Shown: piece after piece, positions 1 through 19,450 of the stretch | How the letters are laid out: the number at the start of each line of letters is the position of its first letter | Numbering within the stretch: position 1 is the first letter of the stretch | Origin: a virus | UHGV virus genome: UHGV-1270568 | DNA: 19,450 nucleotides | Direction: 5' to 3' (one strand) | Program-made: the position numbers and the translations under genes | Notes under the pieces: generated by a model | The model's input: the letters and a program-made list of their open reading frames with translations, nothing else | What the model was told of the DNA's origin: nothing | Databases searched by the model: none

Positions 1-1187
1 GAGGGCCACGGAACAGGTACACCAACGGGCAGTGCAGAGCCTTCCCCCAAACCAAGGTAATCAAGAACTCCCTGAGTGCTGGTTTTACCAAGAATGGCAC
101 GTCCAACACTTGTCAACGCGGTTAACGCGGCACGATCTGCCCCTGTAAAATATGGGAGTTTATCTGCTGATGTAGCAAGCTCCGCCAGCGCCGTCAGGGT
201 GGCATCCTTCGGTTGCTTACCCGCAAGCGCGTTAGTCATGGTGGTCGCAAAATTCGGGTCATTGCCCAGCGCCGCAGCCAGTTCGTTCAGCGTGTTCAGT
301 GCATCAGGTGACGAATCTACAAGTGCGGCAATCGCGGCCATAACGAAAGCCGTGCTTGCGATCTGGGTACTATTAGCCCCCTGTGGCGCTGTTGGTGTTG
401 TTGGCGTTCCGGTCAGTGCCGGGCTGTTTAATGGTGCTTTCTTGTTCGTTTCATCCATTACCGCCTTAACAGCTTTTGGTGTCGCTGCCAGCGTTTCAGA
501 CGTGCTGTTCGTGGCGCTACTGAGTTGAACAATCCCTTTTTGTGTAGTGGTGGCGTTCTGGGCGGTATATTTCCCGTTAGCCAGGTCATATGCAGCCTTA
601 ACCGCTTTCGGTGTTGCGGCCAGTGTTTCTGATTCACTGTTAATTGCACTGCTTAACTGAGTAAAACCTTTTACGGTCAGCGAGGCGTCCGGGTGACGTC
701 GTGATTGTTCGTGCTCTGATATTTTATCATCCACATATTTGCGGGTTGCCAGAACCACAGACGGGTCGATTTTCAGCGTGATGGCTTCGGTGTTCGTGAC
801 AACCAGAATCATGCGGATAGTCTGGGTGCGTCCACTGCCTTCCTGCAACTGCGGTTTGTACGTTTCCGGGCAGTTTGCCACCGCAATGAGTGCACCTTCA
901 TCATCATAAAGACCAATCTCACGGATCCAGAATCCTCCCTCGTTTTCAGGGATGATTTGCTCCGCAATAATCTGGCTCTGATTGTTAGGGTCAACACTCA
1001 GAAGATTCAGCGGTGCAATGCGTTTCTGGTTAATCAGTTTTGTTTGTGCAGGGTCTGGTGTTGGTAACACACCATTTGCATCACCAACGGCCATTTGCGT
1101 CAGATTCAGTTTACTGCCGAGCATCGTCGCGTTAGCCAGTCGTGCCGCGCCCTGATTAGTCAGAATAGCGTAGTATTTCACTGTCAT
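1..1187 (-). CDS. H: Tail fibre protein, N-terminal part (P2 gpH-like); gene continues beyond the window start
   Basis: Absent from the ORF track because it runs off the window. ATG at 1187..1185 overlaps the stop of the upstream gene (ATGA). My translation reads MTVKYYAILTNQGAARLANATMLGSKLNLTQMAVGDANGVLPTPDP... and stays open to position 1. Contains two copies of the ...SETLAATPKAVKA... module typical of P2-type fibre N-termini. ORFs 76..528(+) and 458..649(-) are shadows of it. Confidence 0.8.
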   Translation of the reverse strand, partial: MTVKYYAILTNQGAARLANATMLGSKLNLTQMAVGDANGVLPTPDPAQTKLINQKRIAPLNLLSVDPNNQSQIIAEQIIPENEGGFWIREIGLYDDEGALIAVANCPETYKPQLQEGSGRTQTIRMILVVTNTEAITLKIDPSVVLATRKYVDDKISEHEQSRRHPDASLTVKGFTQLSSAINSESETLAATPKAVKAAYDLANGKYTAQNATTTQKGIVQLSSATNSTSETLAATPKAVKAVMDETNKKAPLNSPALTGTPTTPTAPQGANSTQIASTAFVMAAIAALVDSSPDALNTLNELAAALGNDPNFATTMTNALAGKQPKDATLTALAELATSADKLPYFTGADRAALTALTSVGRAILGKTSTQGVLDYLGLGEGSALPVGVPVPWP

Positions 1188-1792
1188 GCGTTTACTCTCA
1201 GATTATCAATTAAATGAATGGCCGGGGCAGGGAAATAGTCCCCTTCGACAATAATGGACTCCGGGGTGTAGGGATAAACCGTCAGGGCATCGCCGTGATA
1301 GCATCCCGTACCAACGAAAATCTTTCCGTTCACACTCAGGCTGATCGCCAGCCCCGTCAGATGGCGACTTACTGGTTTTGCATCCGCAATAAGGCGCTCA
1401 AGTTCCTGATGCATTTCATCGGTGATGCCCTGATCAAGTACTCCGACAACAATGCGAAATGTTCCCGGCTCCTCGTTGAGTTGCCACCACTCCTTTACTT
1501 CAATCAGGTAGCCGAGAGGCTCCACGGCTCTTCGCAGTGCGCTGATGGTCCCTTTGTGTCGGTGTATCAGCCATGCATCACGAATCACCTGTCGCTTTGT
1601 CTCTTCCGGCCAGTTGCGATCCCAGCGGTCAACGGAAAACGCCCAGGCGAGATAAGGCAGCAGATGCACCGGGCAGGTGTCCGGCGACCACAGCGTGTTG
1701 AGGTCTACCGGAATGTCTGTAATGCGTGTTCCGACGGCTTCGGCACAACGCATGAAATTGCTGGCTGATGGTGGTAACAACGAATTACTCAT
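1184..1792 (-). CDS. I: Baseplate/tail protein I (P2 gpI-like)
   Basis: Track ORF 1184..1825; likely true start is the internal ATG at 1792 (MSNSLLPPSASNF...) with GGTGGA upstream. Motifs LWSPDTCP, LLPYLAWAFSVDRWD and RLIADAKPVSRHL match the P2 tail protein I family as I recall it. Immediately upstream of H, as in P2. Confidence 0.75.
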   Translation of the reverse strand: MSNSLLPPSASNFMRCAEAVGTRITDIPVDLNTLWSPDTCPVHLLPYLAWAFSVDRWDRNWPEETKRQVIRDAWLIHRHKGTISALRRAVEPLGYLIEVKEWWQLNEEPGTFRIVVGVLDQGITDEMHQELERLIADAKPVSRHLTGLAISLSVNGKIFVGTGCYHGDALTVYPYTPESIIVEGDYFPAPAIHLIDNLRVNA

Positions 1793-1821
1793 TGCGTCCA
1801 CCTTCGCTGATGGTGAATGAC

Positions 1822-1944
1822 TCACAGCGCGCCGCCTGTATGTCGCTGATGGCCATATTCTGTGTGGGTTCGATTATCACCATCATCGGTATCGGTGATG
1901 TCGTCCTCTGCGGGTCCGGGGTTGGTTCTGGCAACCATACTCAT
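1822..1944 (-). CDS. Possible 40-aa ORF at the M/I junction (MSMVARTNPGPAEDDITDTDDGDNRTHTEYGHQRHTGGAL); may be a junction artefact
   Basis: ATG at 1944 with AGGAG 9 nt upstream; acidic, low complexity; in-frame TGA closes the frame about 12 codons upstream of the ATG, so it is not simply the tail of a longer gene. Confidence 0.2.
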   Translation of the reverse strand: MSMVARTNPGPAEDDITDTDDGDNRTHTEYGHQRHTGGAL

Positions 1945-1956
1945 GGGGTTCACTCC

Positions 1957-2029
1957 TGAAAAAATCGGGCGGTGGGTGCGCGGTGTAAACGGTCACGGAG
2001 TCAAACCGGAACACCGCGCACGCCGCCCG
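1957..2029 (-). terminator. Terminator-like long imperfect hairpin followed by T6 on the minus strand, just downstream of M
   Basis: Minus strand reads CGGGCGGCGTGCGCGGTG ... CCGCGCACCCACCGCCCG then ATTTTTTCAGG; arms about 17 bp with a 3-nt bulge, loop about 26 nt. Confidence 0.4.
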
Positions 2030-2045
2030 CTGACGGGGTCAGTCG

Positions 2046-2846
2046 TTAACCGCGCTTTGCCTTCTGCGTCGCGGTGGTTTTTCGTGTTGCAGGCTTCCGC
2101 GTTGTCTTTTTACTTTTGCTGCTTTCGTCCTGCGCCTGCGGTGTGCTGGCATCTTCTGGTGCGGCTGTGGAATCGGCTTTTTTCAGGGCGCGGGAAAGGG
2201 TTGCAATCTCGCGTTTCACACCTGCGTTCGGGTTCAGGTGCATTGCTTCGCGTAGCAGCTTCAGTGATGAGGCCATGCTGTCCGCATCGGTCAGGCCACG
2301 GCGGGCAAAGGCGCACGCTTTGCATAATTTGGCGCGCACTTCGTCCGGCATGTCCTGGTCGGTGACAATCTCCCAAAGTGTGTCCAGTGGTTCGATAAAG
2401 GCGGACAAATCCGCGTCGGCATCCGTCCCGGCCTGCGTCAGTACCGGATTACAGATTTCTTCGGTCAGTACCGTGGCAGCAGTACGGCCAAAGTTATCCG
2501 GCATGATGAGGTTGTGATGGACCACATACGCGCCGATACGCAGCGCAAGCGGAAGATCGCCACAGTCAATCGCCCACACCATCAGCGTGGCAATCACTTC
2601 ATCCTGCTGCCCGCCGTCAGCTTCCAGCGTTCCCTCAATCCAGCCGGAAAAATCCGGCAACAACTCTTTTTTGATGGCGGCTTTCGCGCTTCTGGCCTGT
2701 ACGCCCTTAAGCCGGGCCTGTGCCAGACGCAGACGATACAGCACCTCTTCATGCGCGGTACGCGCGGCGTGGTCCACGCCTTCATTCGCCCGGCCTGCGC
2801 GCTGTGCCATCACGTTCAGCCAGTGTTGCTGTGCAGGAGTAATCAT
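2046..2846 (-). CDS. M: Terminase small (endonuclease) subunit, P2 gpM-like
   Basis: 266 aa; GGAGAG RBS 5 nt upstream of ATG 2846; motif DMPDEVRAKL and a basic K/R/T-rich C-terminal tail resemble P2 gpM; position downstream of N. Confidence 0.8.
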   Translation of the reverse strand: MITPAQQHWLNVMAQRAGRANEGVDHAARTAHEEVLYRLRLAQARLKGVQARSAKAAIKKELLPDFSGWIEGTLEADGGQQDEVIATLMVWAIDCGDLPLALRIGAYVVHHNLIMPDNFGRTAATVLTEEICNPVLTQAGTDADADLSAFIEPLDTLWEIVTDQDMPDEVRAKLCKACAFARRGLTDADSMASSLKLLREAMHLNPNAGVKREIATLSRALKKADSTAAPEDASTPQAQDESSKSKKTTRKPATRKTTATQKAKRG

Positions 2847-2891
2847 TTGTTCTCTCCGTTACAGGCGGGCATGATGCCCGCCGTGAGTTGA

Positions 2892-3944
2892 TTAGCTGTC
2901 GGCGAACTTCAGGCCAGTGACCATCGCGCACTTGCCATAGTCTTCAACGACATAAGCGTCATTGATGGACTGGTAGGTGGCGATGCGGTTGTATTCCGGC
3001 TCGTCTTTCATCAGGCGACGCATTGAACCTTTCTGCCAGTAAATCGACAGGTTGTTGAACGAGGTGATCAGCATCGTTGCATCCGGGAAGAACGGCGCAA
3101 GGAACACGCCCAGCCCGCCAATGGTGCGCGATGACAGGATGAGCTGCCCGGCAAGTAATTCCGCATTGGGATTCTGGCCGCTGATGCTGTTCAGCACGGG
3201 CAGACGCAGCGAGTTAAACAGGTTGCGCCCCATAATCACCGCGAGGTCGTCAGCTTCCTTGTGCCATTCATCCAGCAGGGATGAGCGCGCATCCTGTACC
3301 AGAGCATCGGCATTCGCATACTTACCCGCGTGCGCCACAGTGTTGTCCATGTTGCGGGAGGTCAGCGTCACGTCATTCATTACGCGCTCGCTGGCATCGG
3401 TTCTGATGTGCTCCAGCCAGCCCACGTTAACGTCCTGAAGCAGCTTGTTGGTGTGAAAATCAGACTCGTAGGCGTGGGATGTGCCGTTAAAGCCAATCAT
3501 GATGCGATCAAGCGCTACCTGCCGGGCGATCTGTGTACTGATACGGGACTGAAAATCGCTGTGGGCCGCCCAGGTATCAAGCTGTGGGTACGAAATAAAG
3601 GTATCGTAGTTCACCTGTTCGCACTGGTACTGACGAGACTTCATATCGATCACGTTATTCGGGTTACGGCGTTTGATGCCGTCATAACTGCTATTCGTGC
3701 GCGCAATTGGCCCGGTGGTGTCCAGGAGGATTTTTTCGCCTTTCTGGTCGGTCACGCCGATCACGTTAATTCTTTTCGTAAATTCGGTACTTTCCTTTGA
3801 GGCGTTTTCAAAACGCTGCTGCACCGCGGGTTCCACGGTAAATCGCGATACCAGTGCAGATACCGGGATATTGTTAAGCGACGCCTGCTGCGCCATATAG
3901 CAACCCAGCTTGTTGCGGGTAATATCTGACATCACCAGATTCAT
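2892..3944 (-). CDS. N: Major capsid protein, P2 gpN-like
   Basis: 350 aa; motifs FTVEP, GFNG, DVNVGWL, LSIYWQ and YVVEDY correspond to P2 gpN; AAGGAG RBS upstream; lies between O and M. Confidence 0.9.
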   Translation of the reverse strand: MNLVMSDITRNKLGCYMAQQASLNNIPVSALVSRFTVEPAVQQRFENASKESTEFTKRINVIGVTDQKGEKILLDTTGPIARTNSSYDGIKRRNPNNVIDMKSRQYQCEQVNYDTFISYPQLDTWAAHSDFQSRISTQIARQVALDRIMIGFNGTSHAYESDFHTNKLLQDVNVGWLEHIRTDASERVMNDVTLTSRNMDNTVAHAGKYANADALVQDARSSLLDEWHKEADDLAVIMGRNLFNSLRLPVLNSISGQNPNAELLAGQLILSSRTIGGLGVFLAPFFPDATMLITSFNNLSIYWQKGSMRRLMKDEPEYNRIATYQSINDAYVVEDYGKCAMVTGLKFADS

Positions 3945-3967
3945 AAAAAATTTGCTCCTTTGTCTTA

Positions 3968-4804
3968 TCAGAAGTCAGCCAGCTGGTCGGAGGCTGCGCC
4001 CGTTGCGGTGAAGCGGTTCTGCGGATCGCCGTCCTGCGTGCGCAGTTTTTCCTTCAATGCTGTCAGCTCTGTGGTCAGTGACGTGATTTTCTGGCGGTCC
4101 TGCTGATGGCGGGTTTCCAGCACATTAAAACGGTCGATAATGTCGGCCTGTGACGTTGCAACGCCTTCCACCGCTTCCTGAATTCGGGAGAAACTGGCGT
4201 CATCCGCTTTGCGGCCACGACCAATAATCCCCATTACGCGGTTAAACCACTGGGTGCCTTCTTCCTGGCGTTGTTCTGCCATTTCGATGATTTCAGACTC
4301 GATGGCTTCGGAGATAAGCGGTGCTTCACCCTGGATACTGTTGAACGTCATCACCGCCTGACGTTGCTGTGCCGTGAATTTCAGGCGCTCAGTGCCCAGG
4401 CTTGCCGGGGTGTCGGTCATCGCCAGCCCGACCAGATAGGCGCGCCCGTTAACGGAGAACTGCGGGTGCAGTTCGATACTGGAATAGATTTTCTTGCCGT
4501 CAGCGACAAGCTGCTTCATGCGCTCGGTCGGTTCGATTTCTGCATACAGCGCAGTACGTCCGGCCAGCGGGCCTTCCGTAATATCTTCCGTACTCAGCGC
4601 GGTGACATCGCCCATTGCGGAAAATTCGCTTGACGGGCATGGCGAGAGATAGTGCTCAACGTTCACGCGGGCAGCGTAAACATCCGGGTTGAAGTTCTCG
4701 GCGGCTTCACGCAGATGTACCTGGCTGATTTCGCGGCCATCAACAGTTGATCCGGAGACAGCCACGCGAAACTTTTTGCGGGATGTCTTTTTTTCATTAG
4801 CCAT
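3968..4804 (-). CDS. O: Capsid scaffolding protein, P2 gpO-like
   Basis: Track ORF 3968..4837; preferred start is ATG 4804 (MANEKKTSRKKFRVAVSGSTVDGREIS...) with GAGGGG RBS. KKFRVAV...DGR..IS and YLVGLAMTDTPASLGTE match gpO. Confidence 0.85.
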   Translation of the reverse strand: MANEKKTSRKKFRVAVSGSTVDGREISQVHLREAAENFNPDVYAARVNVEHYLSPCPSSEFSAMGDVTALSTEDITEGPLAGRTALYAEIEPTERMKQLVADGKKIYSSIELHPQFSVNGRAYLVGLAMTDTPASLGTERLKFTAQQRQAVMTFNSIQGEAPLISEAIESEIIEMAEQRQEEGTQWFNRVMGIIGRGRKADDASFSRIQEAVEGVATSQADIIDRFNVLETRHQQDRQKITSLTTELTALKEKLRTQDGDPQNRFTATGAASDQLADF

Positions 4805-4958
4805 AGTTTTTGCCCCTCTGACTGGTTCTTCAGTCATGATGGCAAAGCGTAACAGGCTGATACAAAGGGCTTTTGTTGTAAGAAAACGGCCAGAACAGGG
4901 GGTTAAGGAGAACGGTTTCGCGCGCGGGTAATCTTCCTGTAATTACTCAGGGGGAGCA
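4805..4958. promoter_or_regulatory. Divergent late promoter region between O (minus) and P (plus)
   Basis: 154-bp non-coding spacer between divergent structural operons, as in the P2 PO/PP region. Contains the near-palindrome ACAAAGGGCTTTTGT and TGT...ACA elements, but I cannot place a canonical Ogr-type TGT-N12-ACA site. Confidence 0.4.
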
Positions 4959-6710
4959 ATGATTCAGGACGCTTTTGTGCGCCAGCGTGCGCGGCAACTT
5001 TACTGGCAGGGTTATCCGCCCGCAGAAATATCACGTCTGATGGGAATAAACCCGAACACGATTTATGCGTGGAAAAAACGCGACCAGTGGGATGAAACGC
5101 CACCCGTGCAGCGTGTCACGCAGTCCATCGATGCGCGCCTCATCCAGCTTACTGAAAAACAGAATAAAACAGGCGGTGACTTTAAGGAAATAGACCTGCT
5201 GACCCGGCAGCTTAAAAAAATGCATGATGGCCAGCCGGATGCGACGGCCACAGGAAAGAAAGGTCGGGCGAAAAAACTCAAAAATCATTTCACGCCGGAA
5301 CAGATTGCCGCACTGCGGGAAAAAATCATCAGCAGGCTGGAGTGGCATCAGCGGGGCTGGTTTGACTCCCTGACCCTTTGCAGGGAAGCCGGGATACGTA
5401 ACAGGATGATCCTGAAATCCCGACAGATTGGCGCGACCTGGTATTTTGCACAGGAAGCACTGCTGATGGCGCTGCGTGACGATGTGGCGCAACCTTACCA
5501 GCGTAACCAGATTTTTTTGTCTGCGTCGCGTCGTCAGGCGTTCCAGTTTAAAAGCATTATTCAGAAGGCCGCGGCTGAAGTTGATGTGGAGCTGAAAGGG
5601 GGCGATAAAATCATCCTCTCCAACGGCGCAGAGCTGCATTTTCTCGGCACTTCTGCTGCGTCGGCGCAGTCCTATACGGGCAATTTTTATTTTGATGAAT
5701 TTTTCTGGGTCAGTCGCTTTGCTGAACTGCGCAAGGTGGCTGGCGCTATGGCAACCCTCAGCGGATTGCGGCGCACCTACTTCTCCACGCCATCCACCGA
5801 AACGCACGAAGCATACGCCTACTGGAACGGCGACCGCTGGAACGAGAAAAAGGCCACGCATAAACGCCAGCGTTTTTCTGTGGACTGGAAAACGCTGCAT
5901 AACGGGCTTATCTGCCCTGACCGGACGTGGCGGCAAATTGTCACGCTGGAAGATGTGGTTAATCACGGCTGGAAACACACCGATATCGACGAAATTCGTG
6001 ATGAAAACACCGAAGACGAGTTCCTCAATCTCTATATGTGTGAGTTTGTCCGCGAAGGGGAATCGGCATTTAACCTGAATATCCTGATTGGCTGCGGTGT
6101 TGACGGATACGACGACTGGAAAGACTGGAAACCTTTTGCTCCCCGCCCGATGGGGAATCGTCCGGTATGGATTGGGTATGACGCAAACGGCAGCAGTGGC
6201 AACGGCGACAGCGGCGCTGTATCCGTGGTGGTTCCTCCGGCTGTTCCTGGTGGCCGTTTTCGAACGGTGGAGACGCGACGCGTTCAGGGGCTGGAGTTTG
6301 AAGAACAGGCCAGAGTCATTGAAGAGTTCACGTGTCGCTACAACGTGGAACACATCGGCATTGATGTGACGGGCGGGAACGGGGAGGCTGTTTATCAGAT
6401 AGTGAAACGGTTTTTCCCTGCCGCTATTCCGTACACCTTCACGCTGTCATCAAAACGGTCGCTGGTACTGAAAATGCTGCAAATAATGCGTGCCGGGCGG
6501 TGGGAATACGATCGCGCCGAACGCGAGCTGGTCGCGGCCTTTAACGCCGTGCGTAAGGTGAAAACACCGGGCGGCTTTATCACTTACGAAACGGACCGTG
6601 CGAGGGGGATCAGCCACGGCGACCTTGCGTGGGCAACCATGCTTGCTGTCATTAACGAACCGATTGGCGGCGAAGGAGAAAACGAGCGTTTCACGGTTAT
6701 GGAGTTCTGA
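4959..6710 (+). CDS. P: Terminase large (ATPase) subunit, P2 gpP-like
   Basis: 583 aa; GGGGAG RBS; N-terminal RQLYWQGY...ISRLMGINPNTIYAWKKRDQWDE resembles the gpP N-terminus; stop overlaps the Q start (TGATG). Confidence 0.9.
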   Translation: MIQDAFVRQRARQLYWQGYPPAEISRLMGINPNTIYAWKKRDQWDETPPVQRVTQSIDARLIQLTEKQNKTGGDFKEIDLLTRQLKKMHDGQPDATATGKKGRAKKLKNHFTPEQIAALREKIISRLEWHQRGWFDSLTLCREAGIRNRMILKSRQIGATWYFAQEALLMALRDDVAQPYQRNQIFLSASRRQAFQFKSIIQKAAAEVDVELKGGDKIILSNGAELHFLGTSAASAQSYTGNFYFDEFFWVSRFAELRKVAGAMATLSGLRRTYFSTPSTETHEAYAYWNGDRWNEKKATHKRQRFSVDWKTLHNGLICPDRTWRQIVTLEDVVNHGWKHTDIDEIRDENTEDEFLNLYMCEFVREGESAFNLNILIGCGVDGYDDWKDWKPFAPRPMGNRPVWIGYDANGSSGNGDSGAVSVVVPPAVPGGRFRTVETRRVQGLEFEEQARVIEEFTCRYNVEHIGIDVTGGNGEAVYQIVKRFFPAAIPYTFTLSSKRSLVLKMLQIMRAGRWEYDRAERELVAAFNAVRKVKTPGGFITYETDRARGISHGDLAWATMLAVINEPIGGEGENERFTVMEF

Positions 6711-7756
6711 TGAGCAGAAAAAATAAAAAAGTGCGCATGAGTTCACGCATTGATCTCGCTGATGCGCTCAGGAAAGAATCATCGCTCAGTGCATTCACAT
6801 TTGATGGTCCTTATCGCCTGACCGGGCATGACCTGCTGGACAATATGTACTGTGCTGATAACGGGCGGTGGTATGAAACCCCGGTGGACTGGTACGGTCT
6901 GGCAAGAGCTGCCCGGCAAACGTCCTGGCATCAGTCTGCGCTTTACTTTAAGCGCAATGTATTACTCGGTTGCTACATCCCGCACCCGTTGCTTTCCCGG
7001 CAGGATTTCTCGGCGCTGGCGCTGGACTGGTTTGTGTTCGGTAACGCATTCCTTGAGCTTCGAAGCAATATGCTCGGCGAACCGCTTAAATTACGGCACG
7101 CCCTGGCGAAATACATGCGACGCGGAAGCGATCTTGAATCATGGTGGTATGTGCAGGATGGCAAGGACGCGTTTCAGTTTCGCCCTGGCAAAGTGTGCCA
7201 CCTGATGAATCCTGACATTAACCAGGAAATCTACGGCATGCCGGAATATCTCGGCGCATTACTCTCGGCCAGCCTGTCTCATTCGGCGGACATGTTCAGA
7301 AAACTGTATTACGACAATGGATCCCACGCCGGGTGCATCATCTACATCGGTGCAGCGCAGGTAAACCGCGAAAGCATGGACTCCCTGAAAGAAACGCTAC
7401 AGGGGGCACGTGGTGGTGGTGCGTTTAAAAACGTGCTCATTCATGCGCCTAACGGGGGCAAAGAGGGGGTGCAAATTTTGCCGTTCCAGCAGATCACCGC
7501 AAAGGATGAGTTCATGAATGTTAAGGCGGCATCCCGTGATGATGTGCTGGCTGCGCACCGCGTTCCGCCGCAACTGATGGGGGCGATGCCGGGCGAAAAA
7601 AGTGCGTTTGGTGATGTGGAGAAGGCCGCGCGGGTTTACGCAATTAACGAGCTGATGCCCGTCATGGAGGCCATGAAGCACATCAATGACTGGCTTGGCG
7701 AAGAGGTGATCCGCTTTAACCCTTACGCACTGTTAGACACCCTGCCCACATCCTGA
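6710..7756 (+). CDS. Q: Portal (capsid vertex) protein, P2 gpQ-like
   Basis: 348 aa; translationally coupled to P; same size and position as P2 gpQ, last gene before the cos region. Confidence 0.85.
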   Translation: MSRKNKKVRMSSRIDLADALRKESSLSAFTFDGPYRLTGHDLLDNMYCADNGRWYETPVDWYGLARAARQTSWHQSALYFKRNVLLGCYIPHPLLSRQDFSALALDWFVFGNAFLELRSNMLGEPLKLRHALAKYMRRGSDLESWWYVQDGKDAFQFRPGKVCHLMNPDINQEIYGMPEYLGALLSASLSHSADMFRKLYYDNGSHAGCIIYIGAAQVNRESMDSLKETLQGARGGGAFKNVLIHAPNGGKEGVQILPFQQITAKDEFMNVKAASRDDVLAAHRVPPQLMGAMPGEKSAFGDVEKAARVYAINELMPVMEAMKHINDWLGEEVIRFNPYALLDTLPTS

Positions 7757-7782
7757 CGCGCTTCGCTTGTCTGCTGCTTCGC

Positions 7783-7807
7783 CGGGGCATAAAAAATTTA
7801 TGCCCCG
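7783..7807. other. Perfect 11-bp stem, 3-nt loop hairpin (CGGGGCATAAA aaa TTTATGCCCCG) 27 bp after the Q stop
   Basis: Read directly from the sequence; no U-tract on either strand, so it may be a Rho-independent-like structure without a tail or a packaging recognition element. Confidence 0.5.
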
Positions 7808-7843
7808 ACTCTCCAGCTCCTGTATCAGTCAGATAATTTCACG

Positions 7844-7863
7844 ATGCTTTCCTGCTGATTGCC
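7844..7863. other. Candidate cos cohesive-end site
   Basis: ATGCTTTCCTGCTGATTGCC. The first 8-9 nt match the complement of the P2/186 cohesive-end sequence as I remember it (GTGCTTTCCCCGCCTCGCC), and the distance from the Q stop (about 90 bp) matches P2 geometry. The rest diverges. Confidence 0.3.
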
Positions 7864-8085
7864 ATCATCGACAGTCAGACTCTTACACAATCCCACCGCG
7901 TTGACTGCATGTTCTCGCCGCCTCAGTGCGATTTTGACGGCCTTATCTTCCACTCCATCAAATCAAAAGCCCTCACGTCGTTTTCACGCTCAGCGTGAGA
8001 AATACAGCCATTCTGTTGTGTCGCTGCGACATCGTTCAGGGGATGCTATTTACCCCCTGAAACGCGGGCTGTTCCCCCGTCACCT

Positions 8086-8110
8086 GCGCGCAGAAAAAGC
8101 GCGTTTTTTT
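8086..8110 (+). terminator. Plus-strand Rho-independent terminator candidate
   Basis: Short GC stem (CGCGC / GCGCG, loop AGAAAAA) followed by TTTTTTT. Confidence 0.4.
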
Positions 8111-8180
8111 GTGCACGCACGGATCCTTGACGGATCCAGCCGCCATGCGGGCCGGAAGGGTAAAAAGTCGTTCAAAAAAA

Positions 8181-8208
8181 TTGTGCAAATTTGTGCACTT
8201 TTGTGCAA
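8181..8208. repeat. Three direct repeats TTGTGCA(A/C) at exact 10-bp spacing (8181, 8191, 8201); a fourth copy at 8109..8116
   Basis: Read directly; helical-phase periodicity suggests a protein-binding array in the cos-proximal region. Confidence 0.6.
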
Positions 8209-8233
8209 ACAAAAAGCGCCCCTGAGGCGCTTT
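8201..8233 (-). terminator. Minus-strand Rho-independent terminator closing the A / cargo operon
   Basis: 8-bp stem AAAGCGCC / GGCGCTTT with loop CCTGA at 8213..8233; on the minus strand it is followed by TTTTGTTTG. Confidence 0.55.
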
Positions 8234-8267
8234 AGTGTTTTATAGGTTGTGTATATTTGCTGGGTCC

Positions 8268-8531
8268 TTATCCTGCTGTGCTTTCAACTGATGAGGGGAA
8301 CAAAATCTTTTCATCAAACCCTGCATTCATATCATGGACAGCAACACACCAATCCATTGACGAACGATTATCAAGAGCCTCCATGATTTCATCCATGCGG
8401 CGTAGGTCATACAGGTAAATGCTTTTATCGCCAATGGTGTAAAAACCAATTTTTTTCGGTGATGGACAGCGATCAAGAACGTCCTGTAATTCGTTCAACC
8501 ATGCCCGTTCTTTTTTTGTCAAAGTTGCCAT
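8268..8531 (-). CDS. Hypothetical 87-aa protein, third gene of the cargo cassette
   Basis: MATLTKKERAWLNELQDVLDRCPSPKKIGFYTIGDK...; AAGGAGAG RBS lies inside the 17-bp linker repeat; single-nucleotide gap to the upstream stop. No family recognised. Confidence 0.6.
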   Translation of the reverse strand: MATLTKKERAWLNELQDVLDRCPSPKKIGFYTIGDKSIYLYDLRRMDEIMEALDNRSSMDWCVAVHDMNAGFDEKILFPSSVESTAG

Positions 8532-8532
8532 A

Positions 8533-9024
8533 TCACTCTCCTTTGATGCGAATACCAGTGGTACTCATTATCCTGATTTCCCAGAGCACACGAGGAACAC
8601 CACCGTTTCCGACTGGATCGCGTTTACTCCGCAGGGCGACGCTTGATTCCGCCCAGCTTTTTCTTGGAGGAAGCGCTTTCACACGAACAAAACCAGCTGC
8701 GCGAAGAGATGCTCCTGATTCATCTGCCCGGGTGTACGTAATACAACGTTGATAACCCATAGCTTTTGCTGCCCGCCAGACAGCACCATAAAGCGCGCTG
8801 TTAGCGTTGCGTTCTCCTGTGGTACATGTGCGATTTACTTCAAGCGTTAATCCATCATCCAAATGTCGTGCAACAGGTCGACCGGCTGTCGCCACACCTA
8901 TCAATTCTCCGGCATCATTTCTCAGACCAATGCTGAATTTATGCCCCACCGGGGGTTTATTGTGTCGGTGATGTCTGGATATAAACGCCTTCGCAACACG
9001 AAGAGTAACCGGTGAAATTTGCAT
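8533..9024 (-). CDS. Hypothetical 163-aa protein, possibly GNAT-like fold; second gene of the cargo cassette
   Basis: Track ORF 8533..9063; preferred start is ATG 9024 (MQISPVTLRV...) with AAGGAGAG RBS. The segment ...NANSALYGAVWRAAKAMGY... and the C-terminal ...SGASLRAAGFVRV... loosely resemble GNAT motifs; this assignment is weak. Ends ...IRIKGE encoded by the linker repeat. Confidence 0.55.
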   Translation of the reverse strand: MQISPVTLRVAKAFISRHHRHNKPPVGHKFSIGLRNDAGELIGVATAGRPVARHLDDGLTLEVNRTCTTGERNANSALYGAVWRAAKAMGYQRCITYTRADESGASLRAAGFVRVKALPPRKSWAESSVALRSKRDPVGNGGVPRVLWEIRIMSTTGIRIKGE

Positions 9025-9026
9025 TC

Positions 9027-9602
9027 TCACTCTCCTTTGATGCCAATGTTTACAGACTGGCAAGCCTCTTTGAGCACCCAGTCAACAGCGTCTTTCCATG
9101 CTCCGGTTTCGACTGGCGGATTCTCACGCTTTACCTGTTCATAGAAACGCACCGCTCTAACCAGTCCATCTGACGGTTTTGCCTGTAGTGCAGCCTGAGC
9201 TATGCGGTATGCCTGGAGCATACGGGCGTCGTTGGCTTTTTTGCGGTTGATGTTGGCTATGTCCGGCTGTGCGTTTGTGTCGAAATACTCGCTCAGTGGC
9301 AGGGTGACAACCACATCCACCTCCTGTGGCGTGATGCCTGATTTGACCAGCGCGTGATGAATGGCAATGACATTCACATCGCTGTACTGGTATTGCGTGT
9401 CAGTCGTCTGGACAAAGCGATCGCTGACCGGATCAAAACCATAGCGCACGCCATCAAGCATGTAGTTCGCGGGCTGCGTGCCACCGAACGGCGCAGACCA
9501 TTCCGACTTGAAGCTGTTCGGGCTGATGGCGTTGCGGCGTTCGCCGTTCTCAGTCCATGCCAGCTTGGTGTTGGTGGAGCCGTCATCGATACAAATTTTC
9601 AT
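9027..9602 (-). CDS. Chimeric protein: N-terminal 120-odd aa ParM/StbA-like (actin-fold ATPase N-terminus) fused to an unrelated 68-aa C-terminus
   Basis: MKICIDDGSTNTKLAW...ISPNSFK.EW...YSDVNV.A.HHAL..SG....EVD.V.T.PL......N.QP...NI.RKKAN tracks the N-terminus of plasmid R1 ParM as I remember it (phosphate-1 motif DDGSTN), then diverges. No ParM C-terminal half in any frame. AAGGAA RBS. Ends ...NIGIKGE from the linker repeat. Confidence 0.6.
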   Translation of the reverse strand: MKICIDDGSTNTKLAWTENGERRNAISPNSFKSEWSAPFGGTQPANYMLDGVRYGFDPVSDRFVQTTDTQYQYSDVNVIAIHHALVKSGITPQEVDVVVTLPLSEYFDTNAQPDIANINRKKANDARMLQAYRIAQAALQAKPSDGLVRAVRFYEQVKRENPPVETGAWKDAVDWVLKEACQSVNIGIKGE

Positions 9603-9636
9603 GTCGCTTTTCCTTATGTTGATTAATTAATCGTTT

Positions 9637-9656
9637 ACGGGATTCTGAAATCCCGT
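9637..9656. repeat. Palindrome ACGGGAT-N6-ATCCCGT, copy 1, between the A stop and the first cargo gene
   Basis: ACGGGATTCTGAAATCCCGT followed on the plus strand by TTTTGCC. Confidence 0.6.
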
Positions 9657-9678
9657 TTTTGCCTGTTTTATGCGCGCT

Positions 9679-12501
9679 TCATATATCGCGGCGCGTTTTT
9701 TGCTCATTTACGGGATTTGTGAATCCCGTTTCTGTCTGTTTTTTGTTTCCACTGGTCAGGCCACCCCGCAGCAGGTCTGCTTTGCGGCGGGCGCGTTCAG
9801 TGGTTTCACTGATTCTCTGTGCGTGCTCTGCGTCGCGGATGGCGCGCAGCATGTCAGAAAGCACGGTAACGGGTGTTTTCATGGTGTTCTGGTCTTGCTG
9901 AAGTGTGGATGCCAGGCGTGCGGCGGCTTCGGGGTCTGATGCCCTCAGCTGTTCCAGATAGCTGGCGACCGGGTTATGGCGGATCTCCGTACTGCTTACG
10001 CCGTGGTTACGGCTCAGGCGCTGCCAGAGCTGCGTGATCCGGCTGTCCGGTCGGGTATCCGGTTTGCGTACAATTTCAAATCCCTGCGGTGCAATGATGC
10101 TGCCGTCAACGTACAGACTGCCGCCCCGTAACAGGTGCTGCATCTGCTGTTCACCGATATGCAGGCCGAGAGATTCGGCAGATTCCCGCCATTCTTTAGC
10201 GAGTAATTCGTGGTTATCAGGCAAAGGCCGCTGCTGTTTGCGGCTCTGTGTCCAGCTCTGCATTTCATCACTGCTGTTTTTTGCCTGTTTGTCACGAAGC
10301 GAACGCATCAGCGCCCGGCGTTCGTGCCGTTTCAGTGAGCGCATCCATTCGTTCACGTCAACGCCGTCAGGAAGCTGCGGCCACGGTGCTGGCCGTTCTT
10401 CCGGCTGTTCTGTCCCGTTGTTGTCCGTTTCCTGTACACGGGGACAGTTATTGCCACGAGTCCAAGGGGCGGCAGGGCCGCCCTGAAGGTCAAAACCATT
10501 TTCGCGGGCGCTGTCTTCCGTTTCCGGTTTACGTCTTACCAGTTTCCAGTTATCCGGATGCGTGCACACACGGGAGGATTCCCCGATGAGTGGTGACCAG
10601 ATCCCGTAAATCTGTACGCTCTGTTCGCCGTAATCATTCAGCTCATCTGCGAGGTCGTAGGCGGTGCGAATCAGGTAGTCTTTGCGTGGAACAAGTACGC
10701 CGCCCTGTTTTTCAATGTAGGTGGCAAAACACCCGGCATCGGCGGCAGCGAGTACCGCATCCATTGCGTCATCTTTCAGTCGTTGCGGGCCTTCCGGGTT
10801 GCGTGCCATCTGGCTGGCAAGGCGGCGCAGTTCACGCCACACCTGACGGGAGGGGATGCCAAAGAACTGGAACTGGCGGACCCGATGAAGGCGCGCCCAG
10901 CCGATGGCGCGCTCCACACTCTCGGCCATTGATTTTCCGGTTTCGTGGTCAACGCGTGGCTTGCCCGTTTTCGGGTCGATGCCATCCACGGCGCGGCTGT
11001 CCAGGTTCTTTCCGATGTAGGTCGCGATATAGCTGGTTGGTGTGCCTTTTGAGCCGTCGACATACTCCGCCTTAAAGCGCGGAGTAATATCATTGCCCAG
11101 CTCGTGGCGGTCTTCCTGAATGGCAATATCGCGGGTGATGGCCACGATGCTGTCGATTTCTTCCGGATGAGCAAAGACCATCATATGCCAGTGCACGGTG
11201 CCGTCATGGTGAGGCTCCACCGTGCGGATGCCATACCAGCGAAGACCGTCGCGGTTCAGTTTTTTGCGGACCGCCGCAAAAAACGTGTTAACCAGGTAAT
11301 CGCTGGAGTCGCGCATGGTGGCCCCGTTCCATTTGGGATTCGGATGACCGTTCTCTGTTGTGGCGTGGTATTTTGACGGGCAGGTGACAGTCAGAAACAC
11401 CGCTTTGTCGCCACGGGCTTCGGCCAGAAGTTCCAGCCCCTTCATGGTGGCCATCATTTCTGCCTTACGGTGAACCGGGTTACTTACTCCCGCGTAATAC
11501 ACTGTCTCGAGATCAATCGTGAACCCGTCTTCGTTTTCCAGCATGAAACTTTTCAGGAAATCGCGTGTTTTCTCGCGCTGTGCGCGAAACTCGCTTAACG
11601 CGTCCTGGCTCAGATAGGGTGATGTTTTTCTGGAAACCAGACAGGCGGCGCGGAGTTGTTCTTCTCTCCACTCGCAACGTAACAGCCACAGTTTGCGTTT
11701 CCACCATTCCGCACAGGTCAGGCGAAGGACTGCGCCCGGCAGCAGCTCCGTGTCCGGTTCGTTCCTCCGGTCTTTATCTGTTGTCAGTGCGTCATAATGT
11801 GGAGGCATGATGTGCAGGTGTAACGCCATGCGGGCCAGCATCTGATACGCCTTCAGCGTTACATCCATGGTCAGCTCGCCATCTCTGGCACCAAAGCCAT
11901 CACAGAGTTTTTCGAAGGTGCTGCTGAACATCGCCGCCGTCATGGTGGCCAGCGACTGTATCTGGTGTTTGTTGAGCTGCGGCAGGTAAAGCAAATCGTC
12001 CAGGCGTTCGCGTCCGGCAAGGGAGCGATAACCCGGTGTCAGCCAGTGTCCGTCAGTGCGATCCAGACGTTCGAATATTTTGCGCAGGGTTCCGCGTGCA
12101 TAGCGTTCCGCCTGCCAGCTCTTTTTGCCTTTCCGGCGATCGGCTTCCTGTTTTTTGCGCAGGAAGGAGAGGTGGCGAATAAGCGGATCGCGCAGATAGG
12201 ACGGCAGCAGGCGCAGCGAGGCCATGGCTTCATCCACCGCGCCACGTGCCTGTTTTCTGGCTTCTCTGGCCAGTGTGATGGTTTTGTCCTGTTTTTCCTG
12301 TGCGTCCAGGCTTTTATTAATCAGGTTGCCCAGCGGCGTGGCGGAGAACGCCGCATCAGCCATTTCCTGGCGGCGCTCGTTCTCTGCCCGGTAGGCATCC
12401 AGCCAGGAGGAAAGCTCGGATTCAGGAGCGGGGATTCCCGTTCCTTCACGACCCACTGCGTGGCGCGGTTGTTGCCAGTCCCTGATGTACTCTGCCGTCA
12501 T
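9679..12501 (-). CDS. A: Rolling-circle replication initiation endonuclease, P2 gpA-like
   Basis: 940 aa; HUH-type motif TVHWHMMVFA (about residue 437) and paired-tyrosine motif TSYIATYIGK (Y491/Y495), matching the P2 gpA active site arrangement as I recall it; sits downstream of the early operon. Confidence 0.85.
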   Translation of the reverse strand: MTAEYIRDWQQPRHAVGREGTGIPAPESELSSWLDAYRAENERRQEMADAAFSATPLGNLINKSLDAQEKQDKTITLAREARKQARGAVDEAMASLRLLPSYLRDPLIRHLSFLRKKQEADRRKGKKSWQAERYARGTLRKIFERLDRTDGHWLTPGYRSLAGRERLDDLLYLPQLNKHQIQSLATMTAAMFSSTFEKLCDGFGARDGELTMDVTLKAYQMLARMALHLHIMPPHYDALTTDKDRRNEPDTELLPGAVLRLTCAEWWKRKLWLLRCEWREEQLRAACLVSRKTSPYLSQDALSEFRAQREKTRDFLKSFMLENEDGFTIDLETVYYAGVSNPVHRKAEMMATMKGLELLAEARGDKAVFLTVTCPSKYHATTENGHPNPKWNGATMRDSSDYLVNTFFAAVRKKLNRDGLRWYGIRTVEPHHDGTVHWHMMVFAHPEEIDSIVAITRDIAIQEDRHELGNDITPRFKAEYVDGSKGTPTSYIATYIGKNLDSRAVDGIDPKTGKPRVDHETGKSMAESVERAIGWARLHRVRQFQFFGIPSRQVWRELRRLASQMARNPEGPQRLKDDAMDAVLAAADAGCFATYIEKQGGVLVPRKDYLIRTAYDLADELNDYGEQSVQIYGIWSPLIGESSRVCTHPDNWKLVRRKPETEDSARENGFDLQGGPAAPWTRGNNCPRVQETDNNGTEQPEERPAPWPQLPDGVDVNEWMRSLKRHERRALMRSLRDKQAKNSSDEMQSWTQSRKQQRPLPDNHELLAKEWRESAESLGLHIGEQQMQHLLRGGSLYVDGSIIAPQGFEIVRKPDTRPDSRITQLWQRLSRNHGVSSTEIRHNPVASYLEQLRASDPEAAARLASTLQQDQNTMKTPVTVLSDMLRAIRDAEHAQRISETTERARRKADLLRGGLTSGNKKQTETGFTNPVNEQKTRRDI
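9710..9729. repeat. Palindrome ACGGGAT-N6-ATCCCGT, copy 2, inside the last about 15 codons of A
   Basis: ACGGGATTTGTGAATCCCGT, followed on the plus strand by a T-rich run; a third GC hairpin plus T6 lies between the two copies (9672..9701). Confidence 0.6.
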
Positions 12502-12507
12502 AGTGAT

Positions 12508-12873
12508 TTACTTCGTCATGCCATTCAGGGTGTCGCGGCAGACTGTAGCCAGCCGCTGAATTTCCAGCACGGTGTCTTCTGTGTCGGCATGGCGATGTGT
12601 GATGCGGATGCTGTCGGCAATCACATCGACGATTGCAGAGGATGGGCGCTGGTAAATGCCAATAACGGACGGGGTGCCACCTTCAATGCGGTAAAGCCTG
12701 TAATTTTCCTCATGGCTGTCAATCATGTAGCGACCATCAATAACAATCTTTCCGTCAGCGAGCTGCGGTACAGGCAGGGATTTCAGGTACATGTCATAAC
12801 GATCACGCACGCGAGCGGCAAGATCACGTTCTGTGTTGAGCAGGTATTCAAGAAAGTCGTTGGCGAGAATCAT
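12508..12873 (-). CDS. Hypothetical 121-aa early protein immediately upstream of A
   Basis: Strong AAGAGGA RBS 8 nt before ATG 12873; stop 6 nt before the A start; no family recognised. Confidence 0.6.
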   Translation of the reverse strand: MILANDFLEYLLNTERDLAARVRDRYDMYLKSLPVPQLADGKIVIDGRYMIDSHEENYRLYRIEGGTPSVIGIYQRPSSAIVDVIADSIRITHRHADTEDTVLEIQRLATVCRDTLNGMTK

Positions 12874-12945
12874 TGCGGCAATCCTCTTGCTACAGATGTG
12901 CGAAGGCCTCCCGCCGCAAGGTGCAGGAAAGGCCTGGAACAGGAA

Positions 12946-13176
12946 TTAATGGAGTTTGTTTTGCTGCTGGATGAGCTGCTGAAGCTCGCGCAGATCATCC
13001 GCCAGATAGCTGAAAACAGAGGCGGAATAAATGTTTGATAGTGCGTGGCTGCGCTCATGCAGCATATTGATGTGCATGATTTGCGCGACGCGTGATGCGC
13101 GGAAAAGTCTGCGGTTGATTTCAGTCTGGATGTGACGACGCTCCGCGATAGCGCGGTGCTGTTTGCGGTTTGCCAT
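12946..13176 (-). CDS. Hypothetical 76-aa basic protein
   Basis: MANRKQHRAIAERRHIQTEINRRLF...; GAGAGG RBS; first gene after the 13177..13543 non-coding stretch. Confidence 0.5.
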   Translation of the reverse strand: MANRKQHRAIAERRHIQTEINRRLFRASRVAQIMHINMLHERSHALSNIYSASVFSYLADDLRELQQLIQQQNKLH

Positions 13177-13233
13177 GATGTGGCCTCTCTGTTAGTTAGT
13201 TTTGAAAACTCACCATCCAGAGGTTCCAAGCTC

Positions 13234-13314
13234 GGGGTGGTGAGACGTACAGGGTTGGAACTACCGGCTAACAGAGGACCCGGCCCAGCTGATGCTGGCC
13301 CTGTACGCCCCACC
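13234..13314. other. Highly structured non-coding element in the leader of the 76-aa / 121-aa / A unit
   Basis: Plus-strand CGTACAGGG (13246..13254) pairs with CCCTGTACG (13299..13307), extended by GGTGG/CCACC, enclosing an inner hairpin CCAGC-TGAT-GCTGG (13285..13298). Confidence 0.4.
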
Positions 13315-13353
13315 ATAATTCTGACGCGAAAAAGACGTGGCGATACGGCACGC

Positions 13354-13376
13354 ACAAAAAAACCGCTGGCGCGGTT
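13354..13376 (-). terminator. Minus-strand Rho-independent terminator
   Basis: Minus strand AACCGC-GCCA-GCGGTT followed by TTTTTTTG. Confidence 0.55.
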
Positions 13377-13512
13377 GTGCGCTCTGTTAGTCTGCGGGGT
13401 TCCAATCCCGGCACCCGTTTTATGAGGTGCAGCGGAAATGTAACCTGACTGATTGCGGCATGGCAAGCGGTTTTTTTGTGAGAACGGCATACTAAAAAAT
13501 CCTGATACTGCT

Positions 13513-13537
13513 CCGGCCAGCGGTTTTCACTGGCCGG
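13513..13537 (-). terminator. 8-bp GC-rich hairpin 3 nt after the SPFH gene stop
   Basis: CCGGCCAG / CTGGCCGG stem with 9-nt loop; the T-run on the minus strand is 12 nt distal, so efficiency is uncertain. Confidence 0.4.
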
Positions 13538-13543
13538 GTTTAA

Positions 13544-14374
13544 TTACTTCACCGGAACAAACGGAACAGCGGTGTTACTGGTCATGTATTGCGGTAGCGT
13601 GCCGTTCCATTTGTTAATCGCTTCCAGCTCCATAACGCCGGGATTCTGGCGCAGAGCTTCACCGCGTAAACGAATGGCGTCGGCTTCAGCCTGGGCTTTT
13701 GTGCGAATGGCATCGGCTTGTCCGGCAGCTTCTGCGCGCAGCATGTTGGCTTCAGCTTCGCGTTGCTTGACTTCCTGTTCACGTTGCAGGGTTTTCTGGT
13801 TTGCCGTGACTTTGGCATTAATGCTGTCGATAACGGTTGGCGGGTATTCCGGCTTACCCACATAAGAGAGGCTCATTACCTGAATGCCGATAGGTGTCAT
13901 TTCTGCCTGAATGTCTTTAAGTGCTGAATCCAGCAGTTCAGACTTGCCACCGTCGATAAATTTATCGGTGGTCATTTTGCTGGCCAGTCGGTTGAGTGCG
14001 TCGGCGATCTTCTGGCGCAGGTCAGTGTCGGTAATGTCATCCACGCCTTTGCGGTAGGTCTGAAACACTGTAGTAACTTTGGATGGATCAACCTTGTAGG
14101 CCACACCGATGTGATAGCCGATGGTTGTGCCGTCACTCATCTGAAAGCTGAACGGCTCATCGTAGGTCTTCATTTGTTTGAAGGTCGGGAAGATGTAAAC
14201 CTCGGTATTCCAGCCAGTCCAGTAGCGGCCAACGCCAACCACTTCGCCAACGCCTTTGTCGTCGCCCAGCTTGTTGACTTTGATGCCCACATTACCTGGC
14301 TCAACGCGATCGCAGCCAACCAGCAGGATGGCGGCAAAAAGCGGGAGAATCTGAAAGAGTTTGAATTTCTTCAT
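13544..14374 (-). CDS. SPFH / band-7 (prohibitin, HflC-like) domain lipoprotein
   Basis: 276 aa; N-terminal signal peptide with lipobox LLVGC; C-terminal Ala/Glu/Arg/Gln-rich coiled coil (QREQEVKQREAEANMLRAEAAGQADAIR...) typical of SPFH proteins; start overlaps upstream stop (ATGA). Confidence 0.7.
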   Translation of the reverse strand: MKKFKLFQILPLFAAILLVGCDRVEPGNVGIKVNKLGDDKGVGEVVGVGRYWTGWNTEVYIFPTFKQMKTYDEPFSFQMSDGTTIGYHIGVAYKVDPSKVTTVFQTYRKGVDDITDTDLRQKIADALNRLASKMTTDKFIDGGKSELLDSALKDIQAEMTPIGIQVMSLSYVGKPEYPPTVIDSINAKVTANQKTLQREQEVKQREAEANMLRAEAAGQADAIRTKAQAEADAIRLRGEALRQNPGVMELEAINKWNGTLPQYMTSNTAVPFVPVK

Positions 14375-14574
14375 TGTTTAATTTCCTTGATGTACTTACT
14401 GAAAAGGCGAACAACGCCTGCCGGGTACAGCATGGCAATGAAAATGCCCAGCAATACCAGGAAAGAGCTGTCTGATGAAATCATTCGGGGGAGTACCCCT
14501 ACATACAGAATGAGAGAGACGAGGACGCATACTAGCGCCCATGCATATGCACGAAACCATGTCTTGTTGTTCAT
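14371..14574 (-). CDS. Small membrane protein (67 aa, two predicted TM helices) coupled to the SPFH gene
   Basis: Track ORF 14371..14706 overlaps the upstream gene; preferred start is ATG 14574 (MNNKTWFRAYAWALVCVLVSLILYVGVLPRMISSDSSFLVLLGIFIAMLYPAGVV...) with AAGGG RBS. Confidence 0.55.
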   Translation of the reverse strand: MNNKTWFRAYAWALVCVLVSLILYVGVLPRMISSDSSFLVLLGIFIAMLYPAGVVRLFSKYIKEIKQ

Positions 14575-14584
14575 GTTGCGGCCC

Positions 14585-14881
14585 TTACTGGTTAAGGAAA
14601 AAATCGAAAACCTTGTCAATGCGTTGCAGCAGCTCTTGCTGTATTGCTTCCGGCGTTTCCGGTTCGCCTGGCGCCTCCAACGTCGCGCAGAAATCAGCGA
14701 TTTCATGATGGAGTGTCAGGCGAATGGCAGGGGCCGTGGTTCTGGCGTGCTCCAACTCATCCAGCAGTGCCAACACCACTGACGGTTGTAAGCTCACGCG
14801 AGATGGTAGTGATTCATGGGGGGGTATTCTTTGCACGGCAGTCGCCAGTTCGCGTAGTTCCTGGTGGTTGATGATGCTCAT
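14585..14881 (-). CDS. Hypothetical 98-aa early protein
   Basis: ATG overlaps upstream stop (ATGA); no family recognised. Confidence 0.5.
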   Translation of the reverse strand: MSIINHQELRELATAVQRIPPHESLPSRVSLQPSVVLALLDELEHARTTAPAIRLTLHHEIADFCATLEAPGEPETPEAIQQELLQRIDKVFDFFLNQ

Positions 14882-15123
14882 GCTCTGGCTTCCTTCAGTA
14901 ACTGGTTAAACATATTGGTAAGTGGATTGCCGCACCCGAACGGCATCGGGTTTACCTGGTAAGAGAAGCGACCACCTGTTTTGCGCTCTTTTCTTATGAC
15001 TGAACCGCTACGCCAGAGTCGGCGTAACTCCGCATTAATAGCTGTGGTTGGGGTATTCAGTGCTGCGGCGATTTCTCCACCGCTACACCCCGGATTGGCG
15101 GCGATATAGTCCAGAATGGTCAT
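14878..15123 (-). CDS. Small putative winged-helix DNA-binding protein (81 aa)
   Basis: Preferred start is ATG 15123 (AGGAG 8 nt upstream, ATGA overlap with upstream stop); ILDYIAANPGCSGGEIAAALNTPTTAINAELRRLWRSGSV looks like a helix-turn-helix / wing. Confidence 0.5.
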   Translation of the reverse strand: MTILDYIAANPGCSGGEIAAALNTPTTAINAELRRLWRSGSVIRKERKTGGRFSYQVNPMPFGCGNPLTNMFNQLLKEARA

Positions 15124-15323
15124 CTGCATGACTCCTGTACCTGTCGGATAAGGTTCACCCGCACCACGTTGGTGGCGCAGAAGTAAGTGCCGTCAGTGAG
15201 GTAGATGTGGTGTGCATCCTTTTCTGAACGGTGTTTGTCGATTGTGGTAATCAGGCGTTCGTCGACTTCGTATTCACGTCCTCTGGAGGTAAAACGAACG
15301 ACAGGAAAGTGCTTAATTGCCAT
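15120..15323 (-). CDS. Hypothetical 67-aa early protein
   Basis: Track ORF 15120..15383 overlaps the upstream gene; internal ATG 15323 (MAIKHFPVVRF...) is the likely start. Start is uncertain. Confidence 0.35.
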   Translation of the reverse strand: MAIKHFPVVRFTSRGREYEVDERLITTIDKHRSEKDAHHIYLTDGTYFCATNVVRVNLIRQVQESCR

Positions 15324-15630
15324 TGCGCCCACTGTTCTGTTTCTGGCGACGGATGCGGGATAGCTGGATTTCCAGCTCTTCAATGTGGTCGTGCAACTCG
15401 TCTATTTCGGCGAAAAGCGAATCAAGGGTTGATGAGAGTTCCGTTAACAGGGCCTTTGCCGCCAGTGCAACAGTAAACGTGCCGATGTCGCGTTCCGGGT
15501 CAATTTCACTAACAAGTGTTCTGGTTAGTTCAAGAGCGACGGGGAGCGCCTCTTCCAGTTTGCAATCCTGGAGATGAGCAAGAATAGTTAATGCGTCGCA
15601 TTGAATTTTGTCTTCTTTATTTTGTTTCAT
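15313..15630 (-). CDS. Hypothetical 105-aa acidic helical early protein
   Basis: Complete ORF in operon context; no family recognised. Confidence 0.5.
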   Translation of the reverse strand: MKQNKEDKIQCDALTILAHLQDCKLEEALPVALELTRTLVSEIDPERDIGTFTVALAAKALLTELSSTLDSLFAEIDELHDHIEELEIQLSRIRRQKQNSGRNGN

Positions 15631-15720
15631 CGTTGCCGCCTTATTTGAATGTACAAAGCCCTCCGCGAGTGCGGATTGTTTTCATGTTTTCTTATTTAAT
15701 CGTGTGTTTTATTTGTGCTG

Positions 15721-15834
15721 TTATTCTTCAGTGAAAAAACGCTCAATCTTTTTTACTGAATGAATAATTCGCACAATGCCAATTGCGCAGACCACTGAAA
15801 TAATCAGAACAATCCATGACATAAATATACTCAT
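15721..15834 (-). CDS. Candidate 37-aa single-TM peptide (MSIFMSWIVLIISVVCAIGIVRIIHSVKKIERFFTEE)
   Basis: Not in the ORF track (under 60 aa); ATG 15834 overlaps the upstream stop (ATGA); hydrophobic core then basic tail. Confidence 0.3.
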   Translation of the reverse strand: MSIFMSWIVLIISVVCAIGIVRIIHSVKKIERFFTEE

Positions 15835-16073
15835 GCGATATTCCCCAGCTTATACGGTTCAATATGTTCTCCGCATTCTGCGGCACAGACCAGCTCGGAA
15901 AGTTCGTTAAGTGCATCCAGATCATCAGCGTAAAAAGCCACGTCATACAGACTCCGGATTGCCCTGGTCAATGAGTCACGGGCTGCACGTTCAGCATGAA
16001 CGCCTGATGCGCTTAAGCGAAAATAAAAACGCTCAAGTGCTTTGTTGATGAGTGTTTTATATTCTTTGTCCAT
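15831..16073 (-). CDS. Hypothetical 80-aa early protein
   Basis: AAAGGGTG RBS before ATG 16073. Confidence 0.5.
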   Translation of the reverse strand: MDKEYKTLINKALERFYFRLSASGVHAERAARDSLTRAIRSLYDVAFYADDLDALNELSELVCAAECGEHIEPYKLGNIA

Positions 16074-16084
16074 TGCAACACCCT

Positions 16085-16363
16085 TTAATCTGCTTTCTGG
16101 ATTTCAGTTTCTGAATCCATGCAAATAATTTCGATATAGGGTTCATTGCCATTAACCTGACGTGCCTTTTCAGCTTCGCTAATGATTTCGCGTACAGTCT
16201 GGTACGGAAGTTCTACGGTCAGGCGCGTGCCGTTCAGATAAACGTAAGTAGCTGCATTTTTTTCTGATGGGACGACTCCATCAATAGCTGATGCGCGTAA
16301 TAACAGTTCACCGCGAAAATCAATAAAACGGATAAATACACCTTGTGCATGCTCTTTGGTCAT
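16085..16363 (-). CDS. Hypothetical 92-aa early protein
   Basis: Track ORF 16085..16462 overlaps the upstream gene; start chosen at ATG 16363 (MTKEHAQGVF...) with AGGTG RBS. Confidence 0.45.
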   Translation of the reverse strand: MTKEHAQGVFIRFIDFRGELLLRASAIDGVVPSEKNAATYVYLNGTRLTVELPYQTVREIISEAEKARQVNGNEPYIEIICMDSETEIQKAD

Positions 16364-16373
16364 AACGCACCTG

Positions 16374-16712
16374 TTATAAATCAGTCTGTTTAATAAAACT
16401 TTGCCCGCGAAGCAGACGATCAACCGTGCGAAGTGCTTCGTACAATGTGAAATCCTGTCCAAACTGATTGTCGCCGTTGCTCAGAGCAAAAATGCGGTTT
16501 CCGGTAAATGGGTTGCGTTGGCATCTGTGAACCACGATTCCAGCTTTTTCAATCAGCCAGGTGTGTTCGCCAATTTGTTTTACTGTATGGCCATCTGGCG
16601 TTGCGTGTGTTTCGCTCAGGCTGTAGCGAGAGTTGCTGCGTGATGCACTGGTAGTGAAACGGTTAGCGTGGCGTTCTGTTCCGGTACGAAAATTACGGCG
16701 TTGCTTCAGCAT
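16374..16712 (-). CDS. Hypothetical 112-aa early protein
   Basis: GAGGTG RBS 8 nt before ATG 16712; second gene of the early operon. Confidence 0.5.
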   Translation of the reverse strand: MLKQRRNFRTGTERHANRFTTSASRSNSRYSLSETHATPDGHTVKQIGEHTWLIEKAGIVVHRCQRNPFTGNRIFALSNGDNQFGQDFTLYEALRTVDRLLRGQSFIKQTDL

Positions 16713-16726
16713 AAAATGACACCTCG

Positions 16727-17005
16727 TTATTTTGTCATCTGCACGTATTTTTCTGCGCTCCTGATTGTTTTCAGGAAAAGAGCGAAGAGATTTACTGTGC
16801 GTCTTGAGTTCTTTTCATCCTGGTTGATGGGAATTGAACCTCTGTCAGCCTGTCTTTTCACTGTGTTAACAGCTTGGTTGGTACGCTTTGCGTAATCTTT
16901 CAGGCTTTCTTCAAGTACTGGTAACCCATGCTCATCGCGGTAGGGATAGAACGCTGCTAAACGCTCAAAGTCTGCCTGTTCGTGTGTGTTCAGGACTTTT
17001 GCCAT
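16727..17005 (-). CDS. cox: Cox-like small DNA-binding protein (excision / lysogenic-promoter repression), first gene of the early operon
   Basis: 92 aa, divergent from C across the operator region; segment YAKRTNQAVNTVKRQADRGSIPI resembles the P2 Cox helix-turn-helix as I recall it. Overall similarity is modest. Confidence 0.5.
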   Translation of the reverse strand: MAKVLNTHEQADFERLAAFYPYRDEHGLPVLEESLKDYAKRTNQAVNTVKRQADRGSIPINQDEKNSRRTVNLFALFLKTIRSAEKYVQMTK

Positions 17006-17101
17006 GTGTGATAACCTGCGCTATCTGTGGTTGTTTGTGACTTGGTGTACTTATAAGTACACCTTGTGCGCAAGCTTAGTGTACTTATAGGAACACTGTC
17101 A
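17006..17101. promoter_or_regulatory. Immunity switch region: divergent promoters with repressor operator repeats
   Basis: Perfect 20-bp palindrome GGTGTACTTATAAGTACACC (17044..17063) and a second GTGTACTTATA copy (17080..17090), 34 bp apart, between cox and C. Confidence 0.6.
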
Positions 17102-17410
17102 ATGCTTATCGGTGAAAAAATTAGAGTGATTCGTGAATCAGAGGATTTAACGCGCGAAGAATTTTGCGGCCTGATTGATGTGCCTATCGGCACTTTGCGT
17201 CGTTATGAAACGGGGCGGATTGAAAACATAGGGGGCGAAGTGCTTATCAAGATTGTTAATCACCCTCGCTTTTTTAAGTACATGAATTGGCTTATGACGG
17301 GAAAAACAAATGAGGCTGCTGGGCAGATCAGTCCGTCTCTCTCCCCTGATGGGCCAAAAAGCACATCGCCTTCTCAAAAACCCCGCAAGACTGGCACACA
17401 GCCCGGCTAA
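17102..17410 (+). CDS. C: Immunity repressor, P2 C-like helix-turn-helix protein
   Basis: Track ORF 17066..17410; start chosen at ATG 17102 (MLIGEKIRVIRESEDLTREEFCGLIDVPIGTLRRYETGR...FFKYMNWLMTGK...) with AGGAA RBS; matches the P2 C pattern as I recall it. Confidence 0.75.
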   Translation: MLIGEKIRVIRESEDLTREEFCGLIDVPIGTLRRYETGRIENIGGEVLIKIVNHPRFFKYMNWLMTGKTNEAAGQISPSLSPDGPKSTSPSQKPRKTGTQPG

Positions 17411-17459
17411 TCATGGAGCGCTGGGGGCATGGTGGTCTTGTAACGCTGGGGTTTCACGA

Positions 17460-18468
17460 ATGAGCATAAAATCAATTCCGGGAGGGTATCTTCTTGACAT
17501 GCGCCCGGAGGGGCGTAAAGGCAAACGCATTCGTAAAAAATTTAAAACGAAATCGGATGCAGTTTTATATGAGCGGTGGGTGCTGGCGCAACAGCATAAC
17601 AATGAGTGGAAAGGAAACTCTATTGATCGCCGTCCTCTGTCAGTGCTTATTGACTTGTGGTGGAAATACCACGGCCAGCTAATGAAGTCAGGGCATAACA
17701 CGCGCCTTAAATTGCTGCGCTTGAGTGAGGCAATGGATGACCCGTGCGTGCATAAACTTAATACAACGATGCTNNNNNNNNNNNNNNNNNNNNNNNNNNN
17801 NNNNNNNCGAGCTACGTGTGTCCAGGATAGAGCAGGGGATACAGCCCAGCACCATAAATCGAGAGATTGGGGCGTTAAGCGCGATGTTTACCGCACTCAT
17901 CTCATCCGGCCATTTTCTTAATGATAACCCCGTTCAAGGCCTTAAAGGAATGAAGGTTAACGAGCGTGAAATGGGATATCTGAGTAAGTCTGAATGTGTT
18001 CAGTTGCTGGATGCACTGGCTGAAAATCCCGATGAACGGCTGGCTGTCGAAATCCTTCTGTCGACCGGGGCGCGATGGGGCGAGGTAGCGGCACTGGAGC
18101 AGCGCCGTGTTCTTCATTGTCGAATCACTTTTTCAAAAACGAAGAACAGCAAAAACCGTACCGTTCCTATTTCTGAAAGCCTGTTTGAAAAGATCAAAAA
18201 ACGGGGCGGGAAACTGGTGTTTCCGACGCTGGATTATTCATTGGTTCGCGATGTCATCAAAACGGTCGCACCTGATGTTCCTGACGGCCAGGCTGTTCAT
18301 GCGCTGCGCCACACCTTCGCCAGTCATTTCATGATGAACGGCGGCAATATTCTGACGCTCCAGAAAATTCTGGGGCACGCAAAGATTCAGACAACGATGA
18401 TTTATGCCCATCTTGCGCCGGATTACCTGCAGGATGCGGTGAGGTTTAATCCACTAGGAGGTGCTTAA
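17460..18468 (+). CDS. int: Tyrosine integrase, P2 Int-like, interrupted by an assembly gap
   Basis: Track ORFs 17310..17921 and 17725..18468 are two pieces of one gene split by Ns. N-terminal MSIKSIPGGYLLDMRPEGRKGKRIRKKF...; C-terminal LSTGARWGE, HALRHTFASHFMMNGG and LGHAKIQTTMIYAHLAPDYLQDA carry the recombinase R..H.R..Y catalytic signature. Confidence 0.85.
17774..17807. other. Assembly gap of 34 N inside int
   Basis: Run of n characters; the flanking int reading frames are offset by one nucleotide, so the stated gap length is not the true length. Confidence 0.95.
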
Positions 18469-18470
18469 GA

Positions 18471-18833
18471 GTGAAGTTTCATTTAGATGAACTTAAAAGA
18501 ATGGCAACGCTCGATAATTTTGCGCGTTTTCTCAATGAGTCGTCTACGAATGAAAAATGTTTGTCGTGTGGCGATACGGATATGTACATGTATTTGACGA
18601 ATATTGTTGAGGTGGGGCCTGAGCCGAAAACTGCTGAGGAGTGTGATTTAGGCACTCTTGTTATGCTTGATTATATCGGTCCATTTACTGGGTATCCGGG
18701 ATATGAGGGACATGATCGGGAAAATATCCATAACTATGAATTCCGACTTACCTGTAACAGATGTGGGTTTGTTCATCGTTACTCGGCCCGGGCCTTTATG
18801 AACTGGGTAGGCAAGCAGGGTGATGAGAAGTGA
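18471..18833 (+). CDS. Hypothetical 120-aa protein with two CxxC pairs (putative zinc ribbon), coupled to int
   Basis: GTG start 3 nt after the int stop with GGAGG RBS; CLSCGD ... CNRCGF; AT-rich codon usage compared with the phage core. Confidence 0.5.
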   Translation: MKFHLDELKRMATLDNFARFLNESSTNEKCLSCGDTDMYMYLTNIVEVGPEPKTAEECDLGTLVMLDYIGPFTGYPGYEGHDRENIHNYEFRLTCNRCGFVHRYSARAFMNWVGKQGDEK

Positions 18834-19270
18834 TGGCAGAGAATGTTGCACATATTTCGCGGTTCAGAAAAAAGAAAGAGAATGCCTATAATGTATCCAA
18901 CAACCAAGTAACAGGAAGTGGTAATGATGGAGGTGATGGCATGAATGACGACCTTGAACGGCGGGTCAGTTGCCTGGAAAGTGATGTGACTGAAATCAAA
19001 AACAACCTGATTACTCTCACCACAAGAAGCGAATCCTTTGCTACCAAATCTGATGTACTGGAGATTCGCGAAGGGTTGAGGCTTGAGATGGCAGAATCTC
19101 GCCAATCCCTGAAGTCTGAGATGGCTGATTTACGCCAGTCTCTGAAAGTTGAGATGGCTGAGCATCGTACTGAACTTCAGAAATCATTTGCAAATCAGAC
19201 TTGGTTACTCACAGGTATTGTCCTGTCTGCGATGGCCGTGCTTGTGGCTGTGGTTACTGTTATTAAGTAA
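18833..19270 (+). CDS. Coiled-coil protein with C-terminal TM anchor and three tandem 11-aa repeats
   Basis: Start either ATG 18833 (overlaps upstream stop, TGATG; the track's GTG 18830 is an alternative) or internal ATG 18941 with strong GGAGGTG RBS. Repeats EMAESRQSLKS / EMADLRQSLKV / EMAEHRTELQK (33-bp DNA repeats), then WLLTGIVLSAMAVLVAVVTVIK. Confidence 0.5.
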   Translation: MAENVAHISRFRKKKENAYNVSNNQVTGSGNDGGDGMNDDLERRVSCLESDVTEIKNNLITLTTRSESFATKSDVLEIREGLRLEMAESRQSLKSEMADLRQSLKVEMAEHRTELQKSFANQTWLLTGIVLSAMAVLVAVVTVIK

Positions 19271-19395
19271 ATTTATGGCGGCGATATGATCCACAAAGTG
19301 ACCACATCCCTGTTATTTGTTGTGGTTGGCTGTGTTTTTGTGTGTCTGTAAGTCTTTGATAATTATCTAACTTATTGATTTTTACTTGTGTTTAT

Positions 19396-19420
19396 GGCCG
19401 CTCTGCGGCCTTTTTTCTTT
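19396..19420 (+). terminator. Plus-strand Rho-independent terminator
   Basis: GGCCGC-TCT-GCGGCC followed by TTTTTTCTTTTC. Confidence 0.6.
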
Positions 19421-19450
19421 TCACTGTCGAAGAGTCACCGTAAAATCAAC

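Follow-up and report, generated by a model that had tools for sequence, protein, structure and literature searches.

The stretch of DNA analysed here (the window) comprises 19,450 nucleotides of the virus genome UHGV-1270568, a contig from a short-read human-gut metagenome. Judged by its gene content, it covers the greater part of a P88/P2-like (Peduoviridae) prophage, which in its closest relatives lies next to btuC in E. coli. The genes for head completion, lysis and tail completion that separate M from I in P2-like phages are lost. We consider it highly probable (about 0.9) that this loss is one clean internal deletion of 6.6 kb reaching from L into J, and that the element is a real but ordinary defective prophage.

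A single gap between L and J

M (2046..2846, minus strand) and I (1184..1792, minus strand) are separated by only 253 bp (1793..2045), as expected from the original prediction, in which M was followed directly by I at a distance of about 250 bp. Both genes are intact: M encodes a terminase small subunit of 266 aa (PF05944) identical to WP_001402975.1, and I encodes a tail/baseplate protein of 202 aa (PF09684, Tail_P2_I, E = 1.3e-52), which is the protein WP_001403408.1 of E. coli PO06021. The order M-L-X-holin-endolysin-LysB/C-(cargo)-R-S-V-W-J-I was found in P2 and in every close intact relative examined, in line with the block that had been predicted to be missing. In the window, the complete set needed for a viable phage is absent between M and I, where L, X, the lysis genes, R, S, V, W and J are all missing as whole genes.

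As an intact reference, we used the prophage of E. coli PO06021 (NZ_CM129868.1, 2247827..2274832; L003), which adjoins btuC. It has the same genes in the same order and is 99.8-99.96 % identical in DNA sequence over all 19.4 kb, with about six substitutions in 15.9 kb. Window positions 1..1882 align to 9983..11864 of L003, and positions 1875..17773 align to 18462..34360. The offset between these two alignments is 6,605 bp, a single gap whose ends lie inside J (11767..12663 in L003) and L (18037..18531), which bears out the predicted loss of several kb. The extra 6,605 bp of L003 carry most of L, X, the holin, an M15 endolysin, LysB/LysC, a NanS-p-like esterase, R, S, V, W and most of J, as annotated or Pfam-typed in L003 and L007-L010. 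All the genes named in the original prediction are therefore lost, and so is a cargo gene beyond that list, the esterase gene of 626 aa (DUF1737/SASA/DUF6645). The block is missing as genes but not wholly: 66 nt of L and 94 nt of J are still there.

Alignment to a complete relative, which had been proposed for locating the breakpoints, resolved both of them. In an alignment of three sequences, the window and the J and L sides of L003, the junction falls on TATC at 1875..1878. Both breakpoints of the intact relative carry this TATC and are identical at seven of eight positions over TATCnCCA; no further similarity was found between them, and no word of at least 7 letters is shared within 60 bp on either side. 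By our own calculation, a microhomology of at least 4 bp has a chance of about 0.016. The J remnant, the last 94 nt of the gene (1785..1878, minus strand), ends in the normal overlap of J with the start of I, and the L remnant consists of the ATG at 1944 and the first 22 codons (66 nt, 1879..1944, minus strand). The predicted ORF of 40 aa is present at 1822..1944 (minus strand) and turned out to be an out-of-frame fusion of the two remnants, with L codons 1-23 followed by 17 out-of-frame J codons. Given this composition, the ORF arose with the deletion and marks the deletion allele uniquely.

A single illegitimate recombination between two directly oriented TATC copies 6,605 bp apart would account for the loss, which begins at codon 23 of L and stops 94 nt short of the end of J; this recombination probably took place by RecA-independent replication slippage or microhomology-mediated joining. 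The tail-fibre DNA invertase was rejected as the agent of a site-specific recombination, because the breakpoints have no repeat in common.

Other relatives match the two sides of the junction separately. The closest phages are P88-like, with 95-98 % identity from position 1875 rightwards and homology beginning inside the head-completion gene, and on the I/J side numerous E. coli prophages match the window as far as position 1882. P88-like prophages and phages (Xuanwuvirus-type; P88, P884B11, vB_EcoM-705R2) have the same genes, the same order and the same hairpin in the M-L spacer, but they keep the 6,605-bp L-to-J segment. P2 (NC_001895), which is complete, has its operon layout and the order Q-P / O-N-M-L-X-Y-K-lysA-lysB-R-S-(orf30)-V-W-J-I-H-G in common with the lineage of the window. 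Its I and H are 86-88 % identical to those of the window, whereas its head genes are too diverged for megablast. Unlike the P88-like relatives, P2 has a lysozyme-type K and orf30 and lacks the M15 endolysin and the esterase cargo. The F-E-T-U block of the phage group is inverted relative to P2.

On the tail side, the window reaches as far as H, of which it contains the 5' part of 395 codons (1..1187, minus strand; PF12571 and PF03406); this tail-fibre gene continues past the left end of the window and is 99.8 % identical to H of L003, with two amino acids differing. Positions 1..58 correspond to a repeat that lies at the invertible tail-fibre segment in L003. On the other side of the junction, the capsid and packaging block (2892..7756, both strands) is kept, with N (2892..3944) and O (3968..4804) on the minus strand and P (4959..6710) and Q (6710..7756) on the plus strand. 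Each of these four genes is intact, has a Pfam match, differs by 0 or 1 aa from its PO06021 counterpart and is free of internal stops. Together with M, they form the P2-type divergent Q-P / O-N-M cluster in P2 order (PF04860, PF03237/PF17289/PF06056, PF05929, PF05125 and PF05944), encoding the P2-family portal, terminase, scaffold, capsid and small terminase. The window also encodes a gpA-type rolling-circle replication endonuclease of 940 aa (PF05840) and, as assigned by collinearity with L003, a C-type repressor with an HTH (17102..17410) and an integrase (17460..18468) that is broken by 34 N. A satellite of the P4-like or phage-inducible island type, which would have no capsid and packaging genes of its own but a primase/helicase and genes for manipulating the helper or the capsid size, was rejected, since the full P2-type set of Q, P, O, N and M is kept together with gpA and the window is collinear with an ordinary P2-like prophage. 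All 24 retained genes compared with PO06021 are without stops and have at most three amino-acid changes each, indicating that the deletion is recent.

Recurrence of the junction in other assemblies

The exact 40-aa fusion protein is encoded on four contigs, and a close variant from the same 90 %-identity cluster on one more, giving five contigs in total. We retrieved three of them, ENA ERZ926747 (with a k127_ name), Logan SRR33540650 and ENA ERZ19289622 (with a NODE_ name), which come from different samples as judged by their accession numbers and from different assemblers as judged by the contig names. The ERZ926747 contig matches the window with 100 % identity. Two sister contigs (L005 and L006) have the same junction at 100 % identity and a second deletion of 11,289 bp, found only there. 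Its left breakpoint is TAC at 3297..3299 and its right breakpoint TAC at 14586..14588, at the stop codon of an early ORF of 98 aa (14585..14881, minus strand), so that window positions 3300..14588 are gone. This sub-lineage is thus without Q, P, O, gpA and half of N. With the junction present under three sample accessions and a further deletion in two of the three retrieved contigs, the allele is, as far as these contigs can be read, heritable, and the lineage decays stepwise.

The allele is nevertheless rare. The exact 40-nt junction had no match in 185,579 GTDB representative genomes, IMG/VR and the JGI metagenomes, and a search of 5,426 complete E. coli genomes did not find it either. The only complete-genome record covering the junction query, EC9682, was rejected as a case of the same deletion, since it carries a tandem duplication with an I'|M' junction.

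The original prediction had left room for a misassembly or a rearrangement in place of a deletion. In an assembly chimera, M and the start of L would have been wrongly joined to the end of J and I, and the true prophage would be intact. The source of the contig, a short-read metagenome, would make such an error conceivable, as would the abundance of P2-like prophages, of which an E. coli genome often contains several (at a median of two places per genome). However, the TATC shared by the breakpoints, with no longer word in common, is far too short for a misjoin in a k-mer graph; a chimera should join at a repeat of at least the assembler's k-mer length and be unique to one assembly. Here the junction recurs with 100 % identity in contigs of other samples with differing naming styles (k127_, Logan, NODE_), two of which carry the additional private deletion expected of a heritable allele. 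We therefore regard a chimera as very improbable.

A rearrangement that moved the L-to-J block elsewhere, leaving it functional and the phage inducible, appears just as improbable. Large rearrangements are known in the group, such as the EC9682 duplication and the F-E-T-U inversion, and only 19.5 kb of the genome are visible, with the host genome beyond them outside the window. Nevertheless, 22 codons from the start of L and 31 from the end of J are still in place, and a relocated block would accordingly have truncated L and J. The search for the missing genes elsewhere, another check that had been proposed, gave no copy or part of the block in the 19.5-kb window by blastn with the L003 block as the query. 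Moreover, the sister contigs lose more genes and show no restoration. The single internal deletion thus remains the preferred explanation.

Consequences for the prophage and its persistence

The retained and the lost genes together suggest what the prophage could still do. It could repress itself with the intact C-type repressor, replicate with the intact gpA, and produce proheads and terminase from Q, P, O, N and M. Head completion would be lost with L, the finishing of baseplate and tail with X, R, S, V, W and J, and host lysis with the holin, endolysin and spanins. A prophage lacking these functions would therefore be locked in as defective, consistent with the predicted defect in lysis and tail assembly, which here follows from gene content. 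Any promoter between L and J is also gone, and we propose that I and H could consequently be transcribed only by read-through from O-N-M past the spacer hairpin. A scan for Ogr/B-type late promoters (TGT-N12-ACA), aimed at a pV-like promoter that might have been deleted, missed the motif even in the O/P intergenic region.

Loss of the lysis cassette would remove the cost of induction, and this would explain why the allele persisted until the second deletion occurred in the sub-lineage. Alternatively, the deleted element might be maintained by selection, either as a domesticated module (through immunity, an SPFH protein, other cargo or the capsid genes) or as a helper-dependent mini-P2. In the latter case, a co-resident intact P2-like phage would supply L to J and the lysis functions in trans, leading to packaging and release. 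The intactness of all retained genes, the presence of the cos-proximal packaging genes, gpA and repressor, the frequent co-occurrence of P2-like prophages in a single E. coli genome and the finding of the allele in several samples are all compatible with such maintenance. On the other hand, about six substitutions in 15.9 kb correspond to too little time for gene intactness to indicate selection, the sub-lineage without Q, P, O, gpA and half of N argues against selection for capsid or replication genes, and no helper is visible. Maintenance is perhaps a little less improbable than a chimera or a relocated block, but it is still highly unlikely, and simple inactivation by deletion, with ongoing decay, accounts better for these observations.

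Comparable losses are found in other prophages. In L045 (IMGVR_UViG_2571042390_000006), M is also directly followed by I, with the stop codon of M joined to codon 77 of I; unlike the window, L045 lacks the hairpin and carries another deletion, P'-N'. In L011 (E. coli CP059723.1), an internal deletion leaves ogr-D-FI-FII-E beside C-int. Because the breakpoints differ, these two deletions are independent of the event in the window. L045, in which the same block was lost independently, is in keeping with the expectation that the surviving deletions are those that take out the lysis cassette. Further deletion derivatives of P2-like prophages are the P2 remnants in E. coli K-12 and B. In such derivatives, as in the window, the lysis and tail modules are gone and the flanking phage genes are kept. 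Defective or "grounded" prophages are known to be inactivated by deletion, to decay stepwise and possibly to retain useful cargo (PMC2669165, PMC6379469). The window does not differ from them in kind and adds base-pair-resolved breakpoints and a two-step series. As textbook prophage inactivation, the deletion has little import of its own, but it is useful as a case cleanly resolved across metagenomes, and it cautions annotators that P2 head and tail-fibre genes on a contig do not necessarily represent a viable phage.

A conserved hairpin in the M-L spacer

The terminator-like hairpin that had been predicted between M and I is present and followed by six U residues, but the deletion did not give rise to it: the hairpin belongs natively to the M-L spacer (1959..2029, minus strand), where it is conserved. 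On the minus strand, the stop codon of M (2048..2046) is followed by the stem-loop (2029..1966), the U6 tract (1964..1959), AGGAG (1957..1953) and the ATG of L (1944). The hairpin is GC-rich and 64 nt long, with a folding energy of -50.1 kcal/mol for the folded 106 nt (z = -5.4). It is identical in the intact L003, and its architecture is common to P2, 186, PSP3 and phiCTX. Among 79 IMG/VR relatives, 77 have the M-L spacer directly after M with the hairpin conserved. Its outer stem is invariant (GGCGG/CCGCC) and its inner stem covaries freely; the 5' side has a C bulge and the 3' side a (C/U)CA bulge.

Compensatory, two-sided changes occur in 14 of the 19 pairs among 25 distinct sequences. The covariation score is 0.538, compared with 0.164 in shuffles (0/500) and at most 0.155 in slid registers, and 93 % of the cells are paired, compared with 71 % in shuffles. 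By these compensatory changes across diverged relatives, the M-L spacer hairpin is a conserved structured RNA element. A loose DNA pattern for the hairpin gave 120 matches in IMG/VR, only 46 of which were flanked by M or L homologues; the remaining matches look like chance, and the pattern was not used for estimating breadth. A simple terminator scanner missed the hairpin, whose inner loop exceeds 8 nt.

No Rfam family matched the hairpin at the gathering threshold, and the E-value mode gave only miRNA-like noise far below it. The curated records of P2 and 186 have no feature at the hairpin, and a literature search, whose reach did not extend to the 1990s papers on the P2 and 186 sequences, found no published description. 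We tentatively suggest that the hairpin may be a functional and undescribed cis-regulatory RNA of the Peduoviridae late operon, conserved from E. coli P2/186/P88-like phages to Pseudomonas phiCTX, although this is rather doubtful. Candidate roles would be an RNase III-type processing site, a 3'-stabiliser site or an attenuator; by uncoupling the genes on its two sides, the hairpin could let O-N-M be expressed at a high level and L-X-lysis-R-S at a low one. If functional and undescribed, it would provide a testable handle on unequal expression levels within one P2-like late operon. The conserved hairpin is the one mildly novel by-product of this analysis, and the deletion itself is not new.

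The natural class for comparison consists of intrinsic terminators and the RNase III-type processing hairpins of phage polycistronic mRNAs, for example the sites in the T7 early region. Like these, the M-L hairpin lies between genes inside an operon and is long, GC-rich and interrupted by internal bulges. A U-tract directly follows its GC-rich stem in the window, as in a terminator. Unlike in terminators, however, the U-tract is not kept wherever the hairpin is kept, being missing in 186, PSP3, phiCTX and the L102-L113 clade, and essential genes lie downstream in the same operon.

Anatomy of the M-I junction

ORF listing and Pfam scans of the window identified a P2-type late region in the reverse reading direction, with the tail-fibre gene H' (1..1187), I (1184..1792), M (2046..2846), N (2892..3944) and O (3968..4804) on the minus strand and P (4959..6710) and Q (6710..7756) on the plus strand. 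Beyond Q follow cargo genes, the gpA replication endonuclease gene (9679..12501, minus strand), early genes, a C-type repressor and an integrase. The nearest sequenced phages are P88-like Peduoviridae, namely vB_EcoM-705R2 (97.9 %) and P88 and P884B11 (~95 %). The original prediction that I follows M directly, at about 250 bp with a hairpin and a 40-aa ORF, was confirmed: 253 bp lie between the M stop codon (2046..2048) and the I ATG (1792), including a strong hairpin and a 40-aa ORF. According to the P2 record, the genes from M to I are L, X, Y, K, lysA, lysB/lysC, R, S, orf30, V, W and J, and P88-like relatives keep this order with the addition of an M15 endolysin gene and a 626-aa DUF1737/SASA/DUF6645 cargo gene with likeness to NanS-p esterases. 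None of these P2 and P88-like genes was found in the window, in agreement with the predicted absence of the L-X-lysis-R-S-V-W-J block.

Megablast against phages placed the start of P88-like homology at 1875, within the head-completion gene, and the match of the I/J side to complete E. coli genomes extended to 1882. E. coli PO06021 (NZ_CM129868.1), which carries an intact, near-identical prophage locus (L003), matched the entire window at 99.9 %, spread over 27,006 bp of that record. Pairwise blastn against L003 resulted in two collinear pieces, 1..1882 to L003 9983..11864 (99.79 %) and 1875..17773 to L003 18462..34360 (99.96 %), the offsets of which differ by 6,605 bp. The deletion of several kb that had been proposed is thus a single 6,605-bp gap relative to this complete relative, with the breakpoints inside L and J. 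A three-way alignment located the crossover in TATC (1875..1878), which is present at both breakpoints, where TATCnCCA is identical at 7 of 8 positions; similarity beyond TATC was not found within ±60 bp of the breakpoints. The calculated chance of at least 4 bp of microhomology at a random junction is ~0.016. One microhomology-mediated deletion created the defective prophage, removing most of L, the complete X, holin, M15 endolysin, LysB (DUF2570) and LysC genes, the esterase-like cargo gene, R, S, V and W, and most of J. Of L, the initial 22 codons remain (ATG 1944 down to 1879, minus strand), and of J the final 94 nt (1878..1785, minus strand); they are joined out of frame into the 40-aa ORF (1944..1822), which reads MSMVARTNPGPAEDDITDTDDGD followed by 17 missense residues.

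A recurrent junction in a decaying lineage

The alternatives raised with the original prediction, a rearrangement or a misassembly, were not borne out. A misassembly would have wrongly joined M and the L remnant to the J remnant and I. A k-mer assembler cannot be misled by a 4-bp overlap, and the exact 40-aa chimeric protein is recorded on four contigs, with a fifth contig yielding the second member of its 90 %-identity cluster. The three junction contigs retrieved, from ERZ926747 (k127_), Logan SRR33540650 and ERZ19289622 (NODE_), represent three sample accessions and three contig-naming styles, and the junction is 100 % identical in all of them, which argues that it is not an assembly chimera. 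Had a functional L-J block instead been relocated elsewhere in the genome, the moved copy would have truncated L and J, because the ends of both genes were left in place; a relocated functional block is therefore excluded. The Logan and NODE contigs additionally lack a further 11,289 bp (window 3300..14588), bounded by TAC trinucleotides at 3297..3299, inside N, and 14586..14588, where a 98-aa early ORF has its stop codon. This second deletion removes O, P, Q and gpA together with the N 5' part, the cos side, cargo genes and several of the early genes. A common first deletion with a private second one looks like the pattern of a heritable allele in a decaying lineage. The junction allele is rare, with no occurrence in 5,426 complete E. 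coli genomes, GTDB representative genomes, IMG/VR or JGI metagenomes.

Contig k127_34650 (ENA ERZ926747, run ERR1398114, project PRJEB13870) matches the window at 100 % identity, with contig position 54 corresponding to window position 1; the project is cited by a hypertension cohort study on the human gut (PMC5286796). L003 has two further matches to the left end of the window (1..58), a direct one at 9001..9054 and an inverted one at 7489..7546. These repeats are probably the crossover repeats of an invertible tail-fibre segment, which would explain the contig end at this edge.

Module loss recurs among relatives, as expected if lysis-gene deletions are tolerated or favoured, for which PMC2669165 and PMC6379469 offer comparison. 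We gathered 79 IMG/VR relatives by an M-protein profile, 77 of which have a normal M-L spacer. In one exception, L045 (IMGVR_UViG_2571042390_000006, 2290..2310), the M stop codon immediately adjoins codon 77 of an I gene that is divergent, with a loss of ~7.1 kb on L003 coordinates covering the hairpin and L through J; a second deletion joins the remnants of P and N (locus ~740). We read L045 as an independent defective relative. The other, L091 (IMGVR_UViG_2597489865_000010, ~2130..2180), has lost the hairpin's 5' half along with the M 3' tail, so that M reads into the leftover 3' hairpin arm; it is the sole one of the 79 with a broken hairpin and L present. A prophage remnant in E. coli CP059723.1 (L011) shares the btuC-side attachment site and shows a large deletion distinct from these. 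In its region 1280..10800, ogr, D, FI, FII and E are kept and the repressor-integrase module follows ~2.2 kb on, with no gene called between.

Other rearrangements were observed in related loci. E. coli EC9682 (L002, NZ_CP095271.1, 6598..18873) shows an apparent ~5.9-kb tandem duplication of the L-to-J region, with a novel junction of a frameshifted I against a 5'-truncated M, which could be real or an assembly artefact. In L003 (1..9500), and also in L002 and L011, the FI-FII-E-T-U tail block is opposite in strand to H/I/J and D, unlike in P2, and it adjoins invertible tail-fibre segments and a DNA invertase; this orientation may be native to the phage group or may stem from a large inversion. 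In L009 (GCA_030934435.1, contig ABLSCG010000029.1, 1..9000), a Mu-like early region with transposase, MuB-like ATPase, Gam, GemA and Mor genes adjoins the Ash/gpA genes of a P2-like prophage, probably as an insertion in the early region.

The conserved hairpin of the M-L spacer

The hairpin was not made by the deletion, because intact relatives have the identical one. It is a predicted long GC-rich stem-loop (2029..1966, minus strand) in a 106-nt spacer folding at -50.1 kcal/mol (z = -5.4), followed in order by U6, AGGAG and the ATG of L. A hairpin of the same architecture occupies the same spacer in P2 (NC_001895 5922..5981), 186, PSP3 and Pseudomonas phiCTX. The outer stem of 6 bp, GGCGG/CCGCC in enterobacterial phages and different at one pair in phiCTX, and the bulges are nearly invariant across Peduoviridae (P2, 186, PSP3, phiCTX and the IMG/VR loci L035-L113). 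The 5' side has a one-base bulge common to P2, 186, PSP3, phiCTX and the phage of the window, the three-base bulge on the 3' side is (C/U)CA in enterobacterial phages and ACC in the phiCTX fold, and the inner stem of 7-13 bp varies in sequence from phage to phage. From 25 distinct spacers aligned with one another, RNAalifold predicted 19 pairs, 14 of them with compensatory double changes. Paired cells amounted to 93.1 % versus 71.1 % in shuffles (0/500), and the covariation score was 0.538, as opposed to 0.164 for shuffles and no more than 0.155 for slid registers.

The U-tract is clade-limited, being U6-7 in P88-like phages and U4 in P2, and none was found after the hairpin in 186, PSP3, phiCTX and the L102-L113 group. 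Because of this limitation, and because essential genes follow the hairpin within its operon, it is unlikely to be a simple full terminator, and our best guess is an attenuator or a processing/stabiliser hairpin. An Rfam search of the hairpin matched no family, the terminators annotated in the curated records of P2 and 186 lie elsewhere, the M-L spacer bearing no annotation there, and we found no description of it in the searchable literature, the reach of which ends short of the 1990s sequencing papers.

Consequences for the prophage

None of the 24 retained genes that were compared with their PO06021 counterparts has an internal stop, and each differs by three amino acids or fewer; the deletion is therefore recent. 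By the P2 paradigm, immunity, replication, and prohead and terminase production should remain possible. The head-completion adaptor L, the tail proteins X/R/S, the baseplate proteins V/W/J and the whole lysis cassette are missing as judged from gene content, and by the same paradigm the prophage would therefore yield neither infectious particles nor host lysis. The gene loss thus supports the anticipated defect in lysis and tail assembly. In P2, pV upstream of V drives I-H-G (P2 record). Its equivalent, whatever its form, presumably lay in the deleted block, so that I and H would now rely on transcripts reading through from the O operon. Scanning for late promoters with a simple motif located none in the phage of the window. 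A Shine-Dalgarno-like sequence belonging to I itself, AAGGTGGA, precedes the I ATG by 6 nt.

The element is a P2-like prophage without a complete late gene set. A satellite identity was rejected, as the full P2 head genes and gpA are kept. The original interpretation is supported, and the finding is real but ordinary; modest added interest lies only in the two-step decay series, resolved to the base pair, and in the conservation of the spacer hairpin.

Further features were noted outside the late region. The integrase gene contains a run of 34 N (17774..17807) where PO06021 and L005, one of the two contigs with the second deletion, have only CAC. If the mask keeps length, a 31-nt insertion in the source contig would cause an integrase frameshift, a second inactivating lesion; the run was probably added later, because a plain short-read contig, as the source appears to be, is normally without N. 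The ParM/StbA-like cargo gene (9027..9602, minus strand) encodes 191 aa, versus 319 aa in the related loci L012 and L014, where a stability-protein gene follows it; the shorter gene points to cargo decay or turnover in a Q-to-A hotspot. Rfam matches above the gathering score for C4 antisense RNA (78.5 bits, 13233..13320) and isrK (72.4 bits, 13356..13430), both on the minus strand, overlap the 5' part of a 206-aa Ash-like ORF (12870..13490), which suggests that this P2-like prophage has a putative antirepressor module under antisense control, similar to ImmI of P1.

Follow-up and report, generated by a model that had tools for sequence, protein, structure and literature searches.

The window, by which we mean the whole 19,450-nucleotide stretch of DNA analysed here (UHGV virus genome UHGV-1270568), is a P88-like E. 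coli prophage (Xuanwuvirus, P2 family). [quoted passage not shown]

6710–7756, plus strand: gene for the portal protein gpQ, one flank of the hotspot (PF04860, 8e-18; RefSeq annotation).
8213–8233, minus strand: intrinsic terminator-like hairpin at the end of the minus-strand gene array, AAAGCGCCTCAGGGGCGCTTT followed by a TTGTTTG tail (9 pairs, 5 of them G-C).
8268–8531, minus strand: ORF3, encoding an 87-aa acidic orphan protein, p87 (phrog_1714; PHROG 1714 match).
8518–8553, no strand assigned: conserved gene-boundary linker, copy 2, at the XF1762/p87 junction (36-nt direct repeat).
8533–9024, minus strand: ORF2, encoding an intact XF1762-family protein of 163 aa, a Mom-related GNAT (NF045478; PHROG 1384; AF2 model).
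9012–9047, no strand assigned: conserved gene-boundary linker, copy 1 (…ATCAAAGGAGAGTGA-N1-2-ATG), a 36-nt direct repeat 83% identical to 8518–8553.
9027–9602, minus strand: ORF1, a 191-aa in-frame fusion parM'-'orf104, deletion remnant (StbA_N and phrog_26213/phrog_660 matches; RefSeq pseudogenes).
9230–9234, no strand assigned: junction of a 1407-bp (469-codon) deletion with a short CGTT microhomology (blastn against an ST131 relative).
9631–9672 and 9704–9745 (9631–9745 overall), no strand assigned: two 42-nt direct repeats, candidate parC-like ParR sites (palindrome ACGGGATTnnnnAATCCCGT).
9679–12501, minus strand: gene for the gpA replication endonuclease, the other flank of the hotspot (PF05840, 3e-131).

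A sequence-only reading of this DNA had described three tightly coupled genes bounded by a terminator at the variable-cargo position of P2, and had proposed them as an undescribed defence, abortive-infection or toxin-antitoxin module that resembled no family it could name. The layout was borne out: the three ORFs lie at the places it gave between gpA and the portal gene, their junctions read GAG TGA GA ATG and GAG TGA T ATG, and the hairpin (8233–8213, minus strand) follows about 35 nt past the last stop codon. The gpA–gpQ interval is the published hotspot of the P2 family (Rousset 2022, PMC9122126), and its content varies among close relatives, phage P88 itself lacking what corresponds to window 8208–9030, that is XF1762, p87 and the terminator. 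The P2/P4 cos 19-mer was not found in the window with up to 3 mismatches allowed, and a position for cos would follow from synteny. Rfam returned a sub-threshold gyrA-RNA match at 7762–7815 (22 bits against a gathering score of 45), which we take to be a chance match on a hairpin past the portal gene.

In substance, the locus does not hold three genes: compared with near-identical prophages, 1407 bp have been deleted, which made ORF1 a chimera. It consists of ParM residues 1–130 joined in frame to the last ~60 residues of a 104-aa gene: amino acids 1–130 match StbA_N (PF06406; profile positions 1–130 of 158, 4.5e-64) and amino acids 138–191 match phrog_26213 and phrog_660. The P88/Xuanwuvirus gpA–gpQ region (parM-parR-ClpX-ZF-orf104…, system no. 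1 'Plasmid_stab_B/StbA') has the same flanks at 96–99% DNA identity, and the same parM 5′ end and orf104 3′ end as the window, but retains the 1407 bp that encode the ParM C-domain (3′ part of parM), ParR, a ClpX-zinc-finger protein and the 5′ part of the 104-aa gene. By blastn against an ST131 relative (L002), window 7001–9234 corresponds to L002 2302–4535 and window 9230–10000 to L002 5938–6708. Of 5426 complete E. coli genomes, only 2 carry the junction as one contiguous sequence, and in a 100%-identical RefSeq record both halves of ORF1 are annotated as pseudogene fragments, two in all. This in-frame deletion is recent; it destroyed a partition module, of which the 191-aa ORF is the remnant, and before it the hotspot held parM-parR, the ClpX-zinc-finger gene, the 104-aa gene, the XF1762-family gene and the 87-aa gene. 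The product of ORF1 is probably non-functional.

Measured against the type II partition system ParMRC of plasmid R1, ORF1 clearly has the N-domain of ParM/StbA in its first 130 residues, and intact relatives have a full ParM with a Plasmid_stab_B adaptor. ORF1 does not have the two-domain actin fold of ParM (PF06406 plus PF21523), since PF21523, the C-terminal domain found next to StbA_N in the intact relative, is missing from it, and it has no adjoining ParR-type adaptor gene (Plasmid_stab_B), which was lost in the deletion. Having lost both the C-domain of the actin fold and its adaptor gene, a partition system in the window cannot work. Its centromere has a candidate counterpart in the 42-nt repeats (family D1; 81% identity, 73-nt spacing), which lie on either side of the gpA stop codon, upstream of parM', and each contain the 20-bp palindrome (2 matches against 0.07 expected by chance); they may be parC-like ParR sites. 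ORF1 matches a gene, parM, that is common at this position in relatives, a result that tells against the sequence-only reading. System no. 1 (ParM/ParR) is the commonest catalogued hotspot cargo, with 4592 of 18150 loci (~25%), and the whole parMR…XF1762-p87 arrangement, including WP_001167293 and WP_000224220, stands in Table S5A of the same study (Rousset 2022, PMC9122126); the sequences of the window's genes are absent from its tested-system tables.

ORF2 and ORF3 are genuine conserved genes, with 5184 and 132 homologous clusters, respectively. The linker at their boundaries comprises the last codons of the upstream gene, a Shine-Dalgarno sequence, a stop and a start (…IKGE-stop / AAAGGAGAGTGA-ATG), and the homology break with P88 falls at its copy 1. 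Across IMG/VR loci, the same linker junction precedes at least 12 different downstream genes; XF1762 is followed by at least 12 different genes and p87 is preceded by at least 8, all with the linker. The two genes adjoin in 36 of 80 XF1762-anchored viral loci, p87 being present in 38 of the 80 XF1762 loci and XF1762 in 16 of 80 p87 loci. Escherichia phage PhiR44_2 (PV340564), an inducible relative, has both. Both also occur in the Ea22/ead early-left regions of lambdoid/P22-like phages (Kapi1, VSe13, vB_EcoS-689R5), at ~96% DNA identity, with the same linker and Ead/Ea22-like neighbours; relative to these, the modules in the window have moved into a P2-family genome and stand downstream of gpA, not in an int-xis/recombination region. 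Since each adjoins many other genes in Ea22 regions, XF1762 and p87 are not an obligate pair but separate mosaic modules. ORF1–3 do not recur as a conserved unit, ORF1 as such being found in 2 genomes, and the coherent three-gene module dissolves into a rare ParM remnant and two genes that assort independently.

The ORF3 product yields a confident structural model that has no fold match, and a PDB sequence search with it returned nothing. We regard p87 as most probably an independent small acidic early protein rather than a partner of XF1762; conceivably, it might inhibit or modulate a host factor.

The product of ORF2, WP_001167295, is a member of the NCBIfam family XF1762 (NF045478; 202.9 bits, 1.9e-60, cutoff 50), its residues 3–136 covering profile positions 2–130 of 143, and it matches PHROG 1384, 'Mom-like DNA modification protein' (2e-41). 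With StbA_N/ParM in ORF1 and PHROG 1714 in ORF3, every one of the three ORFs has a nameable match, contrary to what had been claimed; the part of that claim concerning known defence families stood, PADLOC-DB v2 giving 0 matches at E ≤ 1 for ORF1, ORF2 and ORF3. The XF1762 protein is very basic (pI 11.05), and its AF2 model (pLDDT 85) has a GNAT fold whose best match in a Foldseek search of the PDB is Mu Mom (8bv8_B, E 1.1e-8, TMq 0.69), the enzyme of Gly-tRNA-dependent N6-adenine DNA hypermodification, which forms 6-NcmdA in dsDNA with the help of Gly-tRNAGly (PMC13219725). Mom was shown in 2026 to modify DNA using charged tRNA, and for no other GNAT has DNA modification been demonstrated as yet (PMC13219725). 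The kinship needed profiles to be seen: direct BLASTP against Mu Mom was insignificant (E 0.24), and a PDB sequence search gave a chance match only (E 2.6). Pfam Mom (PF25680) scored ORF2 at 22.0 bits, under its gathering score of 27.1 and over profile positions 3–118 of 202 only, and it matched 40 of 51 diverse XF1762 relatives at E < 0.01, some above the gathering threshold. Comparison of the XF1762 and Mom family profiles with hhalign gave E 1e-4 over 119 columns at a probability of only 57%, pairing XF1762 H19 with Mom H58, R65 with R111, N73 with N121 and S76 with S124.

These four XF1762 residues are invariant or nearly so across the 51 diverse members, H19, R65 and S76 at 90% or more (alignment A3), and their Mom partners (H58, R111, N121, S124) are required for Mom activity (PMC13219725). 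ORF2 has the Mom catalytic residues H58, R111 and S124 as H19, R65 and S76; the motifs in common lie around H58, E-x-N-R111 and N121-x-x-S124, and both proteins are basic and phage-encoded. They differ in length (163 aa against 231–241 aa of Mom) and in that XF1762 has no conserved equivalents of Mom D149, R151 and Y159, which in the alignment, provisionally given its probability of 57%, fall on a gap, a non-conserved column and a conserved Leu. In Mom, R151 and D149 are essential, and deletion of a helix-turn-helix-like insertion, proposed to bind DNA, abolishes activity (PMC13219725). This insertion (residues 175–209, between the last two strands) is absent from the XF1762 model, which has instead a low-confidence loop of 26 residues (119–144; pLDDT 58–66) with one 4-residue helix. 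XF1762 also has no com-like upstream regulator, unlike Mom. Whereas mom is a late gene of Mu, XF1762 belongs to the early operon. DNA momylation proper by XF1762 is unlikely because R151, D149 and the insertion have no conserved counterpart, and as Y159 is missing along with them, the chemistry or the donor probably differs from that of Mom. A literature search found no papers on XF1762 and nothing relevant on Mom-like proteins.

The family is large and widespread, with 3855 representative clusters at 50% identity. A genome-collection scan with the XF1762 alignment A1 gave 21 loci, from E. coli phages to Mycobacterium, Streptomyces and Clostridia, with identity of 54–70% across phyla, which suggests a universal substrate. 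Fusions join XF1762 domains to DNA methyltransferases (C5 and N6-adenine) and to a polyvalent-protein module, and DNA methyltransferase genes stand directly upstream of XF1762 in Mycobacterium, Clostridiales and Clostridia loci. The methyltransferase link concerns a few fusions and, among 20 distant loci, about 5–6. The XF1762–methyltransferase fusions could be gene-calling read-throughs.

By gene order, ORF1–3 come last in the early lytic operon and share its orientation, and no promoter of their own was predicted in a crude scan. ORF2 and ORF3 would, on these grounds, be transcribed as the tail of that operon, which would run from the repressor-divergent promoter region near 17.0 kb via gpA to the terminator at 8233–8213. 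The P2 genes old and tin occupy the same interval between gpA and cos/gpQ and are expressed in the lysogen; the window's genes have no sequence or domain similarity to them and no PADLOC match, and they are co-oriented with gpA with no own promoter found. As a strongly basic GNAT with part of the Mom catalytic centre (H19, R65, N73, S76), XF1762 would most likely put an acyl or aminoacyl group on nucleic acid, most probably phage DNA, and this modification would shield the replicating genome from host nucleases. We infer that XF1762 is an early-lytic nucleic-acid modifier in counter-defence, and here the proposal of a defence module parts from the evidence, as the only protein whose fold can be recognised suggests nucleic-acid modification of the Mom kind, which is counter-defence and not defence.

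It is very improbable that ORF1–3 are hotspot cargo that the prophage expresses as a single undescribed module, be it for anti-phage defence, abortive infection or toxin-antitoxin action. The published location, the tight coupling of the ORFs up to a terminator, the lack of an assigned function for XF1762 and p87, and the defence conferred by about one third of the hotspot systems cloned in Rousset 2022 (PMC9122126) all fit such a module, but its components show no obligatory co-occurrence and one of them, ORF1, is a deletion chimera that RefSeq treats as pseudogenes and that 2 of 5426 genomes contain; the three-gene version is largely refuted. PADLOC gave it no match, its genes close an early lytic operon and showed no promoter of their own, and lambdoid phages carry the same genes in their Ea22 regions, which are early lytic. 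Reducing the unit to XF1762 and p87, as a GNAT toxin (TacT/AtaT-like, acylating charged tRNA) with p87 as antitoxin, or as an enzyme with p87 as specificity or regulatory subunit, still leaves an improbable explanation. Published overlays do put Mom structurally near the tRNA-acetylating toxin TacT (PMC13219725), and a small acidic p87 beside a very basic XF1762, its start 1 nt from the XF1762 stop and the two adjoining in 36 of 80 XF1762-anchored viral loci, would suit a pair. The close spacing, however, is explained by the generic linker common to many other gene pairs, and we rejected a toxin-antitoxin or paired system on the co-occurrence counts (16 of 80 and 38 of 80): more than half of the XF1762 loci lack p87, 64 of 80 p87 loci lack XF1762, and outside Enterobacterales XF1762 never occurs with p87 (3855 XF1762 against 132 p87 clusters). 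Known GNAT/RHH toxin-antitoxin pairs place the antitoxin upstream of the toxin, and that antitoxin folds as a DNA-binding protein, whereas p87 is encoded downstream and its model matched no fold.

A different question is what XF1762 acts on. That it is a Mom-fold GNAT with a target other than DNA (RNA or tRNA, a host protein or a small molecule), serving early host takeover, is in our view unlikely, albeit a reading of some weight. D149, R151, Y159 and the essential insertion of Mom, proposed to bind DNA, are not conserved in XF1762, GNAT substrates are very diverse and, according to the authors of the Mom study, not predictable from structure (PMC13219725), and identity of 54–70% across phyla would also be compatible with a universal RNA, for instance tRNA, as the target. 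What points to DNA instead is that XF1762 is repeatedly fused to, or encoded next to, three classes of DNA methyltransferase, and that its closest fold belongs to Mom, as yet the sole GNAT with demonstrated activity on DNA (PMC13219725). We hold with moderate confidence the explanation as a whole, in which ORF1 is a ParM remnant, XF1762 and p87 are independent modules, XF1762 is an early-lytic Mom-related modifier and p87 acts independently. More tentatively, XF1762 may be a large Mom-superfamily branch that no publication has characterised and that would install an undescribed nucleic-acid modification, possibly aminoacyl-tRNA-dependent, for broad counter-defence, often alongside phage DNA methyltransferases, p87 then being an early protein of new fold with its own host target.

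As a lead to a defence system, the locus is weak: one gene is debris of the commonest hotspot cargo, which does not serve in defence, and the remaining two are phage accessory genes of an ordinary, shuffled kind that had already been recorded in this hotspot. The case also calls for caution in hotspot mining, as packed ORFs ending in a terminator can be a deletion scar and independent morons joined by generic linkers. XF1762, by contrast, is a well-defined candidate, an abundant enzyme conserved across phyla with half of the Mom catalytic centre and links to DNA methyltransferases and, if its proposed role is true, it could reveal a second chemistry in the Mom enzyme class.

The window matches a segment of the E. 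coli PO06021 chromosome at 100% identity, and is a P88-like prophage (Xuanwuvirus, Peduoviridae) integrated beside btuC. A co-oriented minus-strand array begins at ~17005, where it faces a helix-turn-helix repressor-like gene and the integrase, and runs through gpA and three ORFs to a terminator-like hairpin. The features of this region are:

1-7756, lysis, head and terminase genes
6710-7756, plus strand, portal gene gpQ
8233-8213, minus strand, terminator-like hairpin at the end of the array
8268-8531, minus strand, ORF3, encoding p87 (87 aa)
8533-9024, minus strand, ORF2, encoding XF1762 (163 aa)
9027-9602, minus strand, ORF1 (191 aa)
9679-12501, minus strand, gpA (PF05840, 3e-131)

The non-coding stretch next to the portal gene (7757-8212, ~450 bp) is the presumed site of cos; the P2/P4 19-nt cos sequence was not found in it at ≤3 mismatches. 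Several hairpins lie within this stretch, those at 8086-8104 and 8183-8198 among them, and 7762-7815 gives a sub-threshold match to the Rfam gyrA-RNA.

The sequence-only reading had taken the three ORFs as one tightly coupled, terminator-bounded cassette in the variable cargo position of P2, and as a candidate for an undescribed defence, abortive-infection or toxin-antitoxin module. Our analysis recovered all three ORFs at these coordinates, as well as the closing terminator; three genes, however, is not what they amount to. Residues 1-130 of ORF1 are a ParM N-terminal domain (StbA_N 1-130 of 158, 4.5e-64), and residues 138-191 match the unrelated PHROGs 26213 and 660. In near-identical prophages (99% identity; ST131 isolate 86 is one example), the stretch from gpA to the XF1762 gene contains four genes, which encode a full-length ParM of 319 aa with both StbA_N and the C-domain, a 103-aa Plasmid_stab_B adaptor, a 110-aa ClpX C4 zinc-finger protein and the 104-aa Orf104. 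Comparison by blastn showed that 1407 bp (469 codons) of this stretch are missing from the window, with a deletion junction at 9230-9234 marked by a short CGTT microhomology, leaving an in-frame chimera of ParM(1-130) and the Orf104 C-terminus that has neither ParR nor the other half of the actin fold. ORF1 is a deletion scar. Both of its halves are labelled pseudogenes in RefSeq, and a 136-bp probe across the junction was contiguous in only two of 5426 complete E. coli genomes, with one or other half found in 861. A second decay lesion in the early operon, a truncated ash-family pseudogene (lesion and neighbour at 13227-13490 and 13544-14374), adjoins an intact gene for a 276-aa SPFH (stomatin/prohibitin-like) domain protein, which is unexpected cargo in the early region of a P2-type phage.

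Just upstream of the truncated parM, two 42-nt direct repeats (9631-9672 and 9704-9745; 81% identical, 73 nt apart) lie either side of the gpA stop codon, each containing the 20-bp palindrome ACGGGATTnnnnAATCCCGT. They could be the centromere or operator to which ParR of the phage partition system binds; alternatively, they could form an attenuator behind gpA. A complete parM-parR-…-XF1762-p87 locus is also present on a non-chromosomal record (NZ_CP183151.1, 7933-11390; E. coli strain 455, 129,347 bp), and 210 matching places in the genome collection are on plasmids, in keeping with the view that ParMR enables these phages to persist as plasmids.

The remaining two genes are independent mosaic modules rather than parts of a single one. 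In lambdoid and P22-like phages, both occur at ~96% DNA identity; Kapi1 has a different gene, of 63 aa, after XF1762, and in VSe13 and vB_EcoS-689R5 an Ead/Ea22-like gene precedes the p87 gene. Among IMG/VR loci, XF1762 was present in only 16 of 80 anchored on p87, and p87 in 38 of 80 anchored on XF1762; at least 12 different genes follow XF1762, and at least eight precede p87, with Ea22-like genes usually after it. All these junctions share a linker, …ATCAAAGGAGAGTGA(N1-2)ATG, which encodes the end of the upstream protein (…IKGE*) and supplies the following gene with its Shine-Dalgarno sequence; its two copies in the window form a 36-nt repeat (9012-9047 and 8518-8553), and it looks like the recombination joint of the Ea22-region mosaic. 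The same linker stands before many unrelated accessory genes (IMG/VR loci L007-L166). In phage P88, window positions 8208-9030 are wholly absent, and homology picks up again at the linker. GC content over p87 is 0.42 versus ~0.55 in the flanks. The coupling itself is real, with stop-to-start gaps of 2 nt (ORF1/XF1762) and 1 nt (XF1762/p87), but since linker junctions recur across many gene pairs, it is a generic trait of the mosaic gene pool and not the sign of one operon-like system.

Transcription of the int-proximal Ea22 region, where the same genes sit in lambdoid phages, takes place early in lytic growth. This placement, the continuity of the three ORFs with the gpA-containing early array, and the absence of any σ70-like promoter in a scan of minus-strand positions 7700-9800 argue for expression in the lytic phase, and against exclusion genes expressed in the lysogen, as would be expected of prophage defence cargo.

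The sequence-only reading is supported only in part: the hotspot and its variability were borne out, its content as undescribed defence was not. Rousset et al. 2022 (PMC9122126) defined gpA-gpQ as the P2 hotspot. The system they list as most abundant there is 'Plasmid_stab_B | StbA', with 4592 of 18,150 loci ("around a fourth"), and they take it for a plasmid partition system rather than a defence. The undeleted gene arrangement is given in their Table S5A, where the accessions of XF1762 and p87 from the ST131 relative also appear. What the position contains here is a decayed copy of its commonest cargo, which is not a defence system, together with two accessory morons that are independent of each other and already catalogued.

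p87 matches PHROG 1714, with no match in Pfam, NCBIfam or PADLOC, and comprises 132 clusters, of which those with a named source are all from Enterobacterales. It is acidic (pI 4.8), with a highly conserved motif, RCPSPKKIGFYTIGD…LYDLRR. Its AlphaFold model is very confident (pLDDT 93.6), and as no PDB structure is significantly similar to it, p87 may be a new small fold; our guess is a small early protein acting on a host factor.

XF1762 passes the NCBIfam XF1762 model (202.9 bits, cutoff 50) and matches PHROG 1384, 'Mom-like DNA modification protein'; its Pfam Mom score (22.0) falls under the gathering threshold of 27.1. The AlphaFold2 model (pLDDT 85) has a GNAT fold, with Mu Mom (8bv8; E 1e-8, TM 0.69) as best PDB match, followed by generic acetyltransferases. 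Mom was recently shown to move glycine from Gly-tRNAGly onto N6 of adenine in dsDNA, requiring R111, S124, D149, R151 and a helix-turn-helix-like insertion (175-209), with H58 and Y159 important (PMC13219725). In a profile-profile comparison of diverse XF1762 and Mom-family alignments (E 1e-4, probability 57%, 119 columns), H19, R65, N73, S76 and G104 of XF1762, all invariant or nearly so, align with Mom H58, R111, N121, S124 and G156, whereas D149 falls in a gap, R151 in a variable column and Y159 at a conserved Leu, and the insertion is replaced in the model by a 26-residue low-confidence loop. We therefore expect a chemistry not identical to momylation.

With 3855 clusters at 50% identity (E≤1e-3), the XF1762 family is very large. 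The protein is very basic (pI 11.05) and shares 54-70% identity with homologues on contigs from Mycobacterium, Streptomyces, Clostridia, Acidobacteria and Dehalococcoidia, a degree of conservation over distant phyla that is unusual in a phage accessory gene. Apparent fusion partners of some members are C5 or D12 N6-adenine DNA methyltransferases, DUF6884, a recombinase or a polyvalent-protein module. DNA methyltransferase genes also stand immediately before the XF1762 gene in distant loci: a C5 gene and then a D12 gene in Mycobacterium, an SNF2+N6_N4 gene in Clostridiales and a C5 gene in Clostridia. Homologues placed directly after, or apparently fused to, methyltransferases of three classes include loci L179 (Mycobacterium kyorinense, 1103-3944), L178 (992-3836) and L180 (1564-3836), and proteins P0301 and P0263. 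A literature search found no paper naming XF1762. As a widespread Mom relative without published function, it is the only lead worth following here, and we infer a Mom-like enzyme that transfers an acyl or aminoacyl group to nucleic acid, most likely to phage DNA and in the service of counter-defence.

Follow-up and report, generated by a model that had tools for sequence, protein, structure and literature searches.

Two adjacent gene junctions in the virus genome UHGV-1270568 carry the same 17-nt sequence, and each junction ends one gene and prepares the start of the next. This raises the question of whether the repeat is a local accident, an expression signal, a protein motif or a boundary at which genes are exchanged. 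The window analyzed was the whole 19,450-nt stretch of this genome. It contained two exact copies of GCATCAAAGGAGAGTGA, both on the minus strand and 494 bp apart (Table 1). The sequence-only reading had placed one copy correctly at 9027–9043, whereas the other lay at 8533–8549 and not at 8534–8550. No further copy was found in the whole window when up to three mismatches were allowed. Direct reading of both junctions bore out that the 17-mer supplied the IKGE codons and stop of one gene and the Shine-Dalgarno (SD) sequence of the next, with the ATG 1–2 nt on. At copy 1, the upstream gene ended in N-I-G-I-K-G-E-stop, followed by GA and an ATG at 9024 (2 nt past the stop); at copy 2, it ended in G-I-R-I-K-G-E-stop, followed by T and an ATG at 8531 (1 nt past the stop). 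AAGGAG was positioned 6–7 nt 5′ of the ATG at both junctions. A junction identical to that of copy 1 was present in loci L121 and L123 and in many IMG/VR loci. The likeness of the two copies ran past the 17-mer (ATTnGCATCAAAGGAGAGTGAnATG), and a repeat search returned 36 nt at 83% identity with a spacing of 494, the top direct-repeat family of the window. The full consensus of this linker was about GCTGGCATTCGCATCAAAGGAGAGTGAnATG. At the linker and in its vicinity, the window showed neither an inverted repeat nor att-like symmetry.

Table 1. Positions of the linker copies, the adjoining genes and related features in the 19,450-nt window.
Feature	Position	Strand	Description
Intrinsic-terminator-like hairpin and T-run	8213..8233	-	Closes the gpA-parM′-XF1762-87aa transcription unit
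87-aa gene	8268..8531	-	phrog_1714, function unknown
Extended repeat arm around copy 2	8518..8553	-	36 nt, 83% identical to 9012-9047; ATT before the 17-mer, nATG and first codons after
Linker copy 2	8533..8549	-	(R)IKGE codons and TGA of the XF1762 gene; AAGGAG SD for the 87-aa gene
Grafted Ea22-type tail of the XF1762 protein	8533..8568	-	MSTTGIRIKGE and stop, replacing the native ...RRMK-stop, RRGL-stop or RA-stop end
XF1762-family gene, 163 aa	8533..9024	-	GNAT fold most like that of phage Mu Mom; end of core, ...VLWEIRI (residue 151)
494-bp cassette unit	8533..9026	-	XF1762 gene and one linker copy; precisely absent from L122
Extended repeat arm around copy 1	9012..9047	-	36-nt repeat search
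Linker copy 1	9027..9043	-	(G)IKGE codons and TGA of the fusion ORF; AAGGAG SD for the XF1762 gene
Fusion ORF, 191 aa	9027..9602	-	ParM N-terminal domain (1-~124) in frame with the last 67 aa of an Ea22-neighbourhood protein (...AVDWVLKEACQSVNIGIKGE)
Deletion joint	9226..9234	-	CAAC microhomology; ~1.4 kb lost relative to L123

The two proteins sharing the C-terminal tetrapeptide had been called unrelated, and the domain and profile searches and the fold agreed: one was a ParM-N::Ea22-like-C fusion and the other an XF1762/Mom-like GNAT protein. The latter matched NCBIfam NF045478 (XF1762) at 202.9 bits (cut-off 50), with residues 3–136 aligned to positions 2–130 of the 143-position profile, and phrog_1384 "Mom-like" at E 2e-41. 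Its match to Pfam PF25680 (Mom) scored 22.0 bits, under the gathering cut-off of 27.1, and a PF25680 match was precomputed for many of its close relatives. The AF2 model had a pLDDT of 84.7, and the best PDB match in Foldseek was Mu Mom (8bv8_B; TMq 0.71, 11% identity). No solved structure of the XF1762 protein or the 87-aa protein could be found by sequence. In most of 120 relatives, the XF1762 core ended in VLWEIRR plus 0–3 residues. The tail of about 10 residues in the present protein was predicted to be disordered (pLDDT <50 at residues 155–161 in AF2). The IKGE tail belongs natively to Ea22-type genes and is a graft on XF1762.

In the upstream ORF, StbA_N was found at residues 1–130 and phrog_26213/660/250 at residues 138–191. 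StbA_N was the only domain found in the Pfam search, and the Ead_Ea22 coiled-coil core (PF13935) was absent. The C-terminal 54 aa corresponded to a C-terminal module found elsewhere on Ead-like N-termini. The ORF thus shares the Ea22 tail and this module, not the family core. Alignment with L123 showed that the ParM-N::Ea22-like-C fusion arose by deletion. This removed the parM 3′ half, parR and a gene for a ClpX-type zinc finger, together with the 5′ part of a 104-aa gene. A complete ParM/StbA was rejected for this ORF, because the parM 3′ half and all of parR were deleted relative to L121–L123. The whole cassette sat between gpA/parM and cos/portal of a P88-like prophage, with gpA, parM′, the portal gene and the terminase gene as neighbors.

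The exact 17-mer was detected in at least 120 IMG/VR contigs. Of 50,697 phage records, 328 contained a 31-mer of the linker; most of these were Stx-converting and lambdoid phages, lambda, HK630 and P22-like phages. The linker was also found in 268 plasmids under ead/Ea22-like genes. Most loci were gathered by querying the 17-mer itself, so ascertainment bias attends these collections. The 17-mer is a genuine junction sequence common to hundreds of phages of Escherichia coli, Shigella and Salmonella; within enterobacterial phages it was present in related elements and commoner than chance. The sequence-only reading had set it in the hotspots of P2-like prophages, but it belonged to lambdoid and P22-like phages, in their exo-xis (ea22) region. 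That it is general to P2-like hotspots was ruled out, and P88-like prophages had the linker only in the imported lambdoid segment. The ea22 gene of lambda itself ended in gctggcattcGCATCAAAGGAGAGTGA, with no start codon after it, and the gene order around the linker in Kapi1 was cIII-kil-RecT-...-Ead/Ea22-XF1762-...-xis. The linker is the 3′ end of lambdoid ea22-type genes (...AGIRIKGE-stop), and a P88-like prophage has imported it here. Species-representative bacterial genomes gave 113 matches to the 17-mer. About 37 of them were 99.5–100% lambda DNA (contamination); the others fitted the chance expectation of ~69 and looked genuine only in Escherichia, Shimwellia and Phytobacter. A broad taxonomic spread was ruled out by this contamination and the chance-level remainder. 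In the literature searched, IRIKGE, a 15-mer of the linker DNA and the term "XF1762" were found in no paper.

Whether different genes were bounded by the 17-mer was answered by the 171 distinct junctions in public phage DNA. These joined 23 upstream and 34 downstream sequence clusters in 82 combinations, the cluster counts being approximate because upstream flanks were clustered by single linkage and some Ea22 variants were merged via the coiled-coil core. Twenty-nine pairs of upstream clusters had at least two downstream partners in common (four-combination pairs). Twelve downstream clusters followed the linker 3′ of XF1762, and nine upstream clusters preceded the XF1762 start. Sequences from different contexts ceased to be identical close to the 17-mer, at median distances of 5 nt on its left and 4 nt on its right. 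At 163 of the 171 junctions, an ATG or GTG that opened an ORF of at least 40 aa followed the stop by 1–2 nt, and 165 were in frame with at least 50 aa upstream. The tail-bearing proteins comprised Ead_Ea22 with differing C-terminal domains, HNH_3+AP2, XF1762 and others without a Pfam family. An unbiased k-mer scan for promiscuous junctions gave a semi-quantitative lead, its counts being inflated by SNPs in the context words.

The block was also conserved at the nucleotide level. Codons were identical in 106 of 119 homologous IRIKGE-stop ends, and about 28 nt (GGCATTC, the 17-mer and nATG) were near-invariant, synonymous positions included. In three diverged lineages, both XF1762 junctions shared one lineage-specific linker variant, with 16–22 nt in common. 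Diverged phages kept the peptide A-A-G-I/V-x-I/V-x-G/E-E-stop with other nucleotides (AAGIKEESE, AAGIKVEAE and AAGIGVKGE, each followed by the stop). In L113, an HNH_3+AP2 gene ending in the linker tail lay between the 5′ and 3′ ea22 boundary sequences, and the ea22 body was replaced. The 87-aa gene was among the commonest genes 3′ of the linker in lambdoid phages. Its 79 upstream junctions carried the full linker (27), only AAAGGAGAGTGAT (27) or only TGAT (26). This indicated that breakpoints, at -25, -13 and -4 relative to this gene, scatter and have no single fixed site.

Having gained the Ea22 tail, the XF1762 gene has a direct repeat on either side and is present or absent as a unit. Locus L122, the P88-like prophage of E. 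coli O104:H4 C227-11, was otherwise collinear and differed from L121 by exactly 494 bp, with the hybrid junction expected from an exchange at the repeat. SNP clusters set the two loci apart 62 nt before the linkers and ~130 nt after them, with long identical stretches in between, which placed the crossovers in the flanking homologous genes and not in the 17-mer. A simple deletion between the repeats as the origin of the O104:H4 allele was weakened in this way, since the SNPs indicated patch replacement. Transposition with target-site duplication was rejected: the 494-bp unit encoded the GNAT protein only, without terminal inverted repeats or mobility genes, and the same repeat bounded many differing genes. 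PADLOC found no defense system in the cargo.

We consider it probable that the linker is a conserved lambdoid-type boundary sequence that doubles as a stop/SD/start coupling junction. The 17-mer would be the core of a gene-junction linker that belongs to the early-left exo-xis region in lambdoid and P22-like phages. For expression, the SD sequence of the next gene lies within the final codons of the gene before it (K-G-E read from AAA-GGA-GAG), followed by TGA and a start 1–2 nt on; translational coupling fits this geometry and may occur. For evolution, co-infecting phages and prophages have the same block of ~26–35 bp between many genes that are unrelated, and it could serve as a patch of identity. 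The block offers this identity exactly where a crossover leaves two intact, correctly expressed genes, and genes between linkers would therefore be exchangeable cassettes. RecA, or annealing of the Red/RecT/Erf type on short homology, would carry out crossovers within the linker. Counting against this are the L121/L122 exchange, the only recent gain or loss that was mapped, the scattered breakpoints 5′ of the 87-aa gene and the length of the block: Shen and Huang in 1986 and Yu and colleagues in 2000 reportedly found that RecA and Red recombination is efficient down to a length close to ~30 bp. The earlier suggestion of a module boundary gains support from the 82 combinations of unrelated neighbors, and we infer from this mosaic pattern that the linker marks a boundary where phages swap gene cassettes by crossovers inside it. 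The cargo region of the P88-like (P2-like) prophage in the window holds a lambdoid segment, made up of the Ea22-like C-terminal fragment, a linker, XF1762, a second linker and the 87-aa gene.

A rather unlikely explanation is that the linker is only a good stop/SD/start junction, with the boundaries produced by illegitimate joins and selection (the Hendrix model) and the linker not a substrate of recombination. The SD 6–7 nt and the stop 1–2 nt from the start at 163 of the 171 junctions fit this, as does the retention of a purine-rich GGAG/GAGG/GGGG core before the next start in diverged lineages, where the remaining linker drifts. The scattered breakpoints 5′ of the 87-aa gene and the recent L121/L122 exchange, which made no use of the linker, point the same way. 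However, an SD sequence needs ~5–6 nt, not the near-invariant 28 nt with its synonymous positions, and independent illegitimate joins predict varied junctions and spacers and not one block in so many combinations. The two XF1762 junctions also co-vary inside lineages. Lambda retains the block with no start codon downstream, and the SD/coupling role alone is thus insufficient to explain its conservation there. Mosaicism in itself, as a pattern in sequences, cannot separate homologous exchange in a block of ~30 bp from illegitimate joins filtered by selection.

A bolder proposal, which we think unlikely to hold, is that the linker and sister boundaries (e.g., CGCAAAGGAGGCAACCAGTGAGC at ea22 5′ ends) together make up a gene-cassette system based on homology, in which single-strand-annealing recombinases reshuffle promoter-less genes. 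Red-beta, RecT or Erf, encoded a few genes upstream in the same operon, would excise, capture and reshuffle single genes, and gene conversion would keep the block uniform within each phage lineage. If true, this would be an integrase-free, integron-like array that moves accessory genes among lambdoid phages, P22-like phages, P1-like phage-plasmids and P2-like prophages. Integron cassettes (attC/attI, IntI) are likewise single promoter-less genes with a recurring boundary that are gained and lost as units of an operon. In contrast to them, the linker had neither an integrase nor a hairpin-forming imperfect inverted repeat, and there was no sign of circular cassettes; its repeat consisted of coding sequence and a ribosome-binding site, and exchange presumably relies on general or phage homologous recombination. 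An integron-type cassette in the strict sense was rejected for the window, where no inverted repeat lay at or near the linker and the neighbors were the gpA, parM′, portal and terminase genes.

It is improbable that ...AAGIRIKGE is a functional C-terminal peptide of Ea22-type proteins, for instance for interaction or stability, with the DNA identity a by-product and the XF1762 and HNH tails included by chance through in-frame recombination. All Ea22 variants end in K/R-G-E, a "+GE" tripeptide whose significance was unknown to the authors (Dydecka et al., 2020; PMC7093339), despite their C-terminal domains being mosaic and mutually unrelated (PMC10834534). The persistence of a related peptide pattern in diverged phages despite differing nucleotides, and the tail kept in lambda with no gene downstream, would also suit a peptide function. 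However, the tail was found on at least three unrelated folds, was predicted to be disordered on XF1762, was absent from most XF1762 relatives and was all that the unrelated Ea22 C-terminal domains had in common (PMC10834534). The NMR study of the lambda protein found 64 structured residues and did not show helix alpha-2 continuing past the domain. Codon choice was nearly fixed, whereas a constraint on the peptide alone permits synonymous drift. The "+GE" ending and the linker are the same feature, the former seen at the protein level. Reading the SD sequence of the downstream gene in frame (A[AG][AG]-GGA-GA[AG]), within a longer junction, would explain it.

Recognition of the linker by a nuclease or site-specific recombinase, such as a free-standing HNH homing endonuclease, is very improbable: the endonuclease gene in the ea22 slot of L113 ends in the linker tail and the Kapi1 linker lies a few genes downstream of phage recombinase genes, but the linker has no inverted repeat or att-like symmetry, HNH genes are rare (1 of 23 upstream clusters), breakpoints scatter, and integrase or cassette machinery is not consistently adjacent. 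A chance repeat or private duplication in this prophage has a negligible probability and was refuted by the phage, plasmid and IMG/VR scans, because hundreds of phages and plasmids have the 17-mer at the same stop/start position with differing neighbors, even though 1 of 200 shuffles gave two matches at ≤3 mismatches (expected 0.07) and the one-genome-per-species bacterial data held it at about chance frequency once lambda contamination was removed.

Susskind and Botstein, and Botstein, are said to have proposed a modular theory with conserved boundary (linker) sequences in lambdoid phages, and Clark and colleagues reportedly described such boundary sequences in 2001 (HK620). Those sequences and the present linker are alike in being a short conserved block at a module boundary in the early ("metabolic") region, with flanks unrelated between phages, and a proposed focus of the homologous recombination that assorts modules. 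The linker had this position at gene boundaries, these reticulate flanks and a place in the early/metabolic lambdoid domain, the last judged from the 3′ end of lambda ea22, the Kapi1 order and the Stx phages. It differed in lying within coding sequence, also on non-Ea22 proteins, in flanking a single gene as a direct repeat, and in having reached P2-like prophages and phage-plasmids. In ordinary coupled stop/start junctions (ATGA and TGATG overlaps) of operons in bacteria and phages, too, the SD sits at the very end of the upstream ORF, with the stop no more than 1–2 nt away from the next start. However, they are specific to a gene pair, whereas the linker is a near-invariant ~28-nt block across dozens of unrelated pairs.

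In P2, the cargo region between gene A and cos holds tin/old, and hotspots in P2-like prophages were reportedly described by Rousset and colleagues in 2022. The present cassette likewise occupied the variable region between gpA (with parM) and cos/portal. Its cargo differed in being a lambdoid exo-xis piece with no recognized defense system, and the linker was not general in those hotspots.

The boundary-sequence model and the illegitimate-join (Hendrix) model are both summarized in PMC3233612, and whether linker-homologous exchange or sieved random illegitimate joins built the mosaics has been debated since the modular theory. The linker is an unusually clean and abundant test case, with one block across dozens of unrelated pairs, presence/absence cassettes and flanking copies that co-vary within lineages. 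Its presence in lambda itself opens it to classical crosses and recombineering genetics. For structural and functional studies, it is a warning that the last ~7–10 residues of proteins in the exo-xis region may be encoded by the junction and not be functional. It also offers a simple DNA-level explanation for the ending of Ea22 proteins. Finally, the window documents that a lambdoid exo-xis segment with a Mom-like GNAT enzyme moved into the cargo region of a P2-like prophage.

Two exact copies of the 17-mer linker GCATCAAAGGAGAGTGA were present in the window, both on the minus strand and both at gene junctions, as the sequence-only reading had stated; its coordinates were right for copy 1 and off by one base for copy 2. 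The proposed geometry of stop, Shine-Dalgarno and next ATG was also recovered, with AAGGAG 6–7 nt before both starts and KGE plus stop at both gene ends. The likeness of the two copies extended beyond the 17-mer to ATTnGCATCAAAGGAGAGTGAnATG, and no direct-repeat family in the window ranked above this pair (36 nt, 83% identity, 494-bp spacing). A scan of the window found no promoter-like site on the minus strand within the cassette. Together with the terminator-like hairpin after the 87-aa gene, this indicated that the cassette genes make up the 3′ end of an operon begun by the gpA-type gene.

Features of the cassette and gene orders in related prophages
Feature	Position (nt)	Strand	Remarks
Linker copy 1	9027–9043	-	Ends ORF 9027–9602 (...NIGIKGE, stop), then GA, then ATG of ORF 8533–9024
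Linker copy 2	8533–8549	-	Ends ORF 8533–9024 (...TGIRIKGE, stop), then T, then ATG of 87-aa ORF 8268–8531
Intrinsic-terminator-like hairpin	8233–8213	-	3′ of the 87-aa gene
gpA-type replication gene	9679–12501		Operon start; Phage_GPA
Deletion joint	9226–9234	-	Within ORF 9027–9602; CAAC microhomology
L122 (O104:H4 C227-11)			gpA-parM-parR-143aa-linker-87aa
L121 (strain N31)			L122 order plus XF1762 and second linker
L123 (DA33135)			gpA-parM-parR-ClpX-type zinc finger-104aa-linker-XF1762-linker-87aa

The first cassette gene, ORF 9027–9602, is abnormal: residues 1–130 were a ParM N-terminal domain (StbA_N, E 4.5e-64), and the last ~54 residues matched the phage families phrog_26213, phrog_660 and phrog_250. 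ORF 8533–9024 encoded an XF1762-family protein (NF045478, 202.9 bits), which also matched phrog_1384 ("Mom-like"). Its AlphaFold model, built from 54 homologues (pLDDT 84.7), had a GNAT fold, and the best PDB match was phage Mu Mom (8bv8_B, TMq 0.71). Because its Pfam Mom score was below threshold, we call it Mom-like and not Mom. The 87-aa protein belonged to phrog_1714, a family without assigned function. None of the three proteins had a match in PADLOC or, by sequence, among solved structures.

Across all fetched loci, most of which had been found via the 17-mer itself, 171 distinct junctions (at most one mismatch, full flanks) joined 23 upstream to 34 downstream flank clusters in 82 combinations. 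Different genes are therefore bounded by the 17-mer, which the sequence-only reading had named as a test of its module boundary. At least two downstream partners were common to 29 pairs of upstream clusters. The XF1762 3′ linker was joined to 12 downstream clusters, and the starts of XF1762 and of the 87-aa gene to 9 and 6 upstream clusters, respectively. At 165 of the 171 junctions the linker continued an upstream ORF ≥50 aa long, and at 163 an ATG or GTG 1–2 nt after the stop opened one of ≥40 aa. Across contexts, the median extent of identity beyond the 17-mer was 5 nt on the left side (GGCATTC; at times up to CGCGCCGCTGGCATTC) and 4 nt on the right (nATG), which gave a shared block of ~26–35 bp; many downstream genes opened with M-x-T-[ILF]-T-K-x-E, a weak right arm. 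The tail was carried by Ead_Ea22 proteins that differ in their C-terminal domains, by HNH_3+AP2 and XF1762 proteins, and by several families without a Pfam model.

The linker is probably a conserved boundary sequence of the lambdoid early-left region, acting both as a stop/Shine-Dalgarno/start coupling junction and as a short identity patch for gene swaps; the overall interpretation made from the sequence was upheld, with corrections. Exchange at this patch, by homologous recombination or a relaxed phage recombinase, would yield viable gene swaps. Against this reading, RecA and Red recombination need a length of homology not much below ~30 bp. We infer crossovers within the linker; none was observed. 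The boundary concept itself is old (Susskind and Botstein; Clark et al., 2001; summarised in PMC3233612), and Red-mediated recombination of diverged sequences has been reported (PMC2327257). No description of this linker junction was found in the literature searched, the text of Clark et al. (2001) lying outside that search. The linker is a very clean and abundant case and is present in lambda, which makes the choice between linker and illegitimate recombination directly testable.

The main alternative, an expression signal only combined with illegitimate recombination, is unlikely. Lambda, whose linker has no following start codon, counts against it and also among the limits of the main reading. 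In NC_001416 (29200–31100, locus L416) the full linker (~29847–29873) ended ea22, whose 3′ end was gctggcattcGCATCAAAGGAGAGTGA, and was followed by GATCGG; the start of ea8.5 lay ~190 nt beyond it with its own Shine-Dalgarno. Relatives carried TATGAGCAGGAATACGGGTTTGTAAAAG at this point, and lambda seems to have lost the start downstream of the linker.

A functional peptide is a still more doubtful explanation. In a scan for any codons encoding IRIKGE plus stop, the exact ATTCGCATCAAAGGAGAGTGA was found in 106 of 119 homologous ends and was one synonymous base off in 13; four further matches were unrelated. More distant phages had the cognate tails AAGIKEESE, AAGIKVEAE, AAGIGVKGE and AGVNVEFE, and all retained a purine-rich GGAG/GAGG core 6–10 nt before the next start. 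At the DNA level, K/R-G-E corresponds to A[AG][AG]-GGA-GA[AG], the Shine-Dalgarno of the next gene, which explains the published but unexplained "+GE" ending of Ea22 proteins (PMC7093339). Goddard et al. described the Ea22 C-terminal domains as mosaic and unrelated (PMC10834534). In the NMR structure of lambda Ea22, the ordered part comprised 64 residues, and no extension of helix alpha-2 past the domain was seen (PMC10834534), which fits a tail outside the fold.

A targeted nuclease or recombinase site is very improbable. When 79 junctions were sampled via the 87-aa gene, 27 had the linker (at most one mismatch), 27 shared only AAAGGAGAGTGAT (...KGE, stop) and 26 only TGAT, which indicated that the boundary is a zone and not a fixed site; this counts among the limits of the main reading too.

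Sister boundary sequences accompanied the linker. A second promiscuous junction, CGCAAAGGAGGCAACCAGTGAGC, lay at the 5′ start of ea22-type genes in the same loci (e.g., ~800–835 of the analysed segment of L113, an IMG/VR locus), with at least eight different upstream contexts; upstream genes ended ...RKGGNQ, and a GTG start overlapped the TGA stop. The intragenic block CCGGTAACTCCGGATGGTTGGATAAGCTGTAGTGAGCGAATGCC, encoding PVTPDGWISCSERMP, which we take to be the start of DUF551 domains, behaved similarly. On the minus strand of L113, an HNH_3+AP2 gene with the protein end NHGVAGIRIKGE occupied the ea22 slot, after a short ea22 5′ remnant and between the 5′ boundary sequence and the 3′ linker. 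This indicated that the ea22 body was replaced and both boundaries were kept; the gene may encode a free-standing homing endonuclease that inserted into ea22.

The exact 17-mer occurred in at least 120 IMG/VR contigs, and a 31-mer version in 328 of the 50,697 sequenced phages scanned. Stx-converting and other lambdoid phages predominated, along with lambda, HK630 and P22-like Salmonella phages, and there were a few others (e.g., SJ46). The P22-like phage Kapi1 had the order cIII-kil-...-RecT-...-Ead/Ea22-like-XF1762-...-xis-att. The linker was also found in 268 plasmids, mostly 80–100 kb and non-mobilizable, under ead/Ea22-like genes. Of the P2-like hotspots and plasmids named for a search, the plasmids were thus positive, but the phage home is mostly lambdoid or P22-like. 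Chance is a negligible explanation of the linker as a whole. In one-genome-per-species bacterial data there were 113 matches, against a chance expectation of 69 (596e9 × 2/4^17); ~37 were 99.5–100% lambda DNA in unrelated taxa, and the remainder equalled the chance expectation. Only those in Escherichia, Shimwellia and Phytobacter look genuine. The ~37 contigs, judged by their sequence, represent lambda contamination of public assemblies; they spanned lambda 29.2–31.1 kb (L308, L333, L337, L340, L349, L365, L377 and ~30 more) in Streptococcus equinus, Prevotella pallens, Streptomyces, Bradyrhizobium, Piscirickettsia, Shewanella, Pseudomonas and others.

Two IMG/VR loci differed. In L017 (8479–8495), a holin-family protein (PF05105) ended ...EEPKHGIKGE with the exact 17-mer, but the GGCATTC arm on the left was missing and the gene context was another one; chance or a separate capture event may account for it. 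In L023 (2980–2996), the 17-mer was out of frame after LIEQDPLVTIDIIT; this looks like an internal deletion, from ACGCATC (codons T-H-R) to the CGCATC of the linker, in a C-terminal domain of the lambda ea22 type.

Among 120 close relatives surveyed out of 5,183 XF1762 homologues, most were 150–155 aa and ended ...VLWEIRA, ...RRGL or ...RRMK; longer tails were lineage-specific. The 153/154-aa forms in IMG/VR had an ATGA overlap with the next gene and no 3′ linker, and the 163-aa form ended ...EIRRM-STTGIRIKGE. In the model the last strand comprised residues 145–151, and residues 155–161 had pLDDT <50. The tail is grafted. In three diverged lineages from IMG/VR (L290, L295 and L296), a single lineage-specific variant was present both at the junction preceding XF1762 and in the tail that follows, with 16–22 nt shared (in L295, GCCGCTGGCATCAAGGTGGAGG at both ends), and the two repeats evolve in concert. 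This pattern implies either that junction copies still exchange with or convert one another, or a lineage-specific constraint. The relatives P0058, P0064, P0088, P0109 and P0115 had native C-termini such as ...VLWEIRAAG(NY), ...EIRRAA and ...EIRCAG, which resemble the left arm of the Ea22 tail (...IRAAGI...); the resemblance may have supplied homology for grafting or may reflect an older relationship.

The window is a P88-like (Xuanwuvirus, P2-like) prophage of E. coli, and three arrangements were found among the related prophages compared. From 9234 down, L123 and the window had virtually the same sequence, and the window derives from an L123-like arrangement by a ~1.4-kb in-frame deletion. 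Alignment with L123 showed parM codon ~124 joined to the final 67 codons of the 104-aa Ea22-neighbourhood gene, with parR and the ClpX-type zinc-finger gene lost as well. The fusion was common to only two or three complete E. coli genomes (H1, H2 and possibly H12). L121 and L122 differed in length by exactly 494 bp, that is, XF1762 plus one linker copy, and the L122 junction combined the left flank of copy 1 with the right flank of copy 2. Between them, 760 identical nt were followed by seven differing sites within the last 62 nt ahead of linker 1, with another seven in ~130 nt after linker 2. These clusters showed that the presence/absence allele was moved as a patch by crossovers in homologous genes on either side, which counts against a crossover inside the linker in this case; the precise 494-bp difference belongs to an older history.

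Two 42-nt direct repeats (9631–9672 and 9704–9745; 81% identical, 73 nt apart), each with the hairpin ACGGGATTnnnGAAATCCCGT, were observed where gpA ends, immediately upstream of parM, and could be a parC-like centromere for a ParMR system or a regulatory element. Words similar to GATCCTGAAATCCC also occurred at 5406–5421 and 12777–12792. On the plus strand at 8181–8210, between the cassette terminator and the cos/portal side, three close TTGTGCA(A/C) repeats (ttgtgcaaatttgtgcacttttgtgcaaac) built the small palindrome GTGCAAATTTGTGCAC.

Follow-up and report, generated by a model that had tools for sequence, protein, structure and literature searches.

An XF1762-family, Mom-like GNAT-fold protein beside an independent accessory cassette in a P2-like Escherichia coli prophage

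Two neighbouring minus-strand genes, coding for proteins of 163 and 87 amino acids, lie near the middle of a 19,450-nucleotide stretch of viral DNA (UHGV-1270568), the whole of which we call the window. Our preferred explanation, held with moderate confidence, is that a Mom-like, nucleic-acid-modifying protein of the XF1762 family stands beside a separate accessory cassette encoding the 87-aa protein, and that the two have been joined via a shuffling linker. The 163-aa protein has the GNAT fold and, by comparison with its closest relatives, most likely acts as a small Mom-like enzyme that modifies nucleic acid. The genes do not form a module, and a toxin-antitoxin pair is very unlikely: each gene is found beside many other neighbours.

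A cargo operon between gpA and the portal gene

The window is a P2-like E. coli prophage of the P88/Xuanwuvirus type. The stretch that was searched, positions 7757-9700 (1,944 bp), is 100% identical to E. coli PO06021, in which the flanks are annotated as a P2-like prophage, and near-identical P88/Xuanwuvirus-type prophages are found in ST131, UTI89 and other strains. The two genes form the end of a small cargo operon in the gpA-portal/cos variable region. One border of this region is the P2-type replication endonuclease gene gpA (9679..12501, minus strand), identified by Pfam Phage_GPA (E 3e-131) and by its RefSeq annotation; the opposite border is the portal protein gene gpQ (6710..7756, plus strand), matched by TIGR01540 and Pfam Phage_portal. 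The cos-proximal gpA-gpQ interval is a variable hotspot of P2-like phages, which holds old and tin in P2 itself and 1,650 gene arrangements across E. coli, and whose usual cargo is defence rather than counter-defence (PMC9122126).

The 163-aa gene occupies 8533..9024 and the 87-aa gene 8268..8531, both on the minus strand, with a single nucleotide (position 8532) between them. The preliminary description, made from the DNA letters alone, had reported this pair of open reading frames with its 1-nt gap; both are indeed present, and both are conserved genes. A longest-ORF listing starts the 163-aa frame at a TTG at position 9063, but the real start is the ATG at 9024, as supported by the AAAGGAGAG ribosome-binding site, the alignments of homologues and the RefSeq annotation, in which the 100%-identical gene is labelled 'XF1762 family protein'. 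Directly 3' of the 87-aa stop codon, an intrinsic terminator-like hairpin followed by a T-run (8213..8233, minus strand; a 9-bp stem with 5 GC pairs, then TTGTTTG) closes the transcription unit ahead of the cos/portal side. A search of the minus strand from gpA to the cassette turned up no sigma-70-like promoter, which makes read-through from the early operon plausible.

Immediately upstream of the 163-aa gene lies a 191-aa ORF (9027..9602, minus strand), which is the remnant of a longer cargo array. In the prophages of ST131 and UTI89 this array comprises, in order, ParM, a ParR-like protein, a ClpX-type zinc finger, a 104-aa protein, XF1762 and the 87-aa protein. Compared with the ST131 prophage, the window carries a 1,402-bp deletion, with a 5-bp overlap at the junction, that joins the N-terminal domain of ParM (Pfam StbA_N, residues 1-130 of the fusion) to the C-terminus of the 104-aa protein (phrog_26213/660, residues 138-191). 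Both halves of the resulting ORF are pseudogenes according to PGAP, and the XF1762 gene and the 87-aa gene are both intact despite the deletion.

Family, fold and active site of the 163-aa protein

The 163-aa protein is a full member of the NCBIfam XF1762 family (XF1762_fam, NF045478): it scores 202.9 bits, where 50 is the cut-off, with E 1.9e-60 over positions 2-130 of the 143-position profile. The family takes its name from XF1762 of Xylella fastidiosa. It also matches phrog_1384, 'Mom-like DNA modification protein' (E 2e-41), the same PHROG to which Mu Mom belongs (E 8e-84). Mu Mom itself has no match to the NCBIfam XF1762 model, and the window protein reaches 22 bits against Pfam Mom (PF25680; E 1.5e-4, profile positions 3-118 of 202), below the gathering score of 27.1. 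Because PHROG 1384 is shared, Mom is without an XF1762 match and the window protein falls below the Pfam Mom threshold, we regard XF1762 as a distinct and shorter sister group of Mom. Many other members of the family exceed the Pfam gathering score, for example P0402 with 32.5 bits.

From an alignment of 72 sequences AlphaFold2 predicts, with confidence (pLDDT 84.9), a GNAT core that spans residues 1-151 and displays the alternating strand/helix pattern previously read from the sequence. Its elements follow the order beta1-alpha1-beta2-beta3-beta4-alpha3-beta5-alpha4-beta6-insertion-beta7. The insertion, residues 119-144, consists of 26 aa with one 4-residue helix and is modelled with low confidence (pLDDT 54-61), and it has conserved residues of its own in the family (W124, D136, G139 and G141). 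The tail (152-163, ...TTGIRIKGE) is disordered in the model and variable among homologues, and its codons contain the linker and ribosome-binding site considered below. A sequence search of both proteins against PDB chains returned nothing useful; a Foldseek search of the 163-aa model against the PDB returned 360 matches at E<=1e-3, essentially all of them GNATs, headed by Mu Mom (8bv8_B, E 5e-8, TMq 0.71) with hundreds of acetyltransferases ranking lower. The tentative GNAT assignment of the preliminary description thus holds. That description had also allowed for an unrelated fold with a structural phage function; the prediction points to an enzymatic role instead. As for the acetyl-CoA-binding motif that it proposed to look for, a regular-expression search for Q/RxxGxG/A found no match anywhere in the 163-aa protein, whose beta4-alpha3 loop reads TGERNANS. 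The protein is also very basic, with a pI of 11.05 and a net charge of +15.

Mu Mom (PF25680; PDB 8BV8) is a Gly-tRNA(Gly)-dependent adenine N6 hypermodification enzyme that forms 6-NcmdA in DNA, and the chemistry of its tRNA-dependent DNA hypermodification was worked out only in 2023-2026. When XF1762 was aligned with a 54-sequence Mom alignment by hhalign, with statistically weak but consistent results (probability 9-22%, E about 1e-3, reliable for the N-terminal half only), residues H19, E62, N64, R65, N73 and S76 fell opposite Mom H58, E108, N110, R111, N121 and S124. H19, E62, R65 and N73 are invariant in XF1762, and N64 and S76 are near-invariant (S76 in at least 90%). In Mom, the segment M107-S124 forms the active site (PMC13219725; 10.1101/2023.03.24.534169); R111 and S124 within it are essential (PMC13219725), and R111 is kept among Mom homologues and not across GNATs (10.1101/861617). 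The likeness between the two groups therefore extends from the GNAT fold, PHROG 1384, a basic character, carriage by phages and an insertion between beta6 and beta7 to the E-x-N-R...R-N-x-x-S segment (M107-S124 of Mom) and H58, and neither group has a canonical CoA P-loop.

Mom has 241 aa against 163 in the window protein, and XF1762 is without the first ~40 residues of Mom. The HTH-like insertion of Mom between beta6 and beta7 (about residues 175-209, about 35 aa) is essential for momylation, as is R151 (PMC13219725), whereas the equivalent XF1762 segment, 119-144, is shorter (26 aa) and without sequence similarity to it. In the global hhalign, whose C-terminal half is of low confidence, Mom R151 falls in a gap without an XF1762 counterpart and Y159 stands opposite L107, a change to leucine; Y59 stands opposite R20, a change to arginine. 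Because R151, Y159 and Y59 find no match in this alignment and the HTH-like insertion is replaced by a shorter loop of low model confidence, the substrate or chemistry of XF1762 may differ from that of Mom. A further difference is that no com-type regulator stands beside XF1762 in the window. The ClpX-type zinc-finger gene of the longer array was considered as an analogue of Mu com and rejected: just 5 of 80 XF1762 loci have it, and in the window it has been lost with the deletion.

The XF1762 family is very widespread. Clustering of its homologues gives more than 5,000 groups at 90% identity and 3,892 at 50% (E<=1e-3), 631 of the latter at E<=1e-30. Conservation is unusually high: identity with the E. 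coli protein is 55% for proteins of Mycobacterium abscessus prophages and 49% for those of Burkholderia phages, and further members come from phages of Streptomyces, Microbacterium, Synechococcus and Pelagibacter. In a scan of 20 longer homologues, bona fide XF1762 domains proved to be fused to a Dam-type N6-adenine DNA methyltransferase (P0382), to a C5-cytosine (Dcm-type) DNA methyltransferase (P0412), to a PAPS-reductase-like domain, to DUF6884 and to YodL/LPD28 modules of conjugative-element polyvalent proteins. In Burkholderia phage phi1026b the XF1762 gene runs into the beginning of a DNA methyltransferase gene, and in a Mycobacterium prophage XF1762 has a DNA methyltransferase gene 1 kb upstream and is followed by an HNH gene. 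Across 76 diverse viral loci the downstream gene is heterogeneous, with terminase, helicase and HNH genes among them, which supports a setting in DNA metabolism and no fixed partner. An enrichment of DNA methyltransferases beside XF1762 was rejected as weak (1-2 of these 76 loci), and we keep the fusions and single examples as hints. In the collection of papers searched, none mentions XF1762 by name.

The 87-aa gene and the shared linker

The 87-aa protein is acidic, as had been noted from its sequence, with a pI of 4.83 and a net charge of -4.4. In profile searches of Pfam, NCBIfam, PADLOC and PHROGs its only family match is phrog_1714, with none in Pfam or NCBIfam. The family is small (132 clusters) and well conserved, and belongs mostly to phages and prophages of Enterobacterales, with a few distant records from Vibrio, Aeromonas and others; its marks are an invariant Cys22, a RCPSPKKIGFYTIGD block and an FPSxVESTAG C-terminus. 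The small alpha/beta model predicted for it by AlphaFold2 is a confident one (pLDDT 90.8), and no fold match was found for this model in the PDB. Could the 87-aa protein supply the C-terminal or HTH part of Mom, the two genes together forming a split Mom? We rejected this idea: the 87-aa protein has no match to phrog_1384 or Pfam Mom, its fold matches nothing, and the XF1762 model already contains both beta6 and beta7.

The distribution of the two genes shows that they are not a module. Among 5,426 complete E. coli genomes, 978 carry the 87-aa gene, 154 carry XF1762 and 84 carry the joined pair, as scored by coverage of a 301-nt probe spanning the junction. The 87-aa gene was followed at 92 occurrences (91 loci), where its copies are for the most part 99-100% identical to that in the window; XF1762 takes the position immediately upstream in 16 of them. 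Elsewhere this position is taken by a DUF4014 membrane protein (about 25 loci), by a family ending ...ACRAAMLHGKGE (about 27 loci), or by Ead/Ea22-like proteins, a GmrSD_N-domain protein and others, and the 1-nt gap recurs at nearly all of these junctions. Conversely, of 81 XF1762 occurrences (80 close loci), 36 have the 87-aa gene as the next gene downstream, and in the remainder at least 10 different genes take that place, such as the 63-aa phrog_1222 gene of phage Kapi1 and genes for DUF551 proteins. Among more distant XF1762 loci, 19 with 80-86% identity and 80 with 53-67%, not one had an 87-aa homologue within 3-4 kb, and XF1762 within 4 kb was found at none of 11 species-representative loci of the 87-aa gene. 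The 87-aa gene is present in 84 phage records, among them P22-like phages, 55-62 kb Salmonella and Klebsiella phages and Vibrio phages, and the host genera of these records barely overlap with those of XF1762-bearing phages. It is these genome counts, the varied neighbours on both sides, the zero counts in divergent or representative loci and the scant overlap of host genera that lead us to conclude that the genes are not a pair, on statistics that come mostly from IMG/VR contigs and E. coli genomes and are dominated by closely related sequences.

What, then, holds the two genes together here? The 15-mer ATCAAAGGAGAGTGA has exactly two copies in the window, one at each gene junction, where 0.02 would be expected by chance. 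The first (8533..8547, minus strand) comprises the last codons of the 163-aa gene, I-K-G-E-stop, and the Shine-Dalgarno sequence for the 87-aa gene; the second (9027..9041, minus strand) is the end of the upstream 191-aa ORF and the ribosome-binding site for the 163-aa gene. In other phages, too, unrelated proteins encoded just upstream of the 87-aa gene end in ...(I/L)KGE. This 15-nt linker, shared at both junctions, is the physical basis of cassette shuffling. The arrangement resembles that of the early-left 'ea' cassettes of lambdoid and P22-like phages (Ead/Ea22-like, DUF4014, DUF551, DUF550), among which both window genes also occur, with the same ...KGE-stop-ATG linker and the same independent shuffling; the difference is that here the cassettes have moved into the P2 gpA-portal hotspot, behind a partly deleted ParMR partition module.

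Proposed function and competing explanations

According to the reading we favour, the 163-aa protein would be an acyl- or aminoacyl-transferase that is strongly basic and binds nucleic acid. With Mu Mom as the model, it would attach a covalent modification to DNA from an activated donor, which may be an aminoacyl-tRNA instead of acetyl-CoA, and phage DNA modified in this way would be shielded from host nucleases. The 87-aa gene would adjoin XF1762 only through cassette recombination at the linker (ATCAAAGGAGAGTGA, 1-2 nt, then ATG), which would also provide translational coupling. We infer the nucleic-acid substrate, the donor and the anti-restriction role from homology and charge, together with the fusions to methyltransferases and the lack of a CoA motif; the time of expression is likewise our presumption. 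Against this reading stand the score of the window protein below the Pfam Mom threshold, the weak profile alignment, the rarity of DNA methyltransferases as immediate neighbours and the defence cargo that is usual in the hotspot. Given the apparently altered acceptor side, the product of XF1762 may be different from that of Mom.

The preliminary description had proposed a GNAT-type toxin with a small partner protein, that is, a toxin-antitoxin or abortive-infection module in which a basic GNAT toxin, acetylating for instance aminoacyl-tRNA as TacT and AtaT do, is neutralised by the acidic 87-aa protein. We now judge this very unlikely. The TacAT, AtaRT, KacAT and ItaRT systems do share with our locus a GNAT fold, a small adjacent gene and a connection with aminoacyl-tRNA, which is the substrate there and possibly the donor here. 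Their toxins bind acetyl-CoA via the canonical motif, and, as far as is known, these toxins always come with an RHH/DUF1778 antitoxin encoded upstream; the window locus differs in that there is no CoA P-loop motif, the partner is of an unrelated fold rather than of RHH/DUF1778 type, and the gene order is the opposite one, the 87-aa gene lying downstream, a departure from known modules that had already been remarked upon and is upheld. The opposite isoelectric points (11.05 and 4.83), the 1-nt gap and translational coupling speak for such a module, and the gpA-portal hotspot is rich in defence systems (PMC9122126); moreover, over-expressed Mom is toxic, and Mom binds charged tRNA (PMC13219725; 10.1101/861617). 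However, a 1-nt junction is common to many unrelated cassette pairs, and the two genes are not a conserved pair (84 genomes with the junction, 978 and 154 with the 87-aa gene and XF1762, then 0/80 and 0/11): XF1762-bearing phage genomes of other phyla are without an 87-aa homologue, and 87-aa homologues are present in Salmonella, Klebsiella and Vibrio phages of ~55-140 kb outside the XF1762-carrying records. PADLOC-DB 2.0.0 gave no match at E<=1 for the 163-aa, 87-aa or 191-aa protein, and the relatives of the 163-aa protein are of the Mom type rather than the TacT/AtaT type. Since the toxin-antitoxin or abortive-infection reading fails, the locus should not enter lists of candidate defence systems.

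Other roles for either protein can be imagined. Perhaps the target that XF1762 acylates is a protein or a small molecule rather than nucleic acid; the enzyme might, for example, switch off a host defence protein in the manner of the anti-CRISPR AcrVA5. The generic GNAT fold, with many acetyltransferases structurally close, would suit such an activity, as would the lack of the HTH-like DNA-binding insertion of Mom and, apparently, of its R151, but we consider it unlikely in view of the missing CoA pyrophosphate-binding motif, the retention of the Mom-specific E-x-N-R and N-x-x-S segment, and the net charge of +15 and DNA methyltransferase fusions, which point to nucleic acid. Alternatively, XF1762 alone could be a prophage defence effector that keeps competitors out by altering or disabling the DNA of incoming phages or the tRNA of the host, as its fold, similar to that of the nucleic-acid-acting Mom, and its place in a hotspot with old, tin and many defence systems (PMC9122126) might suggest. 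This strikes us as unlikely too: besides the lack of a PADLOC match, expression in the lysogen is unsupported as there is no minus-strand sigma-70-like promoter, and most other phages carry XF1762 in early, replication or pre-terminase modules, which, like the conjugative-element polyvalent proteins that also contain it, are settings typical of self-protection or counter-defence. Finally, the 87-aa protein could be a recently recruited, facultative modulator of XF1762 in this E. coli lineage, whether as inhibitor, specificity factor or regulator. The junction is present in 84 of the 154 XF1762-carrying E. coli genomes (55%), and the charges of the two proteins are opposite; yet an identical 87-aa gene stands behind at least six unrelated genes, the XF1762 core is complete from beta1 to beta7 without the 87-aa protein, and the latter has no homology to Mom, Com or any known regulator. 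We hold such a role to be improbable.

A more tentative proposal concerns the family as a whole. XF1762 might constitute a very large 'mini-Mom' clade, in which the donor-side segment of Mom is kept and the acceptor side is remodelled, with no R151, Y159 or HTH-like insertion; its hosts are phages of Proteobacteria, Actinobacteria and Cyanobacteria, and it also occurs in the polyvalent proteins of conjugative elements. With a remodelled acceptor side, could these enzymes make a different modification from Mom, one not yet described in nucleic acids, or use aminoacyl-tRNA on a target other than DNA? We consider this less likely than not.

The locus is in itself fairly ordinary and no new system, as the XF1762 name was already in RefSeq and the Mom-like label in PHROGs. 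It illustrates the transfer of lambdoid accessory cassettes into the P2 hotspot via a 15-nt linker, and it places XF1762, a widespread and little-studied family, as a compact sister group of Mu Mom. The XF1762 clade may extend or vary the recently solved Mom chemistry, and if its members do modify DNA, Mom-type chemistry would be far commoner in phages than has been thought.

A repeated 15-mer at gene junctions

Two successive gene junctions, at 8533-8547 and 9027-9041 on the minus strand, carry identical copies of the 15-mer ATCAAAGGAGAGTGA, against a chance expectation of 0.02 copies in the window. This sequence encodes a protein ending (...IKGE-stop) together with the ribosome-binding site of the next gene. 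Because the same ending is also found on unrelated neighbours in other phages, the 15-mer is probably a cassette recombination linker. In phage Kapi1, the locus carrying XF1762 - the Mom-like GNAT-fold family - has an alternative downstream gene of 63 aa (phrog_1222, L003 1937-2128), whose product gives a weak match (E 5e-5) to the C-terminal 34 positions of a PHROG that carries the annotation DNA methyltransferase. This resemblance may come from a further shared linker or tail and not from true homology.

A truncated partition module

The 191-aa ORF at 9027-9602 (minus strand) is a deletion fusion, joining the ParM N-terminal domain to the C-terminus of the 104-aa cassette protein, with a breakpoint near 9230-9234. 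Compared with ST131-type prophages, the window lacks 1,402 bp, and the junction shows 5 bp of microhomology; the ParM C-terminus, the ParR-like gene and the ClpX-type zinc-finger gene were lost through this deletion. A ParMR partition module is an unusual cargo for a P2-like prophage hotspot.

Immediately upstream of the parM remnant lie two near-identical 20-nt palindromes, ACGGGATT(N4)AATCCCGT, one on either side of the gene A stop codon (9637-9656 and 9710-9729); they may serve either as an operator or as a centromere site of the parC kind.

Other prophage genes

Beyond the integrase, at the prophage end adjoining btuC, are two overlapping plus-strand ORFs of 120 aa (18471-18833) and 146 aa (18830-19270), neither with a Pfam match, which could be integrase-proximal cargo. 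In the early region, a truncated ash-family gene adjoins the gene of a 276-aa SPFH/Band-7 domain protein (13544-14374, minus strand).

XF1762 domain fusions

In three longer homologues, P0456 (968 aa), P0431 (373 aa) and P0386 (248 aa), the XF1762 domain is fused to other modules, the partners being DUF6884, YodL plus LPD28 polyvalent-protein modules, and a PAPS-reductase-like domain. Such partners could help to predict what the family does.

Follow-up and report, generated by a model that had tools for sequence, protein, structure and literature searches.

An in-frame ParM-Ea22-like fusion in a P88-type prophage, the probable scar of a recent deletion of the partition module

How does a prophage come to encode the N-terminal part of the partition ATPase ParM in one frame with a tail that is unrelated to ParM, and is the fused product of any use? 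The question is raised by a 191-codon open reading frame in a viral genome (UHGV-1270568) of which a stretch of 19.45 kb, referred to here as the window, was analyzed. An earlier, sequence-only reading of this DNA had described the frame as a truncated ParM-like actin fold with a novel C-terminus, and had proposed that it is either a captured plasmid gene fragment or a repurposed domain, for example a decoy or sensor. The window is a P88-type (Xuanwuvirus, P2-family) prophage, and the frame is located between the genes for gpA and gpQ, a locus that has been described as a genetic diversity hotspot of P2-like phages (Rousset et al., 2022; PMC9122126). The features of this region, in window coordinates, are:

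9679..12501, minus strand: gene for the replication endonuclease gpA, 940 aa (Pfam Phage_GPA, E = 3e-131), the upstream border of the hotspot
9603..9678, minus strand: native gpA-parM intergenic region, 76 bp, with the ribosome-binding site and a conserved 20-bp palindrome at 9637-9656
9027..9602, minus strand: chimeric open reading frame, 191 aa, ParM residues 1-124 followed by residues 37-104 of an Ea22-like 104-aa protein
9235..9602, minus strand: parM-derived part of the chimera, parM nt 1-368, containing the phosphate-1 motif DDGSTN
9234..9235, minus strand: deletion junction, ...CGCAAAAAAGC joined to CAACGACGCC..., with 1,407 bp missing compared to the arrangement in PhiR44_2 and PCN033
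9027..9234, minus strand: part derived from the 104-aa Ea22-like gene, from nt 108 to the stop codon of that gene
8533..9024, minus strand: XF1762-family or Mom-like gene, 163 aa (NCBIfam NF045478, E = 2.4e-60; PHROG 1384, "Mom-like DNA modification protein")
8268..8531, minus strand: hypothetical 87-aa gene, the last of the cassette (PHROG 1714)
6710..7756, plus strand: gene for the portal protein gpQ, the downstream border of the hotspot

The frame runs without interruption from the ATG at 9602 to the stop codon at 9027 (ORF listing) and is preceded, 8 nt before the ATG, by the Shine-Dalgarno sequence AAGGA. The open frame of 191 codons and the ribosome-binding site had both been recognized in the sequence-only reading; the latter is the native site of parM. 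Residues 1-130 of the chimera correspond to positions 1-130 of the 158 positions of Pfam StbA_N (PF06406; E = 4.5e-64), leaving this domain about 28 model positions short. Pairwise alignment to ParM of plasmid R1 (PDB 1mwk, 4a62, and 5aey), as had been proposed, matches chimera residues 2-127 to R1 residues 2-128 with E = 4e-41 and includes DDGSTN, the DxGxxN phosphate-1 motif, at chimera residues 6-11. Judged by these scores, the ParM match of the N-terminus is far beyond chance, and the switch out of ParM had been placed correctly, near residue 123. More precisely, the chimera consists of ParM residues 1-124 and a 67-residue tail, with N124 common to both parents. The ParM part is 98-99% identical to its intact parents over the 124 residues, and the single substitution that separates it from the closest of these (PCN033) is I12T, which adjoins the phosphate loop at a position occupied by Ile in every intact ParM examined.

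The remainder of ParM is absent. Searching the 19.45-kb window with the parent protein (tblastn) gave no match with E < 0.39 to ParM residues 125-319, in line with the earlier statement that no C-terminal half exists nearby, and the chimera has no Pfam match to the C-terminal ParM domain (PF21523) that the parent ParM contains (E = 1.3e-68). With the intact parent's proteins as tblastn queries, ParR, the ClpX-zinc-finger gene and the N-terminus of the 104-aa gene were not detected in the window either; the adaptor gene parR (StbB, PF10784) is present beside parM in the parents. When compared to R1 ParM/StbA (1MWK, 4A62, 5AEY), the actin-like ATPase of a type II partition system, the chimera has the matching phosphate-1 loop DDGSTN and subdomain Ib, but lacks the end of StbA_N, the whole of PF21523, the phosphate-2 motif, the adenosine-binding site and the ParR partner. 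The end of domain I and all of domain II are missing, and the earlier conclusion that a complete actin fold cannot form is upheld. From what is established on the structure of ParM, such a fragment would be unable to build the cleft in which an actin-fold ATPase binds its nucleotide. Lacking part of domain I, all of domain II (DLGGTT, adenosine pocket) and ParR, the product would not be expected to bind ATP, to polymerize or to move DNA, and would be without ParM activity.

The tail is unrelated to ParM, as had been stated, but it is not novel, as it is the end of the neighboring Ea22-like gene. It is 100% identical (0 differences) to residues 37-104 of WP_001080491.1 of E. coli PCN033, and 99% identical to the last 68 residues of the 104-aa protein of PhiR44_2. 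Chimera residues 138-191 match PHROG 26213 (E = 2.3e-30), PHROG 660 (E = 2.2e-23) and also PHROG 250, and the conserved Ea22-like C-terminal module (...AVRFYEQVKRENPPVETGAWKDAVDWVLKEAC...) is present. A search with the tail only yielded 107 homologues, small prophage proteins of mostly 80-118 aa, some of them named Ead/Ea22-like, in which one conserved C-terminal module is found behind very different N-termini. Neither the tail nor the 104-aa parent matches Pfam Ead_Ea22 (PF13935), even at E up to 1; this domain is carried by only some members of the Ea22-like family. The gene for the 104-aa protein (WP_001080491.1 / XSB42705.1) has its stop codon in common with the chimera and is separated from the XF1762 gene by an equal distance, whereas the native N-terminal 36 residues of the protein are replaced in the chimera by 124 ParM residues. 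The last codons of the tail (AAAGGAGAG) hold the Shine-Dalgarno sequence of the XF1762 gene, of which the start codon is located 3 nt after the chimera stop codon, with two bases in between. A candidate relative spanning the junction in phage vB_EcoM-606R7 (tblastn, query residues 79-190) was rejected, as BLASTP reduced it to a tail-only match (residues 131-190).

In intact relatives the two parts of the chimera belong to separate genes. The gene order after gpA in PhiR44_2, P88, and PCN033 is parM (319 aa), parR (103 aa), a ClpX-zinc-finger gene (110 aa) and the 104-aa gene, the last being three genes downstream of parM, and in PhiR44_2 and PCN033 the 104-aa gene is followed by an XF1762-family gene and then the 87-aa gene. 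The Pfam domains of the parent proteins are StbA_N and the ParM C-terminal domain, Plasmid_stab_B, and zf-C4_ClpX. Full-length P88-type parM (P88 gp17, YP_009113060.1; PCN033, WP_000686505.1) likewise follows gpA immediately, and its 76-bp upstream region and its ribosome-binding site are those of the chimera. It codes for 319 aa and has a StbB-type parR behind it, whereas codons 125-319 and parR are deleted from the chimera locus. Compared to its parents, the window lacks exactly 1,407 bp, equal to 469 codons: positions 12198-9230 are collinear with 635-3603 of the PhiR44_2 locus and positions 9234-7750 with 5006-6491, and comparison with P88 and PCN033 gave the same result. The missing DNA comprises the ParM C-terminal half (codons 125-319), parR/StbB, the ClpX-zinc-finger gene and, from the 104-aa gene, 36 codons. 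The chimera differs from PCN033 in I12T and the junction codon alone, and the sequence downstream is identical to at least position 8200.

Between window positions 9235 and 9234 the join reads ...CGCAAAAAAGC followed directly by CAACGACG.... The breakpoints contain no repeats, their sole similarity being AACG one base inside the junction, and the right-hand partner supplies the C at the join. Another source for this C, a GCC variant at parM codon 123 that would have given a 5-bp microhomology, was considered and rejected: GCC occurs in 0 of the intact IMG/VR parM genes and GCG in at least 120. Window 9235-9245 corresponds to parM codons 120-123, CGCAAAAAAGC, and the A6 run before the breakpoint is also the point at which frameshifted 158-aa forms of ParM diverge. 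An independent deletion of 1,072 bp (P0015, described below) has its left breakpoint directly after parM nt 368, as does the 1,407-bp deletion. Codons 120-123 of parM may represent a local hotspot for slippage or breakage.

The deletion allele is rare. Among 5,426 complete E. coli genomes, two contain its junction, 266917_2 (United Kingdom) and PO06021 (Galapagos). Within this set, 1,303 genomes carry the 5' part of parM, at 1,442 places in total, and 1,280 genomes carry the 3' half, at 1,413 places; the P88-type parM-parR module is intact in about 98% of copies. The exact 191-aa protein is encoded on 143 contigs and in 283 index blocks (NCBI, ENA, JGI, Logan). Two IMG/VR contigs span the junction, no record in the phage collection does so, and it was not found in GTDB, searched with one genome per species. 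The search for full-length homologues of the chimera in other prophages, which the sequence-only reading had suggested, uncovered copies and single-residue variants that are at least 99% identical; the next matches cover one half only, and diverged homologues with the two-part ParM-N/Ea22-C architecture were not found. As all copies of the fusion are at least 99% identical, they reflect one recent event and not a family.

Three of the single-residue variants retain the ancestral Ile12, indicating that I12T arose after the deletion. Eleven chimera loci are identical at the nucleotide level from about window position 8043 to 9765, and gpA in these loci differs from that of the window by up to 3.3%. 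The chimera is found in apparently intact prophages with at least three different integrases and integration sites, next to dmsA, btuC, and pdxB. The several integrases and the divergent gpA backgrounds suggest that the allele spread by recombination or infection, without strong counter-selection. From these comparisons, the allele has a single recent origin and later moved between related prophages, making it a lineage marker rather than a protein family. Whether the 191-aa architecture might be a conserved, annotated phage protein family had been raised at the outset. It is not a conserved family, and NCBIfam gives no match for the chimera, but the DNA had already been annotated: PGAP (NCBI/RefSeq) labels it as two overlapping incomplete pseudogene fragments. 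What has been annotated is a gene remnant of an ordinary, known kind and not a new protein.

We consider it highly probable (roughly 0.86) that the open reading frame is the non-functional in-frame scar of one recent illegitimate deletion in a P88-type prophage, its real effect being the loss of the partition module. The ancestral order from gpA to gpQ would have been parM, parR (StbB), the ClpX-zinc-finger gene, the 104-aa gene, the XF1762 gene and the 87-aa gene, from which the 1,407-bp deletion would have taken out everything from parM codon 125 up to and including codon 36 of the 104-aa gene, with parR and the zinc-finger gene in between. As parM and the 104-aa gene are in a common frame and the loss amounts to 469 whole codons, the start codon and ribosome-binding site of parM would read through to the stop codon of the 104-aa gene. 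The frame is probably open only because the event is young and happened by chance to be in frame, and selection that keeps ribosomes running to the XF1762 gene may have helped to keep it open. The origin as a captured plasmid fragment, offered in the sequence-only reading, gives way to that of a remnant of a parM-parR module resident in the phage lineage, where about 98% of copies are intact.

Several observations weigh against interpreting the frame as a remnant. The frame is open and its ribosome-binding site intact, the exact protein has reached 143 contigs and 283 index blocks, and it has spread across prophages with at least three integrases and is not strongly counter-selected. Moreover, all three independent fusions known at this locus are in frame, an observation to which the bias of a protein search applies.

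The intact module from which the scar derives is well maintained. A full 319-aa open reading frame is present in 96 of 100 evaluable IMG/VR parM loci, with pN/pS of intact parM about 0.08 in both halves of the gene, which indicates that P88-type parM is under strong purifying selection and clearly functional. The P88-type parM-parR module (locus L016, 2558-3833) is chromosomal at 1,440 of 1,442 places. For the partition system of these phages, plasmid maintenance has been suggested as a possibility (Rousset et al., 2022; PMC9122126).

Other damaged alleles exist beside the 1,407-bp deletion. An independent deletion of 1,809 bp, present in 47 index blocks, leaves a 57-aa open reading frame of ParM residues 1-21 and 36 tail residues, and the independent 1,072-bp deletion (P0015), known from a single short-read contig, leaves a 199-aa frame of ParM residues 1-123 and the zinc-finger protein; the frameshifted 158-aa ParM forms are present as well. 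With 21 or 123 ParM residues kept in these other fusions, no ParM domain boundary is being preserved. All three deletions (1,407, 1,809, and 1,072 bp) create in-frame fusions that start at the parM ATG. The fusions were found through a protein search, which skews the sample to in-frame events, since out-of-frame ones give no tail match. Search bias is the likely explanation for the three in-frame fusions; selection for read-through into the downstream cassette is possible.

If such selection were at work, the fusion protein itself could be dispensable and the open frame maintained for expression of the XF1762 and 87-aa genes (translational coupling, no polarity), or the Ea22-like module could function with a passenger N-terminus. 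Beyond the three in-frame deletions, this is favored by the arrangement of the genes, as both alleles that end in the Ea22-like tail directly precede the XF1762 gene, the Shine-Dalgarno sequence of that gene lies inside the last codons of the upstream frame, and the chimera stop codon is two bases before its ATG. The Ea22-like family moreover naturally pairs its conserved C-terminal module with many unrelated N-termini. However, the sample is biased, out-of-frame fusions being invisible as tail matches, and the XF1762 gene has a strong AAGGAG of its own, so that coupling may be unneeded. Nor is the tail module consistently preserved, as no more than 36 of its residues remain in the 57-aa allele. 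On balance we regard this explanation as unlikely. Still more doubtful is a bolder version, in which the in-frame fusions are no accident: P88-type prophages would repeatedly collapse the module while keeping an N-terminal ParM peptide, and the 191-aa product would hinder the ParM filaments of rival P88-type phages, present in a quarter of E. coli strains, or serve the expression of the XF1762/Mom-like cassette.

A repurposed ParM fragment, one that works as a decoy, sensor or poison subunit on the ParM filaments of rival plasmids or rival phages of the P88 type, would be in keeping with the position of the frame in a known anti-phage and accessory hotspot, with a common target (P88-type ParM is found in 24% of complete E. 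coli genomes) and with the occurrence of the allele in several prophage backgrounds. Yet the allele accounts for only 2 of the 1,442 parM copies in complete genomes, and its nucleotide identity to its parents leaves no sign of adaptation; its one substitution, I12T, adjoins the phosphate loop, where all intact ParM proteins examined have Ile. The fragment also ends inside domain I, another fusion keeps only 21 ParM residues, and no matches were found with PADLOC. These observations make the decoy or sensor role of the earlier reading very improbable.

Structure prediction bears on the same point. AlphaFold2, run on a 37-sequence alignment of fragments, gave a model of the chimera with a mean pLDDT of 56. 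Of the half-actin fold plus helical tail for which the sequence-only reading had proposed to look, the helical tail was recovered, with block-mean pLDDT mostly 64-89 and falling to 27 at the last residues, but the ParM part is mostly below 50, a low-confidence model for the supposed half-fold. One predicted helix crosses the junction. The alignment is shallow, making this weak evidence.

That the join is an assembly or sequencing artefact of two separate regions can practically be dismissed, as nothing was found in its favor beyond the fact that the related fusion P0015 is a single short-read contig, and the identical junction is present in 2 independent complete genomes, 2 IMG/VR contigs, and 283 index blocks.

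As the scar of a deletion, the chimera offers a case of cargo turnover, dated and with exactly known ends, from the gpA-gpQ hotspot of P2-like phages, and shows that such phages can lose a partition module and still circulate. For annotation, the practical lesson is to follow RefSeq and record the frame as a fusion of pseudogenes, without founding a new ParM-like family on it. Of greater interest is why an integrating phage retains ParMR, which a quarter of E. coli genomes carry and which is under strong purifying selection. The gpA-gpQ locus, which holds old and tin in P2, carries variable cargo that includes a partition system, and about one in four P2-like phages has a putative plasmid partition system there (Rousset et al., 2022; PMC9122126), in agreement with the 24% of complete E. 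coli genomes that have P88-type parM. Pseudogene remnants have been reported as frequent in such loci (2026 preprint, 10.64898/2026.02.27.708500). The locus described here occupies the same site, but none of the genes of its cassette matches a known defense system, and the chimera is a remnant of cargo turnover rather than a cargo gene. PADLOC-DB gave no match for the chimera, the two downstream genes or the four genes of the parent module.

The XF1762 and 87-aa cassette (8268-9024, minus strand) recurs with 95-98% nucleotide identity in unrelated phages, some of them lambdoid, and in some of these it is found beside Ea22-like genes.

Upstream of the chimera, a promoter scan of the minus strand showed no sigma-70-like site. 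Two 20-bp palindromes, ACGGGATT-N4-AATCCCGT, are present at window positions 9637-9656 and 9710-9729, 73 bp apart (0.02 matches expected by chance). One, about 35 nt before the start codon, lies between gpA and parM and is matched exactly in most of the P88-type loci fetched; the other lies within the 3' end of gpA. On the plus strand, a T run after each of them gives a terminator-like appearance. The palindromes might serve as parC, as operators or as antisense terminators. A P2-like parM locus of Serratia, compared in the search for parC, has different repeats at the position of the palindrome. Elsewhere in the window, the early region contains an SPFH/Band_7 gene (276 aa; 13544-14374, minus strand), and two open reading frames without a family match (120 and 146 aa; 18471-19270, plus strand) are located between the integrase gene and host btuC; these genes may be further accessory cargo.

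Follow-up and report, generated by a model that had tools for sequence, protein, structure and literature searches.

Twin palindromes in front of a truncated parM gene of a P88-like prophage are putative ParR-binding, parC-like sites

Results

The two palindromes at the 3′ end of gene A in a P88-like (P2-family) prophage are probably ParR-binding, parC-like sites of a type II partition cassette, orphaned in this genome by the deletion of parR. The DNA analysed, hereafter the window, is a 19,450-nt stretch (UHGV virus genome UHGV-1270568). In intact relatives gene A is followed by parM and parR, so that the palindromes sit at the position of a parC centromere/operator. We infer ParR binding, its stoichiometry and its function at these sites from sequence comparison.

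The A-parM junction

The features of the junction are listed in Table 1. An earlier note had described two near-identical 20-bp palindromes 73 bp apart, one within the final codons of A, its partner in the spacer before the next gene. This description is correct: both palindromes (ACGGGAT-N6-ATCCCGT) are exact, their start-to-start distance is 73 bp, and the second lies in the 76-bp spacer downstream of the A stop codon. With up to two mismatches allowed, the pattern is expected by chance 0.07 times in the window, and at least two matches were found in only 1 of 200 shuffled sequences. Each palindrome forms the centre of a 42-nt direct repeat (81% identity between the two units). The centres of the half-sites GGGAT and ATCCC are 11 bp apart, and the end of the proximal core is separated from the parM ATG by 37 nt on the parM strand. 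T-rich runs follow each element on the plus strand, as the earlier note had stated. Of the third GC-rich hairpin reported between the palindromes, the inverted repeat is present, but it is weak: its predicted fold is no better than that of shuffled sequences (z = -0.83 and -0.56 for the two strands), and it is variable among relatives. The central repeat occupies the same position as the promoter core in parC of plasmid R1. A 12-bp perfect palindrome, GATTAATTAATC, is conserved in relatives and supplies the A stop codon where the TGA is missing.

Table 1. Features at the junction of gene A and the parM remnant (window coordinates)
Feature	Position	Strand	Remarks
Gene A	9679..12501	-	rolling-circle replication endonuclease, 940 aa; Pfam Phage_GPA and phrog_91
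Distal 42-nt repeat unit	9704..9745	.	palindrome ACGGGATTTGTGAATCCCGT at 9710-9729; within the last codons of A
Conserved core of distal unit	9712-9727		GGGATT-N4-AATCCC
Central GC-rich inverted repeat	9672..9696	.	stems 9672-9678 and 9690-9696; overlaps A stop (9679-9681)
Proximal 42-nt repeat unit	9631..9672	.	palindrome ACGGGATTCTGAAATCCCGT at 9637-9656; core 9639-9654
12-bp perfect palindrome GATTAATTAATC	9621..9632	.	between proximal unit and parM ribosome-binding site
parM ribosome-binding site	9611-9616		AAGGAA
parM remnant	9222..9602	-	residues 1-127 of 319; ATG 9600-9602

The gene adjoining the spacer had been taken for the first cargo gene. A gene is indeed there, but it is a truncated parM and not generic cargo; the site therefore marks where a partition cassette begins, not an ordinary cargo junction. 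The remnant is joined at ~9230 to unrelated sequence, as judged by tblastn and blastn against P88, Pfam StbA_N matches only residues 1-130 of its ORF, and RefSeq carries it as a pseudogene. The C-terminal 60% of parM and the whole of parR are deleted. Because parR is gone, the palindromes of the window are most likely an orphaned remnant, unless a ParR acts in trans. The last ~25 codons of A run across the distal unit and the central repeat. This overlap is incidental, the A frame simply entering the element.

The intact parMR cassette

In intact relatives the order is A, then the spacer of 76 bp, then parM and parR. The complete parM encodes 319 aa with StbA_N and the ParM C-terminal domain, and parR encodes 103 aa matching PF10784 Plasmid_stab_B (E = 1.6e-24). 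A profile of P88-type ParR found its best match in the N-terminal domain of pB171 ParR (PDB 2JD3, "StbB protein"; E = 0.0065). The profile was needed, since phmmer with a single ParR sequence returned only spurious Fab matches from the PDB. The N-terminal 64 residues of ParR, MTTPTRRISFYLKP among them, hardly vary, the linker diverges, and overall identity falls to 41%. The near-invariant N-terminus parallels the unchanged palindrome cores, which we count in favour of ParR recognising these sites. The AlphaFold monomer model of ParR has a pLDDT of 59.9, with the N-terminus disordered or of low confidence.

The family is shallow. ParM identity is at least 94% inside the clade and drops to ~52% for the nearest proteins outside it, so conservation of the element could partly reflect recent common ancestry. 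A ParM search of genome contigs gave three near-identical loci, a ParR tblastn search of plasmids returned P88-like copies only, and the Hafnia-type ParM used as query led back to the same clade at 94-95% identity. As the collections searched yielded no intermediate divergence, the power to detect covariation is low. The A-parM junction was matched in 1372 of 5426 complete E. coli genomes (about a quarter). One 34.5-kb circular record labelled as a "plasmid" is a whole P88-like genome. A search of the literature accessible to us found nothing on the P88-type parMR cassette.

Distribution and conservation in relatives

The earlier note had proposed to align the A 3′ end of relatives with different cargo, and had named lack of conservation there as grounds for rejection. 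The palindromes are conserved in relatives: the twin cores occur in 93 IMG/VR contigs, and in all 93 the start of a P88-type parM lies 37 nt downstream of them. When the cargo differs, the palindromes follow parM. In relative L003 the A DNA is ~95% identical, Dam and an AAA-ATPase are encoded in place of parMR, homology to the window ends at ~9781, and no such palindrome occurs within 6.3 kb. Relative L050 has an A of 773 aa and, in addition, an ORF of 159 aa; its two palindromes are intergenic, outside A, and its homology to the window sets in at the outer boundary of the distal repeat (~9745). In L061, with a different upstream ORF, homology begins ~10 bp before the distal core. A further candidate for a new parM context, L132, was rejected as an IS66 insertion. 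Judged from these genomes, the element goes with parM and not with A.

The Hafnia-type relative is a diverged one. All 24 core positions are kept against 76% identity in the rest of the element (P ~0.003), and the 73-bp spacing is retained, although its A terminates within the distal loop in a different frame. Among 97 sampled loci of relatives the spacing is 73 bp in 89, 72 bp in five and 74 bp in one. Variants in A-run length change the frame of the A tail, and the DNA is nevertheless conserved. By these alignments the constraint is at the DNA level and is independent of A coding. Stem variants in the 97 loci are single transitions that create mismatches on either strand, with no consistent strand; compensatory or double changes in the palindrome stems were not seen among them. 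In L168 a 73-bp deletion has left one hybrid palindrome, an indication that the direct repeats can recombine.

Comparison with known partition systems

The parC of type II systems is found directly upstream of parM and can consist of two blocks separated by a central region (PMC5016525), and all ParR proteins characterised up to 2022 bind to direct repeats and none to palindromes (PMC9426499). The phage element resembles parC of plasmid R1 in its location immediately upstream of parM and in having two repeated blocks that flank a central region. A PF10784 (StbB/ParR) adaptor is encoded after parM in R1 and in the intact phage cassette, and the ribosome-binding context CATAAGGA is shared. In contrast to R1, where two sets of five direct 11-bp iterons surround a promoter in the middle, the phage element has two 20-bp palindromes within two 42-nt direct repeats and extends into the 3′ end of a replication gene. 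An R1-style iteron array was considered and rejected: autocorrelation of A-tracts at 10-11 and at 21-22 bp reaches significance in R1-like and IncL/M parC but in neither the window nor the Hafnia-type region, and we therefore dropped an 11-bp phasing of AAAC/CGTTT motifs noticed by eye. The 10-11-bp periodicity was matched by 304 of 2000 shuffled sequences here, versus 5 of 2000 for R1-like and 10 of 2000 for IncL/M parC. Local alignment to the regions upstream of five plasmid parM genes detected no significant DNA similarity (z < 2.1, both strands), and a simple scan of both strands between 9600 and 9800 found no sigma-70-like promoter.

The pB171 ParR, the best solved-structure match to our profile albeit with weak similarity, is a ribbon-helix-helix dimer (PMC5016525), but it is reported to bind two 10-bp repeats in direct, not inverted, orientation (PMC9426499). 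Another parallel is offered by AlpACS of the Corynebacterium glutamicum prophage CGP3, which combines a prophage-encoded actin-like protein, a DNA-binding adaptor and specific DNA sites, and which is tied to viral DNA replication or transport (PMC4446434, PMC5539076). Its actin-like and adaptor families are unrelated to the ones considered here, its host is Gram-positive and the phage is of another type. The srpMRC locus of SXT/R391 ICEs is a type II partition cassette on a normally integrated element. Unlike the present case, SrpR has no detectable ParR homology, the carrier is an ICE and not a phage, and function has been shown experimentally.

Operators of Arc/Mnt-type ribbon-helix-helix proteins are palindromic, have half-site centres about one helical turn apart and bind two dimers. 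The 11-bp distance between GGGAT and ATCCC gives the same half-site geometry, and no homology is claimed; the Arc/Mnt sites are repressor operators of phage P22, not centromeres.

Alternative explanations

Could the hairpins be three tandem intrinsic terminators on the plus strand, guarding the early operon against antisense transcription entering from the cos/cargo side? The earlier note had suggested terminators or insulators of this kind, and several features agree with it. A simple terminator scan accepts both palindromes on the plus strand but not on the minus strand (stem of 8 bp, loop of 4 nt, T-rich tail), their plus-strand RNAs fold at -10.4 and -10.2 kcal/mol (z ~ -3), a T6 run stands directly behind the central repeat, and the T-rich tails are part of the 42-nt unit that is conserved. 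The suggestion is nonetheless not borne out, and we regard it as unlikely. From the portal gene to A, no gene is annotated on the plus strand in either the window or P88, and the spacer and the parM remnant showed no promoter-like site on that strand. The portal operon, which ends 1.9 kb earlier, already runs into terminator-like hairpins of its own at 8086-8104 and 8213-8233 (1.4-1.5 kb before the element). The elements go with parM and are missing from L003, whose near-identical A would need the same protection. Nor are the stems maintained as such: a plus-strand A.C mismatch at the stem base occurs in 42 of the 97 loci, 19 of 97 (~20%) have a proximal plus-strand hairpin with two A.C mismatches, leaving five contiguous pairs of which two are G-C, and a common haplotype has the proximal T-run cut to TTT (AATCCCGCTTTCGCC). 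The single-transition pattern of stem variants and the central fold, indistinguishable from shuffles, also speak against termination, and an A/T-rich strand bias is found in plasmid parC regions as well.

The same stems would form in the A-parM sense mRNA, where they might act as processing or stability signals or tune parM translation after A. Here the folds are equal to or better than those of the plus strand (-10.7 and -11.0 kcal/mol; z = -3.9 and -4.7), the proximal variants become G.U wobbles, and in one haplotype we read a double change, from G-C to A-T, in the basal pair of the central repeat. However, the commonest distal variant, GGGACT (40 of 97 loci), places a C.A mismatch inside the sense-strand stem, and compensation is lacking in both palindromes. 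The stem sequence is kept while the loop and the outer pairs vary, which argues for recognition of sequence rather than of structure; a role of the hairpins as RNA is very improbable. A search of Rfam gave two matches far below threshold, a MicF-like one scoring 17.6 bits against a gathering score of 79.

A palindrome suits any dimeric binder, and the sites might serve another protein (phage C, Cox, A or B, or a host factor) or be functionless scars of duplication or recombination. For scars one can cite the module edge adjoining the distal repeat and the recombination between direct repeats seen in L168; that core and spacing are conserved out to the Hafnia-type relative speaks against a neutral scar. 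Since the sites occur with two types of A (940 and 773 aa) and are absent where the same A lacks parMR, binding by A or an origin role is disfavoured. A P2-type ori (A nick site) was rejected on the palindrome-free 6.3 kb of L003 and because in L050 the sites lie beyond another ORF; a literature search on the P2 ori nick site yielded nothing usable. We consider this group of explanations to have little likelihood overall. The recombination boundary proposed in the earlier note stands in part: in two relatives the parMR module has its left edge immediately outside the distal repeat. No junction recurs, however (~9781 in L003, ~9745 in L050, ~10 bp before the distal core in L061, the IS66 insertion in L132). 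Such dissimilar junctions mark a module edge and not a site-specific recombination site.

Discussion

The linkage to parM and the conservation of the core favour an operator for a dimeric regulator, as the earlier note had also considered, with ParR as the candidate in place of C, Cox or the winged-helix protein named there. We propose that the element is the cis-acting site of a ParMRC-type cassette in P88-like phages, a parC-like centromere and/or operator. The ribbon-helix-helix adaptor ParR would bind each GGGATT-N4-AATCCC, the half-site distance of about one helical turn being suited to two dimers on one face of the DNA. Two occupied sites at 73 bp, or about seven turns, could together form the complex that captures ParM filaments, and this complex may also regulate parMR expression. 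The plus-strand T-runs would then be the complement of the repeat unit's A-rich flanks. Behind neither hairpin does a T-run occur on the sense strand, which leaves read-through from A into parM unimpeded; parM may be transcribed in this way. More tentatively, and with somewhat less than even confidence, we suggest that P88-type ParR is the first ParR-family adaptor for inverted repeats, and that the two sites form a minimal centromere through which actin-like ParM filaments position or segregate the excised or replicating DNA of a P2-like phage that integrates and replicates by rolling circle.

For annotation, a hairpin with a T-run beside partition genes should not automatically be labelled a terminator, and the A protein would owe its last ~25 codons to an accident of reading into a DNA site. 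If ParR binds the palindromes, type II partition systems would not be limited to direct-repeat centromeres, and a very common E. coli prophage family would have a complete actin-type segregation machine behind its rolling-circle initiator gene. This raises the question of the role of a segregation system in an integrating phage. The system might serve carriage in plasmid form, position replicating DNA or stabilise the excised circle.

Twin palindromes at the end of A and the genes around them

The two palindromes described in the earlier note are real: both are exact, their starts lie 73 bp apart, and they flank the stop codon of A, the rolling-circle replication endonuclease gene. Chance expectation of the pattern in the window (≤2 mismatches) is 0.07, and at least two matches to it occurred in 1 of 200 shuffles. 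Since the TGA ending A is at 9679-9681, the distal palindrome falls within the last A codons and the proximal one within a 76-bp spacer. The central inverted repeat does not fold above shuffled sequence (z = -0.83 and -0.56 on the plus and minus strands, respectively). Both twin palindromes are conserved in relatives, and the 12-bp palindrome GATTAATTAATC is kept there as well.

Features of the palindrome region and neighboring genes
Feature	Position	Strand	Description
Terminase and portal genes	4959-7756	plus	
phrog_1714 protein	8268-8531	minus	87 aa
Mom-like/XF1762-family protein	8533-9063	minus	phrog_1384
Chimeric ORF	9027-9602	minus	191 aa; parM residues 1-127 (9602-9222) and gp20-homologue tail
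12-bp palindrome	9621-9632		GATTAATTAATC, perfect; between proximal site and parM ribosome-binding site
42-nt direct repeat units	9631-9672 and 9704-9745		81% identical (repeat finder); palindromes at centers
Proximal palindrome	9637-9656		ACGGGATTCTGAAATCCCGT, 20 bp, exact (sequence read, repeat finder)
Central GC-rich inverted repeat	9672-9678 and 9690-9696		Stems, between palindromes
A, P2-type replication endonuclease	9679-12501	minus	940 aa; Pfam Phage_GPA 3e-131; phrog_91
Distal palindrome	9710-9729		ACGGGATTTGTGAATCCCGT, 20 bp, exact (sequence read, repeat finder)

The window DNA matches P88-like phages (Xuanwuvirus, Peduoviridae) at 97-99.9% identity, and the junction of A with the next gene was matched in 1372 of 5426 complete E. 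coli genomes. In phage P88, A is followed by the 76-bp spacer, parM (319 aa; StbA_N and ParM C-terminal domains) and a 103-aa gene matching PF10784 (Plasmid_stab_B, StbB/ParR family; 1.6e-24). A profile built from 21 P88-type ParRs gave the N-terminal domain of pB171 ParR (PDB 2JD3) as the best solved structure (E = 0.0065). A gene does adjoin A as noted earlier, but it is no arbitrary cargo: it is parM, which with the adaptor gene parR belongs to type II partition systems. At ∼9230 of the window, the parM remnant runs directly into the final part of a P88 gp20 homologue (window 9031-9234 corresponds to 2325-2528 of P88 locus L001), and a deletion of ∼1.4 kb has removed the remainder of parM together with parR and a ClpX-zinc-finger gene. 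Comparable parM truncations (1-123 or 1-127) were found in IMG/VR loci L035, L053, and L075. The cargo past the deletion (8268-9063) is missing from P88. The Ash-family ORF 5' of A (window 12870-13490; L002 7928-8191) is a pseudogene lacking its C-terminus in an identical RefSeq genome, which suggests that the prophage is decaying further.

A 34.5-kb circular E. coli "plasmid" deposit (NZ_CP148288.1, 1-34461; L259) is an entire P88-like phage genome: integrase, Cox, A, parM, parR and the structural genes are all present, a hint that extrachromosomal, circular forms of such phages can be recovered. In another relative the cargo includes a second PF10784 (ParR-like) gene (L012 5102-5410), which adjoins an oppositely oriented Gp49/HTH toxin-antitoxin-like pair and has no palindrome of the GGGATT type nearby.

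Association of the palindromes with parM

The IMG/VR database was scanned with two GGGATT-N4-AATCCC cores separated by 45-70 nt, and a P88-type parM start lay 37 nt downstream in all 93 contigs returned. One relative (L050) has a shorter A type (773 aa) with an additional 159-aa ORF after it, and there both palindromes are intergenic; L061 has yet another ORF upstream of them. Homology to the window sets in with the outer edge of the distal 42-nt unit in the case of L050; in L061 it starts ∼10 bp ahead of the distal core. In the sister phage L003 the A-gene DNA is ∼95% identical, but the cargo is a Dam-methylase and an AAA-ATPase, homology ends at ∼9781 within A, and twin-type palindromes are absent throughout 6.3 kb. 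Judged from these boundaries and the association with parM, the element forms the front end of the parMR module and does not belong to A. It is thus not the A replication origin either, a candidate rejected because the element tracks parM and is missing from L003 despite the similar A gene. The proposed recombination boundary holds insofar as the element edges the module, but the homology ends at different points in the three relatives. Two IMG/VR loci are rearranged here: a clean deletion between the 42-nt repeats has cost L168 73 bp, so that a single hybrid palindrome remains, and L132 has IS66 inserted just upstream of the proximal palindrome.

Constraint at the DNA level

In a Hafnia-type relative (L014/L015; ParR 74% identical), 24% of element positions differ, yet all 24 core bases are kept (P ∼0.003 given overall identity), as is the 73-bp spacing; A is read in another frame there and stops inside the distal loop. 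Among 97 loci gathered by a parM-start anchor, independently of the palindrome, the spacing is 73 bp in 89, 72 bp in five and 74 bp in one. The A stop is shifted by A-run variants (A5, A6, A7) and TGA loss, sometimes to a TAA within GATTAATTAATC, while the DNA is unchanged. The last ∼25 A codons (9679-9750) are thus fortuitous, the reading frame simply running on into the parC-like element, which encodes them; the resulting C-terminal tail is variable and probably non-functional. P88-type ParRs fall to 41% overall identity, with divergence limited to the linker; residues 1-64, MTTPTRRISFYLKP among them, hardly vary, which fits an unchanged DNA target. The clade is shallow (ParM at least 94% identical inside, nearest outsiders ∼52%), so that the conservation statistics rest mainly on one diverged lineage and the module-boundary evidence.

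Terminators or a partition site

The palindromes had been read as terminators or insulators against antisense transcription, and a simple scan does flag both as terminator-like, on the plus strand only. Their fold quality, however, is alike on both strands (∼-10 to -11 kcal/mol), and no compensatory double change was found in either palindrome among the 97 loci, where a single transition leaves a G.U pair on one strand and an A.C mismatch on its complement, and which strand is affected varies. Common proximal variants disrupt the plus-strand stem (19 loci have two A.C mismatches, with five contiguous pairs remaining), one frequent haplotype reduces the proximal T-run to TTT, and the common distal variant GGGACT (40/97 loci) breaks the sense-strand stem. 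The parM remnant and spacer hold no plus-strand gene or promoter-like site, and the portal operon has its own terminator-like hairpins (8086-8104 and 8213-8233). Given the strand-inconsistent variants, the lack of a plus-strand unit to end and the absence of the elements from L003, this reading is unlikely, although the palindromes may have some incidental termination activity. Plasmid parC regions show a similar A/T-rich strand bias, so a simpler view of the T-runs is that they are complementary to A-rich flanks of the repeat unit. If the P2 map is a guide, the two hairpins that follow the portal gene presumably fall within the cos region or close to it; that at 8213-8233 is terminator-like on both strands (-14.2 kcal/mol, z = -3.4).

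Type II partition loci keep the centromere parC immediately 5' of parM, either continuous or divided in two by a central promoter region, and bound by ribbon-helix-helix ParR (PMC5016525), and the twin repeats sit exactly there. R1-like and IncL/M parC have significant 10-11-bp periodic iterons (matched by 5 and 10 of 2000 shuffles), whereas periodicity in the P88-type region is not significant (304/2000). Comparison with five plasmid parC regions likewise showed no significant DNA similarity. According to a 2022 study, every ParR characterized by then binds direct repeats (PMC9426499). Mixed direct and inverted repeats have their closest parallel in srpC of SXT/R391 ICEs, where the adaptor protein is not related to ParR (PMC4489591). 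The searchable literature yielded nothing on the P88-type cassette. We class the element as one that would work like parC but, by its repeat architecture, falls outside the classical iteron type.

Ribbon-helix-helix repressors (Arc/Mnt) use half-sites about one turn apart on palindromic operators. ParR dimers could likewise occupy half-sites GGGAT and ATCCC, with centers 11 bp apart, ∼one helical turn; for the omega protein, direct and inverted repeats are equivalent binding sites (PMC5016525). We infer ParR binding from position, association and symmetry. The operator for a dimeric regulator suggested earlier is thus the favored type of reading, but with ParR as putative binder rather than C, Cox or the winged-helix protein. 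No sigma-70-like promoter was detected at the site by a simple scan and the sense strand has no terminator between A and parM, so parMR is probably co-transcribed with A. Overall, the best explanation is a putative parC-like site, to be bound by ParR, in a ParMRC cassette that phages carry; it is degenerate in this prophage, where deletion of parR has probably orphaned the sites. A distance of 73 bp (∼seven turns) would place both on one face of the helix, and ParR could bridge them into a single complex linking the DNA with ParM filaments and perhaps regulating parMR expression as well.

Follow-up and report, generated by a model that had tools for sequence, protein, structure and literature searches.

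A two-gene phage cassette for a predicted SPFH lipoprotein and a small membrane protein, carried as an accessory element by P88-like prophages of E. coli

Introduction

What is a gene for an SPFH (Band 7) lipoprotein, paired with a gene for a very small membrane protein, doing among the early genes of a P2-family prophage? The window analysed here, meaning the whole 19,450-nt stretch of DNA, is a P88-like (Xuanwuvirus, P2-family) E. coli prophage, and the pair occupies about 1 kb of it (Table 1). A sequence-only reading of this DNA had described the pair as a lipoprotein with a lipobox and a C-terminal coiled coil that is translationally coupled to a two-TM protein, had placed it outside the core early region and had suggested that it could act in a prophage, for example in superinfection exclusion. 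The sequences themselves are not new, since the PHROG families phrog_1130 and phrog_200 already exist and both genes are annotated in phage P88, where gp11 is a membrane protein and gp12 a lipoprotein / SPFH domain protein. The P88 genes are essentially the same genes in the same place and nothing substantive differs. In PHROG the two families have separate entries, with no mention of a pairing.

Authors of phage genome papers have come across virus-encoded SPFH proteins time and again and have left them without explanation (PMC8540360, PMC13239085). Our search of the literature found no functional study of the present lipoprotein family, just remarks on its unclear role; a "band 7" mentioned in a paper on phiCbK turned out to mean gel bands. 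The one experimentally studied prophage SPFH protein found in the literature is PM0222 of Pasteurella multocida, an "HflK/C-like" protein of 25-35 kDa that is reported to activate TLR1/2, occur in OMVs and be involved in mouse virulence (PMC9872710). Its reported role concerns the animal host and not phage biology. We combine domain, profile and fold searches with a comparison of related prophages and distant phages to ask whether the pair belongs to the phage core and what its products may do.

Results

The gene pair and its products

Both open reading frames were found in place, each behind an AGG-type Shine-Dalgarno sequence as read from the sequence, and the TGA of the small gene lies over the ATG of the SPFH gene, an ATGA arrangement indicating translational coupling, as had been proposed. 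The 4-nt overlap recurs in 57 of 78 close IMG/VR loci and is 20 nt in the remainder. An adjacent co-transcribed gene for a membrane-protein partner, the feature by which SPFH-NfeD operons are recognised, is thus present beside the SPFH gene. The cassette shares 93.6% DNA identity with phage P88, at the same genomic position, and the SPFH protein is 99.6% identical to its P88 counterpart. Both ORFs behave as coding sequence. Codon changes relative to P88 number 28 synonymous and 1 non-synonymous in the SPFH gene and 7 synonymous and 5 non-synonymous in the small gene; a second comparison of the SPFH gene gave 63/7, and by these codon counts the gene is under strong purifying selection. The related strain E. 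coli TUM13770 is identical to the window over 13400-14950, with no one-to-one mapping outside this interval. The small gene is often left uncalled: it is unannotated in the RefSeq record of TUM13770 and is missing from the phiP27 and Pastis records.

Table 1. Position of the gene pair, its parts and the neighbouring RNA features in the window
Feature	Position	Strand	Basis
Small gene, 67-aa two-TM membrane protein	14371..14574	minus	ORF
SPFH gene, 276-aa predicted SPFH/Band-7 lipoprotein precursor	13544..14374	minus	ORF, Pfam, PHROG, AF2/Foldseek
ATGA stop/start overlap, 4 nt	14371..14374	minus	TGA of small gene over ATG of SPFH gene
Predicted lipoprotein signal peptide and lipobox L-V-G-C, residues 1-21	14312..14374	minus	Read from sequence
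SPFH (Band 7) alpha/beta domain, residues 23-209	13748..14308	minus	Pfam envelope; AF2 strands and helices 21-176
Single long helix, residues 179-243 (65 residues)	13646..13840	minus	AF2 secondary structure
Cassette, about 1.08 kb, absent from close Xuanwuvirus relatives	13481..14563		blastn and junction alignments
10-bp GC-rich hairpin just after SPFH stop codon	13513..13537	minus	Terminator scan
isrK promoter-like site (context, outside cassette)	13437-13466	minus	Promoter scan
isrK sRNA (context, outside cassette)	13356-13430	minus	Rfam, 72.4 bits
C4 antisense RNA (context, outside cassette)	13233-13320	minus	Rfam, 78.5 bits

The assignment of the larger protein to the SPFH superfamily withstood a profile search. 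Pfam Band_7 (PF01145) matches it with an E-value of 7.6e-31 (107.9 bits against a cut-off of 23.6) and is covered almost entirely (positions 2-176, that is 175/176), and phrog_200, "lipoprotein", matches residues 2-275 (E 4.9e-112). The lipobox, MKKFKLFQILPLFAAILLVG-C21-D22, with the Cys21 codon at 14312-14314 and the Asp22 codon at 14309-14311, fits the pattern [LVI][ASTVI][GAS]-C by eye, and Cys21 is the predicted lipidation site. A cysteine stands at this position in 128 of the 140 full-length family representatives and the C-D-R triplet is nearly invariant across 20 enterobacterial homologues; in a widespread variant of the SSU5 type (P0118) the Cys is replaced by Tyr. Under the "+2 rule" of E. 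coli, an Asp at +2 leads to Lol avoidance and retention in the inner membrane, and Asp22 is such a residue. An Arg at +3 may weaken this retention, and given the Arg at that position, sorting of the lipoprotein to the outer membrane may also occur.

The C-terminal coiled coil of the sequence-only reading corresponds to one continuous long helix in the AF2 model. By sequence matches it resembles the wall helix of HflK and the coiled coil of prohibitin-2, and in the model it would be the equivalent of the "wall" coiled-coil helix in SPFH cages. It is followed by a conserved C-terminal K-W-N-G-x-L-P ... P-F motif, of which the W and G of KWNG are invariant in the fusion alignment. A Foldseek search with the AF2 model retrieved HflK/C as the best match (7vhq, E 1.8e-13), along with cages of erlin, prohibitin, stomatin, flotillin and QmcA-YbbJ; the full-length matches to the HflK/C, erlin, prohibitin, stomatin and flotillin cages all had a probability of 1.00. 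A fold search of BFVD returned only unnamed viral Band 7/SPFH proteins.

The 67-aa protein has two hydropathy segments, at 6-34 and 31-58, and can be laid out as TM1 (about 9-28), a turn (P29-S37), TM2 (about 38-58) and a basic C-tail. It is predicted to be N-in/C-in with the turn in the periplasm. In an alignment with partners from other phages this turn holds a conserved P-x-[LM]-[IV]-S-[SA]-x-[DS] motif. The two membrane segments that had been called also come out as a helical hairpin when a natural fusion is modelled with AF2. phrog_1130, "membrane protein", matches residues 6-67 (E 1.6e-20); Pfam and NCBIfam gave no match to this protein.

An accessory insertion in the early operon

Comparison with the close relatives P88_4B11 and PhiR44_2 (both Xuanwuvirus) reveals a clean indel. 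Its left junction falls in the first codons of the small gene, at the ATG, and its right junction just upstream of the isrK promoter; 10 nt separate the stop codon of the upstream gene from the small gene. We identified no recombination site at the junctions, which share just a few bases around the ATG, and ARAGORN found no tRNA that might explain the insertion as an integration site. The cassette is present in 145 complete E. coli genomes while 925 have the empty junction, its frequency among P88-like E. coli prophage loci being about 14%, and in Citrobacter phage Shae_phiSM a different gene occupies the same site. These comparisons confirm the earlier suggestion of an insertion into the early operon and indicate that the cassette is an accessory element and not a core gene of the lineage.

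The cassette lies in the early (Pe/cox-side) lytic operon, just upstream of the isrK/C4 RNA module, and in phages without it the isrK/C4 region comes directly after the Ead/Ea22-like gene. A consensus scan of 12800-15700 found only the isrK promoter-like site and none upstream of the cassette, the scan being a crude one that a weak internal promoter active in lysogens could escape. Because of this and because it starts at an ATG 10 nt from the upstream gene, the cassette is expected to share the transcript of the repressed early lytic operon. It has neither the own promoter nor the own terminator by which a moron is recognised. Of the two terminator-like hairpins reported earlier, the one just after the SPFH stop codon does have a strong 10-bp GC stem, but its U-tract (13494-13499) is about 13 nt further downstream and therefore the hairpin is weak or atypical and not a canonical intrinsic terminator; the other (13361-13376) is the terminator of the isrK sRNA.

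Distribution, pairing and natural fusions

Of 50,697 phage records, 379 contain the SPFH lipoprotein, and virulent phages account for many of these. Its range covers phages of Gamma-, Beta- and Alphaproteobacteria, Myxococcus and perhaps Prevotella, with virulent soil, plant-pathogen and aquatic phages among them. It is 75-93% identical among unrelated enterobacterial phages and can still be recognised in those of distant phyla. In phiP27, Stx2 phages and Fraca the gene sits in the distal pL-side region beside xis and int, while in strictly virulent phages (N4-like, rV5-like and others), where the pair is common, it is found among small and nucleotide-metabolism genes in the N4-like and rV5-like members.

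In most lineages checked, the gene immediately upstream of the SPFH gene is the small partner. The pair is kept in 78 of 80 close IMG/VR loci, and a two-TM ORF, annotated or not, immediately precedes the SPFH gene in phiP27, Cyrano, Pastis and Fraca. A word-indexed search with the 67-aa protein retrieved close relatives only, and distant partners were found with a custom small-protein HMM (phi1026b, Mx1 and GAP31 in its seed) run on fetched loci. In Pylas, SSU5 and Paxi the best match of this HMM fell immediately upstream of the SPFH gene. Weaker upstream matches were obtained in Hali and Ruegeria V10 (1e-5 in the latter) and a marginal one in Lak-B9 (E 0.019); TM-rich profiles are prone to compositional false matches and the Lak-B9 and Ruegeria partners are tentative. 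In Hena1 and GAP31 the partner is one gene away. Bruynoghevirus Ab22, Erwinia MM7 and Caulobacter CcrSwift lack a partner next to their SPFH gene, and thus the SPFH protein can evidently work without an adjacent one.

An N-terminal extension is present in 20 of the 140 full-length representatives. In every one of these the lipobox position is a Cys, and 19 match the small-protein HMM, which means that in about 14% of these distant representatives the small protein and the SPFH protein are fused in frame with the lipobox kept. One fusion (P0001) was verified on two contigs. Its AF2 model (pLDDT 82.7) has the order hairpin, signal-peptide helix, SPFH, an arrangement that fits an SPFH domain in the periplasm and a partner that is N-in/C-in. 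Taken on the sequence comparisons, the pair appears to be a horizontally mobile two-gene phage cassette that recurs in many unrelated phages.

Discussion

A model for the pair

We favour, as probable though far from certain, a model in which the cassette builds a periplasm-facing SPFH scaffold, a ring or cage, on the inner membrane of the infected cell, with its two-TM anchor made as a separate polypeptide. Three observations underlie the structural part of this hypothesis: the two-TM partner is conserved, translation of the two genes is coupled 1:1, and in-frame fusions retain the lipobox. Synthesis of the pair would be limited to the phases, after infection or induction, in which the early lytic operon is active. 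The SPFH precursor would be exported and lipidated at Cys21, Asp at +2 would keep it in the inner membrane, and the long helix would drive oligomerisation into a ring or dome like those of HflK/C or prohibitin. The 67-aa protein, present 1:1, would serve as a detached transmembrane anchor or "fence" whose conserved periplasmic turn would touch the membrane-proximal face of the SPFH domain, such that assembly and partner together would fence off a patch of inner membrane. The purpose would most likely be control of an inner-membrane process that benefits the phage in lytic growth. The assembly may, in order of our preference, sequester or modulate a conserved host inner-membrane machine such as FtsH, block entry of superinfecting genomes, or stabilise the membrane until lysis.

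Known SPFH systems share parts of this design. The HflK/HflC complex of E. coli, which forms a cage around the FtsH protease (7vhq, 7wi3, 9cz2), has the same SPFH domain and long wall helix and, like the cassette product by prediction, is periplasmic on the inner membrane; identity is 16-17%, however, and HflK/HflC consists of two SPFH paralogues with an N-terminal TM helix each, whereas the cassette has one SPFH gene, a predicted lipid anchor and a 67-aa hairpin partner that lacks an SPFH domain. The SPFH-NfeD systems (QmcA-YbbJ, 8z5g; YqiJ-YqiK; Pyrococcus PH1511-PH1510) share the adjacent, co-expressed membrane-protein gene, and in QmcA-YbbJ the TM helices of the partner lie inside the cage, the role we propose for the 67-aa protein. 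The SPFH-NfeD partner has an OB-fold and its SPFH protein is cytoplasmic, while the cassette partner has no OB-fold and its SPFH protein is predicted to be exported and lipidated; also unlike SPFH-NfeD, in the natural fusions of the cassette family the partner comes first, then the lipobox and then the SPFH domain. The eukaryotic rings of prohibitin, erlin and stomatin (Foldseek E 5e-13 to 5e-12) share a length of about 270-300 aa and a layout in which the anchor is followed by SPFH, a single long helix and a short C-terminal cap segment, but at 14-18% identity, with another anchor and in other compartments.

Alternative explanations

One specific reading is a takeover directed at FtsH, in which a ring of the phage SPFH protein would imitate or take the place of HflK/C and enclose host FtsH from the periplasmic side, shifting the turnover of sigma-32, LpxC, membrane proteins and phage regulators in lytic growth. 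This reading is one possible purpose inside the scaffold model and no alternative to assembly as such. To our knowledge HflK/C are the only characterised bacterial SPFH proteins that face the periplasm, and they are the top structural matches and the only PDB and NCBIfam sequence matches of the lipoprotein. The universality of FtsH would suit the wide spread of the family over phages of many hosts, and lambda CIII is a precedent for phage interference with FtsH. The same idea has been raised for Bruynoghevirus (PMC8540360). However, the likeness to HflK/C is generic, as erlin, prohibitin and stomatin score equally well at such low identity. The scores against the NCBIfam equivalogs TIGR01932 and TIGR01933 (24.8 against 134.4 bits and 22.7 against 159.4 bits) fall far below threshold, and the N-terminal TM helix and the second SPFH paralogue are both missing. 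We regard FtsH as an unlikely, if concrete, client.

Superinfection exclusion, with the pair blocking genome entry or envelope penetration by secondary phages in a lysogen or in early lytic infection, as T4 Imm and Sp do, would account for the patchy accessory distribution, the use of a variable cargo site and the predicted location of both proteins in the envelope. Exclusion genes such as T4 imm/sp and T5 llp typically sit among small non-structural genes, and so does the pair in virulent phages. A role in adsorption or DNA entry has been speculated on in a 2026 phage paper (PMC13239085). The form of this idea put forward in the sequence-only reading, action in a prophage by lysogenic conversion or exclusion by the lysogen, is not supported: with no promoter of its own in a repressed early operon, protection by a lysogen is unlikely, and the pair is common in virulent phages. 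Exclusion in the course of lytic growth, or the modulation of a protease or channel that the same reading mentioned, may still apply. PHROG places neither protein in an exclusion family. Known exclusion proteins are fast-evolving and narrow in range, but the SPFH protein is conserved among unrelated phages and recognisable across distant phyla. We consider exclusion a rather unlikely explanation of the pair.

An anti-phage defence or abortive infection module of the prophage, for example a caged pore-former with a class II holin- or pinholin-like 67-aa protein, is in our judgement very unlikely. Prophage variable sites often carry defence genes, and the 67-aa protein is holin-like in having two TM segments, an N-in/C-in layout and a basic tail. 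Against this, a PADLOC scan of the cassette proteins and their neighbours gave nothing significant (with PADLOC-DB 2.0 the SPFH protein had no match and the 67-aa protein only PDC-M18B at E 0.008, with no domain above threshold), Pfam and PHROG returned no holin family, and in the related strain TUM13770 the genes annotated for lysis (holin, endolysin, spanin-type) form a cassette >12 kb away, beyond the head genes. Furthermore, the pair is common in virulent phages, and its operon position implies expression together with the early lytic genes of the phage itself.

A host-derived classical SPFH-NfeD operon of the QmcA-YbbJ or YqiJ-YqiK type, with the small protein as NfeD, is scarcely credible: the adjoining membrane-protein gene and the QmcA-YbbJ cage among the structural matches speak for it, but the 67-aa protein is too short for an NfeD/OB-fold domain and contains none, the domain test in Pfam and NCBIfam contradicting this identity, the SPFH domain is predicted to be exported behind a lipobox while NfeD-type partners face the cytoplasm, and the nearest relatives are the phage families phrog_200 and phrog_1130.

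As implausible to us is a serine protease ("membrane protease subunit") or a virulence lipoprotein aimed at the animal host, in the manner of the prophage-encoded Pasteurella protein PM0222, for which TLR1/2 agonism and a part in virulence have been reported (PMC9872710), since Band_7 is the sole domain that Pfam detects, with no protease catalytic domain, and an animal-host role cannot account for the soil, plant-pathogen and aquatic virulent phages. "Serine protease" labels do stand in phiP27-type, Stx2, Pastis and Caulobacter phage records, and a weak phrog "protease" match (E 3e-4) falls in the helical region of the SPFH protein. The label is presumably inherited from the old naming "membrane protease subunit, stomatin/prohibitin homologue".

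Implications

For annotation, the "serine protease" label is wrong for this SPFH lipoprotein family. The prophage makes the pair tractable in E. coli: it is inducible and P2-like, its cassette measures 1.08 kb, and there are natural, isogenic-like relatives that do not have the cassette. A bolder extension of the scaffold model, which we put forward as a long shot, is that the pair is a general phage "host-takeover" organelle: an early periplasmic cage, carried by <1% of sequenced phages over several bacterial phyla, that would capture a universal inner-membrane machine, with FtsH as the obvious candidate, or seal the membrane against DNA entry. If true, this would be the first function assigned to virus-encoded SPFH proteins and would provide an SPFH protein with its membrane anchor on a separate polypeptide, an anchor that LspA might set free where the two are fused. 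Should the client be FtsH or the DNA-entry route, the pair would represent a new class of phage host-takeover or exclusion device, as well as a compact model for how SPFH cages choose the content that they enclose.

An SPFH lipoprotein and a small membrane protein encoded as a pair

The two ORFs are translationally coupled, with the TGA of the smaller overlapping the ATG of the larger. By sequence criteria, the 276-aa protein belongs to the SPFH superfamily and qualifies as a lipoprotein: Pfam Band_7/SPFH covers it nearly end to end (E 7.6e-31), and its N-terminal lipoprotein signal consists of MKK, a hydrophobic core and L-V-G-C21, followed by Asp22. The AlphaFold2 model (pLDDT 74) contains an alpha/beta SPFH domain (21-176), one helix (179-243) and a disordered tail. 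In a Foldseek search of the PDB the model aligned over its full length with the HflK/HflC, erlin1/2, prohibitin, stomatin, QmcA-YbbJ and flotillin cages, identity being 14-18%; by sequence, the only PDB matches were HflK and the prohibitin-2 coiled coil. The 67-aa partner has no match in Pfam or NCBIfam. Its hydropathy profile displays two TM segments and both termini are basic, so the predicted topology is N-in/C-in, and its most conserved stretch is the inter-helix turn, P-x-[LM]-[IV]-S-[SA]-x-[DS].

Codon changes relative to phage P88 number 28 synonymous and 1 non-synonymous in the SPFH gene and 7 and 5 in the partner gene; relative to phiP27, the SPFH gene shows 63 synonymous and 7 non-synonymous changes. 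Both ORFs thus behave as coding, and the two ORFs, SPFH domain, lipobox and two-TM partner of the sequence-only reading are all borne out. Annotations of P88, SSU5, Pylas and Cyrano include the partner gene. Those of phiP27 and Erwinia phage Pastis omit it, as does the RefSeq (PGAP) entry for E. coli TUM13770, a strain whose sequence equals that of the window across 13400-14950.

Several known systems were considered. Identity with HflK/C was rejected because scores fall far under the NCBIfam cut-offs and because the phage pair has one SPFH gene and a lipid anchor, whereas HflK/C comprises two SPFH genes with a TM anchor. An SPFH-NfeD operon was rejected since the partner lacks an NfeD domain and the orientation is opposite, and the serine protease label of many database entries does not fit, Band_7 being the only Pfam domain found. 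The pair matched none of the PADLOC defence models. Our literature search found no functional study of the phage SPFH lipoprotein family, and two phage papers call the role of phage SPFH proteins unclear (PMC8540360, PMC13239085). A Pasteurella prophage protein described as 'HflK/C-like', PM0222, is a reported TLR1/2-activating virulence factor (PMC9872710).

Coordinates of the pair and of other features discussed
Feature	Sequence	Position	Strand	Product
Partner gene	window	14371-14574	minus	67-aa ORF
SPFH lipoprotein gene	window	13544-14374	minus	276-aa ORF
Inserted segment	window	~13481-14563		
isrK promoter-like site, isrK sRNA and C4 antisense RNA	window	13233-13466	minus	
'Derepression' gene	window	12946-13176	minus	76 aa
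ParM-like gene	window	9027-9602	minus	191 aa
ORF overlapping ParM-like gene	window	8533-9063	minus	
Two ORFs between integrase and btuC	window	18471-19270	plus	120 and 146 aa
Fused gene P0001	L104 (contig)	4001-5044		
Tad2-like gene	L104 (contig)	5729-6304		
Partner ORF, phiP27	L002	3291-3479		
Partner ORF, Pastis	L004	3255-3458		
Replacement gene, Shae_phiSM	L096	1598-2149		183-aa 'DNA binding protein'

The pair is accessory cargo of a P88-like prophage

The window is a P88-like (Xuanwuvirus, Peduoviridae) prophage of E. coli. Several complete E. coli chromosomes match a 1551-bp query (13400-14950) at 100% identity, among them that of TUM13770, where the prophage adjoins btuC. The query is 93.6% identical to phage P88, in which the counterparts of the pair are already annotated as gp11 'membrane protein' and gp12 'lipoprotein'. 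The order of the early operon, read along the minus strand, is a cox-like gene, several small genes, a winged-helix gene, an Ead/Ea22-like gene, the small TM gene, the SPFH gene, isrK sRNA, C4 antisense RNA, the 'derepression' protein, an ORF without known function and replication gene A.

Relative to Xuanwuvirus P88_4B11 and PhiR44_2 the pair is a clean insertion, with its left junction at the small gene's ATG, 10 nt past the upstream stop codon, and its right junction immediately before the isrK promoter-like site. The cassette is present in this context in 145 of 5,426 complete E. coli genomes and the empty junction in 925. The Xuanwuvirus Citrobacter phage Shae_phiSM has another gene in this position, with the Ead/Ea22-like gene on one side and the isrK region on the other, so within the genus this looks like a site for variable cargo. 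Together these observations indicate that the pair is accessory cargo and not a core gene, as the sequence-only reading had proposed. Of the two terminator-like hairpins it placed after the pair, one is the terminator of isrK sRNA, and the other is a strong hairpin without the adjacent U-run of a terminator.

A promoter scan upstream of the pair found no promoter-like site, so transcription would be expected with the early lytic operon, and silence in the repressed lysogen. A factor expressed by the resting prophage, such as the earlier suggestion of superinfection exclusion, is therefore not favoured. We do not class the cassette as a moron, because its own promoter is missing.

Other features of the prophage are recorded here in their own right. 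isrK (Rfam 72.4 bits) and C4 (78.5 bits) form a tandem behind a promoter-like site, and the 'Derepression' family protein (PF25738) comes next. The whole module, inside the early operon and upstream of gene A, resembles P1/P7 immI- or Gifsy-1 IsrK-type antirepressor control, here in a P2-family phage. The ~205-aa 'transcriptional regulator' ORF annotated across these RNAs in P88_4B11 and PhiR44_2, and the 'ash family' pseudogene that RefSeq places there, are probably spurious. The ParM-like segregation gene is cut down to its N-terminal domain (StbA_N, E 4.5e-64); P88, by contrast, has a full parM and a partition gene. The ORF overlapping it downstream gives a weak, sub-threshold Mom-family match (E 1e-4). 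The two ORFs beside host btuC have no significant match in Pfam or PADLOC and are cargo at the prophage end.

A widespread and sometimes fused gene pair

The two proteins fall into phrog_200 and phrog_1130. Public phage records already contain the pair in annotated form, and it is part of a large uncharacterised phage family. By tblastn the SPFH lipoprotein was found in 379 of 50,697 phage records, including lambdoid and Stx phages, SSU5-type phage-plasmids, virulent N4-like phages (Pastis, Pylas, S6, Paxi), rV5-like phages (GAP31, Hena1), Ounavirinae and Pseudomonas Bruynoghevirus. Also among them are Burkholderia phi1026b, Caulobacter phiCbK-like phages, Myxococcus Mx1, a Ruegeria phage and Prevotella Lak megaphages. 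HMMER, run exhaustively over 1.84 billion cluster representatives, recovered 221 relatives with E<=1e-30; with a threshold of E<=1e-10 the count is 940. Across unrelated enterobacterial phage types the SPFH protein retains 75-93% identity and the partner 20-48%. C-D-R is nearly invariant at the lipobox among enterobacterial homologues, and 128 of 140 full-length distant representatives have Cys at this position. In P0118, a widespread variant (175 contigs of ~110 kb, similar in size to SSU5/Cyrano-type phage-plasmids), Tyr replaces it (GIIGYDRVEPG); judged from this substitution, the protein would escape lipidation and may keep an uncleaved signal anchor.

The pair is kept in 78 of the 80 closest IMG/VR loci, and in phiP27, Pastis, Cyrano and Fraca the SPFH gene is immediately preceded by a two-TM ORF of 62-78 aa that overlaps it or ends within a few bases of it. 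An HMM was built from such partner ORFs (seeds included phi1026b, Mx1 and GAP31). In Pylas, SSU5 and Paxi its best match per locus immediately precedes the SPFH gene; the match in this place is weaker in Hali and Ruegeria V10 and marginal in Lak-B9. The match is one gene away in Hena1 and in GAP31, itself a seed; this HMM detected no partner beside the SPFH gene in Ab22, MM7 and CcrSwift.

N-terminal extensions occur in 20 of the 140 distant representatives, and 19 of these match the partner HMM. Their in-frame layout is partner, basic linker, signal-peptide helix, lipobox and SPFH. Two contigs confirmed one of these fusions, P0001, whose predicted fold (pLDDT 82.7) has a hairpin, a third helix and then SPFH. 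Natural in-frame fusions among proteins P0142-P0262 retain the internal lipobox, suggesting a polyprotein cleavable by signal peptidase II into the same two products. On L104 a Tad2-like (anti-Thoeris) gene lies ~700 bp downstream of the fused gene, and the SPFH module there is in an accessory or counter-defence neighbourhood.

A proposed periplasm-facing assembly with a split anchor

The topology of the fusions is seamless only with an N-in/C-in partner and a periplasmic SPFH domain, and together with the ATGA coupling the fusions imply 1:1 stoichiometry. In E. coli, Asp at +2 keeps a lipoprotein in the inner membrane by Lol avoidance. We propose that the SPFH precursor would be exported, lipidated at Cys21 and retained in the inner membrane through its +2 Asp, a signal that Arg at +3 may weaken. 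The 65-residue helix would then drive assembly into an HflK/C- or prohibitin-like ring or dome, with the 67-aa protein as a detached transmembrane anchor or fence, enclosing an inner-membrane patch during lytic growth. We consider this model as a whole somewhat probable; any single purpose for it is unlikely when taken alone. In order of preference, the assembly might control a universal machine of the inner membrane, with FtsH as an example, exclude superinfecting DNA within the lytic cycle, or keep the membrane stable until lysis. What is new here is that the two genes are a conserved unit, in some cases a fused one, and this suggests an SPFH assembly that faces the periplasm and has a split anchor.

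Follow-up and report, generated by a model that had tools for sequence, protein, structure and literature searches.

An exchangeable gene pair encoding a predicted zinc-ribbon protein and a predicted tail-anchored coiled-coil protein between int and the attachment site of a P2-like Escherichia coli prophage

Introduction

Prophage genes that are expressed in the lysogen often decide the resistance of a strain to other phages. In P2-like phages, the int-att region has been reported as a minor defence hotspot; of eight loci of unknown function picked at random from P4 hotspots, six gave protection; and genes of unknown function in P2 and P4 hotspots have a good record of proving to be defence systems (PMC13586616). 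In Gram-positive hosts, the membrane Sie proteins Sie2009, Ltp and SieF7/2AB are encoded in lysogeny modules, and SieF7/2AB consists of a membrane protein and a zinc-motif protein (PMC3952083, PMC7693887). The annotated lysogenic operon of phage 186 comprises pL, cI, int and Orf69, with a terminator beyond attP.

Generic C4 zinc ribbons (Zn_ribbon_13/DUF2082, the rubredoxin-like domain of rubrerythrin, CpXC) are built around two CxxC knuckles. XhlA (PF10779) of the Bacillus prophage PBSX is a short, phage-encoded, membrane-associated protein of the lysis cassette, in which a C-terminal membrane helix follows an N-terminal coiled coil. The DUF1640/CCDC90-like family (PF07798), which includes MCUR1, CCDC90B, yeast Put6/Put7 and uncharacterised prokaryotic members, likewise combines a coiled-coil stalk with a single C-terminal transmembrane helix. 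MCUR1/CCDC90B and Put6/Put7 are membrane scaffolds (PMC7519068), and the β-layer of DUF3782/DUF1640 proteins follows the consensus [aliphatic]-A-T-K-[polar]-[DE] (PMC4786415).

Here we describe a two-gene locus in a 19,450-nt stretch of viral DNA (the window) from a P2-like E. coli prophage that occupies the ihfA-btuC site, where it has integrated into the terminator of ihfA. A preliminary description had drawn attention to two genes directly behind the integrase gene, which we call ORF1 and ORF2.

Results

Location of the gene pair

The features at this end of the window, all on the + strand, are as follows.

17460-18468, +: int, tyrosine integrase (from open reading frames; 'phage integrase' in RefSeq in a 99.9% identical prophage)
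18456-18463, +: Shine-Dalgarno sequence of ORF1, AGGAGGTG, 7 nt 5′ of the GTG start, in the terminal codons of int
18471-18833, +: ORF1, 120 aa, predicted cytosolic C4 zinc-ribbon protein (ORF call, alignment)
18833-19270, +: ORF2, 145 aa, predicted tail-anchored coiled-coil protein (ORF call, alignments)
18833-18940, +: N-terminal extension of ORF2, aa 1-36, ending in the Gly/Asp-rich linker SGNDGGDG
18929-18943, +: internal GGAGGTG and Met37 (ATG at 18941), possible second start giving a 109-aa isoform
19037-19054, +: β-layer motif FATKSD, aa 69-74, preceded by the N-terminal heptad segment and followed by the stalk
19055-19186, +: hendecad (11-residue) stalk, aa 75-118, including the 33-nt repeat (repeat and periodicity analysis)
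19202-19264, +: C-terminal transmembrane helix, aa 124-144 (hydropathy; Kyte-Doolittle mean 2.65)
19271-19395, +: attP arm on the phage side, GC 0.34, kept in prophages with differing cargo
19396-19420, +: att core, GGCCGCTCTGCGGCCTTTTTTCTTT, 25 bp, the intrinsic terminator of ihfA, 125 bp downstream of ORF2
19421-19450, +: host DNA upstream of btuC (genome comparison)

The att core, the sole strong terminator-like site (six GC pairs), recurs as the same 25 bp after ihfA at attL (NZ_CP027342) and in the empty ihfA-btuC site of BL21, which holds neither ORF1 nor ORF2. Identity to the host starts at 19396, from which point on 5418 of 5426 E. coli genomes match. The attP arm is found in 301 of the 5426 genomes and is 96-98% identical to two related loci (L002 and L003) from 19281/19286 onward. 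Since each end of the prophage bears a copy of the core and the copy at 19396-19420 lies 3′ of both genes, ORF1 and ORF2 are inside the prophage, where the preliminary description had put them. That they are instead host genes outside it has virtually no probability: the duplicated core, the onset of host identity only at 19396 and the gene-free BL21 site refute this reading, and the pair is carried by only 86 of the 5426 E. coli genomes (∼1.6% of complete genomes).

In the window, a run of 34 N (17774-17807) breaks the int gene; by alignment to L002 and L003 it stands for about 3 nt. The lysis cassette of the same prophage, with genes for a holin, an M15 peptidase and LysC, is far from ORF1 and ORF2, and a Hok/Gef gene is found at the opposite end of this prophage type.

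Coupling and expression

The int stop codon (TAA, 18466-18468) and the ORF1 GTG (18471) are separated by a 2-nt gap, and the ORF1 stop (TGA, 18831-18833) overlaps the ORF2 ATG (18833) in the sequence TGATG; together with the Shine-Dalgarno sequence inside int, this arrangement bears out the coupling to int that had been described. RefSeq places the starts of both genes identically in the 99.9% identical prophage. The ORF2 GTG at 18830 chosen by the earlier reader is one codon 5′ of the annotated ATG. Translation of ORF1 would thus be coupled to int and that of ORF2 to ORF1. There is no room for a separate promoter or terminator between int and ORF1, and gene order suggests that the lysogen would express the cassette as the tail of the repressor-int operon, the position that Orf69 has in phage 186. 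Integration rebuilds the ihfA terminator at attR, and there the transcript would stop. The Morganella pair has its own 10/12 promoter-like site and a terminator with a 13-bp stem.

Two further candidates in this stretch were rejected. An internal promoter in the N-terminal extension of ORF2 had a promoter-like match in two of 13 loci, and the count for this region in the window (3) was below the shuffle mean (4.0). An antisense ORF (18779-19105, − strand) was dismissed because the + strand frame has a dN/dS of 0.02.

Composition and exchange of the cassette

GC content is 0.433 for ORF1 and 0.445 for ORF2, with a GC3 of 0.43 in both, against 0.539 for positions 1-15300, where the late genes have a GC3 of 0.60-0.69. 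It is 0.492 in int and 0.466 in the early/immunity block (15301-18468), some stretches of which are near 0.41. The two genes had been called AT-rich relative to the phage core; this holds against the late genes (0.44 versus 0.54) but is not distinctive against the adjacent immunity/early region (∼0.47). Because the pair barely differs from the neighbouring lysogeny/early region, composition is a weak sign of recent acquisition, and the real evidence for acquisition is the swapping of the cassette. In E. coli, three alternative cargoes occupy the int-attP slot between flanks that are 96-97% identical, with cassette edges at about 18461 and 19281: of the 301 genomes with the attP arm, 86 have this pair, 23-39 a divergent pair and 158 an unrelated gene. 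Positions 18462-19280 therefore form an exchangeable cassette of two accessory genes between int and attP, in agreement with the proposal of accessory cargo at the int-proximal end. The description of this cargo as a horizontally acquired moron stands as far as exchangeability goes; a classical autonomous unit it probably is not in this prophage, as no promoter was detected upstream of ORF1.

Relatives of the two genes are strictly paired, an ORF1 relative being followed directly by an ORF2 relative in all 16 loci examined, two of them decayed. They occur mostly in P2-like prophages of Enterobacterales, in positions that vary: after int, between repressor and int (other genera), or across attP. 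In the lambdoid phage SPN3UB the pair adjoins an arc/ant immunity region, and the genes after it encode a secreted protein and a lipoprotein. ORF2 has been lost and ORF1 kept in Sodalis, through a frameshift, and in Regiella, through an IS insertion, and in one strain, RM12367-C1, the ORF1 relative is frameshifted and the ORF2 relative intact. In every context examined the family is restricted to phages and prophages, and strains with the cassette come from many hosts. A tblastn search of isolated phages with ORF2 gave no match. Narrower scans of viral contigs with the ORF1 family returned mostly near-identical E. coli loci.

The two proteins are under different selection. At the same dS, dN/dS is 0.00-0.02 for the ORF2 core, 0.17-0.55 for ORF1 and 0.00-0.10 for int, and the ORF1 protein evolves much faster than ORF2.

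Architecture of ORF2

The stalk of ORF2 is encoded by a tandem repeat (19083-19161; period 33 nt, three copies; TRF score 100, 81% matches) that contains a 13-nt core in three in-register copies. The repeat units are EMAESRQSLKS, EMADLRQSLKV and EMAEHRTELQK, with a hydrophobic periodicity of 3.67 residues, so the three in-phase 11-aa repeats seen previously are real at both the DNA and the protein level. A comparison of relatives, suggested at the same time, revealed variation in repeat number: close homologues have one, two, three or four units, in steps of 11 residues, and across the whole family the length of the stalk differs widely. Stalk length would then be set by the number of hendecad units. 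Within FATKSD, Lys72 and Asp74 are invariant in close homologues, and Asp74 is also invariant in the wider alignment. The transmembrane helix begins at the invariant Trp124, leaves one residue after it and is conserved in the family.

The N-terminal extension is an open frame that starts at, abuts or overlaps the ORF1 stop in 13 of 13 loci with DNA. Several gene callers start ORF2 at Met37, giving 109-aa entries. This residue is invariant among close homologues and present in at least 90% of the wider family alignment, and a GGAG core lies 5-8 nt 5′ of it in nine of 13 loci; on this sequence pattern Met37 may serve as a translation start.

A search of the PDB with the ORF2 profile found 6h9l as the best match (E 4e-4, repeated ATKEDI motifs) and also 7o92, both aligning on ATKxD. 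A divergent E. coli allele (WP_001689686.1) is named 'DUF1640 domain-containing protein' by RefSeq. Against PF07798 (cutoff 33.5 bits), the window ORF2 falls short at 10.9 bits (E 0.43), the best relative, the L002 allele, reaches 26.8 bits (E 5.4e-6), and four of 18 family members have an E value of 0.01 or below. For XhlA (cutoff 34.7 bits), two short relatives (L006 and L050) stay below the cutoff at 28.6 and 24.6 bits, and the window ORF2 gives no match. The architecture of this protein had been likened to that of membrane-active coiled-coil proteins; this is upheld for the coiled coil and the tail anchor but not for membrane activity, the closest relatives being trimeric stalks of the DUF1640/XhlA type.

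From these features ORF2 would insert by its C-terminal helix, with aa 37-123 (∼13 nm if fully helical) facing the cytoplasm as a parallel, probably trimeric, coiled coil with a β-layer at FATKSD, and with the 36-residue peptide on its Gly/Asp tether at the membrane-distal tip. We infer the trimerisation and the topology, as well as a contact between ORF1 and ORF2.

Architecture of ORF1

ORF1 had been described as zinc-ribbon-like, and its family agrees. The four cysteines (Cys30, Cys33, Cys95 and Cys98) of its two CxxC knuckles (aa 30-33, nt 18558-18569, and aa 95-98, nt 18753-18764) are invariant in 36 family members, as are Gly99 and Trp112 among 35 representative clusters. In AF2 models (pLDDT 64-67), strands 89-95 and 101-105 make a β-hairpin whose turn holds Cys95 and Cys98. 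A variable central loop spans aa ∼40-85. Generic C4 ribbons share the two knuckles with ORF1 but were matched weakly by few of its relatives (best E 1.6e-5), each family by at most four of the 36 members and none by the window ORF1, and ORF1 has conserved parts of its own, namely N-terminal helices (TPxLFxxFL), a C-terminal helix with the invariant Trp and a long variable insert. By these signatures ORF1 is a member of a small, uncharacterised C4 zinc-ribbon family with predicted metal binding. A PDB search with the family profile returned just XPA zinc-finger noise (E 0.03).

In the profile searches of both proteins that the preliminary description had advised, ORF1 matches PHROG 4293 (E 1.7e-30) and ORF2 matches PHROG 9415 (E 1.3e-42), both of unknown function; searches of Pfam, NCBIfam and PADLOC gave nothing beyond chance-level hits. 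Pfam, NCBIfam and PHROGs give no functional annotation for either window protein, and matches to the PADLOC-DB v2.0.0 models were at chance level (E 0.03 and 0.007). The PADLOC candidate PDC-S64 is touched by one of the 36 ORF1 members and by the Morganella relative (best E 2.8e-6). A literature search on the RefSeq accessions of the pair and on PDC-S64 found nothing.

Discussion

Among described proteins, ORF2 is closest to DUF1640 in having a stalk and a single C-terminal transmembrane helix, and its FATKSD fits the β-layer consensus at the start of the stalk, except that the first position, Phe, is aromatic and not aliphatic. It differs in being phage-borne and always accompanied by a zinc-ribbon gene, and the globular head of MCUR1 seems to be replaced by ∼30 helical residues and the tethered 36-residue peptide. 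XhlA has the same short coiled-coil and membrane-helix plan but belongs to a lysis cassette and lacks a zinc-ribbon partner, whereas ORF2 sits in a lysogeny operon behind int. The Gram-positive Sie proteins resemble the pair in lying beside int and repressor and in being membrane-associated, in ORF2 by position and predicted helix. They have no sequence kinship with it and are anchored or exposed outside (by an N-terminal anchor or as lipoproteins), while ORF2 is predicted to face the cytoplasm; their expression from the prophage is known, and that of the cassette is deduced from gene order; and the zinc motif of SieF7/2AB is metalloprotease-like, in contrast to the predicted C4 ribbon of ORF1. 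Orf69 of phage 186 is encoded in the corresponding slot, which closes the lysogenic operon between int and attP, but was rejected as a relative, being a LAPDGTYVGG-repeat protein unrelated to the pair.

Judged from context as a whole, the most likely role of the pair, which we put forward tentatively, is that of a lysogen-expressed exclusion or abortive-infection module. Protection of the lysogen is supported by the location, the operon order, the conservation of the pair, the architecture of ORF2, the pattern of selection and the priors given by the context. ORF1 would be a soluble partner working with ORF2, supplying a variable specificity or sensor part to the conserved membrane part. The weakest step is that the pair would act on the cytoplasmic side of the inner membrane, shielding the lysogen from superinfecting phages, either by blocking genome entry, as Sie proteins do, or through membrane damage by ORF2 that is triggered by ORF1, as in Abi systems. 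As a counterpoint, no PADLOC v2 model matches either window protein, and PHROGs, Pfam and NCBIfam assign them no function. Moreover, except in SPN3UB-type phages, the pair keeps to the int/att region and not to the main P2 defence hotspots, which could point to a role in lysogeny itself. We further speculated, as an unlikely elaboration, that the pair is a new two-component anti-phage system of Enterobacterales prophages, in which a trimeric α/β coiled-coil stalk, anchored in the inner membrane on its cytoplasmic side and tuned in length as 11-residue units are gained or lost, would show its tethered peptide to a fast-evolving zinc-ribbon sensor, and in which the internal start would yield long and short isoforms that set the trigger, as in holin/antiholin pairs.

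Other explanations account for parts of the same evidence. If the pair were an addiction or toxin-antitoxin-like module that stabilises the prophage, ORF2 would act as a toxin on the membrane and ORF1 would neutralise it. The overlap of two small genes, the first of which would encode the neutraliser, their pairing in 16 of 16 contexts, the loss of ORF2 from Sodalis and Regiella with ORF1 retained, and the Hok/Gef gene already at the other end of this prophage type suit such a module, which we nevertheless regard as improbable: of the hallmarks of type II pairs only the gene layout fits and recognisable domains are absent, no toxin or antitoxin family in Pfam, NCBIfam or PADLOC matches either protein, ORF2 resembles a structural stalk and not a short pore-forming peptide, and the frameshifted ORF1 beside an intact ORF2 in RM12367-C1, although a single case, would be intolerable if an unchecked toxin were lethal. 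We also think it doubtful at best that the pair is an accessory of the lysogeny machinery, a membrane-tethered complex that would tune integration/excision, induction, or the establishment or maintenance of lysogeny, for instance by holding a regulator at the membrane, whether to sequester or to present it. Where P2-like phages carry the pair, it always abuts int/attP or lies between repressor and int, the SPN3UB pair adjoins arc/ant, and the genes are co-translated with int; yet they are dispensable, being replaced by the unrelated gene in more of the prophages with the same int and attP arm (158 of 301) than carry the pair (86), P2 and 186 lack them, and the cassette is found together with repressors and integrases of unrelated types and to both sides of attP, which fits cargo better than a core regulator.

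Lysogenic conversion and exclusion had both been named as candidate roles, and both are plausible in kind. Conversion unrelated to phages, with ORF2 altering the envelope or physiology of the host (stress tolerance, colonisation) and ORF1 as a cofactor, would draw on a slot that gene order suggests is expressed in the prophage state, on the scaffold function of the closest ORF2 relatives (PMC7519068) and on the range of hosts from which the strains come. We hold this unlikely as well, given that the proteins have no tie to virulence or metabolic families, that all contexts examined place the family in phages or prophages, and that a fast ORF1 next to a frozen ORF2 suggests a conflict-type interaction. 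A lysis accessory of the XhlA kind, aiding holin and endolysin at the end of the lytic cycle, is very improbable: the two sub-threshold XhlA matches among ORF2 relatives (28.6 and 24.6 bits against 34.7) speak for it, but the window ORF2 itself has none, the cassette follows int on the lysogenic strand, a long way from the holin, M15 peptidase and LysC genes, and a cytoplasm-facing stalk, as predicted, has no obvious role in lysis.

If inert against phages, the pair would be one further uncharacterised prophage accessory pair. The cassette measures ∼0.8 kb, is strictly paired, occurs in E. coli and several other genera and is missing from defence databases. It would in addition offer a bacterial, genetically tractable handle on tail-anchored stalks of the DUF1640/MCUR1 type.

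Location of the gene pair and of the attachment site

The window spans two thirds of a P2-like E. coli prophage, on the immunity-proximal side; an annotated copy, 99.9% identical, is present in strain 2014C-4587. In that strain ihfA is followed by Hok/Gef, ogr, tail, baseplate, lysis, head and terminase genes, then by an accessory locus, a replication endonuclease with early genes, an HTH repressor and int, and finally by two hypothetical proteins and btuC. The integrase end of the window contains:

17460-18468 (+), int, tyrosine integrase
18471-18833, ORF1, C4 zinc-ribbon-type protein, 120 aa
18833-19270, ORF2, tail-anchored coiled-coil protein, 145 aa
19271-19395, attP arm
19396-19420, att core

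ORF1 starts with GTG 3 nt past the int stop, the spacing given in the preliminary description; its Shine-Dalgarno sequence (AGGAGGTG) lies inside the last codons of int, and the ATG of ORF2 overlaps the TGA of ORF1. A run of 34 N within int (17774-17807) artificially breaks the gene into two ORFs; alignment shows the window to be 31 nt longer than related prophages at this point, so the run stands for about 3 nt.

The empty site of BL21 reads ihfA, GGCCGCTCTGCGGCCTTTTTTCTTT, btuC. Because 25 bp of this site recur identically at attL behind ihfA and at window 19396-19420, the att core was identified as the ihfA intrinsic terminator. The query matched only from 19396 onward in 5418 of 5426 complete E. 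coli genomes, and ORF1 and ORF2 were present in only 86 of the 5426. The preliminary description had allowed for an attachment site between int and the two genes, which would have made them host genes; the att core was instead found downstream, 125 bp 3' of ORF2. At window 19396-19450 this prophage type adjoins btuC. Auxiliary metabolic genes that a 2026 survey (PMC13100340) lists for P2-like viruses include 'BtuC permease', and such calls could be host flank drawn into prophage boundaries. At the opposite end of the same prophage type (L054, 4958-5098), a Hok/Gef family toxin gene lies between attL and ogr; small membrane-protein cargo thus occurs at both att-proximal ends.

The AT-richness noted earlier is real relative to the structural core (GC 0.433 for ORF1 and 0.445 for ORF2 versus 0.539 for window 1-15300; GC3 0.43 for the pair versus 0.60-0.69 for late genes), but it hardly separates the pair from its neighbors, int having a GC of 0.492 and the entire block 15301-18468 one of 0.466.

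A swappable slot at the integrase end

Alignment of the window with two further prophages integrated at the same site gave 96-97% identity in two blocks, one running through int as far as about 18452-18461 and the other starting at 19281-19286 and reaching the end, with no alignable sequence between them. The window attP arm is carried by 301 genomes, of which 86 have the window pair, 23-39 a divergent version of it, and 158 an unrelated 131-aa gene in the slot. In phage 186 the slot holds another unrelated gene, Orf69, which the annotation places last in the pL lysogenic operon, after cI and int. Orf69 (L045, 2158-2409) encodes about eight tandem LAPDGTYVGG-like repeats. For P2-like phages, a 2026 survey (PMC13586616) reports the int-att interval as a minor defence hotspot.

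Distribution of the pair

A profile search run exhaustively over 1.84 billion representative proteins returned only 35 clusters of the ORF1 family, all of small proteins and with named sources in Enterobacterales throughout; C30, C33, C95, C98, G99 and W112 are invariant across them. An ORF2 relative lies directly behind the ORF1 relative in 16 of 16 readable loci, two of which (Sodalis, Regiella) are decayed. The pair follows int in E. coli, Klebsiella, Serratia-type and Sodalis loci, lies between repressor and int in three IMG/VR contigs and Pectobacterium, and is found beyond attP, adjoining ogr, in Providencia, Morganella (there with a promoter-like site of its own and a strong terminator) and one metagenomic contig. 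Two lambdoid siphophages also carry it, Klebsiella ST101-KPC2phi6.1 and, as gp24/gp25, Salmonella SPN3UB. In SPN3UB it adjoins an arc/ant region, and the genes behind it encode a secreted protein and a lipoprotein.

At three loci where repressor and int flank the pair (L042, 4486-5532; L043, 4119-5204; L046, 3268-4276), a motif (NRVAGRDY / NRTAGRDF / NRAAGRDF) recurs at the repressor C-terminus and at the N-terminus of the protein encoded next, which is about 200-210 aa long and has a C-terminal hydrophobic tail and a precomputed Pfam Flk_N assignment. The Pectobacterium locus additionally encodes a VasI-like protein. In E. coli O145 RM12367-C1 (L002, 4964-5460), the ORF1 relative is frameshifted with loss of the second CxxC, and its ORF2 partner is intact. 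This region is 1039 nt long in sister strains rather than 1038 nt, so a strain-specific change or a sequencing error is the probable source of the frameshift.

Features of the two proteins

Comparison of the window with an allele at a dS of about 0.2 revealed 14 synonymous and 1 non-synonymous changes in the ORF2 core (dN/dS 0.02), 27 and 4 in int (0.04), and 13 and 30 in ORF1 (0.55). ORF1 and ORF2 are both real coding genes; the ORF1 protein is changing fast, mostly in its central insert, whereas ORF2 is frozen. Two AlphaFold2 models of ORF1 (pLDDT 67 and 64) agree on the layout: two N-terminal helices lead to a first knuckle, a variable insert that is poorly predicted (residues about 40-85) comes next, and a hairpin turning at C95/C98 precedes a C-terminal helix. 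Fold and sequence searches with ORF1 found no relative of known function.

ORF2 contains a period-33 tandem repeat (19083-19161, TRF score 100). The three in-phase 11-residue units described previously were recovered inside a four-unit hendecad register with a hydrophobic periodicity of 3.67 residues, and the C-terminal membrane helix was placed at residues 124-144. Repeat number does vary among relatives: close homologs have 1, 2, 3 or 4 hendecad units, each step altering stalk length with the register kept. In the family alignment, a variable N-terminal peptide of 30-47 residues and a linker rich in Gly and Asp precede a Met that is nearly invariant. A heptad segment (LERRVxxLExDVxxIK) and the motif (F/L/Y)(A/S)TK(S/A)D come next, then a stalk whose length varies greatly, and an invariant Trp ahead of the membrane helix. 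The motif matches the β-layer consensus [aliphatic]-A-T-K-[polar]-[DE], reported for DUF3782 and DUF1640 membrane proteins and located at the start of the stalk in trimeric coiled coils (PMC4786415). The best PDB matches of the family profile are the β-layer coiled coils 6h9l (E 4e-4) and 7o92, aligned on ATKxD; the scores of GCN4 fusion constructs are partly due to a coincidental GGSGM tag. CCDC90-like/DUF1640 (cutoff 33.5 bits; L002 allele 26.8, window ORF2 10.9) and XhlA (cutoff 34.7 bits; two short relatives 28.6 and 24.6) matched below threshold, and since all Pfam matches are sub-threshold, ORF2 is described as DUF1640/XhlA-like in design and assigned to neither family.

Many database entries for ORF2 start at Met37, giving 109 aa, and GGAGGTG lies 6 nt 5' of this codon. 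Translation of the long form is very likely, because the upstream frame is open in all 13 loci for which DNA was available, which come from divergent lineages, and starts at the ORF1 stop, next to it or across it, and because several lineages have a common N-terminal motif, K-E/D-R/K-D-V/I. GGA is rarely used for Gly in E. coli, and a GGAG core stands 5-8 nt ahead of the internal Met in 9 of the 13 loci, which are not independent; on these grounds a second, shorter isoform is possible. An internal promoter is not conserved, a promoter-like match being found in only 2 of 13 loci.

Possible functions

The anatomy, location and operon logic of the pair are well supported. It is a real, conserved prophage accessory pair with no prior characterization, in a known kind of slot, and does not amount to a new category of feature. 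We tentatively suggest that it may be a lysogen-expressed exclusion or abortive-infection module, a reading we rate at a little under even. Its position in the lysogeny operon, the swappable slot and its reported status as a defence hotspot, the combination of a membrane partner with a fast-evolving soluble one, the immunity-region and envelope proteins adjoining the pair in other phages, and the Gram-positive precedents Sie2009, Ltp and SieF7/2AB all fit this reading. Against it, no known defence model matches the pair, and the sole link is weak: two distant ORF1 relatives match the PADLOC candidate PDC-S64, one from Morganella (L050, 5001-5504) at positions 160-282 of 339 (E 2.8e-6) and a second family member at E 4e-4, which hints that an ORF1-like domain may be present in this defence-island candidate.

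The tight association of the pair with int/att could instead reflect a role in lysogeny. An addiction module, a lysogeny accessory, non-phage lysogenic conversion and a lysis function share what probability the defence reading leaves, lysis being the least likely. The pair is of note as a defence candidate and for its bacterial DUF1640-like stalk protein.

Other loci of the window

The main P2 defence hotspot, between replication endonuclease and portal, and two RNA matches in the early region of the prophage, both above the Rfam gathering score, were also located. The hotspot ORFs, which include one of 87 aa, had no PADLOC match; a closely related prophage (NZ_CP027342) has an S8 peptidase and an AAA ATPase there instead.

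7757-9678, defence hotspot
8533-9063 (-), weakly Mom-like ORF, 176 aa
9027-9602 (-), truncated ParM/StbA_N protein, E 4.5e-64
13233-13320 (-), C4 antisense RNA, 78.5 bits
13356-13430 (-), isrK, Hfq-binding sRNA, 72.4 bits
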